From Octopus sinensis (Eukaryota), in the NCBI RefSeq assembly GCF_006345805.1, contig NC_043001.1, positions 86,366,001-86,430,000 of the forward strand: DNA of 64,000 nucleotides, in the 5' to 3' direction. This document shows, piece after piece, positions 1 through 64,000 of the stretch. Both the position numbers and the translations under genes were made by a program. Numbering within the stretch: position 1 is the stretch's first letter; each line of letters starts with the position of its first letter. The notes below the pieces were generated by a model. It was given only the letters and a program-made list of their open reading frames with translations. It had not been told where the DNA came from and ran no database searches.

Positions 1-76
1 GGATTCTAAGGGACCTTCACCAAGTAGCTAGAGCGCTACCAGGTGGAGTACATATTCATTATTCTTTAACAAGAAT

Positions 77-198
<122 letters not shown>

Positions 199-350
199 TT
201 GATACTGATACTGACATTGTCAATACCCGTACAGGGATCCTGAAATAGGTTGCATAGAAATTGTGGGGCATAGGATGGTAACATCTTTCTTATAATACTC
301 CTTTTATATTAATATTTTGGAAATAATTACATGTATTAATGTAGCCAGAT

Positions 351-505
351 AGACGTGGCTGTGTAATAATAAGATCACTTCCAAACCACATGGTCCCAGA
401 TTCAGTCTCACAGCATGACAATTTCGGCAAGTGTCATCTACTATAGGCTCGGACCGAACAAAGCCTTGTGAGTAGATTTAGTAGACAGACATTGAAAGAC
501 AGTCG
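351..505 (+). mobile_element. tRNA-derived SINE, 5' part (family X, Octopus OK/OR-like), truncated
   Basis: Matches the head of the full copies at 23798 and 16924 (CCACATGGTYCC..TTCAGTC..AC.GC.TG.CA...GGCAAGTGTC.TCTACTATAG). Confidence 0.7.
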
Positions 506-507
506 TA

Positions 508-1000
508 TGTGTGTATCAGTTATTTCATCAAAATGAATTCAGTGGCTTAGTAAGAGACTTACAATTATCAAAAGAATCTGCAGAAGTGTTTGTGTCTCAA
601 TTAAATGAGAAATCCTTCTTAAAGAAGAAACCAAAATCATCTTTCATCGCACCATGGATGCTGAATTTCTTCCGTTCTTCAAACAAAAACTCGAGTGAGA
701 GTACTGCACAAACAAGGAAGGACTGCTTCAGAGGATGAGTTTAGAGGAATGTGATGCAAGTGAATGGCACCTTTTTATCGATCGTTTTAAAAGAAGTTTG
801 AAATATGTTCTGCTTCTTAATAGGAAAATATTCGCCTATGTTGCAGGTGCTCACTCTACAAAACTGGAAGAGAGCTATGAAGTTGTGAAAGCAGTTCTAG
901 AGTAAATTAAGTTTTTGGACCTTTGTGTCAAAAACTTTCATTTCGGTTCCAAAGTTTTTGATATCAGAGAAAAAGAATTATTGTTGGCCTGTGTAATTCG
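508..1000 (+). mobile_element. Decayed, internally deleted DNA-transposase fragment (widespread invertebrate family, possibly Sola-related)
   Basis: Frames give QNEFSGLVRDLQLSKESAE..LNEK, then EWHLFIDRFKRSLKYVLL...KLEESYE and NYCW. These resemble a common transposase (DLVRDLxLSK / EWRLFIDSSKRSLKAVLLH / DYCW). The superfamily name is uncertain. Confidence 0.6.
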
Positions 1001-1547
1001 TTTAAATTATTCTCTTAATGCAAGTCATGAAAAATTACATTAGGGAAAGTATTGTAATACATGAAGATAAAACAGAAATAGGCAACAATGATTTTGTAAT
1101 ATCTTCAGAGCTTTTCTTAACAGTTTGTTTCTTATACACTTCAAGTGTCATTTCTCACTGTCATTTCTCATACACTTCAAGTGTCATTTCTCAGGAATAC
1201 AGCATAACAAGAGAAGACACCGTTGTATAAAGATGAGCTACATAACATGCAGTAAATAATTTTACGCAGAGCTATTGTATTTATTGTTATGAGGCAGATG
1301 AAATATATTTTAGCATTAACAATGTAGTCTAATTTTAACGATATTTCATTTTGGGTAGATATGGCCACCCAAAACGACTTCAATTCTATTATATCTTGTC
1401 CAGGAATTTAGTGTTAAATCCAAATGGATGCTTTATTCGAAGAATGGTCTAATCCGAAAGTAAAGTTTTCCGTTCACTTTTCATGTAGAATAAGCTTTAA
1501 ATTGTTATAATATTGCGTTAAACTCAAATCGTACTATATTGTTTTAG

Positions 1548-1613
1548 CACCTTCACACAGAGTTCCTCACACAGCTTCAACAGGATATTTACCACCTTTT
1601 CCCCATAGTCCTG
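1548..1613 (+). CDS. ITIH-like gene A, Pro-rich linker exon (xPSHRVPHTASTGYLPPFPHSP)
   Basis: Acceptor tattgttttag, donor gtaaga, 66 nt, phase 1-1; joins the next exon in frame. Confidence 0.55.
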
Positions 1614-2492
1614 GTAAGAAAACATGAACTTCATTTCATTTATGAAATATTTCTGTATTTACTTGCTTTTAAAGATATTAATCTCCAGTTGGTGATTCAA
1701 AAAATTTAGTAACAGATATCAAAGCAATAAGTATCAAAAGGGGTGTATTCTCAAAATTATCAGTAACTTTCATACTGTAATAGCCATGGCTTTGTGGTTA
1801 AGAAGCTCGATTTACAACCACTCTGTTTTGGGTTTAGTCCCACTTCACGGCACCTTGGGCAAATGTCTTATACTATAGCCACAGATCAACCAATGCGATA
1901 TGTTGGAACTTGGTAGGCGGAAATTGTGTGGAAACCTGTGTATATATATATATTATATATATATATATACAATAGGATAAAATCTTTATAAGAATTTATC
2001 AAGTAGTTAGCGTGAAAAACCTCATAAGAGAAAAATCCACCAATTTTTCTCTTAAATATATTTATTTATATTATATAGAGGGCATTACTATGCATAAATG
2101 CCACACGCTAGGAAAGACTCTTAAAGTCAAAACTACCAAAATAAATAAACACATCGTACCGAAAGCGAGGGAATGCAACTCTCGAAGCTAGCCACTTAAA
2201 AACAAAATTCAGCTGCAAAATATTAAAAAGTGCAGAAATGCACTATTTAATCGTCAGTGCACGCATAATTCAAGATTTATAATGAATGAACAAAAATCGA
2301 GATACCAGACGAACAATATATATATAATATATACATGCGTGTGCATTAATGTGTGTATCTGTGTCAGTTTTTTAATTCCTCCCTCTCCCTCCCCATATAC
2401 ACACTTCTTGACAGCTTGTATTTGGTTGTTTACCCCTGAAACATAGTAGTTCGGCAAAACTGACCGATAAAATAAATTCCTGTCTTGAAAAC

Positions 2493-2798
2493 CAACCACA
2501 TGGTTCCGGGTTCATTCCCACTGCGTGGCACCTTGGAAAGTATCTTCTCTATAGCCTCGGACAGACCAAAGCCTGTGAGGGATTTGGTTGACGGAAACTG
2601 AAAGAAGCCCGTCATATATGGCGGTTTTTTTTTGACTATTTATTAAATTTTAGTATTGATTAAGTCTTCCTGTTTGTTTTGCAAAATAGTGGTTTTGTCT
2701 CAATAATATTTTATAATATTTTACTATAAAATTGGATTTAATTCCTAAATCGATAGTTTTTTTTTCCCTGTCATTGGATATATTCCCTAAGATTTATT

Positions 2799-2833
<35 letters not shown>

Positions 2834-3078
2834 GTATGTAGTATGTATGTATGTATGTATGTGTATATGTTTTGGTGTCTGTGTTTGTCCCCCAACATCG
2901 CATGACAACCGACGGTGGTGTTTACCTGCCCGTAACTTAGCGGTTCAGCAAAAGAGATCGCTAGAATAAGTACTAGGCTTCCAAAGAATAAGTCCTGGGG
3001 TCGATTTACTCGACTAAAGGCGGTGCTCCAGCATGGCCGTAGTCAAATGACTGAAACAAGTAAAAGAGTAAAAGAGTA
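2493..3078 (+). mobile_element. SINE family X, with internal AT-rich insertion and TA/TATG tract
   Basis: Head at 2493-2618 and 3' part at 2870-3078 ending in (AAAGAGT)n; matches the copy at 23798-24185. Confidence 0.75.
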
Positions 3079-3811
3079 ATTGGTGAGAATAATATTGTAT
3101 GTGATTTGCGCTCATTTCTTCATGGTAAAGAATTTTTACCACAGGCAATTATGAATAACACAAGAGAAGTTTCATCAATTGCAACTTCGATTTGCCATAC
3201 CAATGATGTCAACGTTGCGTTTTATTAATTGTTTGGTTTGTTTGTAAGACTTTAAGCTAACACTAAGGAAAAGATTCACAAGCGTTACGACTTTCCTAAG
3301 AATAACCTTGATGTAATTTTGCTTAACCTTCATAGTTCAAAACTCTATAACATGCACAACATATGTTACTAATCAAGATACCACAATGTTAGTGTGTAAT
3401 GAGTTTTCATTTAATTCTAGAAAAAACTTGACACCATAAATATTTGATTTGGAGAGAACGTGAAATAATTATTTTTAGAATTGGATCTCGAACTACATAT
3501 AGAGGTATAAATAATAGCATATACATATTGGGTTGTAAAACCTGTTATGTTTTTACATAATCGAATCATCTACATTTATTATTAATCACTTGAGCAACAA
3601 CCAGTAATGAATATAATCGTTCTAAAATTGTTTTACAGAAAACTATAATTTTATTACTTCTGCTGATAATACTTTAAGATTTTACTTGTATTATAATAAT
3701 AATTTGTTTCTTAGATGTGTGTAAGTATGTTTACGTAATGACTCTCGGCATACAGCAAATGCAAAAACATAACATTTCAAAATTCTTTTTTCTGTTTTAC
3801 CTTCTTTCTAG

Positions 3812-3916
3812 GTATCCTAATAAAGCCATTAAACTGTTCGTCAGACTTGTGTTTTACTCATAATATTCAATGCAGAAACCAAATTGAAATCCTTCTTTTG
3901 GCTGATAAACAAGCAG
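3812..3916 (+). CDS. ITIH-like gene A exon, start of ITI-HC C-terminal domain (GILIKPLNCSSDLCFTHNIQCRNQIEILLLADKQA)
   Basis: Acceptor cttctttctag, donor gtacga, 105 nt, phase 1-1. The LCF...I.L..D pattern matches the ITIH C-terminal ICFNI...ILNLVSD. Confidence 0.65.
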
Positions 3917-4545
3917 GTACGAGATTCAAGTTACGTTCAATTTATCCAAAAATAATATTAATATTGATTGCCTTTCATAAAACAAGGGGATATTTTATTC
4001 ATTATAAAAAAATATGCACAACTTGTTTTATTATATTTCAGAATATAACTGAAATTATAGCTTCAAATATGGGTATAATCATTCAAGTGGTAAATTTTGG
4101 GATGATAACTCTTCAGCTGGCAATACTTAGGCTGATAATATTTCAAATGCGAATTGGAGTGAGATTATAACACTAACACATTCCACCATATGGTAGTAAA
4201 GGGAGCTAATTGTTTTCCTTAATCATGATGTCGATCATGGTACGCAATATCTTCTAATTGTTTCCCTCCTGTTGTTATGTGATGGTTCCCCTAAAGATGT
4301 TCAATAGCTTCAATACAAAATACTTTTCGCCCGTTAACTGAAGTGGAGAACTCATGATAACAGGATGACTTGGATAAATTACTCCAGATCGAAGGGAAGT
4401 TTCATGTGGAAATATCAGTGAAAGAGACCCTGCTATATAAGTCCACTAATAGGATCTTTTTTTTGCTCCTTCGAATATTATACATTAGAATTGGCATATT
4501 TCAGTGTTCATTTTTTATTTTAAATTGTACTTAGCTGTCTGATTA

Positions 4546-4618
<73 letters not shown>

Positions 4619-4710
4619 TGTGAGTGTCTGTGTTTGTTTGTGACCGTGTGTGTATCGTTGGTGATTTTCTTTCTCCGTTTTCCCTTCCTTTGACCTTTTC
4701 TTTTTCTATG

Positions 4711-4743
4711 TTTCTGACAAAGCGCTCCACTCGAAACGTTAAA
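4711..4743 (+). ncRNA. Decayed minimal type I hammerhead motif (Penelope-like)
   Basis: TTT-CTGACAA-A-GCGC-TCC-ACTC-GAA-ACGT-T-AAA; palindromic ACGT stem III; G8 lost. Confidence 0.45.
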
Positions 4744-4900
4744 TCTTCCTTTTTTCCTTCCTTTCCTGAGCGTCCAGTAACACTATACTTGTTCTACGTC
4801 CTCGCATGTTGTTTTTTTTCTTTGTTCATGTTTGGATTAAACATAATATATTATATATTATATATATATATATATATAATATTATGCGAGGAGTGAGAGC

Positions 4901-4947
4901 TAGATAGATAGACAGATAGATAGATAGATAGATAGATAGATAGTTAT

Positions 4948-5031
<84 letters not shown>
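4901..5031. repeat. (TAGA)n microsatellite heading a duplicated block
   Basis: Tetranucleotide run followed by a copy of 198-505. Confidence 0.9.
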
Positions 5032-5034
<3 letters not shown>

Positions 5035-5184
5035 TTGATATTGTCATTGTCAATACACATACAGGGATCCTGAAAGAGGTTGCATAGAAATTGGAGACAT
5101 AGGATGGTAACATCCTTCTTATAATATTCCTTCTTTTATATTAATATTTTGGAAATAACTACATGTATTAATGTAGCTAGATAG

Positions 5185-5352
5185 ACGTGGCTGTGTAATA
5201 ATAAGATCGCTTCCAAACCACATGGTTCCATATTCTGTCTCACAGCATGACAATTTCGGCAAGTGTCATCTACTATAGGGTCGGACCGAACAAAGCCTTG
5301 TGAATAGATTTAGTAGACAGAAATTGAAAGACGGGTCATATGTGAGTATGTG

Positions 5353-5422
<70 letters not shown>

Positions 5423-5630
5423 GTTCTATGCATGTGTGTCTTTGTGTTTGTGTTTGTCCTTCACCACTGCTTGACAACCGTTGCTAGTGTGTTGATATCC
5501 CTATAATTTAGCAACTCGGAAGAAGAGGCCGATAGAATAAGTACTACTCCTGGTATACATTTCTTCGACTAAACCACTTCAAGCCGATGCCCCAGTATGG
5601 CCGTGATCAAATGACTGAAGCAAGTAAAAA
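5185..5630 (+). mobile_element. SINE family X
   Basis: Head, GT-rich middle and 3' GGCCG..GTCAAATGACTGAA tail. Confidence 0.75.
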
Positions 5631-5641
5631 AAAGATTTGAA

Positions 5642-5747
<106 letters not shown>

Positions 5748-6659
5748 GATATCTATAATTATTCTACATGAGTTACTTTTGGAAGTTGTTCAATATTGTT
5801 TACATTTTTTCATTTTCCAGCTTGCAATATTATCTACAGGGTTGGGTAAAAATTCATGACTCACTTGTTAGTTATATTTTTAATATCTTAATATTTATTA
5901 ATACGTACATTAAAAAACTAAAATAATACAATAACAATAAAATAAGCATAATAAGAAATATAACTAATAAGTGAGCCATGGAATCTGGCCCACCTTATAT
6001 ATTAATTTTAAACTTACATTTAGCATTGTAATACGGTGGCTGTCATTCTTCTCTTTTGATTTTTTCAAACGTTCAAGAACTTACACAACACAAAGGAATG
6101 CATTTATTTTCCTAAATATATACATTATATCAGATCTAGATATATGATATTCTTTTGACGAATCTTTGTTCTTACCACACCTCTTGAACTTTCTTAGTCC
6201 ATGAGGTATTGGCCAAAGGGACACTGACTTGCATTGAGAAGAAGAACATTCAAAGCAAAGAACTTCATAGTATGTAGCACCTGTTGCTGCACACAACAAG
6301 AAACTTTGGAAGTGTACTACATCAGCAAAGCACTTTATAGAAATGCTTCCTAAGATGGTTTTGTGATCTATAGGCCAAATGGATTGCCTTCTGTCGGACG
6401 TTGCTTGAGTTTCCTTCATGTGAGTTCGCATTTGTGTGATATGCAATTGCTGATATCACCATTCTCAAAGGTATAATCCTTCAGATCCATAGATATCAAG
6501 GAGTTTTTTCTATTAGACTGAATTAATAATTTAGCATTCCACATAGGCTAAGCATCCGAGTACTGCTGTCGTATAACTATTGGGTCGTGGAAATGCACTA
6601 AATACAAATGTTCATCAACTTTTGTAAACAAATTTCAATTACATGAAACAACAGGAAGA

Positions 6660-6740
<81 letters not shown>

Positions 6741-6772
6741 ATTATTATTATCATCATTATTATTACTATTAT
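6660..6772. repeat. (ATT)n microsatellite
   Basis: Trinucleotide run; it explains the poly-Leu ORF. Confidence 0.95.
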
Positions 6773-6929
6773 TAGTGTTCAGGTCACTGCTTGAAATCGA
6801 ACTCGGAATCTTGGGGTTAGTAGCCCGCGCTCTTAACCACTACGCCACGGGCATAGGCGTAGTGGTTAAGAGCGCGGGTTACTAACCCCAAGATTCCGAG
6901 TTCGATTCCAGGCAGTGACTTGAACACTA
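6773..6929. repeat. Palindrome of two head-to-head tRNA-like SINE heads (74-bp arms, 9-nt loop)
   Basis: 6773-6846 is the reverse complement of 6856-6929 with 4 mismatches. Each arm has a box A (GGCGTAGTGG) and a box B (GTTCGATTCC). Confidence 0.9.
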
Positions 6930-7255
6930 GCAGGAAAAGTTGTTCATTTTTATTCATTTAACTAAAACTAAACTGTTTTATAGGCTTGTTTTCGGTGATA
7001 AATGTCACTTCGTGAGGATGATAGAAATTGAGGTTTTATAGTTTTGTACAAACTGTAGCACAATTCTTTTCTACATTCGCTCTAGAAAAGCGGTATTACG
7101 AGCTCTAAGAAAATGGGGTAACCGACGTATTCCAGGATAACAACTTGTTATAGATGTCACTTTGTGTCAAAGCAGTAATAGCTCCAGCAAGTTTGTAAGC
7201 AAATATGTCTGAAATATGTCAGAGTGGGCATTATCCTTGTTCGTGTGATATTTCT

Positions 7256-7676
7256 ATTTCTTTACTACCCAAAATGGACTAAACACAGAGAGGACTAAAC
7301 ACACAAGGACAGACGAACAGATTAAGTCGATTATATCGACCCCAGTGCGTAAATGGTACTTAATTTATCGACCCCGAAATGATGAAAGGCAAAGTCAACC
7401 TCGGTGGAATTTGAACTCAGAACGTAGCGGCAGACGAAATACCTATTTCTTTACTACCCACAAGGGGCTAAACACAGAGGAGACTAACAAGGACTGACAA
7501 ACGGATTAAGTCGATTACATCGACCCCAGTGCGTAACTGGTACTTATTTAATCGACCCCGAAAGAATGAAAGGCAAAGTCGACCTCGGTGGAATTTGAAC
7601 TCAGAACGTAGCGGCAGACGAAATACTGCTAAGCATTTCGCCCGGCGTGCTAACGTTTCTGCCAGCTCGCCGCCTT
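7256..7676 (-). mobile_element. SINE family Y (Meta-domain-like), tandem of one partial and one full unit
   Basis: The reverse strand has a tRNA-like head GGCGGCGAGCTGGCAGAA and a GCCTTTCAT.CTTTCGGGGTCGAT.AAATAAGTACCAG core. Confidence 0.75.
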
Positions 7677-7957
7677 CCTTGTTCGTATGATATTTCATCG
7701 TATAGCTAAATGCTGCAAGTTTCAATCGCCATCATTATATTATTGCATTATTTATCTTTGGACTATCTACATTTTACCTCCTCGTTCACCAACTTGTTTA
7801 TCCTTCACAAAGAGTAAACGTTCAGTTCTGTATATTGATTGACTGTCTGTGAGTAATCTATTCGTTTCATGTATTAGTGAGTAAGACACTTCACTCCTAC
7901 CACTGGATTTCGCCATGGAGATATGTTTGTTCCAGTGTCACATAATTATCAAAAGCA

Positions 7958-8150
7958 CATCTATTATATAAGATCCGTTCTGTCTGTGTGTCTTCTAGGA
8001 TCTCGGGCATCCTCCATCCGATTGCGCTCAAATTTGATATGTAGATACCGACGGTATCAGGGCGTGTATAAGTCTTGCATAAATTACAAAAATCGATTCC
8101 AGGTGAGAATGCGATCGATAAAGCCGTGGAAACGTGCATTTGTAAAATCG
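7958..8150 (+). mobile_element. Possible non-autonomous Helitron/Helentron (DINE-1-like) fragment
   Basis: Starts ATCTATTATATAAGA followed by CTGTCTGTGTGTC and CCGATT...CAAATTTG, typical of such elements; the 3' end was not found. Confidence 0.4.
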
Positions 8151-8487
8151 TTTTTCTTGGAATAGAAAAAAAAATCTTTATTTCTTCTGTTGTTGGTGTT
8201 TCAAATTTAGGTTAAATCAGTGTTTCTCAGAGGGAAGGCCTATGGGAGGGTCGGGCAAGTCGTTTTGAGAAAATTTGGTTTAAATGTTTGACAACTCAGT
8301 ACCGTCCATTGCTCGTAAATAATATTTTCAATTCCGAGATTTCAAATATAATGCAAGTGTTCAAATTCAAAGAAAGAAATATTCTAATCATTCTGAAAAT
8401 GTTTACCATGTTTTATCTAAGGAGTATAAGTACAATAATATAAAATTCAAAATAATTAATTAAATGTAAAATAAATTTATTCCACAG

Positions 8488-8754
8488 ATGTTAATGTTTA
8501 TGGTTACATGAAAAGGGCGTCAAACATTAACTGCTTAGAAACTCTTAACAGAATACGTATAAGGACTTCTGCATATGTAGATGAAATTATTCTTGAGCCA
8601 CAAAGCCCGACTGATGTCCCCAAACTGAAAGTATTCGAAGTGACACCTACATTTTCAATGACAGTATTCCAGTACAAAAGTATGAACGATGAGACATCTT
8701 TATCTGTGCATTTCAATATACTTGGCAAGATTGTTCAAGCGGGAGGAATTTTAG
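8488..8754 (+). CDS. ITIH-like gene A exon, ITI-HC C-terminal domain (DVNVYGYMKRAS...KIVQAGGIL)
   Basis: Acceptor tattccacag, donor gtaagt, 267 nt open frame, phase 1-1. VNVYG resembles VVNG and GGILG resembles HGLLG of ITIH. Confidence 0.75.
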
Positions 8755-8966
8755 GTAAGTAATATATATTTTCTAAAAACGAAATATTATTTTGAAGCAT
8801 TAAGATTAAGACTTAGCTGTGTGGCAAGAAGCTTACTTCGTAATTACTTGGTTCGTGGGGGAGGGGGTCGGAATAGACACAAGATAAAGATATAAAAGTA
8901 CATAACCACCAGGTATTCAACTTATATTTTCATTCATGTTTCCTCTCTATTTGCATCCACATTTAG

Positions 8967-9101
<135 letters not shown>

Positions 9102-9219
9102 TATCTTAAATTAATCGTCAAAAACTTATTAAGAGAATGAGTTTATGTTTAATTAAATCCAAGAACTATTGTCTTGTAAAAATATATTTTGTTGACACGT
9201 TTTTTTTTATTTATTTCAG

Positions 9220-9353
9220 GTGCTTATGTAAACGAATTCCATTGCATTGAAATACCCCCAAATCATATGGTGTTGTCTGGTGAAGCAGGGTTATATCATA
9301 AAGTCAGTTACCATACCGGTAGTGGAAGTTTATCCCATTGTTTTACGATATGA
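9220..9353 (+). CDS. ITIH-like gene A terminal coding exon (GAYVNEFHCIEIPPNHMVLSGEAGLYHKVSYHTGSGSLSHCFTI*)
   Basis: Acceptor tttatttcag, phase 1, open to TGA at 9351-9353; continues GGILG in frame. Confidence 0.7.
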
Positions 9354-9462
9354 GGGAGAAGAACGAAGTTTGATAGTCATATAATGTAAAGTATCAATCT
9401 ATCCGTTTAGGATCGTTATGATACAGAAATATATAAATTTAACTACAGGCCCCAATCATAAT

Positions 9463-9496
<34 letters not shown>

Positions 9497-9538
9497 ATAT
9501 AATATATAAAATGATATGTTACAATTACTCAATAGTCA

Positions 9539-9601
9539 AGATAAAACTCTGAGTTTCAGATGCCGAAGTGGAAATCCACAACACCATCTCTTCGGTTATC
9601 T
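9539..9601 (-). ncRNA. Decayed type I hammerhead motif (Penelope-like)
   Basis: Minus strand: AGATAA-CCGAAGA-GATG..CATC-T-GAA-ACTC-A-GAGT-T-TTATCT; 6-bp stem I, 4-bp stems II and III. Confidence 0.5.
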
Positions 9602-10175
9602 GGCCATCTGAAAAAACGCTATAAAAAATACCGTTATATAAAGGGAAATCACTGTGTTATAATTCTGCTACTTATATAAAATAAAATAAGATTAAAATTT
9701 CATAGTAAACATGTCTAGTCATACGCTCACATGTGCGCTCGCTGACCCACGTGCGTACTTATACGTCACTATGAAAACGTACACATCTTCACTCGCATTT
9801 TTCGCCAAATATATACGCATATATATATACAAACTCATACACACACACATGCGTACCGTAAACGTTCATACATACGTCTATATACGCACAAGCACAAGAA
9901 AAAACATGGTTAAAGATAACAGAAAAAAAAATAAGGAAGTATACAAAGCATAAAAACTACGTTCATATACGGACATGCTCTTATGTGCTCATACACACAC
10001 GCCCATATATGTACATACCCGCACATGTTTATATACGCATACACACACACGCATATACGAAAAATGAATATACATATGCCCCTCCCCCCAAAAAATTTTT
10101 TATATGGTATGCATGTGTGTGTGTATGAGTTTGTATATATATGCGTATATATTTGGCGAAAAATGCGAGTGAAGA

Positions 10176-10253
<78 letters not shown>

Positions 10254-10592
10254 TATGATTGATTTCACCGCGCACGGTGTAATGAAATGAATATTTGCAA
10301 AGTATATGAGTACAGTAAACTTGGTTGATCCTTAATTAAGTGCTAACGCACAAAAGGTGATATCAATTGATACCAAGTTATCTGTTTTTGCTTTGCATTT
10401 TATGCAAAGGTAAGACCTATCTTTATTATATTCGTTACATTCACCGTGCCTTGGAGTGTTGAATCCTACTTCTAGTAGGTTGATATTTCGGTACCCTAAT
10501 TTATTTGTATATTTTGCCTATTTAGGTTAAACTTGCTGACCATTTTATTATTATTGTTATTTTTAATAATGCTAGTAATACTTTGTTAAATC

Positions 10593-10632
<40 letters not shown>

Positions 10633-10647
10633 TATATATATATATCT

Positions 10648-10962
10648 TATATTGTTATATTTCGGAATGGTCATATTGCCAGTTTAGCCAATAAAAAACA
10701 CACGCACTATATATTTGGTGTTACGTTGCTTCAGTGATATTTATTTTTTACATTAATCTTAAGGAGAGACACAAATAAGAAAGAAGAAAACAAAGGACCA
10801 CTGATGCGGTCACAGGAGTGTGACGAAAGAACTTTGGCCGAAATAAGATTAAGATTAATGTAAAAAATAAATATCACTGAAGCAAAGTAACACCAAATAT
10901 ATAGTGCGTGTGTTTTTATTGGCTAAACTGGCAATATGACCATTCCGAAATATAACAATATA
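10648..10962. mobile_element. Fold-back element (about 115-bp inverted arms) in a (TA)n tract, with a central hammerhead motif
   Basis: 10648-10762 is the reverse complement of 10849-10962 with about 2 differences. Confidence 0.85.
10795..10839 (+). ncRNA. Decayed minimal hammerhead motif
   Basis: GGACCA-CTGATGC-G-GTCAC-AGGAGT-GTGAC-GAA-AGAACT-T-TGGCC; perfect 5-bp stem II. Confidence 0.55.
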
Positions 10963-11016
10963 TGTTTCAACACACGACTTCACATAAAAAATCTTGCACA
11001 CAACAAATATTTAAAC

Positions 11017-11058
<42 letters not shown>

Positions 11059-11102
11059 TAGCACTATGACCCGGTGTCATAATGTATATATATTATATTA
11101 TT

Positions 11103-11185
<83 letters not shown>

Positions 11186-11619
11186 ATATTAATTTATATT
11201 ATATATTATATTATATTATATATATTTATATTATATTATATTATATTATATATTATATTATATTATATTATATATTATATTATATTATATTATATTTACA
11301 CTACTGTTGGTTACATATTTAGATATTTTATATGCATATATAGATTTAATGGTTAATATAATAAATTATAGAACTACTCTACACACATTGTTAGTTCATA
11401 TCTTAAGAGAATAATTTAAAATTCTTGCATAAATCTCGAGGACGGAGTACATTTTTCTACGAATTTTTGTTCCCAAACGTATTTAAAGCAGAAGAATATG
11501 AAGTAGCCATTCCTGTTTTCCAACTGTCCAATAAATATCTTTTGAAATTATCATCTAGAGATGTTGTTGTTGCTGTTGTTGTTGATGTTGTTGTTTTCTG
11601 CACTGATCAAGCAGATCAC

Positions 11620-12215
11620 AGGTAATCCGTCCATGACGGATTTTGTTAGCCGCTCTCCAGCCATCTCCAGCCATCTATTTAAAACTGTATACAGCTATGG
11701 TACGATCACACTTGGAATTCGCATCATCAGTTTGGAACCCCTATCTTGCTCAGAACATTGACCTCCTGGAATCTGTCCAGAGACGTGCAACCAAATGCAT
11801 ACCCTCCATCAGACACCTACCATATTCTGAGCGCCTTGTTTCCCTGGGCATGGATTCACTGAAGCTCCGGCGTCTGGCGACGGACTTGGTAAACACCCAC
11901 AAAGTTATCAACCACCTCACCAACAACAACACTGAACACCTTTTTGATCTCCATGTGTCTAACACACGTGGACATGCCTACAAAGTCAGAAACAACACAG
12001 CTCCCATGACTTTCGGAAACATTTTTTTCACGCTCAGAGTTGCTGAAGCATGGAATAAACTGCCTGCGTCAGTTGTTGACTGCCATGACACTGCATCCTT
12101 TAAGGCCCTCATGCTTTCCGAAATCCGCCGAAACTACACCTGATTATATATACACTTTAGATGAGTTGTAGTGCACCTGAGCACTGTACACAATTATTAT
12201 TATTATTATTATTAT
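11620..12215 (+). mobile_element. 5'-truncated CR1/L2-like LINE (RT C-terminus, 3' UTR, (ATT)n tail)
   Basis: LYTAMVRSHLEFASSVWNPY...LESVQRRATK...Y.ERL..L...SL..RR, then a short UTR and ATT repeats at about 12195-12215. Confidence 0.9.
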
Positions 12216-12489
12216 GACCATGACAGCTATTCTTCAAATATGGTACATCTAGGAATATATTATACAATGTGTTCTTTTATCTTGGTTAGTAGGGTGTGAT
12301 CTGTGTGAAGGTGAGTTATTATTTCTGGCACGTCAAGTAGGTCATGTTTGCTGGATCATCACGATTTAGAGTTGTCTTCAAATGAATGTAATATATTTTC
12401 AACCTAGCTGACAATAGACTTTACAGTAAATAATCTGTTTCTATCTCAATAAGATTGGAATAGTTGTGTCACCACTTATATCACAAATA

Positions 12490-13377
12490 CGAGGTGGTAT
12501 CAAGAAGTTCCCAGATTAGTTCTGTAGCGCGCTAACAGGTGGCAGCACACGGTTGCATGTGCTGTGAGAACTAGCAATGGCCTTCATGAGGCAGTGTGCT
12601 AAGTGTATACTTCGCAAGTTGTGAAATTTGTGATTTTGTGATTACTTGTATGCTGTAGTCTGCGATTTTGTCATGGACAGGATCAATGAGCCAACGGAAA
12701 ACTTTATGTTAAACTTGGAAAGTCTGTTATAGAGACATTAAGCATGCTTGGGATAGCTTATGTCGACGAGGCAATGGGTTGCACGCAGTTTCGAGTAGTG
12801 CAGGCGCTTCAAAAGCGGAAGAACCTGCCAAGAAGACGATGAGCGATCTGGAAGACTACCACGTGTGTCACCCCACCCCACCGGAAATGTGGTATTGTGC
12901 ATCGAGAATTAGTCCCCCAGGGTCGAAAGTTCTACAGCGACGTCTTGAGGCGTTTGAGGGACGAAAGCGCCCGGATTTGTGGAGCGTGAAGTATTGGATT
13001 CTTTACGACGACAATGCACCCTGTCACTGAGTACTCCTCACTCGTGAGTTTCTTGCCAATAGCAACATAGTATCGCTTCTGCATCCGCTGTATTTGACAG
13101 ATTTAGCCCCTACGGACTTCCATATTTTTCCCAGCATGAGAATGCAGTTCATAGTTCACCGTTTTAACACCGCTGTCGGGATTCAGAGGGAATTGTAGGT
13201 CTTCGACTCGCTTACGGAAAATTACTTCCAGGCTGGATTCCAAATGTGACAGAAACTCTGGGACTGGTGTATTGCTGCGCAAGGTGACTACTTCGAAGGC
13301 GATGTTGTTAAAACTTAGGAAAATACGTTATTTTTTATTAAACAAAACTAGTCTGAGAACCTTTTGCTACCACTTCG
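12490..13377 (+). mobile_element. Mariner relic with both TIRs and TA target duplication
   Basis: TA-CGAGGTGGTATCAAGAAGTTCCCAGA versus TCTGAGAACCTTTTGCTACCACTTCG-TA; WILYDDNAPCH and LAPTDFHIFP motifs. Confidence 0.85.
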
Positions 13378-14078
13378 TACCAGCAAGCAATTATACGACT
13401 GATATACGAAACATTTATTGATATCGATGCCGCAGTGACTCGTCCATCTACGACTACTATGAGAAAAACCACATGTATATATAGATTTTTGAGATAGACA
13501 TATCCTACTCTATATCTACTGTCCTAATAATTTTTTTATGAATGTGTGTCTAACCGTAGGATTCACTCTCAATACAGCCCACCATTTTTCTTTTTCGACA
13601 AGACAAAAATGTTTTTAGTATGATATCGCAGTATCAAATTATTTGGGAGTATCTAATCGACACAACCTAAAACATACCAATCTTATGCCTAACATGCTCT
13701 ACCTCCTGAATCTTCAAGGAGGTAGCATTGTAAGTCTTCTCACCTCCAGAAATGCAGCCACTTGAATCTTCATATTTCTTTAAAGATTTTCATCTTTGCA
13801 GAATAGTCTTATTGGATGCTCTTGCTTGTAATGCCTCTTCATTAAAAATTGATTTATAAATAACACTCAGTTATATCGACCACATTAGTCATACAAACAG
13901 CAGAACAATATTTTGTTGACACATTCAAGATAACCTGTCTCAATATTTGCATCAGACAGTTACCTGCATATGAAAATTCTATGATCATTTGAGTCTAGTA
14001 TAAGAACAGATTCTGACGGATCTATCTTCTTATTTCTAAACAGAGCATTTTCAAGTAAGTTCCAAATGAAATACTCTA

Positions 14079-14112
<34 letters not shown>

Positions 14113-14222
14113 CTCTCTCTCTCTCTTTTCTCTCTCTCTCTCTCTTTTCTCTCTCTCTCTCTCTCTCTTTCTCTCATTCTTGCTCTCTGTTAGTATAGAT
14201 CCCAACTGATAAAGATATCCAT

Positions 14223-14550
14223 TTGTCTTTTTTTTGAAAGGTTTTAACCTTCTTAAGCTTGTTTTTCATGATATCCATTTTGTCTTTTTTTGAAAGTTTT
14301 AACCTTCTTAAGCTTGTTTTTCATCCCACCAGTTCAGTTTTCCATTCCACCATACTTTCCGTCACAAAACACGTTACATATATCCTTTTGTCTTTTTTTG
14401 AAAGTTTTAACCTTCTTAAGCTTGTTTTTCATCCCACAGTTCAGTTTTCATTCCACCATACTTTCCGTCACAAAACTAAGCTTGTTTTTCATCCCACCAG
14501 TTCAGTTTTCCATTCCACCATACTTTCCGTCACAAAACACGTTACATTCC
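14223..14550. repeat. Irregular local tandem repeat (about 90-105 bp units, nested partial copies)
   Basis: TTGTCTTTTTTGAAAGTTTTAACCTTCTTAAGCTTGTTTTTCAT and CCCACCAGTTCAGTTTTCCATTCCACC blocks each recur about three times. Confidence 0.85.
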
Positions 14551-14678
14551 TTGTATTTTCCCACTTCAATTCATCATAGTTGTTTATTTTTTCTTCTTCT
14601 TTCACATTGACCCTGTTGTCACTATGTCGATTATCAAGCAATATATTAATTTGACGCTCGGTGAAAGAAGAGATTTGC

Positions 14679-14714
14679 TGTTAAGGTTTCGAGCATAGCT
14701 CTTTGTCAGAAACA
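14679..14714 (-). ncRNA. Decayed minimal type I hammerhead motif, same family as 4711
   Basis: Minus strand: TGTTT-CTGACAA-A-GAGC-TAT-GCTC-GAA-ACCT-T-AACA; the flanks are homologous to 4625-4800. Confidence 0.5.
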
Positions 14715-16454
14715 GGAAAGTCCAAAGAGAAAGGAAAGGAAAATCGCCAACAGTCCACGTATGGTTATACACACGTATACACACACACACACACACACAT
14801 GTACACACACACACATGTACGCACATGTAATGATACGAAATTGGTGACCTTAATATAAGCAAGAAGAGGTTAATTATTACGTTTATGACAAAGCAGAACC
14901 ATATTAAGGATGAAAAATTGATTTTATCTTTAGAAAAATATTTATCACCAAGCCATCATTAAGCATGTTTTTGTGCTGTTATAAAATTCAAATACATATA
15001 TAAAATTCAAGTACATATATACATGTGATATATCACATTTAAACACAAACATTTTTATTCTGATGTTTAATCTTATATCTCACATTCTGTATTTGACACA
15101 TACTTGATTTTACATGATTTATATAATAATTCATATTTATAATGTATAATTTATAAATTTTAATTTTTAATATTACAAAGTATAATTTTTATTCTTAATT
15201 TTCAATTCTTAATTTTTAATCTTTAATGCTTAATTGCATTGCTTATTTTTAAAGGGATGTAAAATTAGATATATAATATTATGAAATAGAACCTGTGTAT
15301 ATGTATATATACTGTAATCTTCCAATAGTGAAACACGTGTAGTTCCTTCATATTTAATAAATATAAGTATTAACTAAAATAGGATATAACTAATGAAGCA
15401 TATTAAATAACCAGCTGGTAATTTTGGTTATATCCTTTATGCATTATTTCGTGATGTGCAAACTGATACTATGAGTTTACTGTCAGATATACTCATTAGG
15501 TTATTTTTGTATTATCTGAAATAGAATACCCGCATATCGGTTAACCCCACAAAAAATTAATTATATTTAGATATCTAGATACTTATGTGAAGAGAGCAGG
15601 TTCGGAAAATCCTTTATGTCATCTGTTCAAAATGTTCCATGGAATTAAATAAACTGTATAACATTTGATAAGCGTTTATAAAATTACCAAAATTATTTAA
15701 AAGGCGGACGCCTATGAATCAGAAGAATCGACAGAGAAAAGATACATTTTGCAGGTTTTAAACACGCTGTGAAATCTGTGTATTCAAATTTTCTATACAT
15801 TATAACAAGCCATGATATTTTCCAATCTTTCCAACTTTTCATAAATACTTTTTAATTTTTTTTTCTTTGTATCTCCGAAACAATAATTTCTTCAGTCCCT
15901 TTCAGTTACTGAGTATCTATTTTCATCAACTCTTTGTTTCGTACCTGGTTGCACACAGTAGATTTCATTCTCAGTCCGTTCGGTGTAGTGTGTCTATGAG
16001 TGAGTCACTAGTTTTATTACGCTCAACTGAAGGTGAGCACCATTTGCACCTGGGAATTAACCTGTGAAGGACAAGAGTTCTCTACCTTCAGTATTAAACA
16101 CCTCGTAAACCAAGATAAACTTTGGCCTCGCGAGACTGTAGAGACGTAACAGAATCTTCTCGGAGTTCTTTGAAGTATGCTTTTATGTATTTTCTTTTAA
16201 CTTTTCCGAATTTTGAAATAAAAGATAGCGAATTCCATTTACATTTTTTGAAAATATTTTCAAATATTTTTCCAATTTTGTTTATTCTTATCAACCTTGA
16301 ATTGATGTAATAAATTTTGCGAATAGTTTCACATTGAAGAAGAAACGAAATTTCCAAAATAGTAGTCTGCAAACATAATGGGAATAAATACTGAAGTTAA
16401 ATAAAATTAATAAGAATGGAGAAAAAAGAATATAAATAGTAACTTTGTTATTTT

Positions 16455-16730
16455 GTGAGTTCGATTCCCGGCGACGCGTTGTGTACTTGAGGGCAAAGAC
16501 ACTTTTATTTTCACGTTTGCTCCAGTCCACCTCAGCTGGCAAAAAGGAGTTGTACTTGTTATTCAAAGGGTCAGCCCTTGTCACTCTCGTGTGTCACGCT
16601 GATTATCCCCGAGAACTACGTTAAGGGTACACGTGTCTGTGAATGCCTCAGCATTTGCACGTTAATTTCACGAGCAAGCTGTTCGTTGATCGTATCAGCT
16701 GGGACCCTCGTCGTCGTAACCGGCGGAGTC
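16455..16730 (+). mobile_element. 5'-truncated SINE (CORE-like family Z variant)
   Basis: GTTCGATTCCCGGCGACGCGTTGTGTACTTGAG...GCTCCAGTCCAC.CAGCTGGCAAAA shared with 34857. Confidence 0.65.
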
Positions 16731-16923
16731 TTTTTTTTTTATATAGTAATACATTTCAGGTGGATATTTTAAAAAGTATTAGATATTTAAAAAACATTCA
16801 GATCATCTACTATTTTGGTGGAAGGTTTTCACTAGATCTTGAATAATCCAAAAGACTAAACCATGCTAAAAGATATATTCTTGGATATAAAGCTTTTGTT
16901 TGGGTTTTTTAACACCGACCCAT

Positions 16924-17343
16924 TTACTCTTTACTCTTTACTCTTTTACTTGTTTCAGTCATTTGACTGCGGCCATGCTGGAGCACCGCCTTTTAGTTGA
17001 GCAACTCGACCCCGGGACTTATTCTTTTGTAAGCCCAGTACTTATTCTAATCTGTCTCTTTTGCCGAACCGCTAAGTGACGGGGACATAAACACACCAGC
17101 ATCGGTTGTCAAGCAATGCTAGGGGGACAAACACAGACACACACACACACACACACATACATATATATATACATATATACGACAGGCTTCTTTCAGTTTC
17201 TGTCTTCCAAATCCACTCACAAGGCATTGGTCGGCCCGGGGCTATAGTAGAAGACACTTGCCCAAGATGCCACGCAGTGGGACTGAACCCGGAACCATGT
17301 GGCTGATTAGCAAGCTACTTACCACACAGCCACTCCTGCGCCT
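16924..17343 (-). mobile_element. SINE family X, full length
   Basis: Reverse complement matches 23798-24185 from head to the (AAGAGT)n tail. Confidence 0.85.
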
Positions 17344-17752
17344 ATATTTCTATCATTTTGTTGCATATTTCTCTTTTCATCGTCAAGAATTTTGTTCTTC
17401 GTTTATGATTCAGAAATGTATCGTTTGCTTCAATAATTTAATTCTGATATCCTCAGATAGGGACTTCTGTGAGAAATTCTATAGGAATTTCTAAAACCAG
17501 CCACATTTATAACAAATATTTAACTTTGCTGAAAACAGCAGATTGACGTGCAGAGTAAAAGGGATATGCATTACAAATTACAAACAAGAAATAACGCCCA
17601 AAAATCTATTTATATAATTCGTAATCTAAGATGTTTTTCTACTTCCATGCGTTATCTTGAAAATGTTTTTTATCGATGATTCATTTGATAACTGACATTC
17701 ATAAAAGTAAATCAGTTGCTGTTGCTATAGTTGTTGTTGTTGCTACTGTTAA

Positions 17753-17753
<1 letters not shown>

Positions 17754-17796
<43 letters not shown>

Positions 17797-17852
17797 TTCT
17801 TCTTCTTCTTCTTCTTCTTCTTCTTCTTCTTCTTCTTCTTCTTCTTCTTCTT
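17754..17852. repeat. (CTT)n microsatellite
   Basis: Trinucleotide run. Confidence 0.95.
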
Positions 17853-17886
17853 GTGTAGGCCTGGGTTAGCCCTGATCTACCTTATC

Positions 17887-18119
17887 TGTTTCTTTACTAC
17901 CCACAAGGGGCTAAACATAGAGGGGACAAACAAGGACAGACAAACGGATTAAGTCGATTATATCGACCCCAGTGCGTAACTGGTACTTAATTTATCGACC
18001 CCGAAAGGATGAAAGGCAAAGTCGACCTTGGTGGAATTTGAACACAGAACGTAACGGCAGACGAAATACCGCGAAGCACTTCGCCCGGCATGATAACGTC
18101 TCTAACAGCTCACCGCCTT
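17887..18119 (-). mobile_element. SINE family Y, full length with 18-bp TSD
   Basis: GCCCTGATCTACCTTATC is repeated at 17869-17886 and 18120-18137. Confidence 0.9.
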
Positions 18120-18509
18120 GCCCTGATCTACCTTATCAGCGACACGCCGGATAGTCGGTGAACGACATGAGGCCACAAACGAATCCATGTTCCAAATTAC
18201 TGTTAGTCTTGCCTGAGTACCATACTACATATTCCGACATTCATTAATAAATCGTATCGGATAAAGTATGACAGTCTGGATAAGTTGAACTCCCCCTATC
18301 ACCCACCCACTATCGGTACACACATACAAATGACCTATCTTATTTTTCTACAACTGCAGATGTAGCGAAATAAAAATGTCGCTGGGGGTTCTGCAGATGA
18401 AGAGAAATCTCTATTGGCCACAGATTCGCAGAATAAGGGGAACTTTACCAAGAATGTGAAATTATTTGTTCCTTTGCTGATCTCAACAGTCCAACTCTCT
18501 CTCTCTCCT

Positions 18510-18539
<30 letters not shown>

Positions 18540-18541
<2 letters not shown>

Positions 18542-18672
18542 TCTACTCACAAGGCTTTGGTCGGCCCGAGGTTGTAGTAGAAAACACTTGCTCAAGGTGC
18601 CACTCAGTGGGACTGAACCTGGAACCATGTGGTTGGGAAGCAAGCTTCTTACCACACAGCCACGCCTGCGCC
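18540..18672 (-). mobile_element. SINE family X, 5' part
   Basis: Reverse-complement match to the family head. Confidence 0.75.
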
Positions 18673-18850
18673 TATGTATATATTCACAATGATCCATGTA
18701 TATATCCACAACAGTCAATGTTATTAGACCTGTCGGGGTTGCAGAATATAAAGGCCATGTCAAACTTTAAATTTTACAACGGAAACAAGCGGGCGCACCA
18801 CACAACACACACACACACACACAACACATATATATATATATACATATATA

Positions 18851-18927
<77 letters not shown>

Positions 18928-19530
18928 AGGAAAACGGAAAATGGATTTTGTAAGAATCTTTATCCAACATGACGATCATTTCGACATCCTGCAGCTGTAT
19001 CTTACGGGTATCGTGCATTTAGTTGTGTCGCATCAATCAATGCAGTCTCTGTCGCCAGAGGTGTTTGGCGTAAAAAGGCATCCTATTACATATACTGAGT
19101 ACCCCTTGGCATAATGTACTCGCTCGAAGTATGTGGATACGCTGACGGAGGGTAGAATAATTTTGGGGTTATTACCTGCAAATGGATCTGGCTACAGTTG
19201 ACAGTGAATATATCACATAAATTAAAATGATAAAGGATAGAGAATGAAATCTGCCAAAGGGTACGAATTAAAAGTTAAAAGGAAGAAGGATAATGTGAAG
19301 TATATTTGCCACTTAAATGTGGCTAACCACTAAGGGTGGATGCTCCTGTAGCTTGTAGCCCCAGGAGAACATCTTCTCCAGCTGGCAATTGACACACTTT
19401 TTGTGCCCTATCAGTATTTGCAAAGGGAAGCCATCCTTATACCTCGTTCAGAGATTTATTATTGGAAGAAGGGTAGATATACTCTAATTGACCATGAAAA
19501 CACATATAGACACATACAGACGTACACATA

Positions 19531-19562
<32 letters not shown>

Positions 19563-19860
19563 CACACTCACACGTGCTGCCAAGGGAATGGCATTTAATG
19601 TGGTCATGAACAACCATGATGGTCGTATTAGAAGCAGACAGACAAATGGTATCTAGCTCCCCGCTGCGTGGCAAATTCTACAGTCAGTTACATATGACTA
19701 AGCTAGCACGTTAGGGGGTCGTTCGCCGGACACGCCAAAGCCCACTTGTAAACGTCTATAATTCAGGTGTATAATCACACCTCATGAAGTGTATCTAAAT
19801 ATTTATTCATCCACGCATGCACCATATAGATGTATTTAAATGTGCATATAAAATAAAATA

Positions 19861-20110
19861 AATGCGCCCTTTTAAAGCCTAGCCAGGCTCATGGGCCCGG
19901 TTTCCCGGTTTCAATGGCGTATGTGTTCCCCAGCTGGATAGGACGCCAGTCCATCGCAGCGTTACTCATTTTTGCCAGCTGAGTGGACTGGAGCAACGTG
20001 AAATGAAGTGTTTTGCTCAAGAACACAACCCGTCGCCCAGTCCAGCAATCAAAACCACAATCTTACGATCATGATGCTGACACCCTAACCACTAAGCCAC
20101 GCGCCTCCAC
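19861..20110 (-). mobile_element. SINE family Z, full length
   Basis: Reverse complement of 34857-35105. Confidence 0.85.
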
Positions 20111-20568
20111 TAAACGTCCATATAAATAGCTGTATTTTCGCATTTACACACATCAGTGGCACACAGACACACTCTCATGGTTGCATAAATAAAGAGACAA
20201 TAATCGCAATACACATCGTATAGAATAACGATTCGTATCATATCCATTATCCATTTCAATCATCAATTATAAACTAAATCAACACTGCAGAATTCATGAT
20301 GTAGATCCAGTGAAAATGATACCGTGACTATGAATGACATCAGATAGCCCAAACGGTGAATGAGCTTTAATCGGCATACCAATAGACATATATATACATA
20401 GACACACACAAACACACACACACACACATATACACGGTTTTAAAGCTGCGGTCTTGCATATATACGAAAAGGCATAAACAACATTTTGTTAACCTGGTAT
20501 TAAGAAAAAGATAGTGAAGCATTTTGCCCGGATTCACAATCCCTTATGCATAACACTTTATTAATGTG

Positions 20569-20600
<32 letters not shown>

Positions 20601-20971
20601 ACGTTTTCCTTTAACATAGTTTCTAAAACGTAATTTGAGATATTTCTCCACAACAGAATTTAACCTATCCCATTGGTTCTAATTGAGATAACTATTCTTA
20701 AGGCATTTTATTCAATAGCTGCTTATGTTTCAGAATTTAGATTTGACAAATCCTGTTTCAGTTCCGTCATTCCACAATATAAATAACTCAGGGTTTACAA
20801 GAGATTCTTAATGCTATGTATACGTATTCAGTATGTATAAGTGTTCGTTTGTAAGTAAATATATTTGTTGACTGTTAACCACGCTGTTTAGAGATATTTT
20901 ATAACATTTTGAAAAGTAATTCTTTAAAGAAATATTTGAAAACAGAGGAAATTGAAAGAATCGCTAACAAA

Positions 20972-21049
20972 ATGGCTCCGCGCTTGTTATTTGTAATGTT
21001 CGGTGCTGTATATTATTTGGGGATAACAGCCAATGGAGAAACTGTTCAA
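20972..21049 (+). CDS. ITIH: ITIH-like gene B exon 1, signal peptide (MAPRLLFVMFGAVYYLGITANGETVQ)
   Basis: AAAATGG start context, hydrophobic leader, donor gtaagt, phase 0. Confidence 0.7.
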
Positions 21050-21391
21050 GTAAGTCAATATTATACTAATTATTTTAAAGAAATCTTACTGTCATTTAGT
21101 GTCATTGATTTTACAGTATTTTCTGAAGAGAGCGAGTTAATATCATAGTTTCTGTCATTTTCCAGCATCAATTTTTATTGCAGATTTTATTTCGATAATT
21201 AGCTGACATTCGAGGCCATATAGTTAGAACTGGTAGAAATCGAACTCGTCTATTGAAGCTAGAGTAATATTCTCTTGTTATAAATCATATCGAATGTTTA
21301 ATCTAACATTTTCTATTCAATGATTATGAACCTATTAGTGATCAGGTTAGACAATAAGCGCTTTATCGTGCTTCTTAGCAATACTTAACTA

Positions 21392-22739
21392 CGAGAAAGT
21401 ACCCAAAACCGGAAATTTTGCGATATTATTTTATTCACTCAGTTTTACATATTTACACATTTATCACCTTCTCCATTTGAAGCAATGCATCGGTCCAGAT
21501 GCGTTTTCGACTGTTCGAAGCAATCCTAGAACTCTTGCGAAGTGATGCCTTTTAACGCCTCGGTCGTTTTTTCTGTTTTTTTTTTTATTCACCTCTTCCA
21601 CATCTGCAAAACGTTTTCCTTTAAAGATTTCTTTCATTCAGGGAAACAAAAAAGTTGCAAGAAGCAAGATCGGGTGAATAGGAAGGGTGGGTTAGCGGGG
21701 TCATGCTATTTTTGGTCAAAAACTGTCACATACTCAAAACGGTGTGCGAAGATGCATTGTCGTGATGAAACCACCACTCTCCACTTTGCCATTAGTTGCG
21801 GAGTTTTCGTCTCGCCGTGTCTCGCAAGCGCTTCAGAACTGCCAATTAAAACATCTGGTTAACAGTTTGACCAGGAAGAACAAATGCTGTGTGGCCAATT
21901 CCTTTCGCGTCGACGAAACAAATCAGCATCGTCTTGACATTGGACTTCACTTGACACGATTTTTGGGAGCGTGGTGATATTGAATGCTCCCGTTGACTTG
22001 ATAGCTGCTTTGTTTCTGGGTCGTAGCCGTAGCACCAGCTTTCGTCACCACTGATTACCTTAGAAAGGTTCGGATCAGCTTCCAACTGTTCTTTCAGTTC
22101 GCGACATGCATTCAGTTGTGAATGTTTTTGATCTTCCGTGAGCAAGTGAGAGACAAATTTTGCTGCAACTCTTTTTATTCTCAGTTCGCCACTCAAAATT
22201 CGTCGGCAGGAGTTTCAGGACACACCAGTCATATCAACAAGTTTGTCAGTTGTTCGGTGACATTTCCCCAAGATAAATTCATGGATTTTCGTGATGTTTT
22301 CATTCTTTGACGGTCACCTTGAACGAGGTTGGTCTTCAAGCGACAAGTGACCTTTACTAAAGTGTGAAAAACACTCTAAAACGAGGTTGGTCTTCAAGCG
22401 ACAAGTGACCTTTACTAAAGTGTGAAAAACACTCTTAAACTTGTGTTTTGCTTATGGCAGTGTCCTTGTAAGCTGTTTGTAGCATAAGAACTGTTTCGGC
22501 GACCGGATTTCACGGAAGCACGCTGTTCCTTCGCTTCAGCCATCGCAAAAGTCGACGAACAGGGGAGAAGCATTACAAAACAAAAACTCACCACATGGTA
22601 GTACGAGTCCACCTAATGACGCCGGTCGGCATGACTGATGCCTGAGAGTCGCATCAAGTGGCCTCTAGCCGTGGAGGCCTGAACTACAACGGGTTTATAT
22701 CGCAGAGAACCTTTCCGATTACTTTTTCGTACCCCGTCG
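21392..22739 (-). mobile_element. Mariner element, degenerate near-full length
   Basis: RVAAKFVSHLLT, GDESWCYGYDPETKQ and KTMLICF motifs; TA-CGA termini; internal 58-bp tandem duplication at 22322-22438. Confidence 0.9.
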
Positions 22740-23797
22740 TATATATTTACTACATGAATATTTGCGCAATACTTGCAGTTTCAATGCTAATTTGTTTGGA
22801 TAGATGAGAGTTATTACATCTTTGAAGTATTTGTTTTGTAATCTAATACCATTTATTATTTCCATGTTGAACCGATTATTTCAGAAAAAAGTTTTCTATA
22901 GAGAAAATTTACAAAAGATCGTTTTAAAATTCCTTATAAGTTTTTTTTTTTCTGCCTGAATTGAAAAATTATCTGCTAAATATAATAAATCTATTTAATA
23001 ATACATAAGCACCTGACAGAATTATTTAAAGTTTTGTAAGATTTGACGTTCGGCTAAATCTTAGTAAAATATCTACATATTTTATTATTAACGTTTCATT
23101 TACCACACTCCCTCGAAAAATAACTGCTAAACAGCAGCACCTGGCTCACTTTGACACCCATTTCGTTGAAAACTGCACACAAAATAAAGTTATTTTGCAG
23201 CGAGGTTTGCATGTCTATGAACTATACAAGTATCACAATGGATATACTACGAATGAATTCAGACCCTACTCGGTTTCATGTTGATACATCCTCTCGCTAT
23301 TCCACAATGGGCGCTGTATTTAAATTAGGCCTCGACGATGATGCCTCTTTCTGTCACAACCGGGGCCTTTTAGCTTCGACCACTGTAGCCTAACTCTTCC
23401 GTTTTAAAGAGTTGGAGTCAGTTACTGATCTGTGACGTTACAGGTAATGGCATTTTCCCAGTTCCAACCCAGTCGCTTAAACCCGGGTCCTACTGCACAG
23501 CGATAATCTCAGGAGCAGCTGTTGGCTTTACGGAAGAGCAGAAGATAAATCAGTACGCGTTACTAATGGACAGAATCCTTTACGCACCAGGCGCTGTGCA
23601 GATCTCAAGCGTAATGGAGCAACGGACTACCCTATCCATCTGTAAATCTGGCATAAAGACCTTGTGTTTAAAAAAGATAGCTGCTGAGGATAAAGTGACC
23701 TGAAGCTGGGATATCACAGATTTTTCTTTGTAACAGGGATAGTCTATCTCCAGAGATATTTTATCTCACGTAGGTGAGATAAAAATTATTTAACAGC

Positions 23798-24185
23798 GTA
23801 GGAGTGGTTGTGTGGTAAGTAGCTTGCTTACCAACCACATGGTTCCGGGTTCAGTCCCACTGCATGGCACCTTGGGCAAGTGTCTTCTACTATAGCCTCG
23901 GGCCGACCAAAGCCTTGTAAGTGGATTTGGAAGACGGAAACTGAAAGAAGCCCGTCATATATATGTATATATATATTATGTGTGCTTATGTTTTTGCGTC
24001 TGTGTTTGTCCCCCCAACATCGCTTGACAACCGATGCTGATGTGTTTACGTTCCTTGTAACTTAGCAGTTTGGCAAAGGAGACCAATAGAATAAGTACTA
24101 GGCTTACAAAGAATAAGTCCTGGGGTCGATTTTCTCGACTAAAGGCGGTGCTCTAGCATGGCCATAAAAGAGAATAAAAGAGAGT
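23798..24185 (+). mobile_element. SINE family X, full length
   Basis: tRNA-like head GCGTAGGAGTGG..GTGTGGTAAG..GGTTCAGTCCC; A/G-rich tail. Confidence 0.85.
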
Positions 24186-24324
24186 AACAGAAAATGTGGA
24201 ATTTATGTCTTCAAATATGTTTTCTCTCGGTATCTAGAATTCTTTGCGTATTAATCCTATTTCCTGAATTATGTTCGATATAATTGGTCAGTTGAAATTT
24301 AAAAACAAAAATTCCCTGAATTAT

Positions 24325-25290
24325 GTTCGATATAATTGGTCAGTTGAATTTAAAAACAAAAGACAGCTATACCCCCGTTATACGAGGTAAGATAAATAAA
24401 TAAATAATTGATTGGGAAACTGGTGTATGTTGTAAGGGGCCCTAAAAACGCTTAGGACAGTATATACTAGATTAAAAATAATAAAGATTATGGATTAAAT
24501 ATTAAGAGAGAAACCTATTCGGACATTTAGGAAGTAAGACGGTTAGGGGTGAAAATGGTCTAAAAGTTTTTTTTTAATAGGAACGTGAAATTAGTAAAAA
24601 CAATGAAAAGAATTTATTCCGTAGAAAAATTAGGGAAATAATTATGGTTAAGGAGAGGTAATAACCAAGGTAAGTGGCTTAAATTCAGTGCACCAAATGA
24701 ACAATACTTTTTATGAATGCATGAACAAATTGTAGTAAGAGTTGCATCTGTAAGAATAATTTGCAAGTATTTTAATTTTTAATTTTTAATTATAAATTGT
24801 AATCATTAATTTAATTAGAGATATCTACGTTTACTTATTTAATTGACCACTTGACTGACTGATTTATAGATTGTTTTGTCAATTAGCGGCGAAATTAGCC
24901 GTCTGTTGTACTGGATGGCACACCAACAGTCTCTAATTTAGGCCACTTACCCTGGTTATTACCTCCCCTTAACCATAAATATTTCCCTAATTTTCCTACG
25001 GAATAAATTCTTTTCATTGTTTTTACTAATTTCACGTTACTATATAAAAAAATTTTGGACCATTTTCATCCCTAACCGTCTTATTACCTAAATGTCCAAA
25101 TAGGTTTCTCTCTTAATATTTATTCCATAATATTTATTTTTTAATCTAGTTATATACTGTCCTAAGCGTCTTAGGGCCCCTTACAACATACACCAGTTTC
25201 TCATTCATTTATTTATTTATTTTACCCCGTATAATAGTCTCAATAGCTGGTCTTTTGTTTTTAAATTTCAACTGACCAATTATATCGAAC
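24325..25290. mobile_element. Fold-back/MITE-like element with about 360-bp inverted arms
   Basis: 24325-24685 aligns along its length with the reverse complement of 24935-25290; about 250-bp AT-rich spacer. Confidence 0.85.
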
Positions 25291-25710
25291 GTTGGACCTT
25301 GGCCTATCTCACTTCAGACAACAGGTGGAAGGGCTTAACCACCTACTAGTAAATAAATTTTTAAAATTACATTTAATCGATTAGCACTTTATTGTGATAA
25401 ATACTATTAATTAGTACTATAAACGTAATCATTATAAATTATTATGATTAATCTAAAACCTTATTGTATCTTCACTCCTTCTCCGACTAAAACCCATTGA
25501 CGTATCCCGCTATAATTTTTTATTTTTCATTATTTATCCGTCCTACCCCACCACCTCGTTCAAAGTATTAATACACCAAATACTATTATTTTATGCTTAA
25601 TTATATACTTAACATCCCAGTGATACACAAGCAAAATGGTGTAATTACAACCATATTCAAAATGTTCCCTCTTCTTCTCTAGGCTCTACATTTTTTTTAA
25701 TTTATTCTTC

Positions 25711-25820
25711 ACTCTGATGAAGTTCCATGTTTCAGATAGGTTTTATTACCAGATATGATAAATACTTTTAGCATATCAATAACAATGCCATACAACATTG
25801 GAAGCAGAAACAGCTGTTAG
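25711..25820 (+). ncRNA. Degenerate hammerhead motif with long stem II insert
   Basis: CTGATGA at 25714-25720 and GAA-ACAGCTGT-T-AG at 25807-25820; palindromic stem III; stem I only 2 bp. Confidence 0.35.
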
Positions 25821-25966
25821 ATGGGATGCAGACTATTTGTATTGAATTAATAAACAACAATTGATGTAAGTCAATTGCTGTTCATCAATATTTCTCCATT
25901 TTCTGTTTCCTTTAAATTTTGATTCTTGATAAACACATGTCTATCTTTGTTTTTACCTATAATTTA

Positions 25967-26353
25967 TGTCGTGATGAAACCACCACTCTCCACTTTGCCA
26001 TTAGTTGCGGAGTTTTCGTCTCGCCGTGTCTCGCAAGCGCTTCAGAACTGCCAATTAAAACATCTGGTTAACGGTTTGACCAGGAAGAACAAATGCTGTG
26101 TGGCCAATTCCTTTCGCGTCAACGAAACAAATCAGCATCGTCTTGTCATTGGACTTCACTTGACACAATTTTGGGGAGCGTGGTGATATTGAATGCTCCC
26201 GTTGACTTGATAGCTGCTTCGTTTCTGGGTCGTAACCGTAGCACCAGCTTTCGTCACCACTGATTACCTTAGAAAGGTTCGGATCAGCTTCCAACTGTTC
26301 TTTCAGTTCACGACATGCATTCGGTTGTGAATGCTTTTGATCTTCCGTGAGCA
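25967..26353 (-). mobile_element. Internal mariner fragment, near-identical to 21758-22144
   Basis: Direct sequence match over 387 bp. Confidence 0.9.
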
Positions 26354-26583
26354 TATGTATGCCTATTGTTAAACATAGATAATATACCGGTAGTATAATG
26401 GAACTTCCTTCCTTAACTGTTCTGTCAGTTCACGACTGCATTCCGTGTGTGAATGCTTTTGATCTTCCGTGAGCATATGTATGCCTATTGTTAAACATAG
26501 ATAATATACCGGTAGTATAATGGATACTTCCTTCCCTTAGATGTTTATTTTAACTTCAATCTCAGCAAACCATATATATATAT

Positions 26584-26614
<31 letters not shown>

Positions 26615-27099
26615 TGCGTAAAATATTTGAGGACAGAGTTATGTTTATATAAAACAACAATATATAATAATGAATAATAAATTTCAGTTTGAAAACGGCT
26701 ATCGAAAAGCTCGTTACTCGTTAGAGTAACTGTAAACATTATCATTAATATAAAAATTATCCCCACCAAAAGCCATCTCTACTCATATTTTCAATATATT
26801 ATACCTGCCAAGACTTTTGTTATTGTTCTACTACATATATATATAATATATATATATATATATTAATAATATATATATATATATATAGTACTCTTAAATA
26901 ATTATATATAATGATATATATGATATATTTAATTTTTATTTATTTATTTATTTATTTTTTTATTTATATCAAGTGTGAATGAAGGTGAAGTGTTCCCAAA
27001 AATATATACGTACATTGAATGATAATAAAGTAATTGTTTTATTAAAATAGATTTTGTTCGGTAATTGTGGGCATTTTCGTTCAATAGCTGCTCAGTTAG

Positions 27100-27920
27100 G
27101 CGGCTGTTATCAGTTTTGTACTCCCAACTTCATCTTTAAGTATCCAAAAAAAAACAGTCTAGCAGTGTGAGATCCGGTGAATGCAGATAATATTTCACTG
27201 AACCACTTCCTCCAATCCATCTTTTTGGGAAAACATCATCTAAGTAAGCATTTACATTACCATAGTTGTTTGGACGTACAATATATTGCTGAAAATAAAA
27301 CTCACTACTTTCAAAGTCCTCTTGAAAGAATGCCATTAAAGACTGTGGTAGCAACTTGGAGAAATAATACCACTCGCAGCACCATCAAAAAGAATGGGAC
27401 AATTAGTCGTTTTGATAATAAGCCGTGTCATACTGTAGCTTCTGGTAAATTAACATGATTTTTTTGCGTCTTATGCGGTTCCTCAGATTCCCTGTGGATA
27501 CAACTGTAGTAGTTAATTAAGTTATTTAATGTAAATGTAGCTTCTTTACTCCAAACAATCTTTATCGAAAAGTGAATATCTATACATCTTGCCAGTTATC
27601 TCTCGTAAAACTCTACATTTCGGCCCAGGTAATCTTTATTGAACACATAGACTGTTCTTGTGAAGTAGCTTTTTCCCATTTACAACACTTTAAAATTCGA
27701 AGGACGTTAAATTTTGAAATTCCCCTCTCGGGACTCGTTCGATGCACTATTTTTCTTAAACTCTGGCAATACGTTACTAGAGCTTATTCTTGCTTTATTA
27801 GACTCGTCGATGTGTCCAGTCTTCCTGAATCTTTCTTGAGAACATTCTGAATAGTTTCACCTGCTTCAAACTTATTTCTAATTCAGGTGACAATGAGTTC
27901 GCGATTAGCCAGTGAGCTTG
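27100..27920 (-). mobile_element. Decayed Tc1/mariner (maT/rosa-like) transposase
   Basis: KFEAGETI..SGR, GISK..VLRILK, IVWS.EATF.LN and FPKRWIG..G...SPDLT.LD.F remnants. Confidence 0.75.
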
Positions 27921-28556
27921 TTAACAAAAAGACATGATATATATAATATAATATAATATAATATAATATAGAATGTATATATCTTTTAATAAGCTTACGG
28001 GATAATCGTAACACCAGCGCCTGTTCAGGCACTGTTATTCAACATATCGTTAGTGGGAAGATGAGTCATTGCTGTCTCTAGCGTTCGAGTGTCAATCATT
28101 GACGAGAGGAAGGAATGTTGAAATCATGTGACCTGGTAGTCTCGGTGCTAGAGATGGCGGAGATCTATCTCCTCGCAAGCGATATAAACAAGAGCGCATT
28201 TCGGCCCAAAAGCCAATATGAAAGTTTCTCTCATAGTATCTACCGCAACATAGTTTGTTCTAAGAATATCCACAATTAAAATTGGGATGTATATATATAT
28301 ATACATATACATATATATATATATATCTATATATATATATATATATATATATAGATATATATATATATATATATACAGGAAAAGTAAGTTGTTCTTTTTT
28401 CAAATACATAAGTAGACGTTATCCGATTTAGACCTAAATGCAGTTTGAAGTGTGCATAGTTATAGTTATTGCATCAAATTGTGACAGTCAACTCTGAGTC
28501 TTGCGCTTCTCATTTGGTCATGATACTTGTGACCTAGACAGACAGACAAATAGACT

Positions 28557-28652
<96 letters not shown>

Positions 28653-29171
28653 CCGTAAATCCTCGAGTATAGTCCGCCCTTGGGTATAATACGCAGGGGA
28701 TTTTTAGGGGGCTGTACTTCTGAAAATCTAAACCTTGTGTATAATACGCACCACTCCTCTAACTTGAGTCGTGCGTAATTAAGCCAGCAGCACCTAGTCG
28801 AAAAAACACTTCCGCGCGTGCGTATTAGAATAATGGTGATGTTCTTAACTGTTATATGGGAATGTAAATATGTTTGCAAATTATTTTTGTTACATGTTAT
28901 TCTGTTCTGAATACTTTTATTTTAATAAATGTTGCTTACTGCAAGTTATGGATGATTCTTTTATGACTTCATTGCTTTCAGGCTTAGCTTAAGGTATTTT
29001 CGCGCCTGACATCACAAAATGCGCCTGAATAAACATTGCCGGTCAGCAAATAGAGACTCGGACATTGCTTAGTATATATTTTTTCCTTTTTAACCTCGTA
29101 TATACTACGCACTAGGGATTTTGACCTTTAAATTTTAGGGGGAAATGCGGATTATACTCGAGGATTTACGG
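28653..29171. mobile_element. pogo/Tigger-like MITE, 519 bp, inserted in (GATA)n
   Basis: 25-bp TIRs CCGTAAATCCTCGAGTATA(G/A)TCCGC with TA duplication at 28651-28652 and 29172-29173. Confidence 0.85.
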
Positions 29172-29241
<70 letters not shown>

Positions 29242-29309
29242 CATACATACATACATACATACATACATACATACATACATACATACATACATACATACAT
29301 ACATACATA

Positions 29310-29529
29310 CGAGAGGGTGCTGAAAAGTTTCTGGATTTGAGAAAAAGAAAATACAGGAGGATCAGTTAATTATGATTTTATTCAACATATCCTTCTCCCA
29401 GGTTCACGCACTCATTGCAGCGGTCCCTCAGTTTTTCTAAGCCCTGTGAAAGAACTCGGAGATCTGAGCCTCCAACCAGGCCTTTCGCGACACATCCTTA
29501 AAGTCAGGAACTGTTCAGCACCCCCACGT
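29310..29529. mobile_element. Short mariner-derived MITE
   Basis: Imperfect TIRs GGGTGCTGAAAAGTT.CTG / CAGGAACTGTTCAGCACCC next to CATA and TA repeats. Confidence 0.65.
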
Positions 29530-30551
29530 GTATATATATATATATATATATATACATACATGCATACTGGCTTAGTCAGAGAGAGGGGCAGCGCCAATTT
29601 GTCTTTTAAGAGCTTGTGTTACGGGTAGGAGGAACGGAGTAAATTTGCTCTCTTATATTCAGATTCGAAATTTGGTTTAAGCGCTTTCCACCAGTGTGGA
29701 ATACCTCTGCTGACGAATTAGACGAATGTGTTAACATTCCATCAAAGGTATCTGGCTATCGTTCGTATTTCAGCTATTTTGTGTGCTTCTTTTAAGACCT
29801 TCCTGAAACTTTTGATATATTGATTTCTTAAGGAGCTTCCCCGTGCAGTAGTAATATCATATCCATTCTTATGAGATTTACTTCTATAGCTTTGGTAAAA
29901 ACTTCAAGCTAAAAGAAAATTTATTGCCGTCATCTACAAACGATTACGACCTAGTAGTATGAAACATGCCTTCACTAATTTTTTTAGGTAGCCACGAAGT
30001 TGCAAAGATGTTCTCTCATTCTTTCCACACTTGAACAAACTGAATATCAAAAATGTGCTGGCTGAAGGGGGAAATGATTGCAAGAGCATTAGGATGGTTA
30101 TCATTTGCATTCGAGTAAACTAAAGCAACGGAAAATGAGGAATAACACGTAACGCAGACCAGAAATTGAAACTAAGCCTTGGTGACAGTAAGCTCAACAC
30201 CTTACCACTATACTGCAAGTTTTCAGCTAAAAGAAATGTCTACAAAAATCAGAAATATATACAAGTTGTCTTTTTTTTTTCATCAAAATGTAAAGATTTA
30301 AATTATGTGTTTAAATATCTATTTTCTTACAAGAAGAGGAAATATAATTCGATTTTTATCGGTGTGTTGCAGTTTACTCTTTTAAAAAATTGATTATATC
30401 CAATCAAGGAATTTTCGAACCAAATTTCTGTTCTTATTAACTTCTACTTTTGTCGATGAGCACAAGAATTTTGCAATTATCAGGTCAACCCATGAGTAAT
30501 GTCCGAATTTTGTGTAAGGAATGTTTAACAAAGGAAGCTCTTCCATCATAT

Positions 30552-31035
30552 TACCTATTTCTTTACAACCCACAAGGGGCTAAACACAGAGAGGACAAAT
30601 AGGGACAGACAAACGGATTAAGTCGATTATATCGACCCCAGTGCGCAACTGGTACTTACTTAATCGACCCCGAAATGATGAAAGGCAAAGTCGACCTTGG
30701 CCGAATTTGAACTCAGACGAAATACCAATTTCTTTACTACCCACAAGGGGCTAAACACAGAGAGGACAAACAAGGACAGACAAATGGATTAAGTCGATTA
30801 TATCGACCCCAGTGCGTAAATGGTGCTTATTTAATCGACCCCAAAGGGATGAAAGGCAAATTCGACCTCGACGGAATTTGAACTCAGAACGTAGCGGCAA
30901 ACGAAATACCTATTTCATTACTACCCACGAAGGACTAAACACAGAGAGGACAAACAAGGACAGACAAACGGATTAAGTCGATTTTATCGACCCCAGTGCA
31001 TAACTGGTATTTATTTAACCGACCCCGAAAGGATA
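30552..31035 (-). mobile_element. SINE family Y, three head-to-tail partial units
   Basis: Units start TTTCTTTACTACCCACAAGGGG at about 30557, 30729 and 30913. Confidence 0.8.
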
Positions 31036-31421
31036 ATTGCCATCATATTATCTTGACTTACTTCAAATAGAAGTTAAATTTTCTTTAGCTTGCAATTTGT
31101 CAAGTTGAAAGAAAGGACTCTTTGGATTATGCATTTTCAGATAGACCTAACCAGATTGAATGGTCCTACCTAGAACTCCTCAAAACATAGGTCAACTCGT
31201 GAAAGGGATCATGTAGAAATAAACTTTTGAAATACATACACCATAACATTTGTCTGTTTTTTAAATGCCCGAATAGTATTAAATCTGACAATCTTAGAAG
31301 TTATTACTTATCATGTAAACAAAACTCTCTTTTGGAAAATATTTTAATTGCTATATACAGGTTAACATTAAATAAAAATCTATTGAAGTGAATTACGATA
31401 TTCTTGAATTTATATTTTCAG

Positions 31422-31579
31422 AAAGCAAACCTGAAATCACTTCATATAATCAGTAATATTACATATAGAATTGCTACCACTTTAGTTTCCATGAAATATT
31501 ATAACCCGTACAATTCTACAGTCGGCGCAGACTTATACATAACGATGCCTCTTAATTCAATTATATTGAATTTTTCTAT
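31422..31579 (+). CDS. ITIH: Gene B exon 2a, VIT domain (KANLKSLHIISNITYRIATTLVSMKYYNPYNSTVGADLYITMPLNSIILNFS)
   Basis: Acceptor tatattttcag, donor gtaagt, 158 nt, phase 0-2. Confidence 0.85.
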
Positions 31580-31849
31580 GTAAGTAAAGTTCATTTTTCA
31601 CGATATATACTTCTTGCCTAACCTACTTAGAAAATGAAGTTCTTTAGAATAAGATACCAAATAAATCGGACTGTATTATGTATGAAATTTTAGAAGTCAC
31701 TGAATATATTATGATGTTCAAGTAATGACCCAACGATTTGTAAAAAATATGTATAATATTGAAATTACAGCAATTTAGACGGCTATGTGAAGCTGGTAAC
31801 GTCTATGTGAAACTGTGACTAATACCTGGCTGCATGGGATTGCTACTGA

Positions 31850-32301
31850 AAGGTCACATGTGTAACAGCAGGATTCGTCTCCTTGCAATACCTCAGGAAT
31901 GAATCAGACGTGGTTGTCGAAAAATCTCTACGACTTCAACAGCTCCAATTGCTGGTATCTTAATTCCTCCAATCGCAATAACATGGATTACAATGTGTAT
32001 GCTACGGTTCAGAAAAGCACCAAATACTCTGCTTCCAACATTAACAGGGAGCTGGTGGCCAAGAGCAAAGAGATGTTCGTAGGTCCTCCTAGCGACACTG
32101 TGAGGAATGCATGCACCAGATTCCGGGGCTGCCTTGAGGCCGTGCTGGAAACCGAGGGTGGCTTTTTTCAGTAAACTGTGATCTGACAGCCATAATCTAG
32201 TTGATATGTTTTCACTTTTCAAAATATATTTGTTTTTGGATAGAGTATTGTGTTTCCCTTTCCTTTGGTACGGACTGTCAAATTCAACCAGAGCACTCTG
32301 T
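31850..32301 (+). mobile_element. Tc1/mariner transposase 3' fragment and right TIR
   Basis: QDSSPC.TS...Q.WL...MDY.VY...VRNACTRFRGCLEAVLETEGGFFQ*; ends ...GCACTCTG-TA. Confidence 0.75.
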
Positions 32302-32358
32302 AATTTTTTTAATTTTTCAATGTTAATTATTTTTATTGAATTTTATTTTCGATTGCAG

Positions 32359-32469
32359 GGAAATTGATGGACATGTGACTATTGGAGACGAAATGAAAAA
32401 ATCACTTGCTAAAGATACTTACGAAAAGAACGTAGGAAAAGGAAAAAGTTCTGGCTATTTTGAAGTCGA
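32359..32469 (+). CDS. ITIH: Gene B exon 3a, VIT (MEIDGHVTIGDEMKKSLAKDTYEKNVGKGKSSGYFEV)
   Basis: Acceptor gattgcag, donor gtaatt, 111 nt, phase 2-2; IDG...G...K..AK..YE....GK.G motif. Confidence 0.85.
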
Positions 32470-32570
32470 GTAATTTTATATTTTCCCAACTATTTGATAT
32501 TTCTTGCAATTAGTATATTAATAACAACATCCCCAAAATATTTCAATTATTATTTTTTATCATTTTCCAG

Positions 32571-32821
32571 ACACCGCTTCACAAATGTCTTTGATATATC
32601 TGTTAATGTTGAACCACAAAAGTATATAGTTTACAACTTGACTTACCAAGAACTTCTGACACGACAGAACAATAAATACAGGCACGACGTTCATGTGACC
32701 AGTGGTGAAATTATTGATGACTTTTTAGTTGAAGTTTTCATTACTGAACCACAAGATATTATTCACGTGTCTGTACCAAAAATTACAGATAATAAATTAA
32801 CGGATATTACCGTTGACAAAG
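32571..32821 (+). CDS. ITIH: Gene B exon 4a (HRFTNVFDISVNVEPQ...LTYQELLTRQ...DFLVEVFITEPQDI...VDK)
   Basis: Acceptor cattttccag, donor gttggc, 251 nt, phase 2-1; F..SVNV.P....Y.LTYQELL.R motif. Confidence 0.9.
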
Positions 32822-33159
32822 GTTGGCAAATCATTTATGATTGGTTTTTCTCTATATTTTCATTTTTCATTATCGTCATAAACTTCATTTAACCACTGCT
32901 TTTAGATACTTCACAAAGTAGGTGCACTTCAAAAATACAGAAGCTATTCCTGATAATAAAAACTTTCCTGTAGCGATTTTTTTTAATGCTGGGTTGAATC
33001 TAAGCATTTCTTTAGGCAGTAAACAAAGATGTAATAAAAGTCAATAGAAGCAGAAATATAAGAAATATAAGAAATATAAGAAAACTACGTTAATAATAAA
33101 AAGACTGGTCACATTTCAAGTTCTATATTTGTACAACATGCTACAAAGATCCACATATA

Positions 33160-33667
33160 CGAGGGGCGTTCAATAAGTAATGCCCCTGACCCACTTCCAT
33201 AGCAGTAGGGCAACGAAACTTGGCACAGTAATTAGTCTTTTTCTACATAGAAACCACCCAGAGTTACGCATTTCTCCCATCGTTTGATGCAGCTCTCGAG
33301 ACCGTTTTTGTAGAAGACCCCAGCTTGGTCCTCCATTCACGATGTGACTTCAGAAATCAAGGCTGCATCATCTGGGAAACGCTTTCCTTTCAAAAACAAC
33401 TTCATGGCTGGAAAGAGGTGAAAATCAGAGGTGCAAAGTCAGGAGAGTAGGGGGATGGGGGAGGAGTTCATAGCCGCACGCTTGTGCTTCTAATCTGGCG
33501 ACACGCGAGTTGTGAACCGGAGCGTTGTCCTGCAGGAGGAGGATGCCTTTGCTGATCTTGCCCCGCCTCTTGATTTTGATAGCTTCTCTTAATTTCCTCA
33601 AGAGTGAAGCATAATAGGCTCCTGTAATTGTGGTACCCTTTGCCAGGAAATCTGTCATCACTACTCG
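33160..33667 (-). mobile_element. Mariner 3' half, well preserved, present only in duplicate module A
   Basis: TITGAYYASLLRKLREAIKIKRRGK..LLQDNAPVH..ELLPHPP; TA-CGAGGGGCGTTCAATAAGTAATG TIR; the paralogous site near 41608 is empty. Confidence 0.9.
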
Positions 33668-34856
33668 TAAGAACAGAAGGTGGAAAATTGAAAAAAACGA
33701 TAGGCTTACTCTCAAAGGATTAGATTTGGTAAACATCCAACAACATTGCTAAAGATAACAGAAATGTACGATATACAGATGACAAATTATACAAGATTAT
33801 ATTACTTTCTTCATTATTATTAATACTTATAAGAAGTAATATAAAGCTACTGTTATCAATAAATTGTCTACAAATTAATCTTCATTCTCCGATAAAGAAC
33901 ACACTTCACATCAAAATGGTACAAATGTCATTTCGTTTGCAATTTACTAATATTACGTCTCTGAGATAATACTTTGACTCTTCCTAAAGATGATATGATT
34001 CTACAATATAATGTCCAAGTGCCCACTCTTGTACTAGTGTCTCCTTCTCCAAGTAGAATTACACTGCGCTGCAGTAAACATTTCACTGTTCTGCAACAAG
34101 CATTATATTTTCCCATATATCAAGTGTTATCTATCCTCCAGTTAACAGTCCGTTACTATACAAATATCAAATTAAATGCTATACTACCTCTTGTTATGGC
34201 ACGCTCTTGTTAAACATACTCTTGATAACCACTCTCATTACATAACTACACTGGTTATCACTTATTAAGATTGCCCTTGACATACAAAACAGTACGCTAC
34301 AGTAAATTCCAAACTTAATTGTTCACATTCTGGTAGTAAGCTTTTTGATTCCTCACTATATACGTTAATAGTCAAGAAAGAATAAAAGAAAATTTCGGAA
34401 GGTACAATGATACCCTACATTCAACTGGTGTCTCAAACGGAAGTGGTTACGACATCCAAGGAATTCTAGACTCTGGGAAAATTTGAACACCCAACAGGTG
34501 CTATTTACAATGCAAACAGTAGCACGAAATAGAGAGAAAAGAGGGGTATCCTTGGTGTACCCGGTTCCTTAGACTTTCAGGAATCATACGAAATACTTGC
34601 ATAAGAGAAGGTTCTTGTTCTCTGAAGACCTTCAGCTATTCAGCTCCCTCCCACCCGCCAGAGATTCTTCCTACACTGTTGTATAATAGATACCATTCAG
34701 TAATCATTCTTTGCTATCTCATCATGTTGCACATTCTCTTATTACTAACTAAAACTAGTAGTAAGATGTCATACACTGACAACATTACTCGCCCAAGGTA
34801 AACATTTAATTCTGCCGCTGATCACGTTGCATTATCACACAGTAAATATGACACTG

Positions 34857-35128
34857 TGGAGGCGCGTGGCTTAGTGGTTAGGGTGACAGCATCATGATCG
34901 TAAGATTGTGGTTTCGATTCCTGGACCGAGCGACGCGTTGTGTACTTGAGCAAACCACTTCATTTCACGTTGCTCCAGTCCACTCAGCTGGTAAAAATGA
35001 GTAACGCTGTGATTGACCGGCGACCCGTCCAGCTGGGGAACACATACGCCATTGAAACCGGGAAACCGGGCCCATGAGCCTGGCTAGGCTTTAAAAGGGC
35101 GCATTTATTATCATTATTATTATTATTT
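34857..35128 (+). mobile_element. SINE family Z with (TTA)n tail and 12-bp TSD
   Basis: AATATGACACTG at 34845-34856 and 35129-35140; single copy at the paralogous empty site 42774-42785. Confidence 0.9.
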
Positions 35129-35275
35129 AATATGACACTGATTCACAGTCAACGTTAAATTATTAATCAAGCCTTTTAAATTATACCTCTTTGGGTTTGA
35201 AGATATTGAAATAACAGGTATTCATTCAAGTCTGTTATAGATATAAATTAAGTTATTGTTAATGATTTTCAATAG

Positions 35276-35439
35276 AGCTGGATTCTGCTTTAATTAAGAA
35301 CATCAGCAGTAGAGAAATTTACATCAAATACAACCCAAGTCGTAAACAACAAGAAGAAATATCAGAGAAAGATGGCGCTGCACGTTTTCTCAGAGTGGAA
35401 TATGACGTGGATCGTCAATATATTTCAAATTCACTATAT
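35276..35439 (+). CDS. ITIH: Gene B exon 5a (ELDSALIKNISSREIYIKYNPSRKQQ...LRVEYDVDRQYISNSLY)
   Basis: Acceptor ttttcaatag, donor gtaagt, 164 nt, phase 1-0; Y.P...QQ and V.YDV.R motifs. Confidence 0.85.
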
Positions 35440-35512
35440 GTAAGTTATTGTTTTACATCAAATTCCCATCTTGCCATTTAAAAGTGATTATAATACTATA
35501 ATTATATGTTAT

Positions 35513-35567
<55 letters not shown>

Positions 35568-35735
35568 TGCGTGTATCTGTGTTTATGTGTGAACGTGTAT
35601 CACATTCATTTCTTCAATACATCATTATTTTTCATCTTCATATATTGTTTACACATTGTTTATTCTTATTCTTTCACTTTCTATTTGCCTCTTTTTCTCT
35701 CTCCCTCTCTCTATTTCTCCCTTTCTCTCTGTCTG

Positions 35736-35780
<45 letters not shown>

Positions 35781-36549
35781 GCCCGTCTCTCTCTATCTCG
35801 CTATCTCTCTCGTTCACTTTCATCTTCGCTTTTGAGTGTGTGCGCAATTCCATATTTCTATGTACGTTGGAATGTATTTTGTGTGTTTTTGTTACATATC
35901 CTTATATACATACACGCGGATATTTATGCACAACTATATTGCTGAGACCGAACTCTGCCTTTTGCACAGTCTGGATCGATGAGATGGGCATCAGTCAGCC
36001 ACCAGAGTTGATTCGAAAGGCAAAACCCACTAAACTTTTGTTCTCAGGCATATGTAATTTTGGACTGTTGTTATGTATTTTACTTCTCAGATCTCTCGAC
36101 ATTACTTGCTCCGGTTAATTCTGTGAAAGCGGGCAGCTTTTTTCAAGTACCTCAAAGGGTCTCTCAGGGTCATTTTAAAATTAACTCTCTCGATGGAATA
36201 GGAAGTATTATTAGATTTTTATCTGCGTATTGCAACTTGCTTTTTTAAAAGATTATTTATTTCCAGACAATAAGTTTTCAAACCCAGTACCCATCCCTTA
36301 TTAATAACTGAGATTATTAATTTTGCATAGTATTTTACAATTAGTATACTGTTTAAAATATTCATTAAGTATTCTCCCCTGATTATCTCAGCATTGTTTA
36401 ACAAAGGAAGCCTTTCCGCCATATTTCCTTGATCTGCTTGGGATAGTAGCTAAATTATCTTTAAATCACACTCTGGGGTCTTGAAGAAAAGGAATACATT
36501 CAATCATGCATTCCTAGATACACTTAACAAGACTGAATTGTCCTGGGTG

Positions 36550-37068
36550 GAACGTCTCTAAACATTGGTCAGCACGTGCCAGAGATCTTGTAGAGCTCAG
36601 CATTAACAAGTTTGTTCCTTCTCGAGCCATGTCTGGCTCATAAGTGCCGGTTTCCCCCGTTCCATTGGTGTATAGATTCCCCACCTGGACGGGACGCCGG
36701 TCCGTCGCAGGTGAGCTGCAAGAGGAAAGAGTGAGAGAAAGCTGTGGCGAAAGAGTCAGCAGAAGTTCGCCATTACCTTCTGCCGGAGCCGCGTGGAGCT
36801 TAGGTGTTTCGCTCATAAACACACACACATCGCCCGGTCTGAGATTCGAACCCGCGAAGTACTAGGATTACATGGCCGCAGTCAAATTTAACACTGTATT
36901 TCTAATATTCTTAGCGCTCTAGTTATAAAGAATTATGCTTACATGTTTTGGGGGGTTTCTTTTTTCATGTAAATAAAATGTTCCATTTGGAAAGCAGTTT
37001 ATATACTTACTCTCGACCGCGAGTCCGCTGCTCTAACCACTAGGCCATGTGCCTCCACAGCATTAGCA
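36550..37068 (-). mobile_element. SINE family W, split by a 154-bp insertion
   Basis: Reverse complement of 45200-45500; interrupted at 36858-37011. Confidence 0.8.
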
Positions 37069-37435
37069 AGCATTAACAAGTCCATATATATGAATATTAA
37101 TAGTCTCTGGTTCTTTGTAGTCACCATGAGCTCTCATTGAAAGCTAATGTAATCGCTATTGATTTTATACTCATCAAAATAGAAAACTTGTAAGGAGCGT
37201 AATAAATACTTGCATTTCCTGTGGGTGGCTAAATTTTGAAATGTTTATGCTATAAAGTTCATCTTTGTTTTTCAAGTGCCTGAATAGTATTAAATATGAT
37301 CATCTTAGAAGTTTATTACTTATCACCTAAACAAAATTGATTTTATAGATTTTTTTTTTTGATTGCCACATAAAGCTTAACAGTAAATAAAGCTCTATTT
37401 AAGTGATTTACGATATTTCTTGGATTTTTTTTCAG

Positions 37436-37593
37436 AAAGCAACCCTGAAATCCATTCATGTAATCAGCGATATTAAATATCGATTTGCTACCACTCTGGT
37501 TTCCATGAAATATTATAACCCGCACAATTCTTCAGTCACCGCAGACTTAAACCTACTGATGCCCCGTAATTCATTTATATCCAATTTCTCTAT
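37436..37593 (+). CDS. ITIH: Gene B exon 2b, duplicated VIT exon (KATLKSIHVISDIKYRFATTLVSMKYYNPHNSSVTADLNLLMPRNSFISNFS)
   Basis: Acceptor tttttttcag, donor gtaggt, 158 nt, phase 0-2; paralog of exon 2a. Confidence 0.9.
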
Positions 37594-37787
37594 GTAGGTA
37601 TAATTCATTTTTCACAACATATATTTCTAGTCTACCCTACTGCTGTTTCCTTTTTAACCCAAGCTCGCGAAGTTCTCTTAGTATAAGTTATCGAATACAG
37701 CGGACCATTTCATGTATGAATTTTTGGAAGTCATTGATTATATTAAGATGTTTGGTTAATGACCCAACGATTTGAAAAAAATATACA

Positions 37788-38172
<385 letters not shown>

Positions 38173-40469
38173 TTTAACACTGTATTTCTAATATTCTTAG
38201 CACTCTAGTTATAAAGAATTATGCTTACATGTTTTTTTGTGAGGGGGGGGTTCATGTAAACATTTTCCGTTTGGAAAGCAGTTTGTATACTTTACTGACC
38301 TGTTTTACAAGTAAGTGCCAACACTTTGCGAAGATTAATAAGTTTCATCCTCAGGCGGATCTCGTGAAGGTGAAGAGTAAAGGAGAACATGTCGGCAGGA
38401 AACTAGGAGAAGGAAGCTGTTCTGCAAAGGAAAATGTAATCAAAGTATCATACGTCAGAGAGAATCTTGAGTTTTTTTATCTAGCTATTAGTACCCGCTA
38501 GAAATTAAGAATAAATCACAGCTGTGTGTGGCAAAAATAGAAGAATGACATCACAGAGCGCGGTATACGCTTTCTGTGAGCTTAGATAAAATACAGTCGT
38601 TAACTGATCAGGACAGACAGTTTTATGAAAATTATTTTTGACTGAAAACTCGATCCGTCTGAAACTGCTAAGCGATTGATTAAAGCATTATTCTTTGTAT
38701 ATCCTTTCATATTCCCACACACAACTAAACCCATAAATACAAACCATCCGAGTAGCTGGTGCGCAGTTGTGGAAGCACAGCTTACAATATCTAAAATTAA
38801 GCGTTCATTTAGAAGTGTCTGTTCAAGCATTTCTACGCCTGCAAAACAATAAAGATTTAAAGGGGACACACTGTACAGATTGCAAATTTCCACTCCTCCC
38901 AACCTGCAACAGTACCTTTAAAACAAAACATTATATCGTTTACCTGTTCTGTTTCTGGCTCAATACTGCTCACACACACACACAAACACACGTACACACA
39001 CACATGCATAATTAATCATATTCAAATCATGTTTTTAACTTAGATTACCAATCCTTAAAATTTTATAAAGTCAACCCCACTGATGAAAAGGGTGTCCGTT
39101 CATTTATTCTTAAATCTTCAGCTTCTGAGACAGCTTAACAATTTCTTCTCTCTTTCTGTCTCTCGATAAAAATATACCTTTATTTAAACGTTCTAGAATA
39201 GACGATGCTAACCTTTGCATCACATACAGAAATCGCTGCACATGGCCCACAGCTGTTTTTTGACATTTTAAGGAGAATTGTAAATTGTTAAGGTATTTAG
39301 AAAGCCTTGATATTTTTAATGTTCCACATTAGTTATATCATTGTTCTAGAATAAGCCACAAGCAGAGCATACCCACTCAACTTGCCGATTACTTACCTAC
39401 AAGTATCTCAGAAGTAACAGAAGACCAGATAAGCAATGAGACCATTAGGAGCAAAAGATCTATCAGATGTTTGCTCTCCAACTTCATCTGCTATTGGTCT
39501 ATCGCGTTCGAGAATCCCGTTGAAAACATGATTGTTGCATTGCCTTCAGCAAAGCTTCTCATCGTGAATGCCATTAAAGTCTCTTGACTAAGCTACTTAT
39601 ACTTGACGTCCATCCCTCTCTAGCATCTTGGTTATGAAGATCATTTGAAGATCTACTTTCTAACTATAAATGTTAGCATCACTCTCATACTATTGATTTT
39701 ATACTTTAACGAGCTACTTCCGTTTCCCACACTCATACCATCCCGTCCATAAGAAAACCATATTTCTATACAAATGTTGCTCCTGTTTATTTTTTTTATT
39801 TTTTATTTTTTGCTATTTATGACAACACACAATTGAATACCAGACACATCAAGCGTACCATGATTTAGAAAGCTCTTATATCTTAGGAAACTGCCTCATG
39901 AATATTTGATTAAACGCATAACATTGAAAACGAAACTTTCTGCTGAAACACTTTATCAAAATACTTTGTTAATTAGTTTATCAAAATATTTTGTTAATTA
40001 GTTTTTAAATCTAGTCTTAATGCAATAGTCTTGTGAGTTTATTTGATTGTTACATACAAACATTTGTAACACAATGAAACAATTTCAAATACATTCAAAC
40101 TTCTGAAATACTGGATGTTCGGGAAAACTTTGACGACTTCTTATGTTTACTTTCGTCAAGAACAGTTTGGTGAACAGCCAACAGCGTTAGAAATTAAAGT
40201 TGTAGCTGGGAAAATGTTAGCTGATACAGGATTTGAAGGCATATGGATACTGGAAAATAGTTACTTGTATTCTAATGATTCACACTAGTTATCAAAATGT
40301 CGAAATCATGACTGCAGCCCAATGGTCTGCGAACAGTGTAAAAGTTGTAAGATATGACATGACAATCATGAAAACCAAGATCCCCCAAATTGTGATGTGT
40401 CTTCAGTGAGGGTGACATCATGCGAACCTATATTTTGGAAAAGAGCTTTAGACTCAATTTAGACGTCTA

Positions 40470-40672
40470 TGTGAAACTGTGGTTAATACCTGGCTGCATA
40501 GGATTGCTACTGAAAGGTCACATGTGTAACAGCAGGATTAGTCTCCTCGACATACCTCAAGAATGAATCAGACGTGGTTGTCGAAAAATCTCTACGACTT
40601 CAACAGCTCCAATTTCTGGTATCTTAATTCCTCCAATCGCAATAACATGGATTACAATGTGTATGCTACGGT
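40470..40672 (+). mobile_element. Truncated paralog of the Tc1-like fragment at 31800-32010
   Basis: Near-identical sequence ending at GCTACGGT; it was carried along by the module duplication. Confidence 0.75.
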
Positions 40673-40867
40673 ACTGTTAATTATTTTTATTGAATTTTAT
40701 TTTCGATTGCAGGGAAACTGATGGACATGTGACTGTTGGAGAAGTAAAGGAAACTTCAACAGCTCCAATTTCTGGTATCTTAATTCCTCCAATCGCAATA
40801 ACATGGATTACACATGTGTATGCTACGGTACTGTTAATTTTTTTATGAAATTTATTCGATTTGGCAG

Positions 40868-40978
40868 GGAAACTGATGGACATGTGACTGTTGGAGAAGT
40901 AAAGGAAAAATCACTTGCTAAAGATATTTACGAATATACCAGGGAAACAGGACAAAGTTCAGCCTCTGTTGAAGTCGG
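40868..40978 (+). CDS. ITIH: Gene B exon 3b (METDGHVTVGEVKEKSLAKDIYEYTRETGQSSASVEV)
   Basis: Acceptor atttggcag, donor gtaatt, 111 nt, phase 2-2. Confidence 0.85.
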
Positions 40979-41069
40979 GTAATTTTATATTTTCCCAACT
41001 ATTTGATATTTCCTGTAGTTTTGGAATATCTCCAAAATATTTCAATTATTATTTTTTATCGCTTTCCAG

Positions 41070-41320
41070 ACACCGCTTCACAAATGTCTTTGATATATCT
41101 GTTAATGTTGAACCACAAAAGTATATAGTTTACAACTTGACTTACCAAGAACTTCTGACACGACAGAACAATAAATACAGGCACGCCGTTCATGTGACCA
41201 ATGGTGAAATTATTGATGACTTTTTAGTTGAAGTTTTCATTACTGAACCACAAGATATTATTCACGTGTCTGTACCAAAAATTACAGATAATAAATTAAC
41301 GGATATTGCTGTTGACAAAG
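41070..41320 (+). CDS. ITIH: Gene B exon 4b
   Basis: Acceptor gctttccag, donor gttggc, 251 nt; 4 nt differences from exon 4a. Confidence 0.9.
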
Positions 41321-42921
41321 GTTGGCAAATCATTTATGATTGGTTTTTCTCTATATTTTCATTTTTCATTATCGTCATAAACTTCATTTAACCACTGCTT
41401 TTATATAATTCACAAAGTAGGTGCACTTCAAAAATACAGAAGCTATTCCTGAAAATATTTTTATTTTTAATGCTGGGTTGAATCTAAGCATTTCTTTAGG
41501 CAGTAAATAACGATGATATAAACATCAACAGAAGTAGACGTGCAACAGTCACTAGTCTTATATCAAGTTCTATACTTGTACAACATACTACAAAGAACCA
41601 CATATAGAAATAGACGGTGGAGAATTAACAGCAAGGATATAAGGCATACTGTCGACGTATTAGAATTGATAATCATTCAACTTCATTGCTAAGGGTAACA
41701 GATAAGTATGATATGCCTATGACAGCCTATATGAAACATGAGGCAACTTTTTCTGATTATTGCTCATAGGTAGTACTATAGAGATGCAGTTATCAATGGT
41801 GTAAAAATGTATCTTTATTCTTGTAGAAATAAAATAAAATTCATTTAGAATAATGATGCATATCGGAATCGTACGTCATTTCGTTTACAATTTGCTAATA
41901 TTATAATGTCTCTGGGTTAACATTTGGTCTCTTCCTAAAGATGATATCATTCTACAATATAATGTCCAAGTGCCCACTCTTGTACAAGTGTCTCCTTCTC
42001 CAAGTAGAATTACACTGCGCTGCAGTAAACATTTCACTGTTCTGCAACAAGCATTATATTTTCCCATATATCAAGTGTTATCGATCCTCCAGTTAACAGT
42101 CCGTTACTATTCAAATATCAAATTAAATGTTATACTACCTCTTGTTATGGCACGCTCTTGTTAAACATACTCTTGATAACCACTCTCATTACATAACTAC
42201 ACTGGTTATCACTTATTAAGATTGCCCTTGACATACAAAACAGTACGCTACAGTAAATTCCAAACTTAATTGTTCACATTCTGGTAGTAAGCTTAAGGAT
42301 TCCTCACTATATACATTAATAGTCAAGAAAGAATAAAAGAAAATTTCGGAAGGTACAATAATACCCTACGTTCAACTGGTGCCTCAAACGGAAGTGGTTA
42401 CGACAAGCAAGGAATTCTAGCCTCTGGGTGGTCTTAAAGATCTAGGAGGTACTAGTTACAATACAAACAGTAGCACGAAGTAGAGTATAAGAGGGGTATC
42501 CTGGGTGTGGCCGGTTCCTTGGACTTTCAGGAATTATGAGACGAAATACTTACAAATGAGAAGGTACTTGTTCCCTGAAGACCTTCAGCTATTCAGCTCT
42601 TCACCTAGAGTTTTTTACTACACTATCATAAAATAGATATTGTGCTGTAAACAGTTTATACCATCTCACCATCAAATGTTACGCAGTCCCTTATTGCTGA
42701 CTAACTAAACTTACCCAGCCACAGTAAACATTATTTAATTCTGCCGCTGTTCACTTAACATTATCCAACAGTAAATATGACACTGATTCGCAGTCAACAT
42801 TAGATAGTCCATCAAGTCGTTTAAATTATATCTCATCAGGTTAGATGATATTGAAATAACAGGTATTTATTCAACTCTGTTATCGATATTCAAATTAAGA
42901 TATTGTTTGTTTTTAAAACAG

Positions 42922-43082
42922 AGCTGGATTCTGCTTTAATTACGAACATCAGCAGTAGAGAGGTTTACATCAAATACAACCCAAGTCGTAAACAACAAGA
43001 AGAAATAAAGAAAGATGGCGTTGCAGGTTTACTCAGAGTGGAATATGACGTGGATCGTCAAAATAATTCAAATTTGATATAC
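42922..43082 (+). CDS. ITIH: Gene B exon 5b (ELDSALITNISSREVYIKYNPSRKQQEEIKKDGVAGLLRVEYDVDRQNNSNLIY)
   Basis: Acceptor tttttaaaacag, donor gtaagt, 161 nt, phase 1-0. Confidence 0.9.
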
Positions 43083-43208
43083 GTAAGTCATTGTTTTACA
43101 TCAAATTCTCATCTTGTCATTTAAAAGGGAATGTTATACTATAATCTTATCTTATATAAATGTGTGTGTGCGCGTCTGTGTGTGTGTATGTTAATCACCA
43201 TTTAAAAT

Positions 43209-43290
43209 TATACCTGAGAATGGTGAATTATATGTTTTGATGTAATTTGCGAATATATCAATAAAATTCTACTGAAACAGCTATCGTAAA
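43209..43290 (+). ncRNA. Degenerate hammerhead motif with long stem II
   Basis: TATAC-CTGAGAA...GAA-ACAGCTAT-C-GTAAA; resembles the motif at 25711; core has a 1-nt deletion. Confidence 0.3.
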
Positions 43291-44399
43291 TTTTAAACCC
43301 ATGTGTGCCTCTTGTTACACATATGCTTCAACTAAAACCAAACCCAGAGTTGGATCTACTATTTAAACTGGATTTGGTATATACATACCTACAGTATCCT
43401 ATTAACACTTGATACCTCCAATTTTGTTTATCTCACTCTGTTATTTTACCCAGTCATTCCTGGCGCCCTACGTATTGATGTACATAGGTTCTATTGAATC
43501 CTACAATACGTAATTTGTGTGTGTATGTGTGTTTGTTACTCAAATTATAAGGTATTACAGATCTATTACAGCTTATATTCACAATTGATTTCGAAAGAGA
43601 TATAAGATAAAGAACAGCTATGTAATACACGCGCTCTTCGAGGATGACAGGTATGGAAAAATATGATGATTACTCTCTATTGATGAAGGTGAGAAATTAT
43701 CACATCTACGTTGTAGTTGCTGTGAAGAGAAGACGAAATGAAGTCACGTGAGACAATTGATCGAAGATTTGGCCCTAAAACACCTGAGTCAACTGTGATG
43801 CAGAAAGTGCCTGGTGTGTAAATATATGTGTAGTAGATTTTAAAGAGTTGACATATCTGTAGAGTTGCTGTGTGTTTAAGATGTAGAGGAAGGAATAGAG
43901 TGGGCGCACAGGATTTTAATCTTGTTTGGATGCATACGCGTATGTTTGTTATGTATGTATGTTTTGCCTAAAGACCCAGTTTAATCTTCAGGACCTGATG
44001 GTAAGAGGATCGAGGGTGCAGAACCTTGTAATCTGTATATGTAAAAGGCAGGATGTGTGTGTGTGTACGTGAATGTAATTTATGCACGTCCACAAATTAG
44101 CACGCATGTCGCTCCAATTTTAGGAAGACATTCCTCATGAACTTAGCTGTATTTTCGTCAACTTATTTTTACCAGAGGCACCAGCGAATAGCAGTAAAAG
44201 TAAATTTTCTAACAAAACTTTTAACAATTTTCAAGTCGGAGAAATCACCATTGTTTGCAAACATGAATTAAGTCCCCTTCTAGCGACGAGTAAGTTTTTG
44301 TTAAGACTTTGTTGGTTTTTTCCATCGAAGAAAAAGTGTTTTGTTGATATACGGGCAACACACACACACACGAACATGTATGCTTAAAAAAATATGTTT

Positions 44400-44586
44400 G
44401 CAATAGGTGTACGTTCGTATGTGTGTGTATGTGTGTATGTGTGTGTGTTGCCCATATATATAAACCAATTTCACGGATTTCGCCCAAATTTGACGTCAAT
44501 GTTACTTAGTTTGGTTTGAAATAAAGAACTTGATTAGCTTAATAATCCTAACTTAATCCCGGGCAAAGCCGGCTTATACTGCTAGT
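44400..44586 (-). mobile_element. Possible Helentron-type non-autonomous fragment
   Basis: The minus strand begins ACTAGC...GCCGGCTTTGCCCGG and contains CAAATTTGGGCGAAATCCG. Confidence 0.35.
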
Positions 44587-44756
44587 TATTGTTATATTGA
44601 AATAAGCCTTCCCCTTCTCCAAGATTTTGCGCTTCATGTTGTAATCCATGGTTATTTCCTTGCCATCAAACACTTGTCGTAGCACAGCAACCTCAAGTGG
44701 TTTGGGTGCAAGGGACATAACTTTGGAGAAATAGCTCATTCAGTTGTCTCTTAGAC

Positions 44757-44920
44757 CCGTGTTTCCCAAATGTAGACCGAGGATCCCTGTTGGTCCTCAA
44801 AGGAAGTACTGGGGTTCCGTGAACATGTTAAGCTAACAGACCTTTCAATATCCTGGTGTCCGTGGGAAAATTCATTTAAATAAAAGAGGTCCTTGGTAGT
44901 GAAAAGATTGGGAACCATTG
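44757..44920. mobile_element. hAT (Charlie-like) MITE, 164 bp
   Basis: TIRs CCGTGTTTCCCAA / TTGGGAACCATTG; imperfect 8-bp TSD TCTTAGAC / CCCTAGAC. Confidence 0.6.
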
Positions 44921-45199
44921 CCCTAGACTATGTTTCGTCATTATCTTAGCACCAACAAAATAAAAGTGTTTCTGTTATAGATAACTGTCTACCCAAAGCA
45001 GAGTGTCAGTGAAACATCTTTTAACTTTCTCAAGGTCTTTTAACTGACTGTTAGCTTAATCATAAGAGGAATAGCTGTGTCCCATGACACTTCAGTGCAT
45101 GTTTGAGCGGGGTTTAACCTAGTAATAGACCTTATACTGGACTGGAATGCTTGTACATGCGTGCATTCCACTAAAGTCACCAATAGCGCCTAATCTGTG

Positions 45200-45500
45200 G
45201 AGGCACATAGCCTAGTGGTTAGAGCAGCGGACTGGAGGTCGAGGGATCACGGGTTCGAATTTCAGACCGGGCGATGTGTGTGTTTATGAGCGAAACACCT
45301 AAACTCCACGCAGCTCCGGCAGAAGGTAATGGCGAACTTCTGCTGACTCTTTCGCCACAACTTTTTCTCACTCTTTCCTCCTGCATCTTGCAGCTCACCT
45401 GCCACGGACCGGCGTCCCATTCCGGTGGGGAACCTATACGCCAAGGAAACCGAGAAACCGGCCCTATGAGCTAGTCATGGCTTGAGAAGGAACAAACAAC
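45200..45500 (+). mobile_element. SINE family W, full length
   Basis: GTGGAGGCACATAGCCTAGTGGTTAGAGCAGCGGACT...GGGTTCGAAT tRNA-like head; AACAAAC tail. Confidence 0.85.
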
Positions 45501-46531
45501 AAATAGCGGCCAATCTGGGTGCAACGTTTCTCTACATGAATTCTGAGCAGGTCTCCGTTCATAGTCGCTGTACGGGATTATATAGTTGGATGGAGCACAG
45601 AAACAAACGACCACAATGATTTATGTAATTATTTATAAAATACGTTATTATAGGAAATAAAGGGAACGAAAAAAACAAGACAGTTTCGATTCAGAGATAG
45701 GTGACTGGGAACATTGGTTTGTCTAGTACTTGAAGTGTTACGCCATAGACTACTCAAACTTAATATTCGGGTGTCAAATTTTACTGTGGGGCGAAGGATT
45801 AATATTCGCATATGAAGGCAAATTTGCGATGATCTGTTGAGACAATATTTTACTTGTTAAAAACATTACACAACTAAGCTATTAACTTCTGTGTTGTTGT
45901 AAGCGTTCTTTTTTTTGTTTTTGATGCGTGCATATTAGGAAAACGAAATGAGAATTGAAATACTGGGTTAAAACTGTGGTATCGATTGTTTGTTATATTT
46001 TTCTGGCGGTTTAAACATCAAGAGACTGTCATGGAGAATAGCGACAACTTCTAAAATGACGATGGTAGAAACGTGGCAGCGGCTGAGTGTTTAACAATTA
46101 ACCATTTTCATTAGATAGATAAAATCTTGAAAATTAAGCAAATAGTCGACTATAAACAGATTTATATAACAAAATCCAAAGACCTAGTACAATAATATGT
46201 ACGGTAAATTATCTTTGATCTAAGAATGCAGTGGACGTTGTTGAACACTTCCATAAGTATGTGTCTTCTGGATTAGATAAGAGAATTAATCGAAGGTTCA
46301 TACTGGTATTCCAAACTGCACAGTGGGTTATCTTTTAAATTGTTGTTAACATAAATAAATCTATTTCTCTTCTGATAACAGGACTACAATTATAATATAT
46401 TTGATATGCTGTATATTGTGACTAAATATCATATCTGCTAGTAAAATCTCATACTAAATAGTTGGAATAATTTTCCATAAAATGTTATTAAAATAAACCA
46501 TCATGTTCTATTTTCTCTTCAAAATTCGTAG

Positions 46532-46820
46532 GCAGTTGATGGCTTCTTTGTACACTTCTTCACTCCTGATTCCTTACCAAGTCTTTCAAAGCACATCGTA
46601 TTTATGCTTGATGTCAGTGCATCAATGTCTGGTCGTAAAATTGAACAAATGAGCGAAGCTATGGAAAACATCCTTGATCAACTCGACCCAGAACTTGATA
46701 AATTTCTCATCGGTAAATTCAGTAGTGGCGTTTCGTGGATGAAGGACGAGTTTTTAATAGCAAACAATCTTAACAAAAATTTAGGCAAACATTACATTAA
46801 GAATCTTCAAGCCACTGGAA
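46532..46820 (+). CDS. ITIH: Gene B exon 6, start of vWA (AVDGFFVHFFTP...KHIVFMLDVSASMSGRKIEQ...LQATG)
   Basis: Acceptor aattcgtag, donor gtaagt, 289 nt, phase 0-1; DxSxS MIDAS motif. Confidence 0.92.
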
Positions 46821-47302
46821 GTAAGTTAAAAAAAAAAGTATTATATTTGTATCGAATTTTGTTTATCAGTGCTTTACAATCTATCAATATTGTTAAATTT
46901 TGCTAGATTATATTAGGGAAGAAGACGCAGGGTTAGCTTTAATTCCATTACCGTGAGTTCATGGATATATATAGTTCTTCAAATTATCGGGAAAGTTCAT
47001 TTTTGTTACATACTTTTTTTTAGTCCTTAAATGATAATTTTATATTCCTTATCCAGAAGATAAGGACGAAGCTGTTTTGCTAGCTTACTTCTTTTTAACT
47101 CTCATATATCATATTATAATATGTTAGTGTGATTGCTGGCAGACGTTGAAGTGCCAACACTTCCTTTTGAAGTTGTGATGAAGTTTCGTTGTATTTAGCC
47201 ACAAACCAGCTTTGCAGTAGCCGTCATCAACTTACATTCCCAATCTAATAGTTTTCCTCTTCAGTATGGCATCTTTTGTCTTACACTCTAAATATTCTTT
47301 TC

Positions 47303-47515
47303 TACTCTAGGCACAAAGCCCCAAATTTTTTTTGTGGGGGGGGGGGCAGTCGATTAGATCGACCCCAGTACGCATCTAGTACTTAATTTATTGACTCCGA
47401 AAGGATGAAAGGCAAAGTCGACATCGACGAAATTTGAACCCAGAACGTAGTTACGGGCGAAATACTGCTAAGCATTCCGTCCAGCGTGGTAACAACTCTG
47501 CCATCTCGCCACCTT
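47303..47515 (-). mobile_element. SINE family Y
   Basis: Same core as 17887-18119. Confidence 0.75.
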
Positions 47516-47634
47516 CTACACTCTAAATATTGAATTAACTTTTATTCAGAATGTTAAAATGTAAGGTCACTATTTGACAATGGTCCTTCACGTCCCTATT
47601 TTAAAGCTCTTATTACTAAGTACTACAGTCCTAA

Positions 47635-47722
<88 letters not shown>

Positions 47723-48250
47723 GAGTGAGAGAGCAGTGACACTGGAGTAAAATATACGAAGCCCAGTATACCCGTCATGACTACTCGTCTGATAAGGGTA
47801 CACTAGGCACATGCATCACAATCATATGTGTTTGACATGGTGATCTCATATCAAGATAAACAGCACATTATCTTGCAGGTGGGGCCCAGTTATAATTTCT
47901 TCTGGTCGAGTAACCAATCCTGCACAAAATGTTCCTGAATAAGAGTTGTTTAAGGATGTTGAATGATACACCCATGTTTCCAGAGTTGAATTAATCCAAC
48001 GCCAAAGAATCCCTCTCAACACATGGCTATGATGCTCCCCAACTACTTCTGCTCATGATCAGAGGTGCACATATCGTCAGCCACTAAGGGACATGCTCAA
48101 CTGGTTAGGGTCAAACAAATGACAAGCAAATCTGTGGTATTCAGCAGAATATTTACTGTAGCCCGTCTTTTATACAAAACAATGTACATGATAACACTTC
48201 CAATCAGTTAAGATCAGAAGACACGAGAGCCACTGCCTGGTACTGCATCA
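47723..48250. mobile_element. Unclassified interspersed repeat of about 530 bp embedded in (ATT)n
   Basis: (ATT)n flanks at 47633-47722 and 48251-48322; a diverged inverted copy lies at about 61715-62035. Confidence 0.7.
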
Positions 48251-48323
<73 letters not shown>

Positions 48324-48552
48324 GAACTTTTATCTTGAACTCACATTTTGCTTAAACATTTTAAAATAGTTCCACATTTTAACATTTAATGATTAAATTC
48401 ATCTTTTCATGTCAAACGATTTAGTTACGATTAACTTTGAATTATACGTCTGTGATGCTTTCCTGTAAAGTTTGTATTAATGATCCTAATTCCTTATGAG
48501 TACAAACATTCTGTTACTTTTTTCTGAAAATGTAATTTTACTGTTGTCTCAG

Positions 48553-49238
48553 GTACAAACATTAATGCTGCTCTCCTTCAAAGTGTAGAGAAACATAAAG
48601 CAACTTCAACCCCTACGAAGAAAAGTATTATCGTATTTCTTACTAACGGATATCCAACAGAAGGAGTCACAAAACTCAAAGAAATCAAGAAAAATTTCAG
48701 AGAAGTCAACGAAGAGATTTCATTATTCACCCTTTGTTTCGGAAGAAAATCTATCAATAATTTTTTTCGTGAGCTTGCCACAGAAAACGGAGGATTTAAT
48801 AGGAGGATCTACGCAGACTCTGACAGTAAACTTCAAATTGAAAATTTTTATAAAGAAATATCTAACATTTTATTAAAGGATATTACGTTTGTTTACTTGG
48901 ATGGTGTTGTTAATACTAGTTCTACATCATTTAGCAACTACTTCAAAGGATCAGAATCGGTTGTTTCCGGTGTTTTGCCGCAGAATAATCACTCAACCAT
49001 AAATGTGAATTTAACAATGACAAACCACTTGGGGCCAACTATGGAAAATTTGGAGCTAGAATTATATAGAGATGACTTTACTTCAGATGATGGTTTTTCG
49101 CAAAATTACAGTTTGACTAGTATTCAGTCATTTTCTGAAATTACTGAAAAGACTTATGCTTATCTCACTTTGAGACAACTTCTTATAGAAGACAAAACAA
49201 ATGAAGTGCGTTATGACATTCTTAATTTAGCTCTAAAG
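48553..49238 (+). CDS. ITIH: Gene B exon 7, vWA and following region (STNINAALL...IIVFLTNGYPTEG...ENGGFNRRIYADSD...TEKTYAYLTLRQLL...LNLALK)
   Basis: Acceptor ttgtctcag, donor gtgagt, 686 nt open frame, phase 1-0. Confidence 0.92.
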
Positions 49239-49565
49239 GTGAGTAAAAAGGATATCATTATCAATTACATTTTTATTTTAATATTTTAAGAGATAATATG
49301 GTTTATTTGTTACTAGTTATCGATATCAGTCAATGTCTGATAAATGTGCTTTTATTTTTTTACTAATTTCACTTATATTCCTGCGTTCATGTTGGGCACC
49401 TCATGAAAGTTTAATTTGGTCTGATCGACAAGAGTACTTATTTTTTAAATCTGGTAACTGTTGTATCGGACTCATTTTGCCGAACAAGTAAAATTATGGA
49501 AACAACCTATACAAAATGAAACTGGTTGCCAAGCAGTGAGGTTGAGTTAACAGAAATAGAATTCA

Positions 49566-49646
49566 ATACATACATACATACATACATACATACATACATA
49601 CATACATACATACATACATACATACACACATACATGCATACATACA
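49566..49646. repeat. (CATA)n microsatellite
   Basis: Tetranucleotide run. Confidence 0.9.
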
Positions 49647-50220
49647 TGATGAACTCTCCTGTCAAACAGGACTGTGAGTGTTCAGATTTTTGCCGAACGA
49701 CCTGCACAAATTATTTGTTTTATAGCGATCAAATGTATGAGCTGTATATTAGCTCACTCCATCCGTCAAATTGAAGTTGCCTGAATAGGTGCACTGTGTA
49801 CCATTTGCCAGATGTCGAAGTGATCGCAGAGAAACGTGATAAGAAGTGTTTTGCTCAAGAAAACAACGCACTAGGTCTAGGAATTAAAACCAGTTATCAC
49901 TCCTCCTCCTCGACTCTCTCGTTGCTGATACGTGATGCGAGGGAAGCCATCATTCCGACTATTACTTTCACCAAGACTAAACGGGCATATCCTGTCTCCT
50001 TAAGCGTTCAGAATAATTTTTCCATCGTCTTGACTTAACAACCCTCATCGTTTGTTTTTACTGTTTTGTTCTCCTTGTTCTGTCTTTAACTGTTTTTACT
50101 TTTTTTATTGTTTTTACTGTTTTGTTCTCACTGTTCTGTTCTTGTTACCACTTTCACCCTCCGCAAAAAGTCCCAAATTTTATTTAATTTGCTTCGCGGA
50201 AAGGACTGTTTCAATGAAGT

Positions 50221-50281
50221 CGCGTCTTGTCCTTACCCTCAAAACGCGGAGTAGACGAAACAGGGACAACTGAAGAAGGGG
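50221..50281 (+). ncRNA. Candidate non-circularly permuted (pseudoknotted) hammerhead ribozyme, G12 mutated
   Basis: CGCGT-C-TTGTCC / TTA / CCCTC-AAA-ACGCG / 15 nt / GGACAA-CTGAAGA-A-GGGG. Stems I (6 bp), II (4 bp) and III (5 bp) all abut the core correctly. Confidence 0.55.
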
Positions 50282-51069
50282 AATATTCTATATGTTTTAT
50301 GTCTCGTTTTTCTGGGGTTTTTTTCTCGTTGTTTGAAAAAAGTTCATTTCTATGTTTTTGTTTTTATGTTTTCGTTTCTCATTGTGTTTAACGATTTTTT
50401 TATGTCCTGTACCCATATATGCATGTATATATACATATATATGTAAGTATGTACATATATGTATGTATATATGCATATATTTATAAATTATTTACATTAT
50501 AAAATATACAATGTCGGTTATAAAATATAATGATATAAGTCACTAGTTAGTACTCTCCTCTGATATTTCAATATTTCAAGATAAGCACCCCTTCTTCAGA
50601 AAATTTACGAGAAAAGGTGTGGAAAGCCAACATCTCTGCTCTGTAGTATGTGTGTATTATTTTTGTTCAATAAAAAGTTACAAAAGCAAAAGTCATTACT
50701 TGCGGTCCAAGATTTTGCGCATTTCATTAAGTCCCATGCAGGAAACTAACTGCTTTTGAGTCACTGTTACATACATACATACACACATACATACATACAT
50801 ACATACATACATACATACATACATACATACATACATACATACATACATAAGACTGTGGCCTAGATCATAATTTCGATACGCGGATCGGGCGGCGCTTTTC
50901 GACATCTGACGTGTGGCACATCTGTGCACCCTTAGAAGCAGTGTCGATTTGATGGAGGGTGTGTGCTTATGTGAATACAAATATTTGAGCGCTATAAACA
51001 AACCATCTGTGTGGTGGTTTAGCAAGAGACTACAGAACACTCATCTGTCACCATGAGTTTGCGCGCGCG

Positions 51070-52075
51070 CGTGTGTTTGTAGAGATGAACAAATATCATG
51101 GATCAACTGGGAAGCGGAAAGGCAACTAGGGTGGATGGCGCAGCACTGCACTCTTAACTTTACAAGCTTTTTGTCTGTTGTTGGGAGCAGGGAAAGTTAC
51201 CACAGAATTTCCGCGATGCTGTCATCATTATTCTGTATAAAAACAAGAGAGAAGTATCTACTCCAGCCACAAGGTTATAAGCTATCTCTCCGTAGCAGAC
51301 AAAATCCTTGCCAGAATACTCATCAACAGACTAAATGCTCACTAAGAGCTCTACCGACATTGTTTTTGTTCTCATCAAATGCCAAAATCGATAATGAAGT
51401 TGATAACATACTGGCCAATGCAAACAGTAATTTCAACAGTCTGTACAATGGTCCGCTGAAGAAAATGACTGGAAACATTGTAAACACACAGTCGTGTAAG
51501 ATTGAGAGTCGTAGATCATTTATTCGTGCCCCTAAAAACCCCTTGTGTGGCTTCATCAGCGCTATCTTCGATTCATCCGCAGCATCCACTGGAGTGACTT
51601 TGTCCAGAACAGACAAAGAATCTGCCACAACGAAACAACTCTGTTGAAGGCACAGTTACCTTGGGCAAGGATGGAGTATCATCGACTTTCTAATATCAAG
51701 CTCTATGGCTAACTTTCCTCTGGTTACTGTGATAGAAGAGTACCAAAGAAGAAGTTCAAAGTCTCCCTGAAGGAATCACTTATTGCCTGCCACATTAATC
51801 CCCACCTGTGTCCTGTATTTGTCGCTGACTGTGAAGCCTGACATCTCATTCTGCTCTGGACAACAACCATTTTTGTGGACACTCGCAGAACCATCGAGAG
51901 AAAATGAGGGAAAACAAGTATACTACGACCAATTCTAGCCAACCAACCCTCCAGTGTAGTCTTTCTGATCATGCCTGCTTGTCTCGAATTGGACACGTTT
52001 GACATAAGCAAGCCTGAAAAAGACGTGAACATCCCACTCCGTACCTCTTCGTACACAAAGCCAATCCAGGATACG
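51070..52075 (+). mobile_element. Decayed, internally deleted RTE/BovB-like LINE
   Basis: LFVCCWEQGKLPQNFRDAVIIILYKNK, KILARILINRL, SSNAKIDNEVDN.LA.AN, FHQRYLR..IHWSDFV and MEYHRL..KLYG motifs. Confidence 0.8.
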
Positions 52076-52592
52076 GACCGAAACTGTTTGTTTACGAAGT
52101 GATTCCCAAAACAAACACAATTTTATGAATTTTTCGCAGAATATCTACCGAAACTTGATATCAAATCAAAATGTAATAATCTAAGTATATTTAGTTCTTC
52201 TTTATAACATCAATGACGTGGTGTCCCTATATTAGAGCTTAATAACAATATTTGAAGGTTTATTACAACTGTAGAGTCCATTTAATTTAGATAATAGTCC
52301 TTAAGATATCTTACTTCAAGATAAATACTACAGTAACTGGTCTATGCGCTATGCATGATACATAGAAACATTTTAAGGCGTAGGCAGGCTGTGTGGTAAG
52401 AAGTTTGCTACCTAACTACATGGTTTCAGGTTTAGTTTCACATATATACGGTATATATATATGTGTGTATATATATATACACACACACACACTCACACAT
52501 GTTGAAAAGATAAAATTACATCAATTATTTTCATGTATTGTTTTCTTATTAATATTACTATTGTCCTAAAACTAATATTCTTGTTTTCACAG

Positions 52593-52665
52593 TATAATTT
52601 CGTAACTCCATTAACATCAATGGTTGTTACCAAATACAATGTGAACGAGGAACTCTTTGAGAAAG
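52593..52665 (+). CDS. ITIH: Gene B exon 8 (YNFVTPLTSMVVTKYNVNEELFEK)
   Basis: Acceptor ttgttttcacag, donor gtaatt, 73 nt, phase 0-1; canonical ITIH Y.FVTPLTSMVV. Confidence 0.92.
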
Positions 52666-54170
52666 GTAATTTTATCATTCATACCATTTTAATGACAAGC
52701 TCCTGTGGTCATGATAACGAAATATTTAAACTGAGATGACTTTAATATATACGTCTTGTTGAAATGAATTTGTTATGATTGTTTAAATTACAAAATCTAA
52801 AATTATATATTATAGGTTTTATGTTTTGTTTTTATCTTGCTTTGGGTTTTTTAGATTTTGTAAATGCGTCGGTTAATTCATAAAATACGATGAAAGTTTT
52901 TATGTGATATGTTTGATAAATTATCCAACATTCTGCTTTTAAACTTTTAAAATTCGTAATAAATGCACAAGATAACACGAAATTTCCGATATATAGATTT
53001 CAGAACATAATAAGCATAAATTTATTCATATATATAATATCTAGAAAATTACATTATTGTTTATATACTTTAAGCAACGTACAGTAACGTTTAAAGTATT
53101 ATCTATAAACCTCACCATAGCTACAATCACATCAGTGTACCACTGTTCTTCTCTACGCTTAGGGTATGATTGTCATAAGGACATCTTTGAATGTTCCTTT
53201 GGTTCATCTATGAAATCTTGTTGAAAGTCATAAGCAGAGATCATAGATATTATCACATTGTGTCTGGGTATAAATATATAACTGAAGAAAGCTACCAAAT
53301 AGATAGGCATGGCAACTTAAACCAGCTCAAGGGATCGTGGTTACAAACAGCAGGTTGCTTCTCTACAATACATAACCACTCTATCCACATCTCAACGATC
53401 TATCTCATCAAATTTATGTTCATCATATCAAACCTTGACAGTAGTAAAGTCTGACTAACGACTGAGAGATAAGCGACTTAATAGTATTGGAATAAAAAAT
53501 TGATGGTTTTCAATAATGTTAGATTCATAAATCCTCCTTCACAATTTCTTTATTTCTCCTCTATTTTTCTTTTATGACCATTGCGCTCCTTTCTTAATGA
53601 AACTTCTCTGAAGCGGAAAAGATGATGATAAGATATAACTGAATTATACTTCCTGCGCAATGTAGCAAAGACTAATTACGTAGTATATTCTAAAAATACA
53701 TAATACTGCATTAATCGTATTTTAGACTGATCCGGCAAACATTTTTAGAATAATCGCTATCTTAGTATGTAACATGTTGTACACCCAAAATAAGGAAATC
53801 TTGTTATTGTTAAGTCCTCAATCGAAACCAGCAAGGAAAACAAACAGGTCTATACAATTCAGTTATATATTGAAAAATAGGATAAAGTTTACAATGATGG
53901 CAGTACAGAGTTGATGCAAAATAAATGAATCAATAGTCAAATACTGGACAAAGTAACATAATCACCAGAGTCATGAGTCAAACAAGAAGATGTAGGTTCT
54001 TGATCACAGTGATTTCAATGTCGATGATGACGGTTGACGAATGGTCTTGGCTGCGAGCGTAGTTTTAAAAGCTATATAATCCAAAGTCTAAAATAATAAT
54101 TTCTCTGATCCGAGGGAAACAAACAGGAGGTAACTCTAAGGCATCACTTTTTTCTTTGAGATTAATTGGT

Positions 54171-54247
<77 letters not shown>

Positions 54248-54495
54248 CTTCACTGGTTCACAACCATTCAATGGGGTAAACATTTTCAATCCAAAGATAA
54301 CTAAAACTTTATTATTACAATATCATAATTAAGAAAAATACATTCTCATAACATTATATCTATGCAAGTATTTAAAAAATGGTGAAACCACTTTCTCTTC
54401 TAGTACAGTTTTCTTTATATTTTATTATTTCATGGCATAAATTATATTTTGAGATTAATCATTAGTTCAATTTTCATATTTCTCTTCCTTTGCAG

Positions 54496-54510
54496 AATAC
54501 CTTCCTTCGC
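54496..54510 (+). CDS. ITIH: Gene B microexon 9 (15 nt, EYLPS)
   Basis: Strong polypyrimidine acceptor tttctcttcctttgcag, donor gtaagt, phase 1-1. Confidence 0.55.
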
Positions 54511-55118
54511 GTAAGTATGTTCAAATTTGGATTGCTTGAAACTCGAATAATATTATTATCTCTTTCATTCATAAATCAATTTAAGTCATTTATAAAACAG
54601 ACAACTTATTTTATTTCAAGTTTGTAGCTTAAGATTTTTGCTTGTTCATCTTTATTTTGCTTTTTTGCATGTATTTTAGTTGTAACAGTCATGAAGCACA
54701 AGACCAGCTTTTATAGGGAAGTGGTATCGGAAAACCAACTAACTCTAGTGTATTAATGGAACTTATTATATCAAGCCGGTGGAGATATTAGATGAAGTTT
54801 ACACTATAGACTCGGTTGATAGCCAGATACAACCTTTTTTACATAGACCCACAAATCAGCAATGTAGGGAAACTGAAGTAAACCGTAAAAGACTAGTTCA
54901 TAACACTACGCATAATTTGCATAATTAAGGCTGTTATCAACTAAATTGAAGCTGTGCTTGTAGAGTTAAATTGTGAACAGGCATTCTGGGCCGAGGTCTT
55001 TCGGTAATTGTTCATAATTCTTTAAAGTCCACTGAAAGAGGTGACTGAAGCAACACCGTAGTCGAAGTCGAGAATTTCTCCAGTGTCAGCCATACACTCA
55101 TGTAACCCAGTAAGAATG

Positions 55119-55298
55119 AAAAGAAGAAGAAGAAGAAGAAGAAGAAGAAGAAGAAGAAGAAGAAGGAGGAGGAGGAGGAGGAGGAGGAGGAGAAGAAGAA
55201 GAAGAAGAAGAAGAAGAAGGAGGAGGAGGATAAGAAGAAGAAGAAGAAGAAATAGAAGAAGAAAAAGAACAACAACAACAACAACACTAACTACTACA

Positions 55299-55336
<38 letters not shown>
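55119..55336. repeat. Compound trinucleotide microsatellite (AAG/GAG/AAC/ACT)
   Basis: Successive repeat motifs differ by single-base steps. Confidence 0.95.
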
Positions 55337-55412
55337 AAGAATGTCTTTGTCCTAGTTGTCAGGAAGACATTTGGCAAGGATTAGAAAGAAAATTGTAATA
55401 AGAAAATCCATC

Positions 55413-55443
<31 letters not shown>

Positions 55444-55444
<1 letters not shown>

Positions 55445-55580
55445 TCTTTCTACTAAAGGCACAAGGCCTGAAATGTAGGGGAGGGGACTAGTCGATTACA
55501 TAGACCTCAGTGCTTCACTGATACTTAATTTATCGACCCCAAAAGGATGAAAGGTAAAGTCGAATTCGGCAGAATTTGAA
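55444..55580 (-). mobile_element. SINE family Y fragment between (AAT)n tracts
   Basis: TTTCTACTAAAGGCACAAGG...ATCGACCCCAAAAGGATGAAAGG core. Confidence 0.7.
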
Positions 55581-55608
55581 TCGTAATAATAATACTTAAT
55601 AATTTTTC

Positions 55609-55651
<43 letters not shown>

Positions 55652-55762
55652 GGAAAGCCATAGAAACATTAATATGGGCCAGTTTAGCAACGGGGAAAAT
55701 AACTCTCAAAGAATGGAACATCTACAATACCTCGTGAGTATTTGAAATTCTCTTCAAAGTGG

Positions 55763-56650
55763 GTTAAGAAATTTACAAATTTACATATCTGCAGCTTTCA
55801 AACATACATCCGATCGGCTTTAAAAACTTTAATACCCACAACTGCCTCTGTAAGCACCCTTTTTTTTTTCTTCTCTCTAAAAACATCACGCTTTTCTTTT
55901 TGTGGACTTGCAAAACCCTAAAACTTTCTATGAAAATCTGACTTTTCTTTGCTTCCTCCCAGAATATTCAAATATAAATGTAAACATATACTTTTTATTG
56001 CAAAAACACACCTGTTCTTCTAACTGGACATACAAACATCTCTAGAGGGGTCAACTTCAACCTCCACAATATTACCTTGCACGAAATATACAAACACTTT
56101 TTATTGCAATAACACAAACGCACATGGAAAAAATAATGATGCTAAGATTCTCTCTGGTCGAACACAGCTTTCTATTCACAAATAATACAGAACAGCCCTT
56201 CAAAATAAGTTAAGAAAATTTACAAATTTACATATCTACAGTTTTCAATCATACATTCGACCAGCTTTAAAAACTTTGATACCCACAATTGCCTCTGTAA
56301 ACATCCTTTTTTTTTCTTCTCTCTAAAAACATCACGCTTTTCTTTTTGTGGACTTACAAAACCCTAAAACTTTCTATGAAAATCTGATTTTTCTTTGCTT
56401 CCTCCCTGAATATTCAGATATAAATATAAACATATACTTTTTATTGTAAAAACACACCTGTTCTTCTAACTGGACATACAAACATCTCTAGAAAAGTCAA
56501 CTTCAACCTCCACAATATTACCTTACACGAAATATACAAACACTTTTTATTGCAATAACACAAACGCACATGGAAAAAAAATGATGATGCTAAGATTCTC
56601 TCTGCTCAAACACAACTTCTCTATTCACAAACAATACAGAACAGCCCTTC
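55763..56650. repeat. Tandem duplication of a unit of about 440 bp
   Basis: 55763-56201 aligns with 56209-56650 with scattered substitutions. Confidence 0.9.
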
Positions 56651-57276
56651 CTTAATTTTTCTTAAGCCTAATAGTAGTAAACATCTGAACTTTTTTTGAC
56701 CGATAGGACCCCACCTAAAAAATTTTTTTAAATAAATAAAAAAAAATAAAATAAAAAAAAATATCACTGATGGTGATGGTGATGATGGTGGTGATGATAA
56801 TAATGATAGTAACAGTGCTGATAATCTATCTATCTATCTACACACACACACACTCAAAGAGTTCAACCAACACAAAACCTCACCTCGGCTCTATTGTTAA
56901 CCAAATATGAAAGTATTATTTGACAGGCAAGAACTCTGGCATTGAAGACAGTCAGCCAGCCAACCACCAAGCCAGCCAACGAGACAGACATACACTACTG
57001 TGATGGTGATGATGATAAAAAATAACAATAATAAGATACTGCTGTGACTACACATAAAACAATATCATTGATGATGATGATGGTGATGGTGATGATGATA
57101 ATGATGATGGTAATGGTGGTGATAATGATGATAGTGATAATAATGGTGATGATAATAACAATAATAAGCCGACTACGGCTGCTATAATGGTACGGTTATA
57201 ATTGTAACGGCAATGATGGCCGTCTCCCCACGAGCCAATCAAAGCTAAAAAATGATAACATTATCGTAGCACCAAA

Positions 57277-58927
57277 ATGTTTTTGGAAACTAAAAGGAAA
57301 ACTAAATCAGTATACCAAATCGCTTGTCCTATGGTTAATCTGGAAGCGCGTCCCCCAGGGAAGAGCCAGCCTGGGATCGAAAAGTCATCAACTGGCACAA
57401 ACTCTTCTCCGAATACGGACATGGATGGTCACTTGAACGGGAAATCCCCCAACTCGAGCCCTCCAAGTTCACCACCACAACCACCACAGAAAGAAAAACG
57501 TAAGCGGAACAAATGGACCCGAGAAGAGTATAAAGAAGTAATATACGCCTATTACTATGCATTATGTAGGCCATCTCAAGAGAGACACACCGCAAACTCT
57601 TACAGTATATGGAGAACACGGAATCAAGGCAGTAGGCCCTATTTGGACGAGAACAAATTAGCAAATGTGAGGAGGGATATCCTTAGAAATAACAGACTCA
57701 CAGACAGTGAAATAAGCGCGATCAAGCACGCAACGGAAAATGACATAACTATAAGACACAAAGGAAATGAAGAATCAGATGAACAGTATAGCCCGCCACG
57801 AGGCTTAATTGAAAGACTGCCATCTGACCAAAGTACGCAAAGGCCTGAAGATACAAGAAATTCTATTGTACCTGTTAAAGATAGCCAGGAAAACGAAAAA
57901 ACAACAGTAACTGAAGATCTCGCATTTGCTGAAGAACACAGAGAGTCTATGGCAGAAATGAGGCAGAAAATCCTGAATACGCTTGAAGTTGTAAGACATA
58001 CAAGTATGAATGATAGAGAACCACTTCATAAACTCTCAAATACAAACCAAAATAAAAAACAAATCCAAATTGGCAACTATGTAACAAATGAAATAATACG
58101 AGAATTAAAACCTGATTTTACTGAGTTAAATGAAATTATTTACGCTTCTGCTAGGGCAATTGAAACCAGCTGTATGCCCCCGAAAAAAACAAAGAAAACA
58201 AAACCTGGGAAGAAATCAAACCTGGAGAAGTAAAATTGAAAAAGAGATTGAATTTATGAGAGGGGAAATATCAATATTAAATTAACTAATATGTGGAAAT
58301 GATGTAAGATCCAGAACAGGAAGAAAGATGAAGAGAAAATTTGGATCCTCACCAAGAGAAGAACTGATATCAATAAAAGAAACGCTGAAACAAAAAGTCC
58401 AAGCGAAAGCCCAAAGAATACGAAGATTTGAGAAGAGAAACAAGTTTTACAAGCAAAATAAGCTGTTCACATCCAATGCCAAAAAATTCTACAGAGAAAT
58501 AGGGAAGGAGAAAGTAACCGTTAAAGACCCCCCTCCCATGGAAGAAGTTCAAAACTTTTGGAAAAGGATTTGGAGTGACAAGAAGATGTACAACATAAAT
58601 GCAGACTGGATTATACAAACTGAAGGATCCTACCAAAATTTACAACAACAAGCATGGGAAGACATCACAATAGCAGACCTAAGAAAGGCATTCACGAAGG
58701 CCCATAATTGGAAATCCCCCGGTAAAGATAGGGTGCCGAATTTCTGGCTCGCATCGCTCCCATGCGCACACGGTAAGCTAGTTCAGCTGCTCAATGGAAT
58801 TATGAGAGACCCAAAGAAAACACCTGAATGGTTAGCAAGTGGCATTACTTACCTACTCCCAAAGAATAACGAAACCAACCTTCCAAAAAACTATCGGCCT
58901 ATAACCACGTATATCCACCACGTATAA
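57277..58927 (+). pseudogene. N-terminal part of the retrotransposon ORF (Myb-like region and pre-RT), broken by a frameshift near 58220, a TAA near 58283 and a frameshift near 58910
   Basis: KRKRNKWTREEYKEVIYAYY, then a shifted frame WRSKIEKEIEFMRGEISILN*, then LKQKVQAKAQRIRRF, WKSPGKDRVPNFW and NYRPIT. Confidence 0.8.
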
Positions 58928-58967
58928 AATCCTAACATCTATCCTGGCGGAGAAAACATATGCATTC

Positions 58968-60965
58968 ATGGAGAAGAACGATATTTTCCCCATTGAACAA
59001 AAAGGGTGCCGCCGAGGCTCTTACGGATGCAAAGATCAACTGCTAATCAATCGTATGATCCTTGAGAACTGTCACAACAAGCGCAGAAATCTCAGCACCG
59101 CATGGATTGACTATAAAAAGGCCTTCGACAGTATACCGCATCCATGGATCTTGAGATCGCTGGACATCTTCAAAATTTCCCCTGTGATTTCAAACTTCCT
59201 GAAGCACAATATGTCGTTGTGGAATACGAATCTCCAATTATACCACTCTAATGGAGTACTTGCCTCAGAAAATATAAACATCAACTGTGGAATTTTTCAA
59301 GGTGACTCACTTTCACCTTTAATATTCTGCATAGCCCTAATACCCCTTACAAGTGAATTAAACAGAACAGGGTATGGGTATAAAATTGCCAATAAAAAAA
59401 TAAGCCATCTATTTTATATGGATGACTTAAAACTTTATGGTAAAGACAATAATGAACTTGAAGGCCTATTGCGCACCGTGAAAGCATTCAGCGATGACAT
59501 CGGGATGGAGTTTGGACTTGAGAAGTGTGCCAAGGCCACTTTCCAGAAAAGGAAAGTGAAGACCACAAATTCAGTCGTGTTAGATGTTGACACAGTCATA
59601 AGAGAGCTTGAGCAAGAAAAAACATACAAATATTTAGGGATAAATGAAGGCTCTGGTATTCAGCATGCAAGCATGAAAGAGAAGATCAGGAAGGAATGTT
59701 ATAGGAGAGTTCGTGCAGTCCTGAAATCTGAACTAAATGCACGTAACAAGGTGTTAGCTATAAATTCCTTAGCAGTTCCAGTTGTTACTTATAGCTACAA
59801 TGTGTTGAACTGGAATATGAGTGAAGTAAAGAATATAGATAGGAAAATACGCAAGCTGCTGAGTTGTAATAGGATGCACCACCCAAAGGCAGACGTAGAT
59901 CGCCTTTACCTTCCCAGAGCCCAAGGAGGTCGAGGCCTGATCCAATTTGAACTAGCTTACAAAACAACAATTGGACTGGCCAAATATCTCGAAATATCGA
60001 ATGACTGGATGCTAAAGCTCGTGGAAAATCACGAGAGACGAAAGAAGCTTCATTCTATTATAAAGGAAAGCAAAAATTTTGCTATTGATCTCGTGCAGGA
60101 TACCCAAACTGAACAACCCGAGGGAAGTATGGCAACTATTGTTGCAAAGAAGGTGAAAATGATGGCAACGAAAAAAGCGCACAAGCAATTGGCTGATATG
60201 TGGGAGGAGAAATCTCTGCACGGCAAATATGTGACCCGCAGCAAACAAGCTGATGTTGACCAGAAGCAAACCCATCAGTGGCTACGGAGCTCAGGGCTAA
60301 AAGCAGAGAGCAAAGGTTTCATCCTGGCTGCTCAAGATCAAAGCCTATTAACCCGGAACTACCAGGCCAATGTGATGAAAAATGGAGCAGACCCAAAATG
60401 CCGATTCTGCAACGACATGATTGAAACAGTGGACCACCTAATCTCTGGATGTAAAGTCTTAGCACCAGTGGAGTATAAATTAAGACATGACAGAGTTGGC
60501 CAATATCTCCACTGGCTAATAAGTCGGCATTACAATATCAAAACTGCCGACAAGTGGTATAATCACCACCCTGAGGTTGTAACTGAAGGAGAAAATGTAA
60601 CCATTCTGTGGGACTTTCCAGTACATACAGACCGAACCATCAAGGCCAATAAACCAGATATTGTTGTGAAAGACCAAAACAATAAAGTTTGCTTATTGAT
60701 CGACATGAGCATCCCCTGTGATCATAATATCTCAGCGAAAGTGTTTGACAAGCTCAGAAAATATAAAGACCTACTCATTGAAATTGAGAAAATGTGGCAT
60801 CTCAAGGCGGTTACAATACCAGTGATCGTAGGAGCACTAGGAATGATCAAGAAGGGAACCGAAAATTATATGAGAATGATCCCTGGCTTACCATCCCTGC
60901 AAGAAGTGCAAAAGATTGTCTTAACTGGTACATCACACGTATTGAGAAGAGCATTGTCGATGTGA
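58968..60965 (+). CDS. Intact 665-codon RT-RLE portion of the retrotransposon ORF
   Basis: EQKGCRRGSYGCKDQL, AWIDYKKAFDSIPH, GIFQGDSLSPL, HLFYMDDLKLY and YKYLG, then C-terminal RLE motifs. Confidence 0.92.
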   Translation: MEKNDIFPIEQKGCRRGSYGCKDQLLINRMILENCHNKRRNLSTAWIDYKKAFDSIPHPWILRSLDIFKISPVISNFLKHNMSLWNTNLQLYHSNGVLASENININCGIFQGDSLSPLIFCIALIPLTSELNRTGYGYKIANKKISHLFYMDDLKLYGKDNNELEGLLRTVKAFSDDIGMEFGLEKCAKATFQKRKVKTTNSVVLDVDTVIRELEQEKTYKYLGINEGSGIQHASMKEKIRKECYRRVRAVLKSELNARNKVLAINSLAVPVVTYSYNVLNWNMSEVKNIDRKIRKLLSCNRMHHPKADVDRLYLPRAQGGRGLIQFELAYKTTIGLAKYLEISNDWMLKLVENHERRKKLHSIIKESKNFAIDLVQDTQTEQPEGSMATIVAKKVKMMATKKAHKQLADMWEEKSLHGKYVTRSKQADVDQKQTHQWLRSSGLKAESKGFILAAQDQSLLTRNYQANVMKNGADPKCRFCNDMIETVDHLISGCKVLAPVEYKLRHDRVGQYLHWLISRHYNIKTADKWYNHHPEVVTEGENVTILWDFPVHTDRTIKANKPDIVVKDQNNKVCLLIDMSIPCDHNISAKVFDKLRKYKDLLIEIEKMWHLKAVTIPVIVGALGMIKKGTENYMRMIPGLPSLQEVQKIVLTGTSHVLRRALSM

Positions 60966-61714
60966 GAACTGTTGCTGCTCATGTATTTTAATTTAAGCTA
61001 AAAAAAAACATTTTTTTTTAAATTAACGAACTATTGAGTTTGGTTTAATGGCCTACCAATGTATACTATGAGTTTCTTTGCCCTAGGAGTCGGGAAGACA
61101 CTCGGCAAGAAATGGAAGCAAATTTGAAAGAAGAAAAATAAAACAATAATAATAATAATAATAATAATAATATTGATAGTAATAATAATAATGATGATAA
61201 TGAACCAAATGAGAGTGATTAGGAGGAAGGGATACTTAACTAGAGTAGAAATATCTCGGATTAGTGAGAGTCTGAGGGACCTGTGGATGGGCTACAAAAT
61301 ATGGTCGGAGTTGAAAACAGTGAAAAGAGTAGAAGGAAGAGGGGAATGCTGATGGGGCTGTTAAGGATGAAGAACAGGAATGTTATACGGTGAACCCTGA
61401 TACTGTGGAGGGTGGACTTGTAGGGGAAATGAACCAAATAGATAATGAATTGCTTGAAATTCAAAAACGGCCCATCGAGTTGAAGAGTGCTTCAAAAGAA
61501 AAGATCCTCATGAATATGTGAAGGGTAGATAGGAGTATGATAAATAAAGTAACACAAACGATAAATACTGTCATACCATACATCAAGACGGAGGGCATAA
61601 CACAAGCTATTGCGCTACTTGTTGAAGAGAAATTACAATTTAAGAGAACAAAAATGGTGGAGCAAAAGAACCAAGGTGGAAACGACGCATTGAAAGGGAC
61701 ATAATGACTTAGTG

Positions 61715-62035
61715 GCTGACAATAAGTGCATCTCTGGTCAGGAGCAGAGGTAGTGGAGGAGCATCATAACCATGTGTTGAGAGGACTTCTTTGGGGTTTG
61801 AATAATCCATCTCTGGAAACATAAGTGTTATGGTCATCATCTTTAAACAAACCTTATTCAGGAACCTTTTGAGTGGGGTGGACTACTCGATCTGAAGAAA
61901 ATTCTAACTGCAAGGTCATGCGTTGTTTATCTTGATATGAGATCACATTTTCGTGCACATATGGCCGTGATGCATGTGCCTGATGTACCCTTATCATACG
62001 GGTAGTCATGATGGGTCTATTGGGCTTCGTACAAT
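61715..62035 (-). mobile_element. Diverged partial inverted copy of the repeat at 47723-48250
   Basis: Reverse-complement similarity, for example GTTTATCTTGATATGAGATCAC and GTACCCTTATCA.ACG.GTAGTCATGA. Confidence 0.7.
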
Positions 62036-62610
62036 ATCCAGCAGTTTAGTTTTTATTTCCCTATGTACATTGACAAATCCCAACAATGAATGACAACAAA
62101 TACAAAACTTTATATCAAAATTCTATTATATTTAGAAGAAACCCAAGCCAAAAAAACAAACCTCTATGAGGTCGAATTGTTTGCAAAAATTTGTGTCGAA
62201 TTGTCTGCAAAATATTGTGTCGAATTTGCCAAATTCACACGATATTTCTTTCAAATGTAGGTATAATGTTTTCGTAGAATATCGCGTAATATTGGCTTTT
62301 TTTTTACTTAAATCAGAGAATATAGCACCGTAGAAATAAGTTCCAGTTTGAAGTACATAGACATACTCGACGGAATTTCATTCTTAAAAGAATAGCTGAG
62401 TAATACGTAATACCTAATCTATCTCTTCTGGTAAAATAATTAGATACAGTTGATCAGGAGGCTCATCTGCAATAATCAGGGATCTTTAATCCTAAACCAA
62501 CTATACAATATTGTTTATATGTAATGATTATTCTTCAAATATATGTGAAAATAATTATTTATATATTTCGCATTTTCATATCCCTATAATATGTTTATTG
62601 CTTTTTTCAG

Positions 62611-62625
62611 GATTTGAGAATCAAG
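62611..62625 (+). CDS. ITIH: Gene B microexon 10 (15 nt, RFENQ)
   Basis: Acceptor ttgcttttttcag, donor CAAG|gtaagt, phase 1-1, in frame with microexon 9. Confidence 0.55.
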
Positions 62626-62739
62626 GTAAGTAGATAATTATTTCATAATATATTTAAATTCATAATGCTGCATTTAATTTTTAAAATTCATCAAAATTTA
62701 TAAGTAAACAAGCCTGATTATGGGGTTAACAAACTCGCT

Positions 62740-63078
62740 ATGCAACCGCGTAGTGAGACTGAACAATTTTTCGGGTTCAGCCCCACTGCACGGTACCTTG
62801 TGCAAGTGTCTTCTACTATAGTCCCAGGTCGGTCAATGCCATGTCAGTGAATTAGATAGAAGGAAACTCTAAAAATATGTCTTTCTATCTGCATTTGTCC
62901 CCACCACAGCTTGACAACCAGTATTGTTTTCTTTTCATCCCTGTAACTTAGTCGTTTGGCAAAAGGGTCGATAGAATAAGTAGTAGACTTTAGAATAATC
63001 AATGGGATCAATTTGTATTTAATTCCTCTTTTAAGTCAGTGCTCCAGTACGGTTGGAATTCTATGAGTAAAACAAGTA
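62740..63078 (+). mobile_element. Decayed SINE family X
   Basis: GGGTTCAGCCCCACTGCACGGTACCTTGTGCAAGTGTCTTCTACTATAG head and decayed 3' part. Confidence 0.65.
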
Positions 63079-64000
63079 AAAGCCAAAATATGAATCAGCA
63101 TATACCAAAAGACACACTTGTATCTATGGCCCATTGAATAGAAATGAAGATTCTCTTGTCTTGGCTGAAATACAGCTGAAGATCTTTTTGTGAAAGATCT
63201 GCAATGGTTTTCTGAAATTTTTTAAACTTTCAAAGGGATCTCGAAGTCCTATCGTTTGAATAAAAGAATATATTTATAATTAAGTGAAATACATTTTAAT
63301 ATTTTACACGTGAAAAAAAGAAGGTGCCAAGCTGACAGAATCGTTTGCGCGCCAGTCAAAAATGTAATGAGTTATGAGCCCAAAATTTGGTCCCCCTTGT
63401 TCGGGTCTTTTCTCAACAACATCATAACTCCACGGGTCATGGCGTTGGGAATTCCCCCGTTCTCCTCCCAGCTGATGTAGACATGCATCACAACGAATGA
63501 GGCATCTGCACATGCACATGATGTTGCTACAAGCCTCTGAAATCGAGTTAACGCGTGCTGTAGGTATGCGTCAGGGCGGATGAACAGAGAATCCTTTTCA
63601 AAAATTTCCCTTTCCTCTCAGGATAATGTAGGTGAAGTTAAGTAGTTTGTGTCTTGTTGTAGAGCACTGATCTCCAGATAACAGTTGGGTCTTTGAAAAA
63701 AAGTGAAAAAACTCCTGCCTAATATTAGTCCCAGAAACTATGTCTCAATGGCCGCTCGGAATGAGTTATTATGTATATGAATACAATAAAGCCAATCTTT
63801 ATTCTGAAGATTATTTAGTCAAGATGGAACGATTGTGTTCATCTTCTGGCAAAATAGTAAAACGCAGTTGCTCAGAAAATTCTAAATAATTGTATCTGAC
63901 ACCACTCTTTTATTTAGTTATTTATTTATTGTTATAACAATAACAAAAAACAAAAGCCAGAAAAAATTTTTGTTGCAGTGTCCATCCTCGCCAGTCACCT

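What the first reader, a model, noticed from the sequence alone, without database searches (positions are those of the whole stretch)
31422..43082. Frame-preserving tandem duplication of the four-exon VIT module
Exons 2-5 occur twice (31422-35439 and 37436-43082), followed by a single vWA region. Each module starts and ends in phase 0 (684 and 681 nt), and all eight exons are open with GT-AG sites. No second signal-peptide exon was found between them. The gene can therefore encode a double-VIT ITIH, or use the modules as mutually exclusive four-exon cassettes. Classical ITIHs have one VIT before the vWA domain.
Basis: partly seen in the sequence, partly recalled or inferred. Interest (0 to 1): 0.75.

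Follow-up and report, generated by a model that had tools for sequence, protein, structure and literature searches.

The report
Duplicated VIT exon block in octopus ITIH-like gene
An octopus gene for a secreted ITIH-like protein carries a real, in-frame tandem copy of the four exons that encode its N-terminal VIT domain; the same duplication is in Octopus bimaculoides and is already annotated there as a double-VIT protein, so it is a modest, undescribed variant rather than a new kind of system.

Summary
Exons 2-5 occur twice (684 and 681 nt), all eight are open with AG/GT sites, both blocks are phase 0-0, there is one vWA region, and no signal-peptide exon lies between them. Introns are duplicated too (79-96% identity), so this is a genomic segmental duplication.

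It is not an artefact. The orthologous O. bimaculoides locus has the same A and B modules, and RefSeq XP_052823892.1 already joins them as VIT-VIT-vWA.

Both modules behave as coding sequence. Orthologous introns carry about 18.7 indel events per kb, so about 12.8 are expected in 684 nt. Module A has none, and module B has only in-frame ones. Both pass Pfam VIT and keep 29-30 of 32 near-invariant family positions.

Evolution is asymmetric. Module A lineages show 40 nonsynonymous to 5 synonymous changes (omega about 2), module B about 0.6, and the ancestral branch about 0.3. Exon 4 is homogenised within each species by gene conversion.

No transcript data were reachable, so tandem inclusion versus alternative cassette use stays untested. 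I favour tandem inclusion. The proteins lack the DPHF site, so they are ITIH-like rather than classical heavy chains.

Interest is modest.

The parts
20972..21049 (+). Exon 1: start codon plus hydrophobic signal-peptide-like leader (26 codons). Ends in phase 0 before GTAAGT.
   Evidence: Translation and splice site. 96% identical to residues 1-26 of O. bimaculoides P0121.
31255..35548 (+). Duplicated genomic unit, copy A (exons 2A-5A with their introns and about 167 nt of upstream intron).
   Evidence: blastn of the A region against the B region, 79-96% identity. Orthologous to O. bimaculoides L001 16946-21327 at 88-92%.
31422..31579 (+). Exon 2A (158 nt): start of VIT module A, with the motif YRIATT instead of the canonical YRFATT.
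32359..32469 (+). Exon 3A (111 nt).
32571..32821 (+). Exon 4A (251 nt): 98.4% identical to exon 4B, homogenised by gene conversion.
35276..35439 (+). Exon 5A (164 nt): ends in phase 0 before GTAAGT.
35440..37435 (+). Inter-module intron. No exon-1 copy and no signal-peptide exon. Contains (GT)n and CT-rich microsatellites and a SINE-like insert.
37266..43191 (+). Duplicated genomic unit, copy B (exons 2B-5B with their introns).
   Evidence: Orthologous to O. bimaculoides L001 22541-29230 at 87-90%.
37436..37593 (+). Exon 2B (158 nt): canonical YRFATT and FISNFSM motifs.
40596..40910 (+). Local tandem duplication of about 157 bp (40596-40753 and 40753-40910). It copies the 3' end of intron 2B plus the first 41 nt of exon 3B. 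This creates an upstream decoy acceptor at 40713 that reads into a stop codon if used.
40868..40978 (+). Exon 3B (111 nt).
41070..41320 (+). Exon 4B (251 nt).
42922..43082 (+). Exon 5B (161 nt; one in-frame 3-nt deletion relative to A). Ends in phase 0 before GTAAGT.
46532..46820 (+). Exon 6: AVDGFFVHFF strands and the start of the vWA domain, with the MIDAS motif DVSAS.
48553..49238 (+). Exon 7: the rest of the vWA domain and following strands (228 codons).
52593..52665 (+). Exon 8: YNFVTPLTSMVVTK, the C-terminal strand region that completes the N-terminal beta-sandwich in human HC1. Later exons lie beyond the window end.
   Evidence: PMC7170535
36652..36827 (.). Left arm of an inverted SINE-like repeat pair that brackets module B.
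   Evidence: 95% complementary over 114 nt. Absent from the O. bimaculoides ortholog.
45275..45457 (.). Right arm of the same inverted repeat pair, in intron 5B.

Best explanation
An intragenic tandem segmental duplication copied a block of four exons inside one member of the octopus ITIH-like gene cluster. The block runs from about 50-170 nt upstream of exon 2 to at least 500 nt downstream of exon 5. It encodes the whole region before the vWA domain: the VIT domain plus linker, equivalent to residues 45-265 of human HC1.

Shown:
- The block starts and ends in phase 0 and its length is a multiple of three, so the copy is frame-neutral.
- The duplication predates the split between the window's species and O. 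bimaculoides.
- Both copies have since been kept as coding sequence.
- Copy A evolves fast at the amino-acid level but keeps the fold-defining residues.
- Exon 4 is repeatedly homogenised between the copies by gene conversion.

Inferred:
- All splice sites are ordinary and conserved, and nothing enforces exclusion. The default product is therefore a secreted protein ordered signal peptide, VIT-A, VIT-B, vWA, C-terminal region.
- Copy B, next to the vWA domain, keeps the canonical structural role.
- Copy A is an extra N-terminal beta-sandwich that is free to diversify, perhaps as a ligand-binding surface.
For: Duplication and exon anatomy.

Same arrangement elsewhere:
- The orthologous O. bimaculoides locus L001 has the same architecture with A-type and B-type modules.
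- Site patterns in exons 2 and 3 are orthologous (19 sites against 2), so the duplication is older than the species split.
- RefSeq XP_052823892.1 (1050 aa) and the older UPI00071D27BA (890 aa) join both modules. No A-only or B-only protein is in the 5.8-billion-protein collection.

Frame selection:
- Orthologous introns differ at 0.087 substitutions per site and carry 18.7 indel events per kb.
- That gives 12.8 indels expected in 684 nt. None is seen in module A (P about 3e-6; P = 0.04 even at a four-fold lower rate). Module B has only 3-nt-multiple indels.
- All 16 splice dinucleotides are intact in both species.

Fold retention:
- Both modules pass Pfam VIT.
- Module A keeps 29 of 32 and module B 30 of 32 family-wide invariant or near-invariant positions, like a single-VIT paralog.
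- AlphaFold2 gives module A the same strand order as module B. pLDDT is 62-87 for A against 85-95 for B. The model matches human HC1 (6FPY) with TM 0.75 over about 590 columns.

Asymmetric evolution: A lineages 40N:5S, B lineages 24N:11S, ancestral/outgroup branch 28N:27S. Fisher tests give A against the ancestral branch P = 7e-5 and A against B P = 0.046.

Gene conversion: exon 4 has 8 concerted and 0 orthologous informative sites.

No second first exon lies between the modules. No conserved docking/selector complementarity was found.
Against: - No RNA or peptide evidence could be reached, so tandem inclusion is inferred, not shown. I could not see whether RNA-seq supports the RefSeq model.
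- Omega on module A is not distinguishable from 1 (P = 0.07 for omega above 1). At the amino-acid level, relaxed constraint cannot be separated from positive selection.
- In human HC1 the N-terminal region forms one 16-stranded sandwich together with C-terminal residues 601-652 (PMC7170535). Only one of two modules can be completed in cis, which would fit single-module isoforms better.
- In the window's species module B carries a decoy acceptor at 40713 and is bracketed by an inverted repeat. Either could lower productive inclusion of B.
- The pLDDT of module A is depressed partly because the alignment covers it only shallowly.
Confidence: 0.6

Rival explanations
1. The two blocks are alternative cassettes, either mutually exclusive or optional. 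Transcripts carry A or B, or in-frame A/B chimeras joined at homologous exon borders (31579>40868, 32469>41070, 32821>42922). Each protein then has the canonical single VIT, and the gene yields several variants of the ligand-binding sandwich.
For: - Every such combination is in frame, because phases are identical in A and B and both blocks are 0-0.
- The canonical fold needs one N-terminal module per set of C-terminal strands.
- Module A keeps the fold-defining residues while diversifying elsewhere, as alternative exons often do.
- In the window's species an inverted repeat brackets module B and could loop it out.
Against: - No feature enforces exclusion. The inter-module intron is about 2 kb, all sites are U2-type GT-AG, and including both or neither block does not shift the frame, so NMD cannot police it.
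- No conserved docking/selector complementarity was found.
- The inverted repeat is not conserved in O. bimaculoides.
- No A-only or B-only protein model exists in the public collection, whereas the double model does.
Confidence: 0.27
2. One block, most likely A, is a dead pseudo-exon set that is never spliced in or is not translated. Its open frame is a leftover of a fairly recent duplication.
For: - Omega on the A lineages is at or above 1 (40N:5S).
- Absence of stop codons alone is only weakly informative. P is about 0.1-0.26 for 28-45 random substitutions.
- Module A has lost canonical motifs (RFA to RIA, FISNFSM to IILNFSM).
Against: - There are zero indels in 684 nt across two species, where about 10-13 are expected at the local intron rate.
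- Exon divergence (6.9%) is below intron divergence (8.7%).
- All splice sites are intact in both species.
- 29 of 32 family-conserved positions are kept.
- Module A passes Pfam VIT at 68 bits.
Confidence: 0.07
3. The duplication is an assembly artefact (uncollapsed haplotypes or a mis-join), or module B starts an independent gene.
For: Tandem repeats of a few kb are a common type of assembly error. The gene sits in a cluster of similar paralogs.
Against: - The copies differ by 5-20% with many indels, far above allelic divergence.
- The same A and B copies, each with its own diagnostic substitutions, are in an independently assembled genome of another species.
- There is no exon 1, promoter-region copy or signal-peptide exon upstream of 2B.
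Confidence: 0.02

Closest known systems
[quoted passage not shown]
   Same: It is the ortholog. Exon structure and the VIT-A / VIT-B / vWA order are the same. Amino-acid identity is 86-89%, orthologous introns are 88-93% identical, and the neighbouring ITIH-like paralogs match.
   Different: It lacks the 157-bp decoy duplication at exon 3B and the inverted repeat around module B. Module B is 687 nt rather than 681. It is an automated model, and no paper in the searchable library discusses its double VIT.
Vertebrate ITIH heavy chains (human HC1, PDB 6FPY; ITIH4, 9C4F)
   Same: Both have a VIT-containing N-terminal sandwich, a vWA domain with a DxSxS MIDAS motif, and the C-terminal YxFVTPLTSMVV strand. 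phmmer gives E = 6e-88 to ITIH4, and Foldseek gives TM 0.75 to HC1.
   Different: They have one VIT module, not two. They also have the DPHF cleavage and transfer site and PF06668, which all cephalopod members examined lack.
Single-VIT octopod paralogs in the same tandem cluster (P0002, P0003, P0004, P0015 and others)
   Same: The four-exon VIT block has the same phases, and identity is 73-78%. They serve as the outgroup and as a donor for gene conversion.
   Different: They have one block per gene and stronger purifying selection (N:S 28:27 on the outgroup/ancestral branch).
Other multi-VIT gene models among the 150 best representative clusters
   Same: Partial VIT repeats sit ahead of a vWA domain in a fish model (ROI16303.1, Anabarilius grahami) and an ostracod model (CAG0912490.1).
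   Different: Those are partial fragments in unverified automated models. All other multi-stretch hits are VIT-vWA-VIT-vWA, that is, fused tandem genes. Only the octopus protein has two complete VIT modules before one vWA domain.
Clusters of mutually exclusive exons arising from tandem exon duplication (for example Dscam-type; from general knowledge)
   Same: The exons are tandemly duplicated, frame-compatible and diverging.
   Different: Here the unit is four exons. Joint inclusion keeps the frame, and no conserved competing RNA pairing was found.

Membership tests
[quoted passage not shown] | N-terminal VIT domain (PF08487) | tested here: met
   Module A scores 68.2 bits and module B 78.3 bits against a cut-off of 26.5. 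There are two stretches in P0121. The domain is present twice, which is atypical.
[quoted passage not shown] | vWA domain with a MIDAS DxSxS motif directly after the VIT region | tested here: met
   PF00092 scores 64.7 bits. The motif is DVSAS in the window and DISAS in the ortholog.
[quoted passage not shown] | C-terminal ITI_HC_C domain (PF06668) with the DPHF cleavage and chondroitin-sulfate transfer site | tested here: not met
   The C-terminal exons lie outside the window. In the full-length ortholog P0121 there is no PF06668 hit at E <= 0.01 and no DPHF. The motif is absent from all 11 cephalopod-group sequences checked (P0121 and P0001-P0010) and present in the bivalve and fish ITIHs. 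The gene should therefore be filed as ITIH-like, not as a bona fide heavy chain.
[quoted passage not shown] | Overall HC1-type fold (sandwich + hybrid + vWA) | tested here: met
   The AlphaFold2 model has pLDDT 83. Foldseek to 6FPY_A gives E = 8.5e-52 and TM (target-normalised) 0.75 over 591 columns. About 230 residues, one module, are extra.
[quoted passage not shown] | Secretion signal | not tested
   A hydrophobic leader MAPRLLFVMFGAVYYLGITANG is visible in exon 1. No signal-peptide predictor was available.
Mutually exclusive exon cluster | A mechanism that forbids joint inclusion (frame shift plus NMD, steric hindrance from a short intron, U2/U12 incompatibility, or conserved docking/selector RNA pairing) | tested here: not met
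   Joint inclusion is in frame, the inter-module intron is 1996 nt, and all sites are GT-AG. No pairing of 10 nt or more is conserved in both species, apart from one 11-nt AT-rich match. This was a crude test.
Mutually exclusive exon cluster | Transcripts contain exactly one of the alternatives | not testable with these tools
   No RNA-seq or Iso-Seq access. The protein collection holds only the double-module models.

The most novel reading that the evidence does not exclude
The A and B blocks form a combinatorial splicing system: A only, B only, A+B, and three in-frame A/B chimeras. It would diversify the vWA-independent ligand-binding sandwich of a secreted, immune-type ITIH-like protein. 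Module A would be under positive selection, and exon 4 would be kept uniform by gene conversion because it forms the shared structural core. This would be a multi-exon domain-cassette analogue of the diversification of invertebrate recognition molecules.
Probability: 0.1. Interest if true: 0.6.

Novelty: new variant of a known kind. Interest (0 to 1): 0.35.

Why it matters
If the double-VIT protein is made, it is a clean natural example of domain gain by duplication of a symmetric-phase exon block. One copy stays canonical. The other diversifies quickly while staying in frame, and part of the pair evolves in concert.

It also poses a structural question. In human HC1 the N-terminal region needs C-terminal strands to complete its sandwich, so how a second copy folds or pairs is not obvious. 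In HC1, binding of vitronectin, fibronectin and TGF-beta LAP does not need the vWA domain (PMC7170535). A duplicated, fast-evolving N-terminal module could therefore change ligand range.

The significance is local to cephalopod ITIH-like gene family evolution. It does not open a long-standing question, and the architecture is already present, though uncommented, in public annotation.

Tried and rejected
- **Transcript evidence through the protein collection.** No Logan-derived or other A-only, B-only or double fragments exist besides the O. bimaculoides models. P0001 itself is not on any recorded contig. No RNA-level conclusion was possible.
- **Identifying the window's species or an annotated product.** No protein at or above 90% identity is in the collection. 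The O. sinensis (L003) and O. vulgaris (L004) loci I could fetch are single-VIT paralogs, not the ortholog. P0003 is not on record.
- **Hidden first exon between the modules.** Only microsatellite matches were found. Rejected.
- **Assembly artefact.** Rejected because the duplication is conserved across species.
- **Dscam-style docking/selector pairing.** Nothing is conserved, but the test was crude.
- **Literature.** No paper on double or tandem VIT domains was found. The only octopus ITIH mention is peptides of paralogs in an ink proteome.
- **Pfam scan of the multi-stretch hits.** The call exceeded the size limit. A local phmmer run replaced it.
- **AlphaFold2 output.** The tool gives confidence and secondary structure but no coordinates. 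I could not see which module pairs with the C-terminal strands. I ran no further search on an A-only construct because its result would not separate the hypotheses.
Full report
**What is in the window**

The window is AT-rich (35% GC), intron-rich animal DNA full of microsatellites and transposon remnants. On the + strand it carries most of one ITIH-like gene.
- Exon 1 is at 20972-21049. It holds the start codon and a hydrophobic leader.
- Two four-exon blocks follow.
- Then come exon 6 (46532-46820), exon 7 (48553-49238) and exon 8 (52593-52665).
- The remaining C-terminal exons lie beyond the window end, judging from the orthologous locus.
- The C-terminal exons of the upstream paralog are at 3796-9350.

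**Check of the observation**

I re-derived every boundary.
- Block A is 31422-31579, 32359-32469, 32571-32821 and 35276-35439, total 684 nt.
- Block B is 37436-37593, 40868-40978, 41070-41320 and 42922-43082, total 681 nt.
- All eight exons are open and flanked by AG and GT. Internal phases are the same in A and B, and both blocks begin and end in phase 0.
- The similarity is genomic, not only exonic. 31255-35548 aligns with 37266-43191 through the introns at 79-96% identity.
- There is one vWA region.
- There is no exon-1 copy or signal-peptide exon between the blocks.
- Each block passes Pfam VIT on its own: 68 bits for A and 78 bits for B.

**It is real and shared with another species**

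A protein search found one hit covering the whole double-VIT query. This is UPI00071D27BA, whose cluster also holds RefSeq XP_052823892.1 of Octopus bimaculoides, 1050 aa.

The encoding locus (L001) has the same layout: exon 1, four A exons, four B exons, then the vWA exons. It has the same splice sites and ITIH-like neighbours on both sides. Orthologous introns are 88-93% identical. Each window block is closer to its O. bimaculoides counterpart than to the other block.

In exons 2 and 3 the informative sites follow orthology, (wA,bA)|(wB,bB), at 19 sites against 2. The duplication therefore predates the species split and cannot be an assembly artefact.

**Are both blocks coding?**

Between the two species, orthologous introns of this gene differ at 0.087 substitutions per site and carry 18.7 indel events per kb. 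At that rate 684 nt should have collected about 12.8 indels.
- Block A has none. P is about 3e-6, and still 0.04 if exon-like sequence had a four-fold lower indel rate.
- Block B has only indels that are multiples of three.
- Block A exons differ at 6.9%, below the intron value.
- All splice dinucleotides are intact in both species.
- Lack of stop codons alone is weak evidence (P about 0.1-0.26).
- At 32 positions that are invariant or nearly so across 86 family members, A keeps 29 and B keeps 30. A single-VIT paralog keeps 29.

I conclude that both blocks are translated in at least some transcripts. The pseudo-exon reading is unlikely.

**How the copies evolve**

I used the single-VIT paralog P0002 (locus L002, same four-exon structure) as outgroup and polarised the changes.

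| Branch | Nonsynonymous : synonymous |
|---|---|
| Stem of A | 18:2 |
| All A lineages | 40:5 (omega about 2) |
| B lineages | 24:11 (omega about 0.6) |
| Ancestral/outgroup branch | 28:27 (omega about 0.3) |

A differs from the ancestral pattern (Fisher P = 7e-5) and marginally from B (P = 0.046). It is not significantly above neutrality (P = 0.07).

A has also changed canonical motifs: RFA to RIA, and FISNFSM to IILNFSM or VILNFSM. The rest of the gene has omega about 0.55 between the species. So A is the divergent copy. It is either under relaxed constraint or being diversified, but only by substitutions that respect the frame and the fold core.

Exon 4 behaves differently. It has 8 concerted and 0 orthologous informative sites. 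It differs at only 4-5 positions within a species against 9-17 between species. The concerted signal fades in the flanking introns. Shared derived changes exist in both species. Gene conversion between the blocks has therefore continued in both lineages.

The first 87 nt of window exon 2B are identical to exon 2 of a different paralog in O. vulgaris. This suggests conversion between genes of the cluster as well.

**Structure**

In human HC1, residues 45-265 together with C-terminal residues 601-652 form one 16-stranded sandwich. The vWA domain is inserted in a small hybrid domain formed by residues 266-287 and 478-543 (PMC7170535).

The duplicated block corresponds almost exactly to the 45-265 segment. 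Exon 6 starts with the hybrid-domain strands (AVDGFFVHFF). The block is thus a natural structural unit, but one that is normally completed by C-terminal strands, here exon 8 (YNFVTPLTSMVV).

AlphaFold2 on the 830 residues encoded in the window gave the following.
- Mean pLDDT is 83 and pTM is 0.65.
- Both blocks have the same order of strands and helices.
- pLDDT is 85-95 for B and 62-87 for A. The alignment covers A only shallowly.
- The A-B junction (residues 247-252) has low confidence.

The model matches 6FPY with TM 0.75 over about 590 columns. That is one block plus the vWA and C-terminal part, leaving one block extra. I could not obtain coordinates to see which block receives the C-terminal strands.

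**Tandem product or alternative cassettes?**

Nothing in the sequence enforces exclusion.
- The inter-module intron is about 2 kb.
- All sites are ordinary GT-AG.
- Including both or neither block keeps the frame.
- A crude search found no conserved docking/selector complementarity.
- Public annotation contains only the double form.

I therefore favour constitutive inclusion, giving VIT-A, VIT-B, vWA.

The alternative is not excluded. A-only, B-only and three A/B chimeric joins are all in frame, and the fold argument favours one block per molecule. In the window's species block B also has two lineage-specific hazards.
- A 157-bp tandem duplication places a better-looking decoy acceptor at 40713. 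It reads into a stop codon if used.
- An inverted SINE-like pair (36652-36827 and 45275-45457, 95% complementary over 114 nt) brackets the block.

Neither feature is in O. bimaculoides. Only RNA data can decide.

**Comparison with what is known**

The closest relative is the O. bimaculoides ortholog, an automated model. No paper in the searchable library discusses its double VIT.

I searched one block against 1.84 billion cluster representatives. Among the best 150, only this octopus protein has two complete VIT modules before one vWA domain. Other multi-match proteins are VIT-vWA-VIT-vWA fusions. Two unverified models (a fish and an ostracod) have partial VIT repeats.

Family membership is partial.
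- VIT, vWA with MIDAS, and the HC1-type fold are all met.
- The defining C-terminal DPHF transfer site and PF06668 are absent from the ortholog and from all 11 cephalopod-group sequences checked (P0121 and P0001-P0010). They are present in bivalve and fish ITIHs.
- 'ITIH-like VIT-vWA protein' is the accurate label.

**Verdict**

It is conserved, under frame selection, asymmetric in its evolution, and partly homogenised by gene conversion. It is a new variant of a known kind, already visible in public annotation, with the key functional question (which transcripts are made) still open. Interest is modest (0.35).

Noticed in passing
window 3796-3918, 8490-8756, 9213-9350 (+): C-terminal exons of a second, upstream ITIH-like gene (up to 94% identical to O. 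bimaculoides P0003 over short stretches). The window lies inside a tandem cluster of ITIH-like paralogs, as in O. bimaculoides chromosome CM046605.1.
   Followed up: partly
window 40596-40910 (+): A recent tandem duplication of about 157 bp copies the end of intron 2B plus the first 41 nt of exon 3B. The upstream copy keeps the ancestral acceptor context (decoy acceptor at 40713) and reads into a stop codon if used. It is not present in O. bimaculoides.
   Followed up: partly
window 36652-36827 and 45275-45457: An inverted SINE-like repeat pair (95% complementary over 114 nt, about 250 nt in all) brackets module B. Both arms lie in window stretches with no alignable counterpart at the O. bimaculoides locus. 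It could loop out module B in the pre-mRNA or form double-stranded RNA.
   Followed up: partly
window 37436-37593 (exon 2B) vs L004 19851-20008: Exon 2B differs at 9 of 158 nt from exon 2 of a different paralog in O. vulgaris (P0015), and the first 87 nt are identical. It differs at 18 nt from its own ortholog in O. bimaculoides. Gene conversion between paralogous genes is likely, and the source species is probably close to O. vulgaris.
   Followed up: partly
window 32571-32821 and 41070-41320; L001 18944-19194 and 27098-27348: Exon 4 of the two modules evolves in concert within each species (8 concerted and 0 orthologous informative sites), unlike exons 2 and 3. The tract fades in the flanking introns.
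   Followed up: yes
P0121 and the other cephalopod-group ITIH-like proteins checked (P0001-P0010): All lack the DPHF cleavage and transfer motif and the PF06668 domain that bivalve and fish ITIHs have. The cephalopod family probably cannot be coupled to chondroitin sulfate in the classical way.
   Followed up: partly
window 21846-22196 (-), 26055-26354 (-), 33425-33736 (-): Mariner-type transposase remnants. The 33425-33736 fragment passes the Pfam PF01359 cut-off (33.7 bits against 24). The 21846-22196 fragment scores below it (20.6 bits). The 26055-26354 fragment was not scanned and is called by its similarity to the 21846-22196 one. They lie in introns 1 and 4A, and the two in intron 1 are near-identical copies.
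   Followed up: partly
window 30556-30910 and 47348-47515; L001 16469-16695 and 25382-25615: A short interspersed repeat sits just upstream of exon 2A in both species, but the window + strand matches the O. bimaculoides - strand. Further copies lie in other introns of the gene.
   Followed up: no
window 47574-47812; 35506-35590; 28466-29310: There is a long trinucleotide run (translates as poly-L, poly-N or poly-I) in intron 6, a (GT)n run directly after exon 5A, and TCTA/TATG-type microsatellite arrays in intron 1.
   Followed up: no
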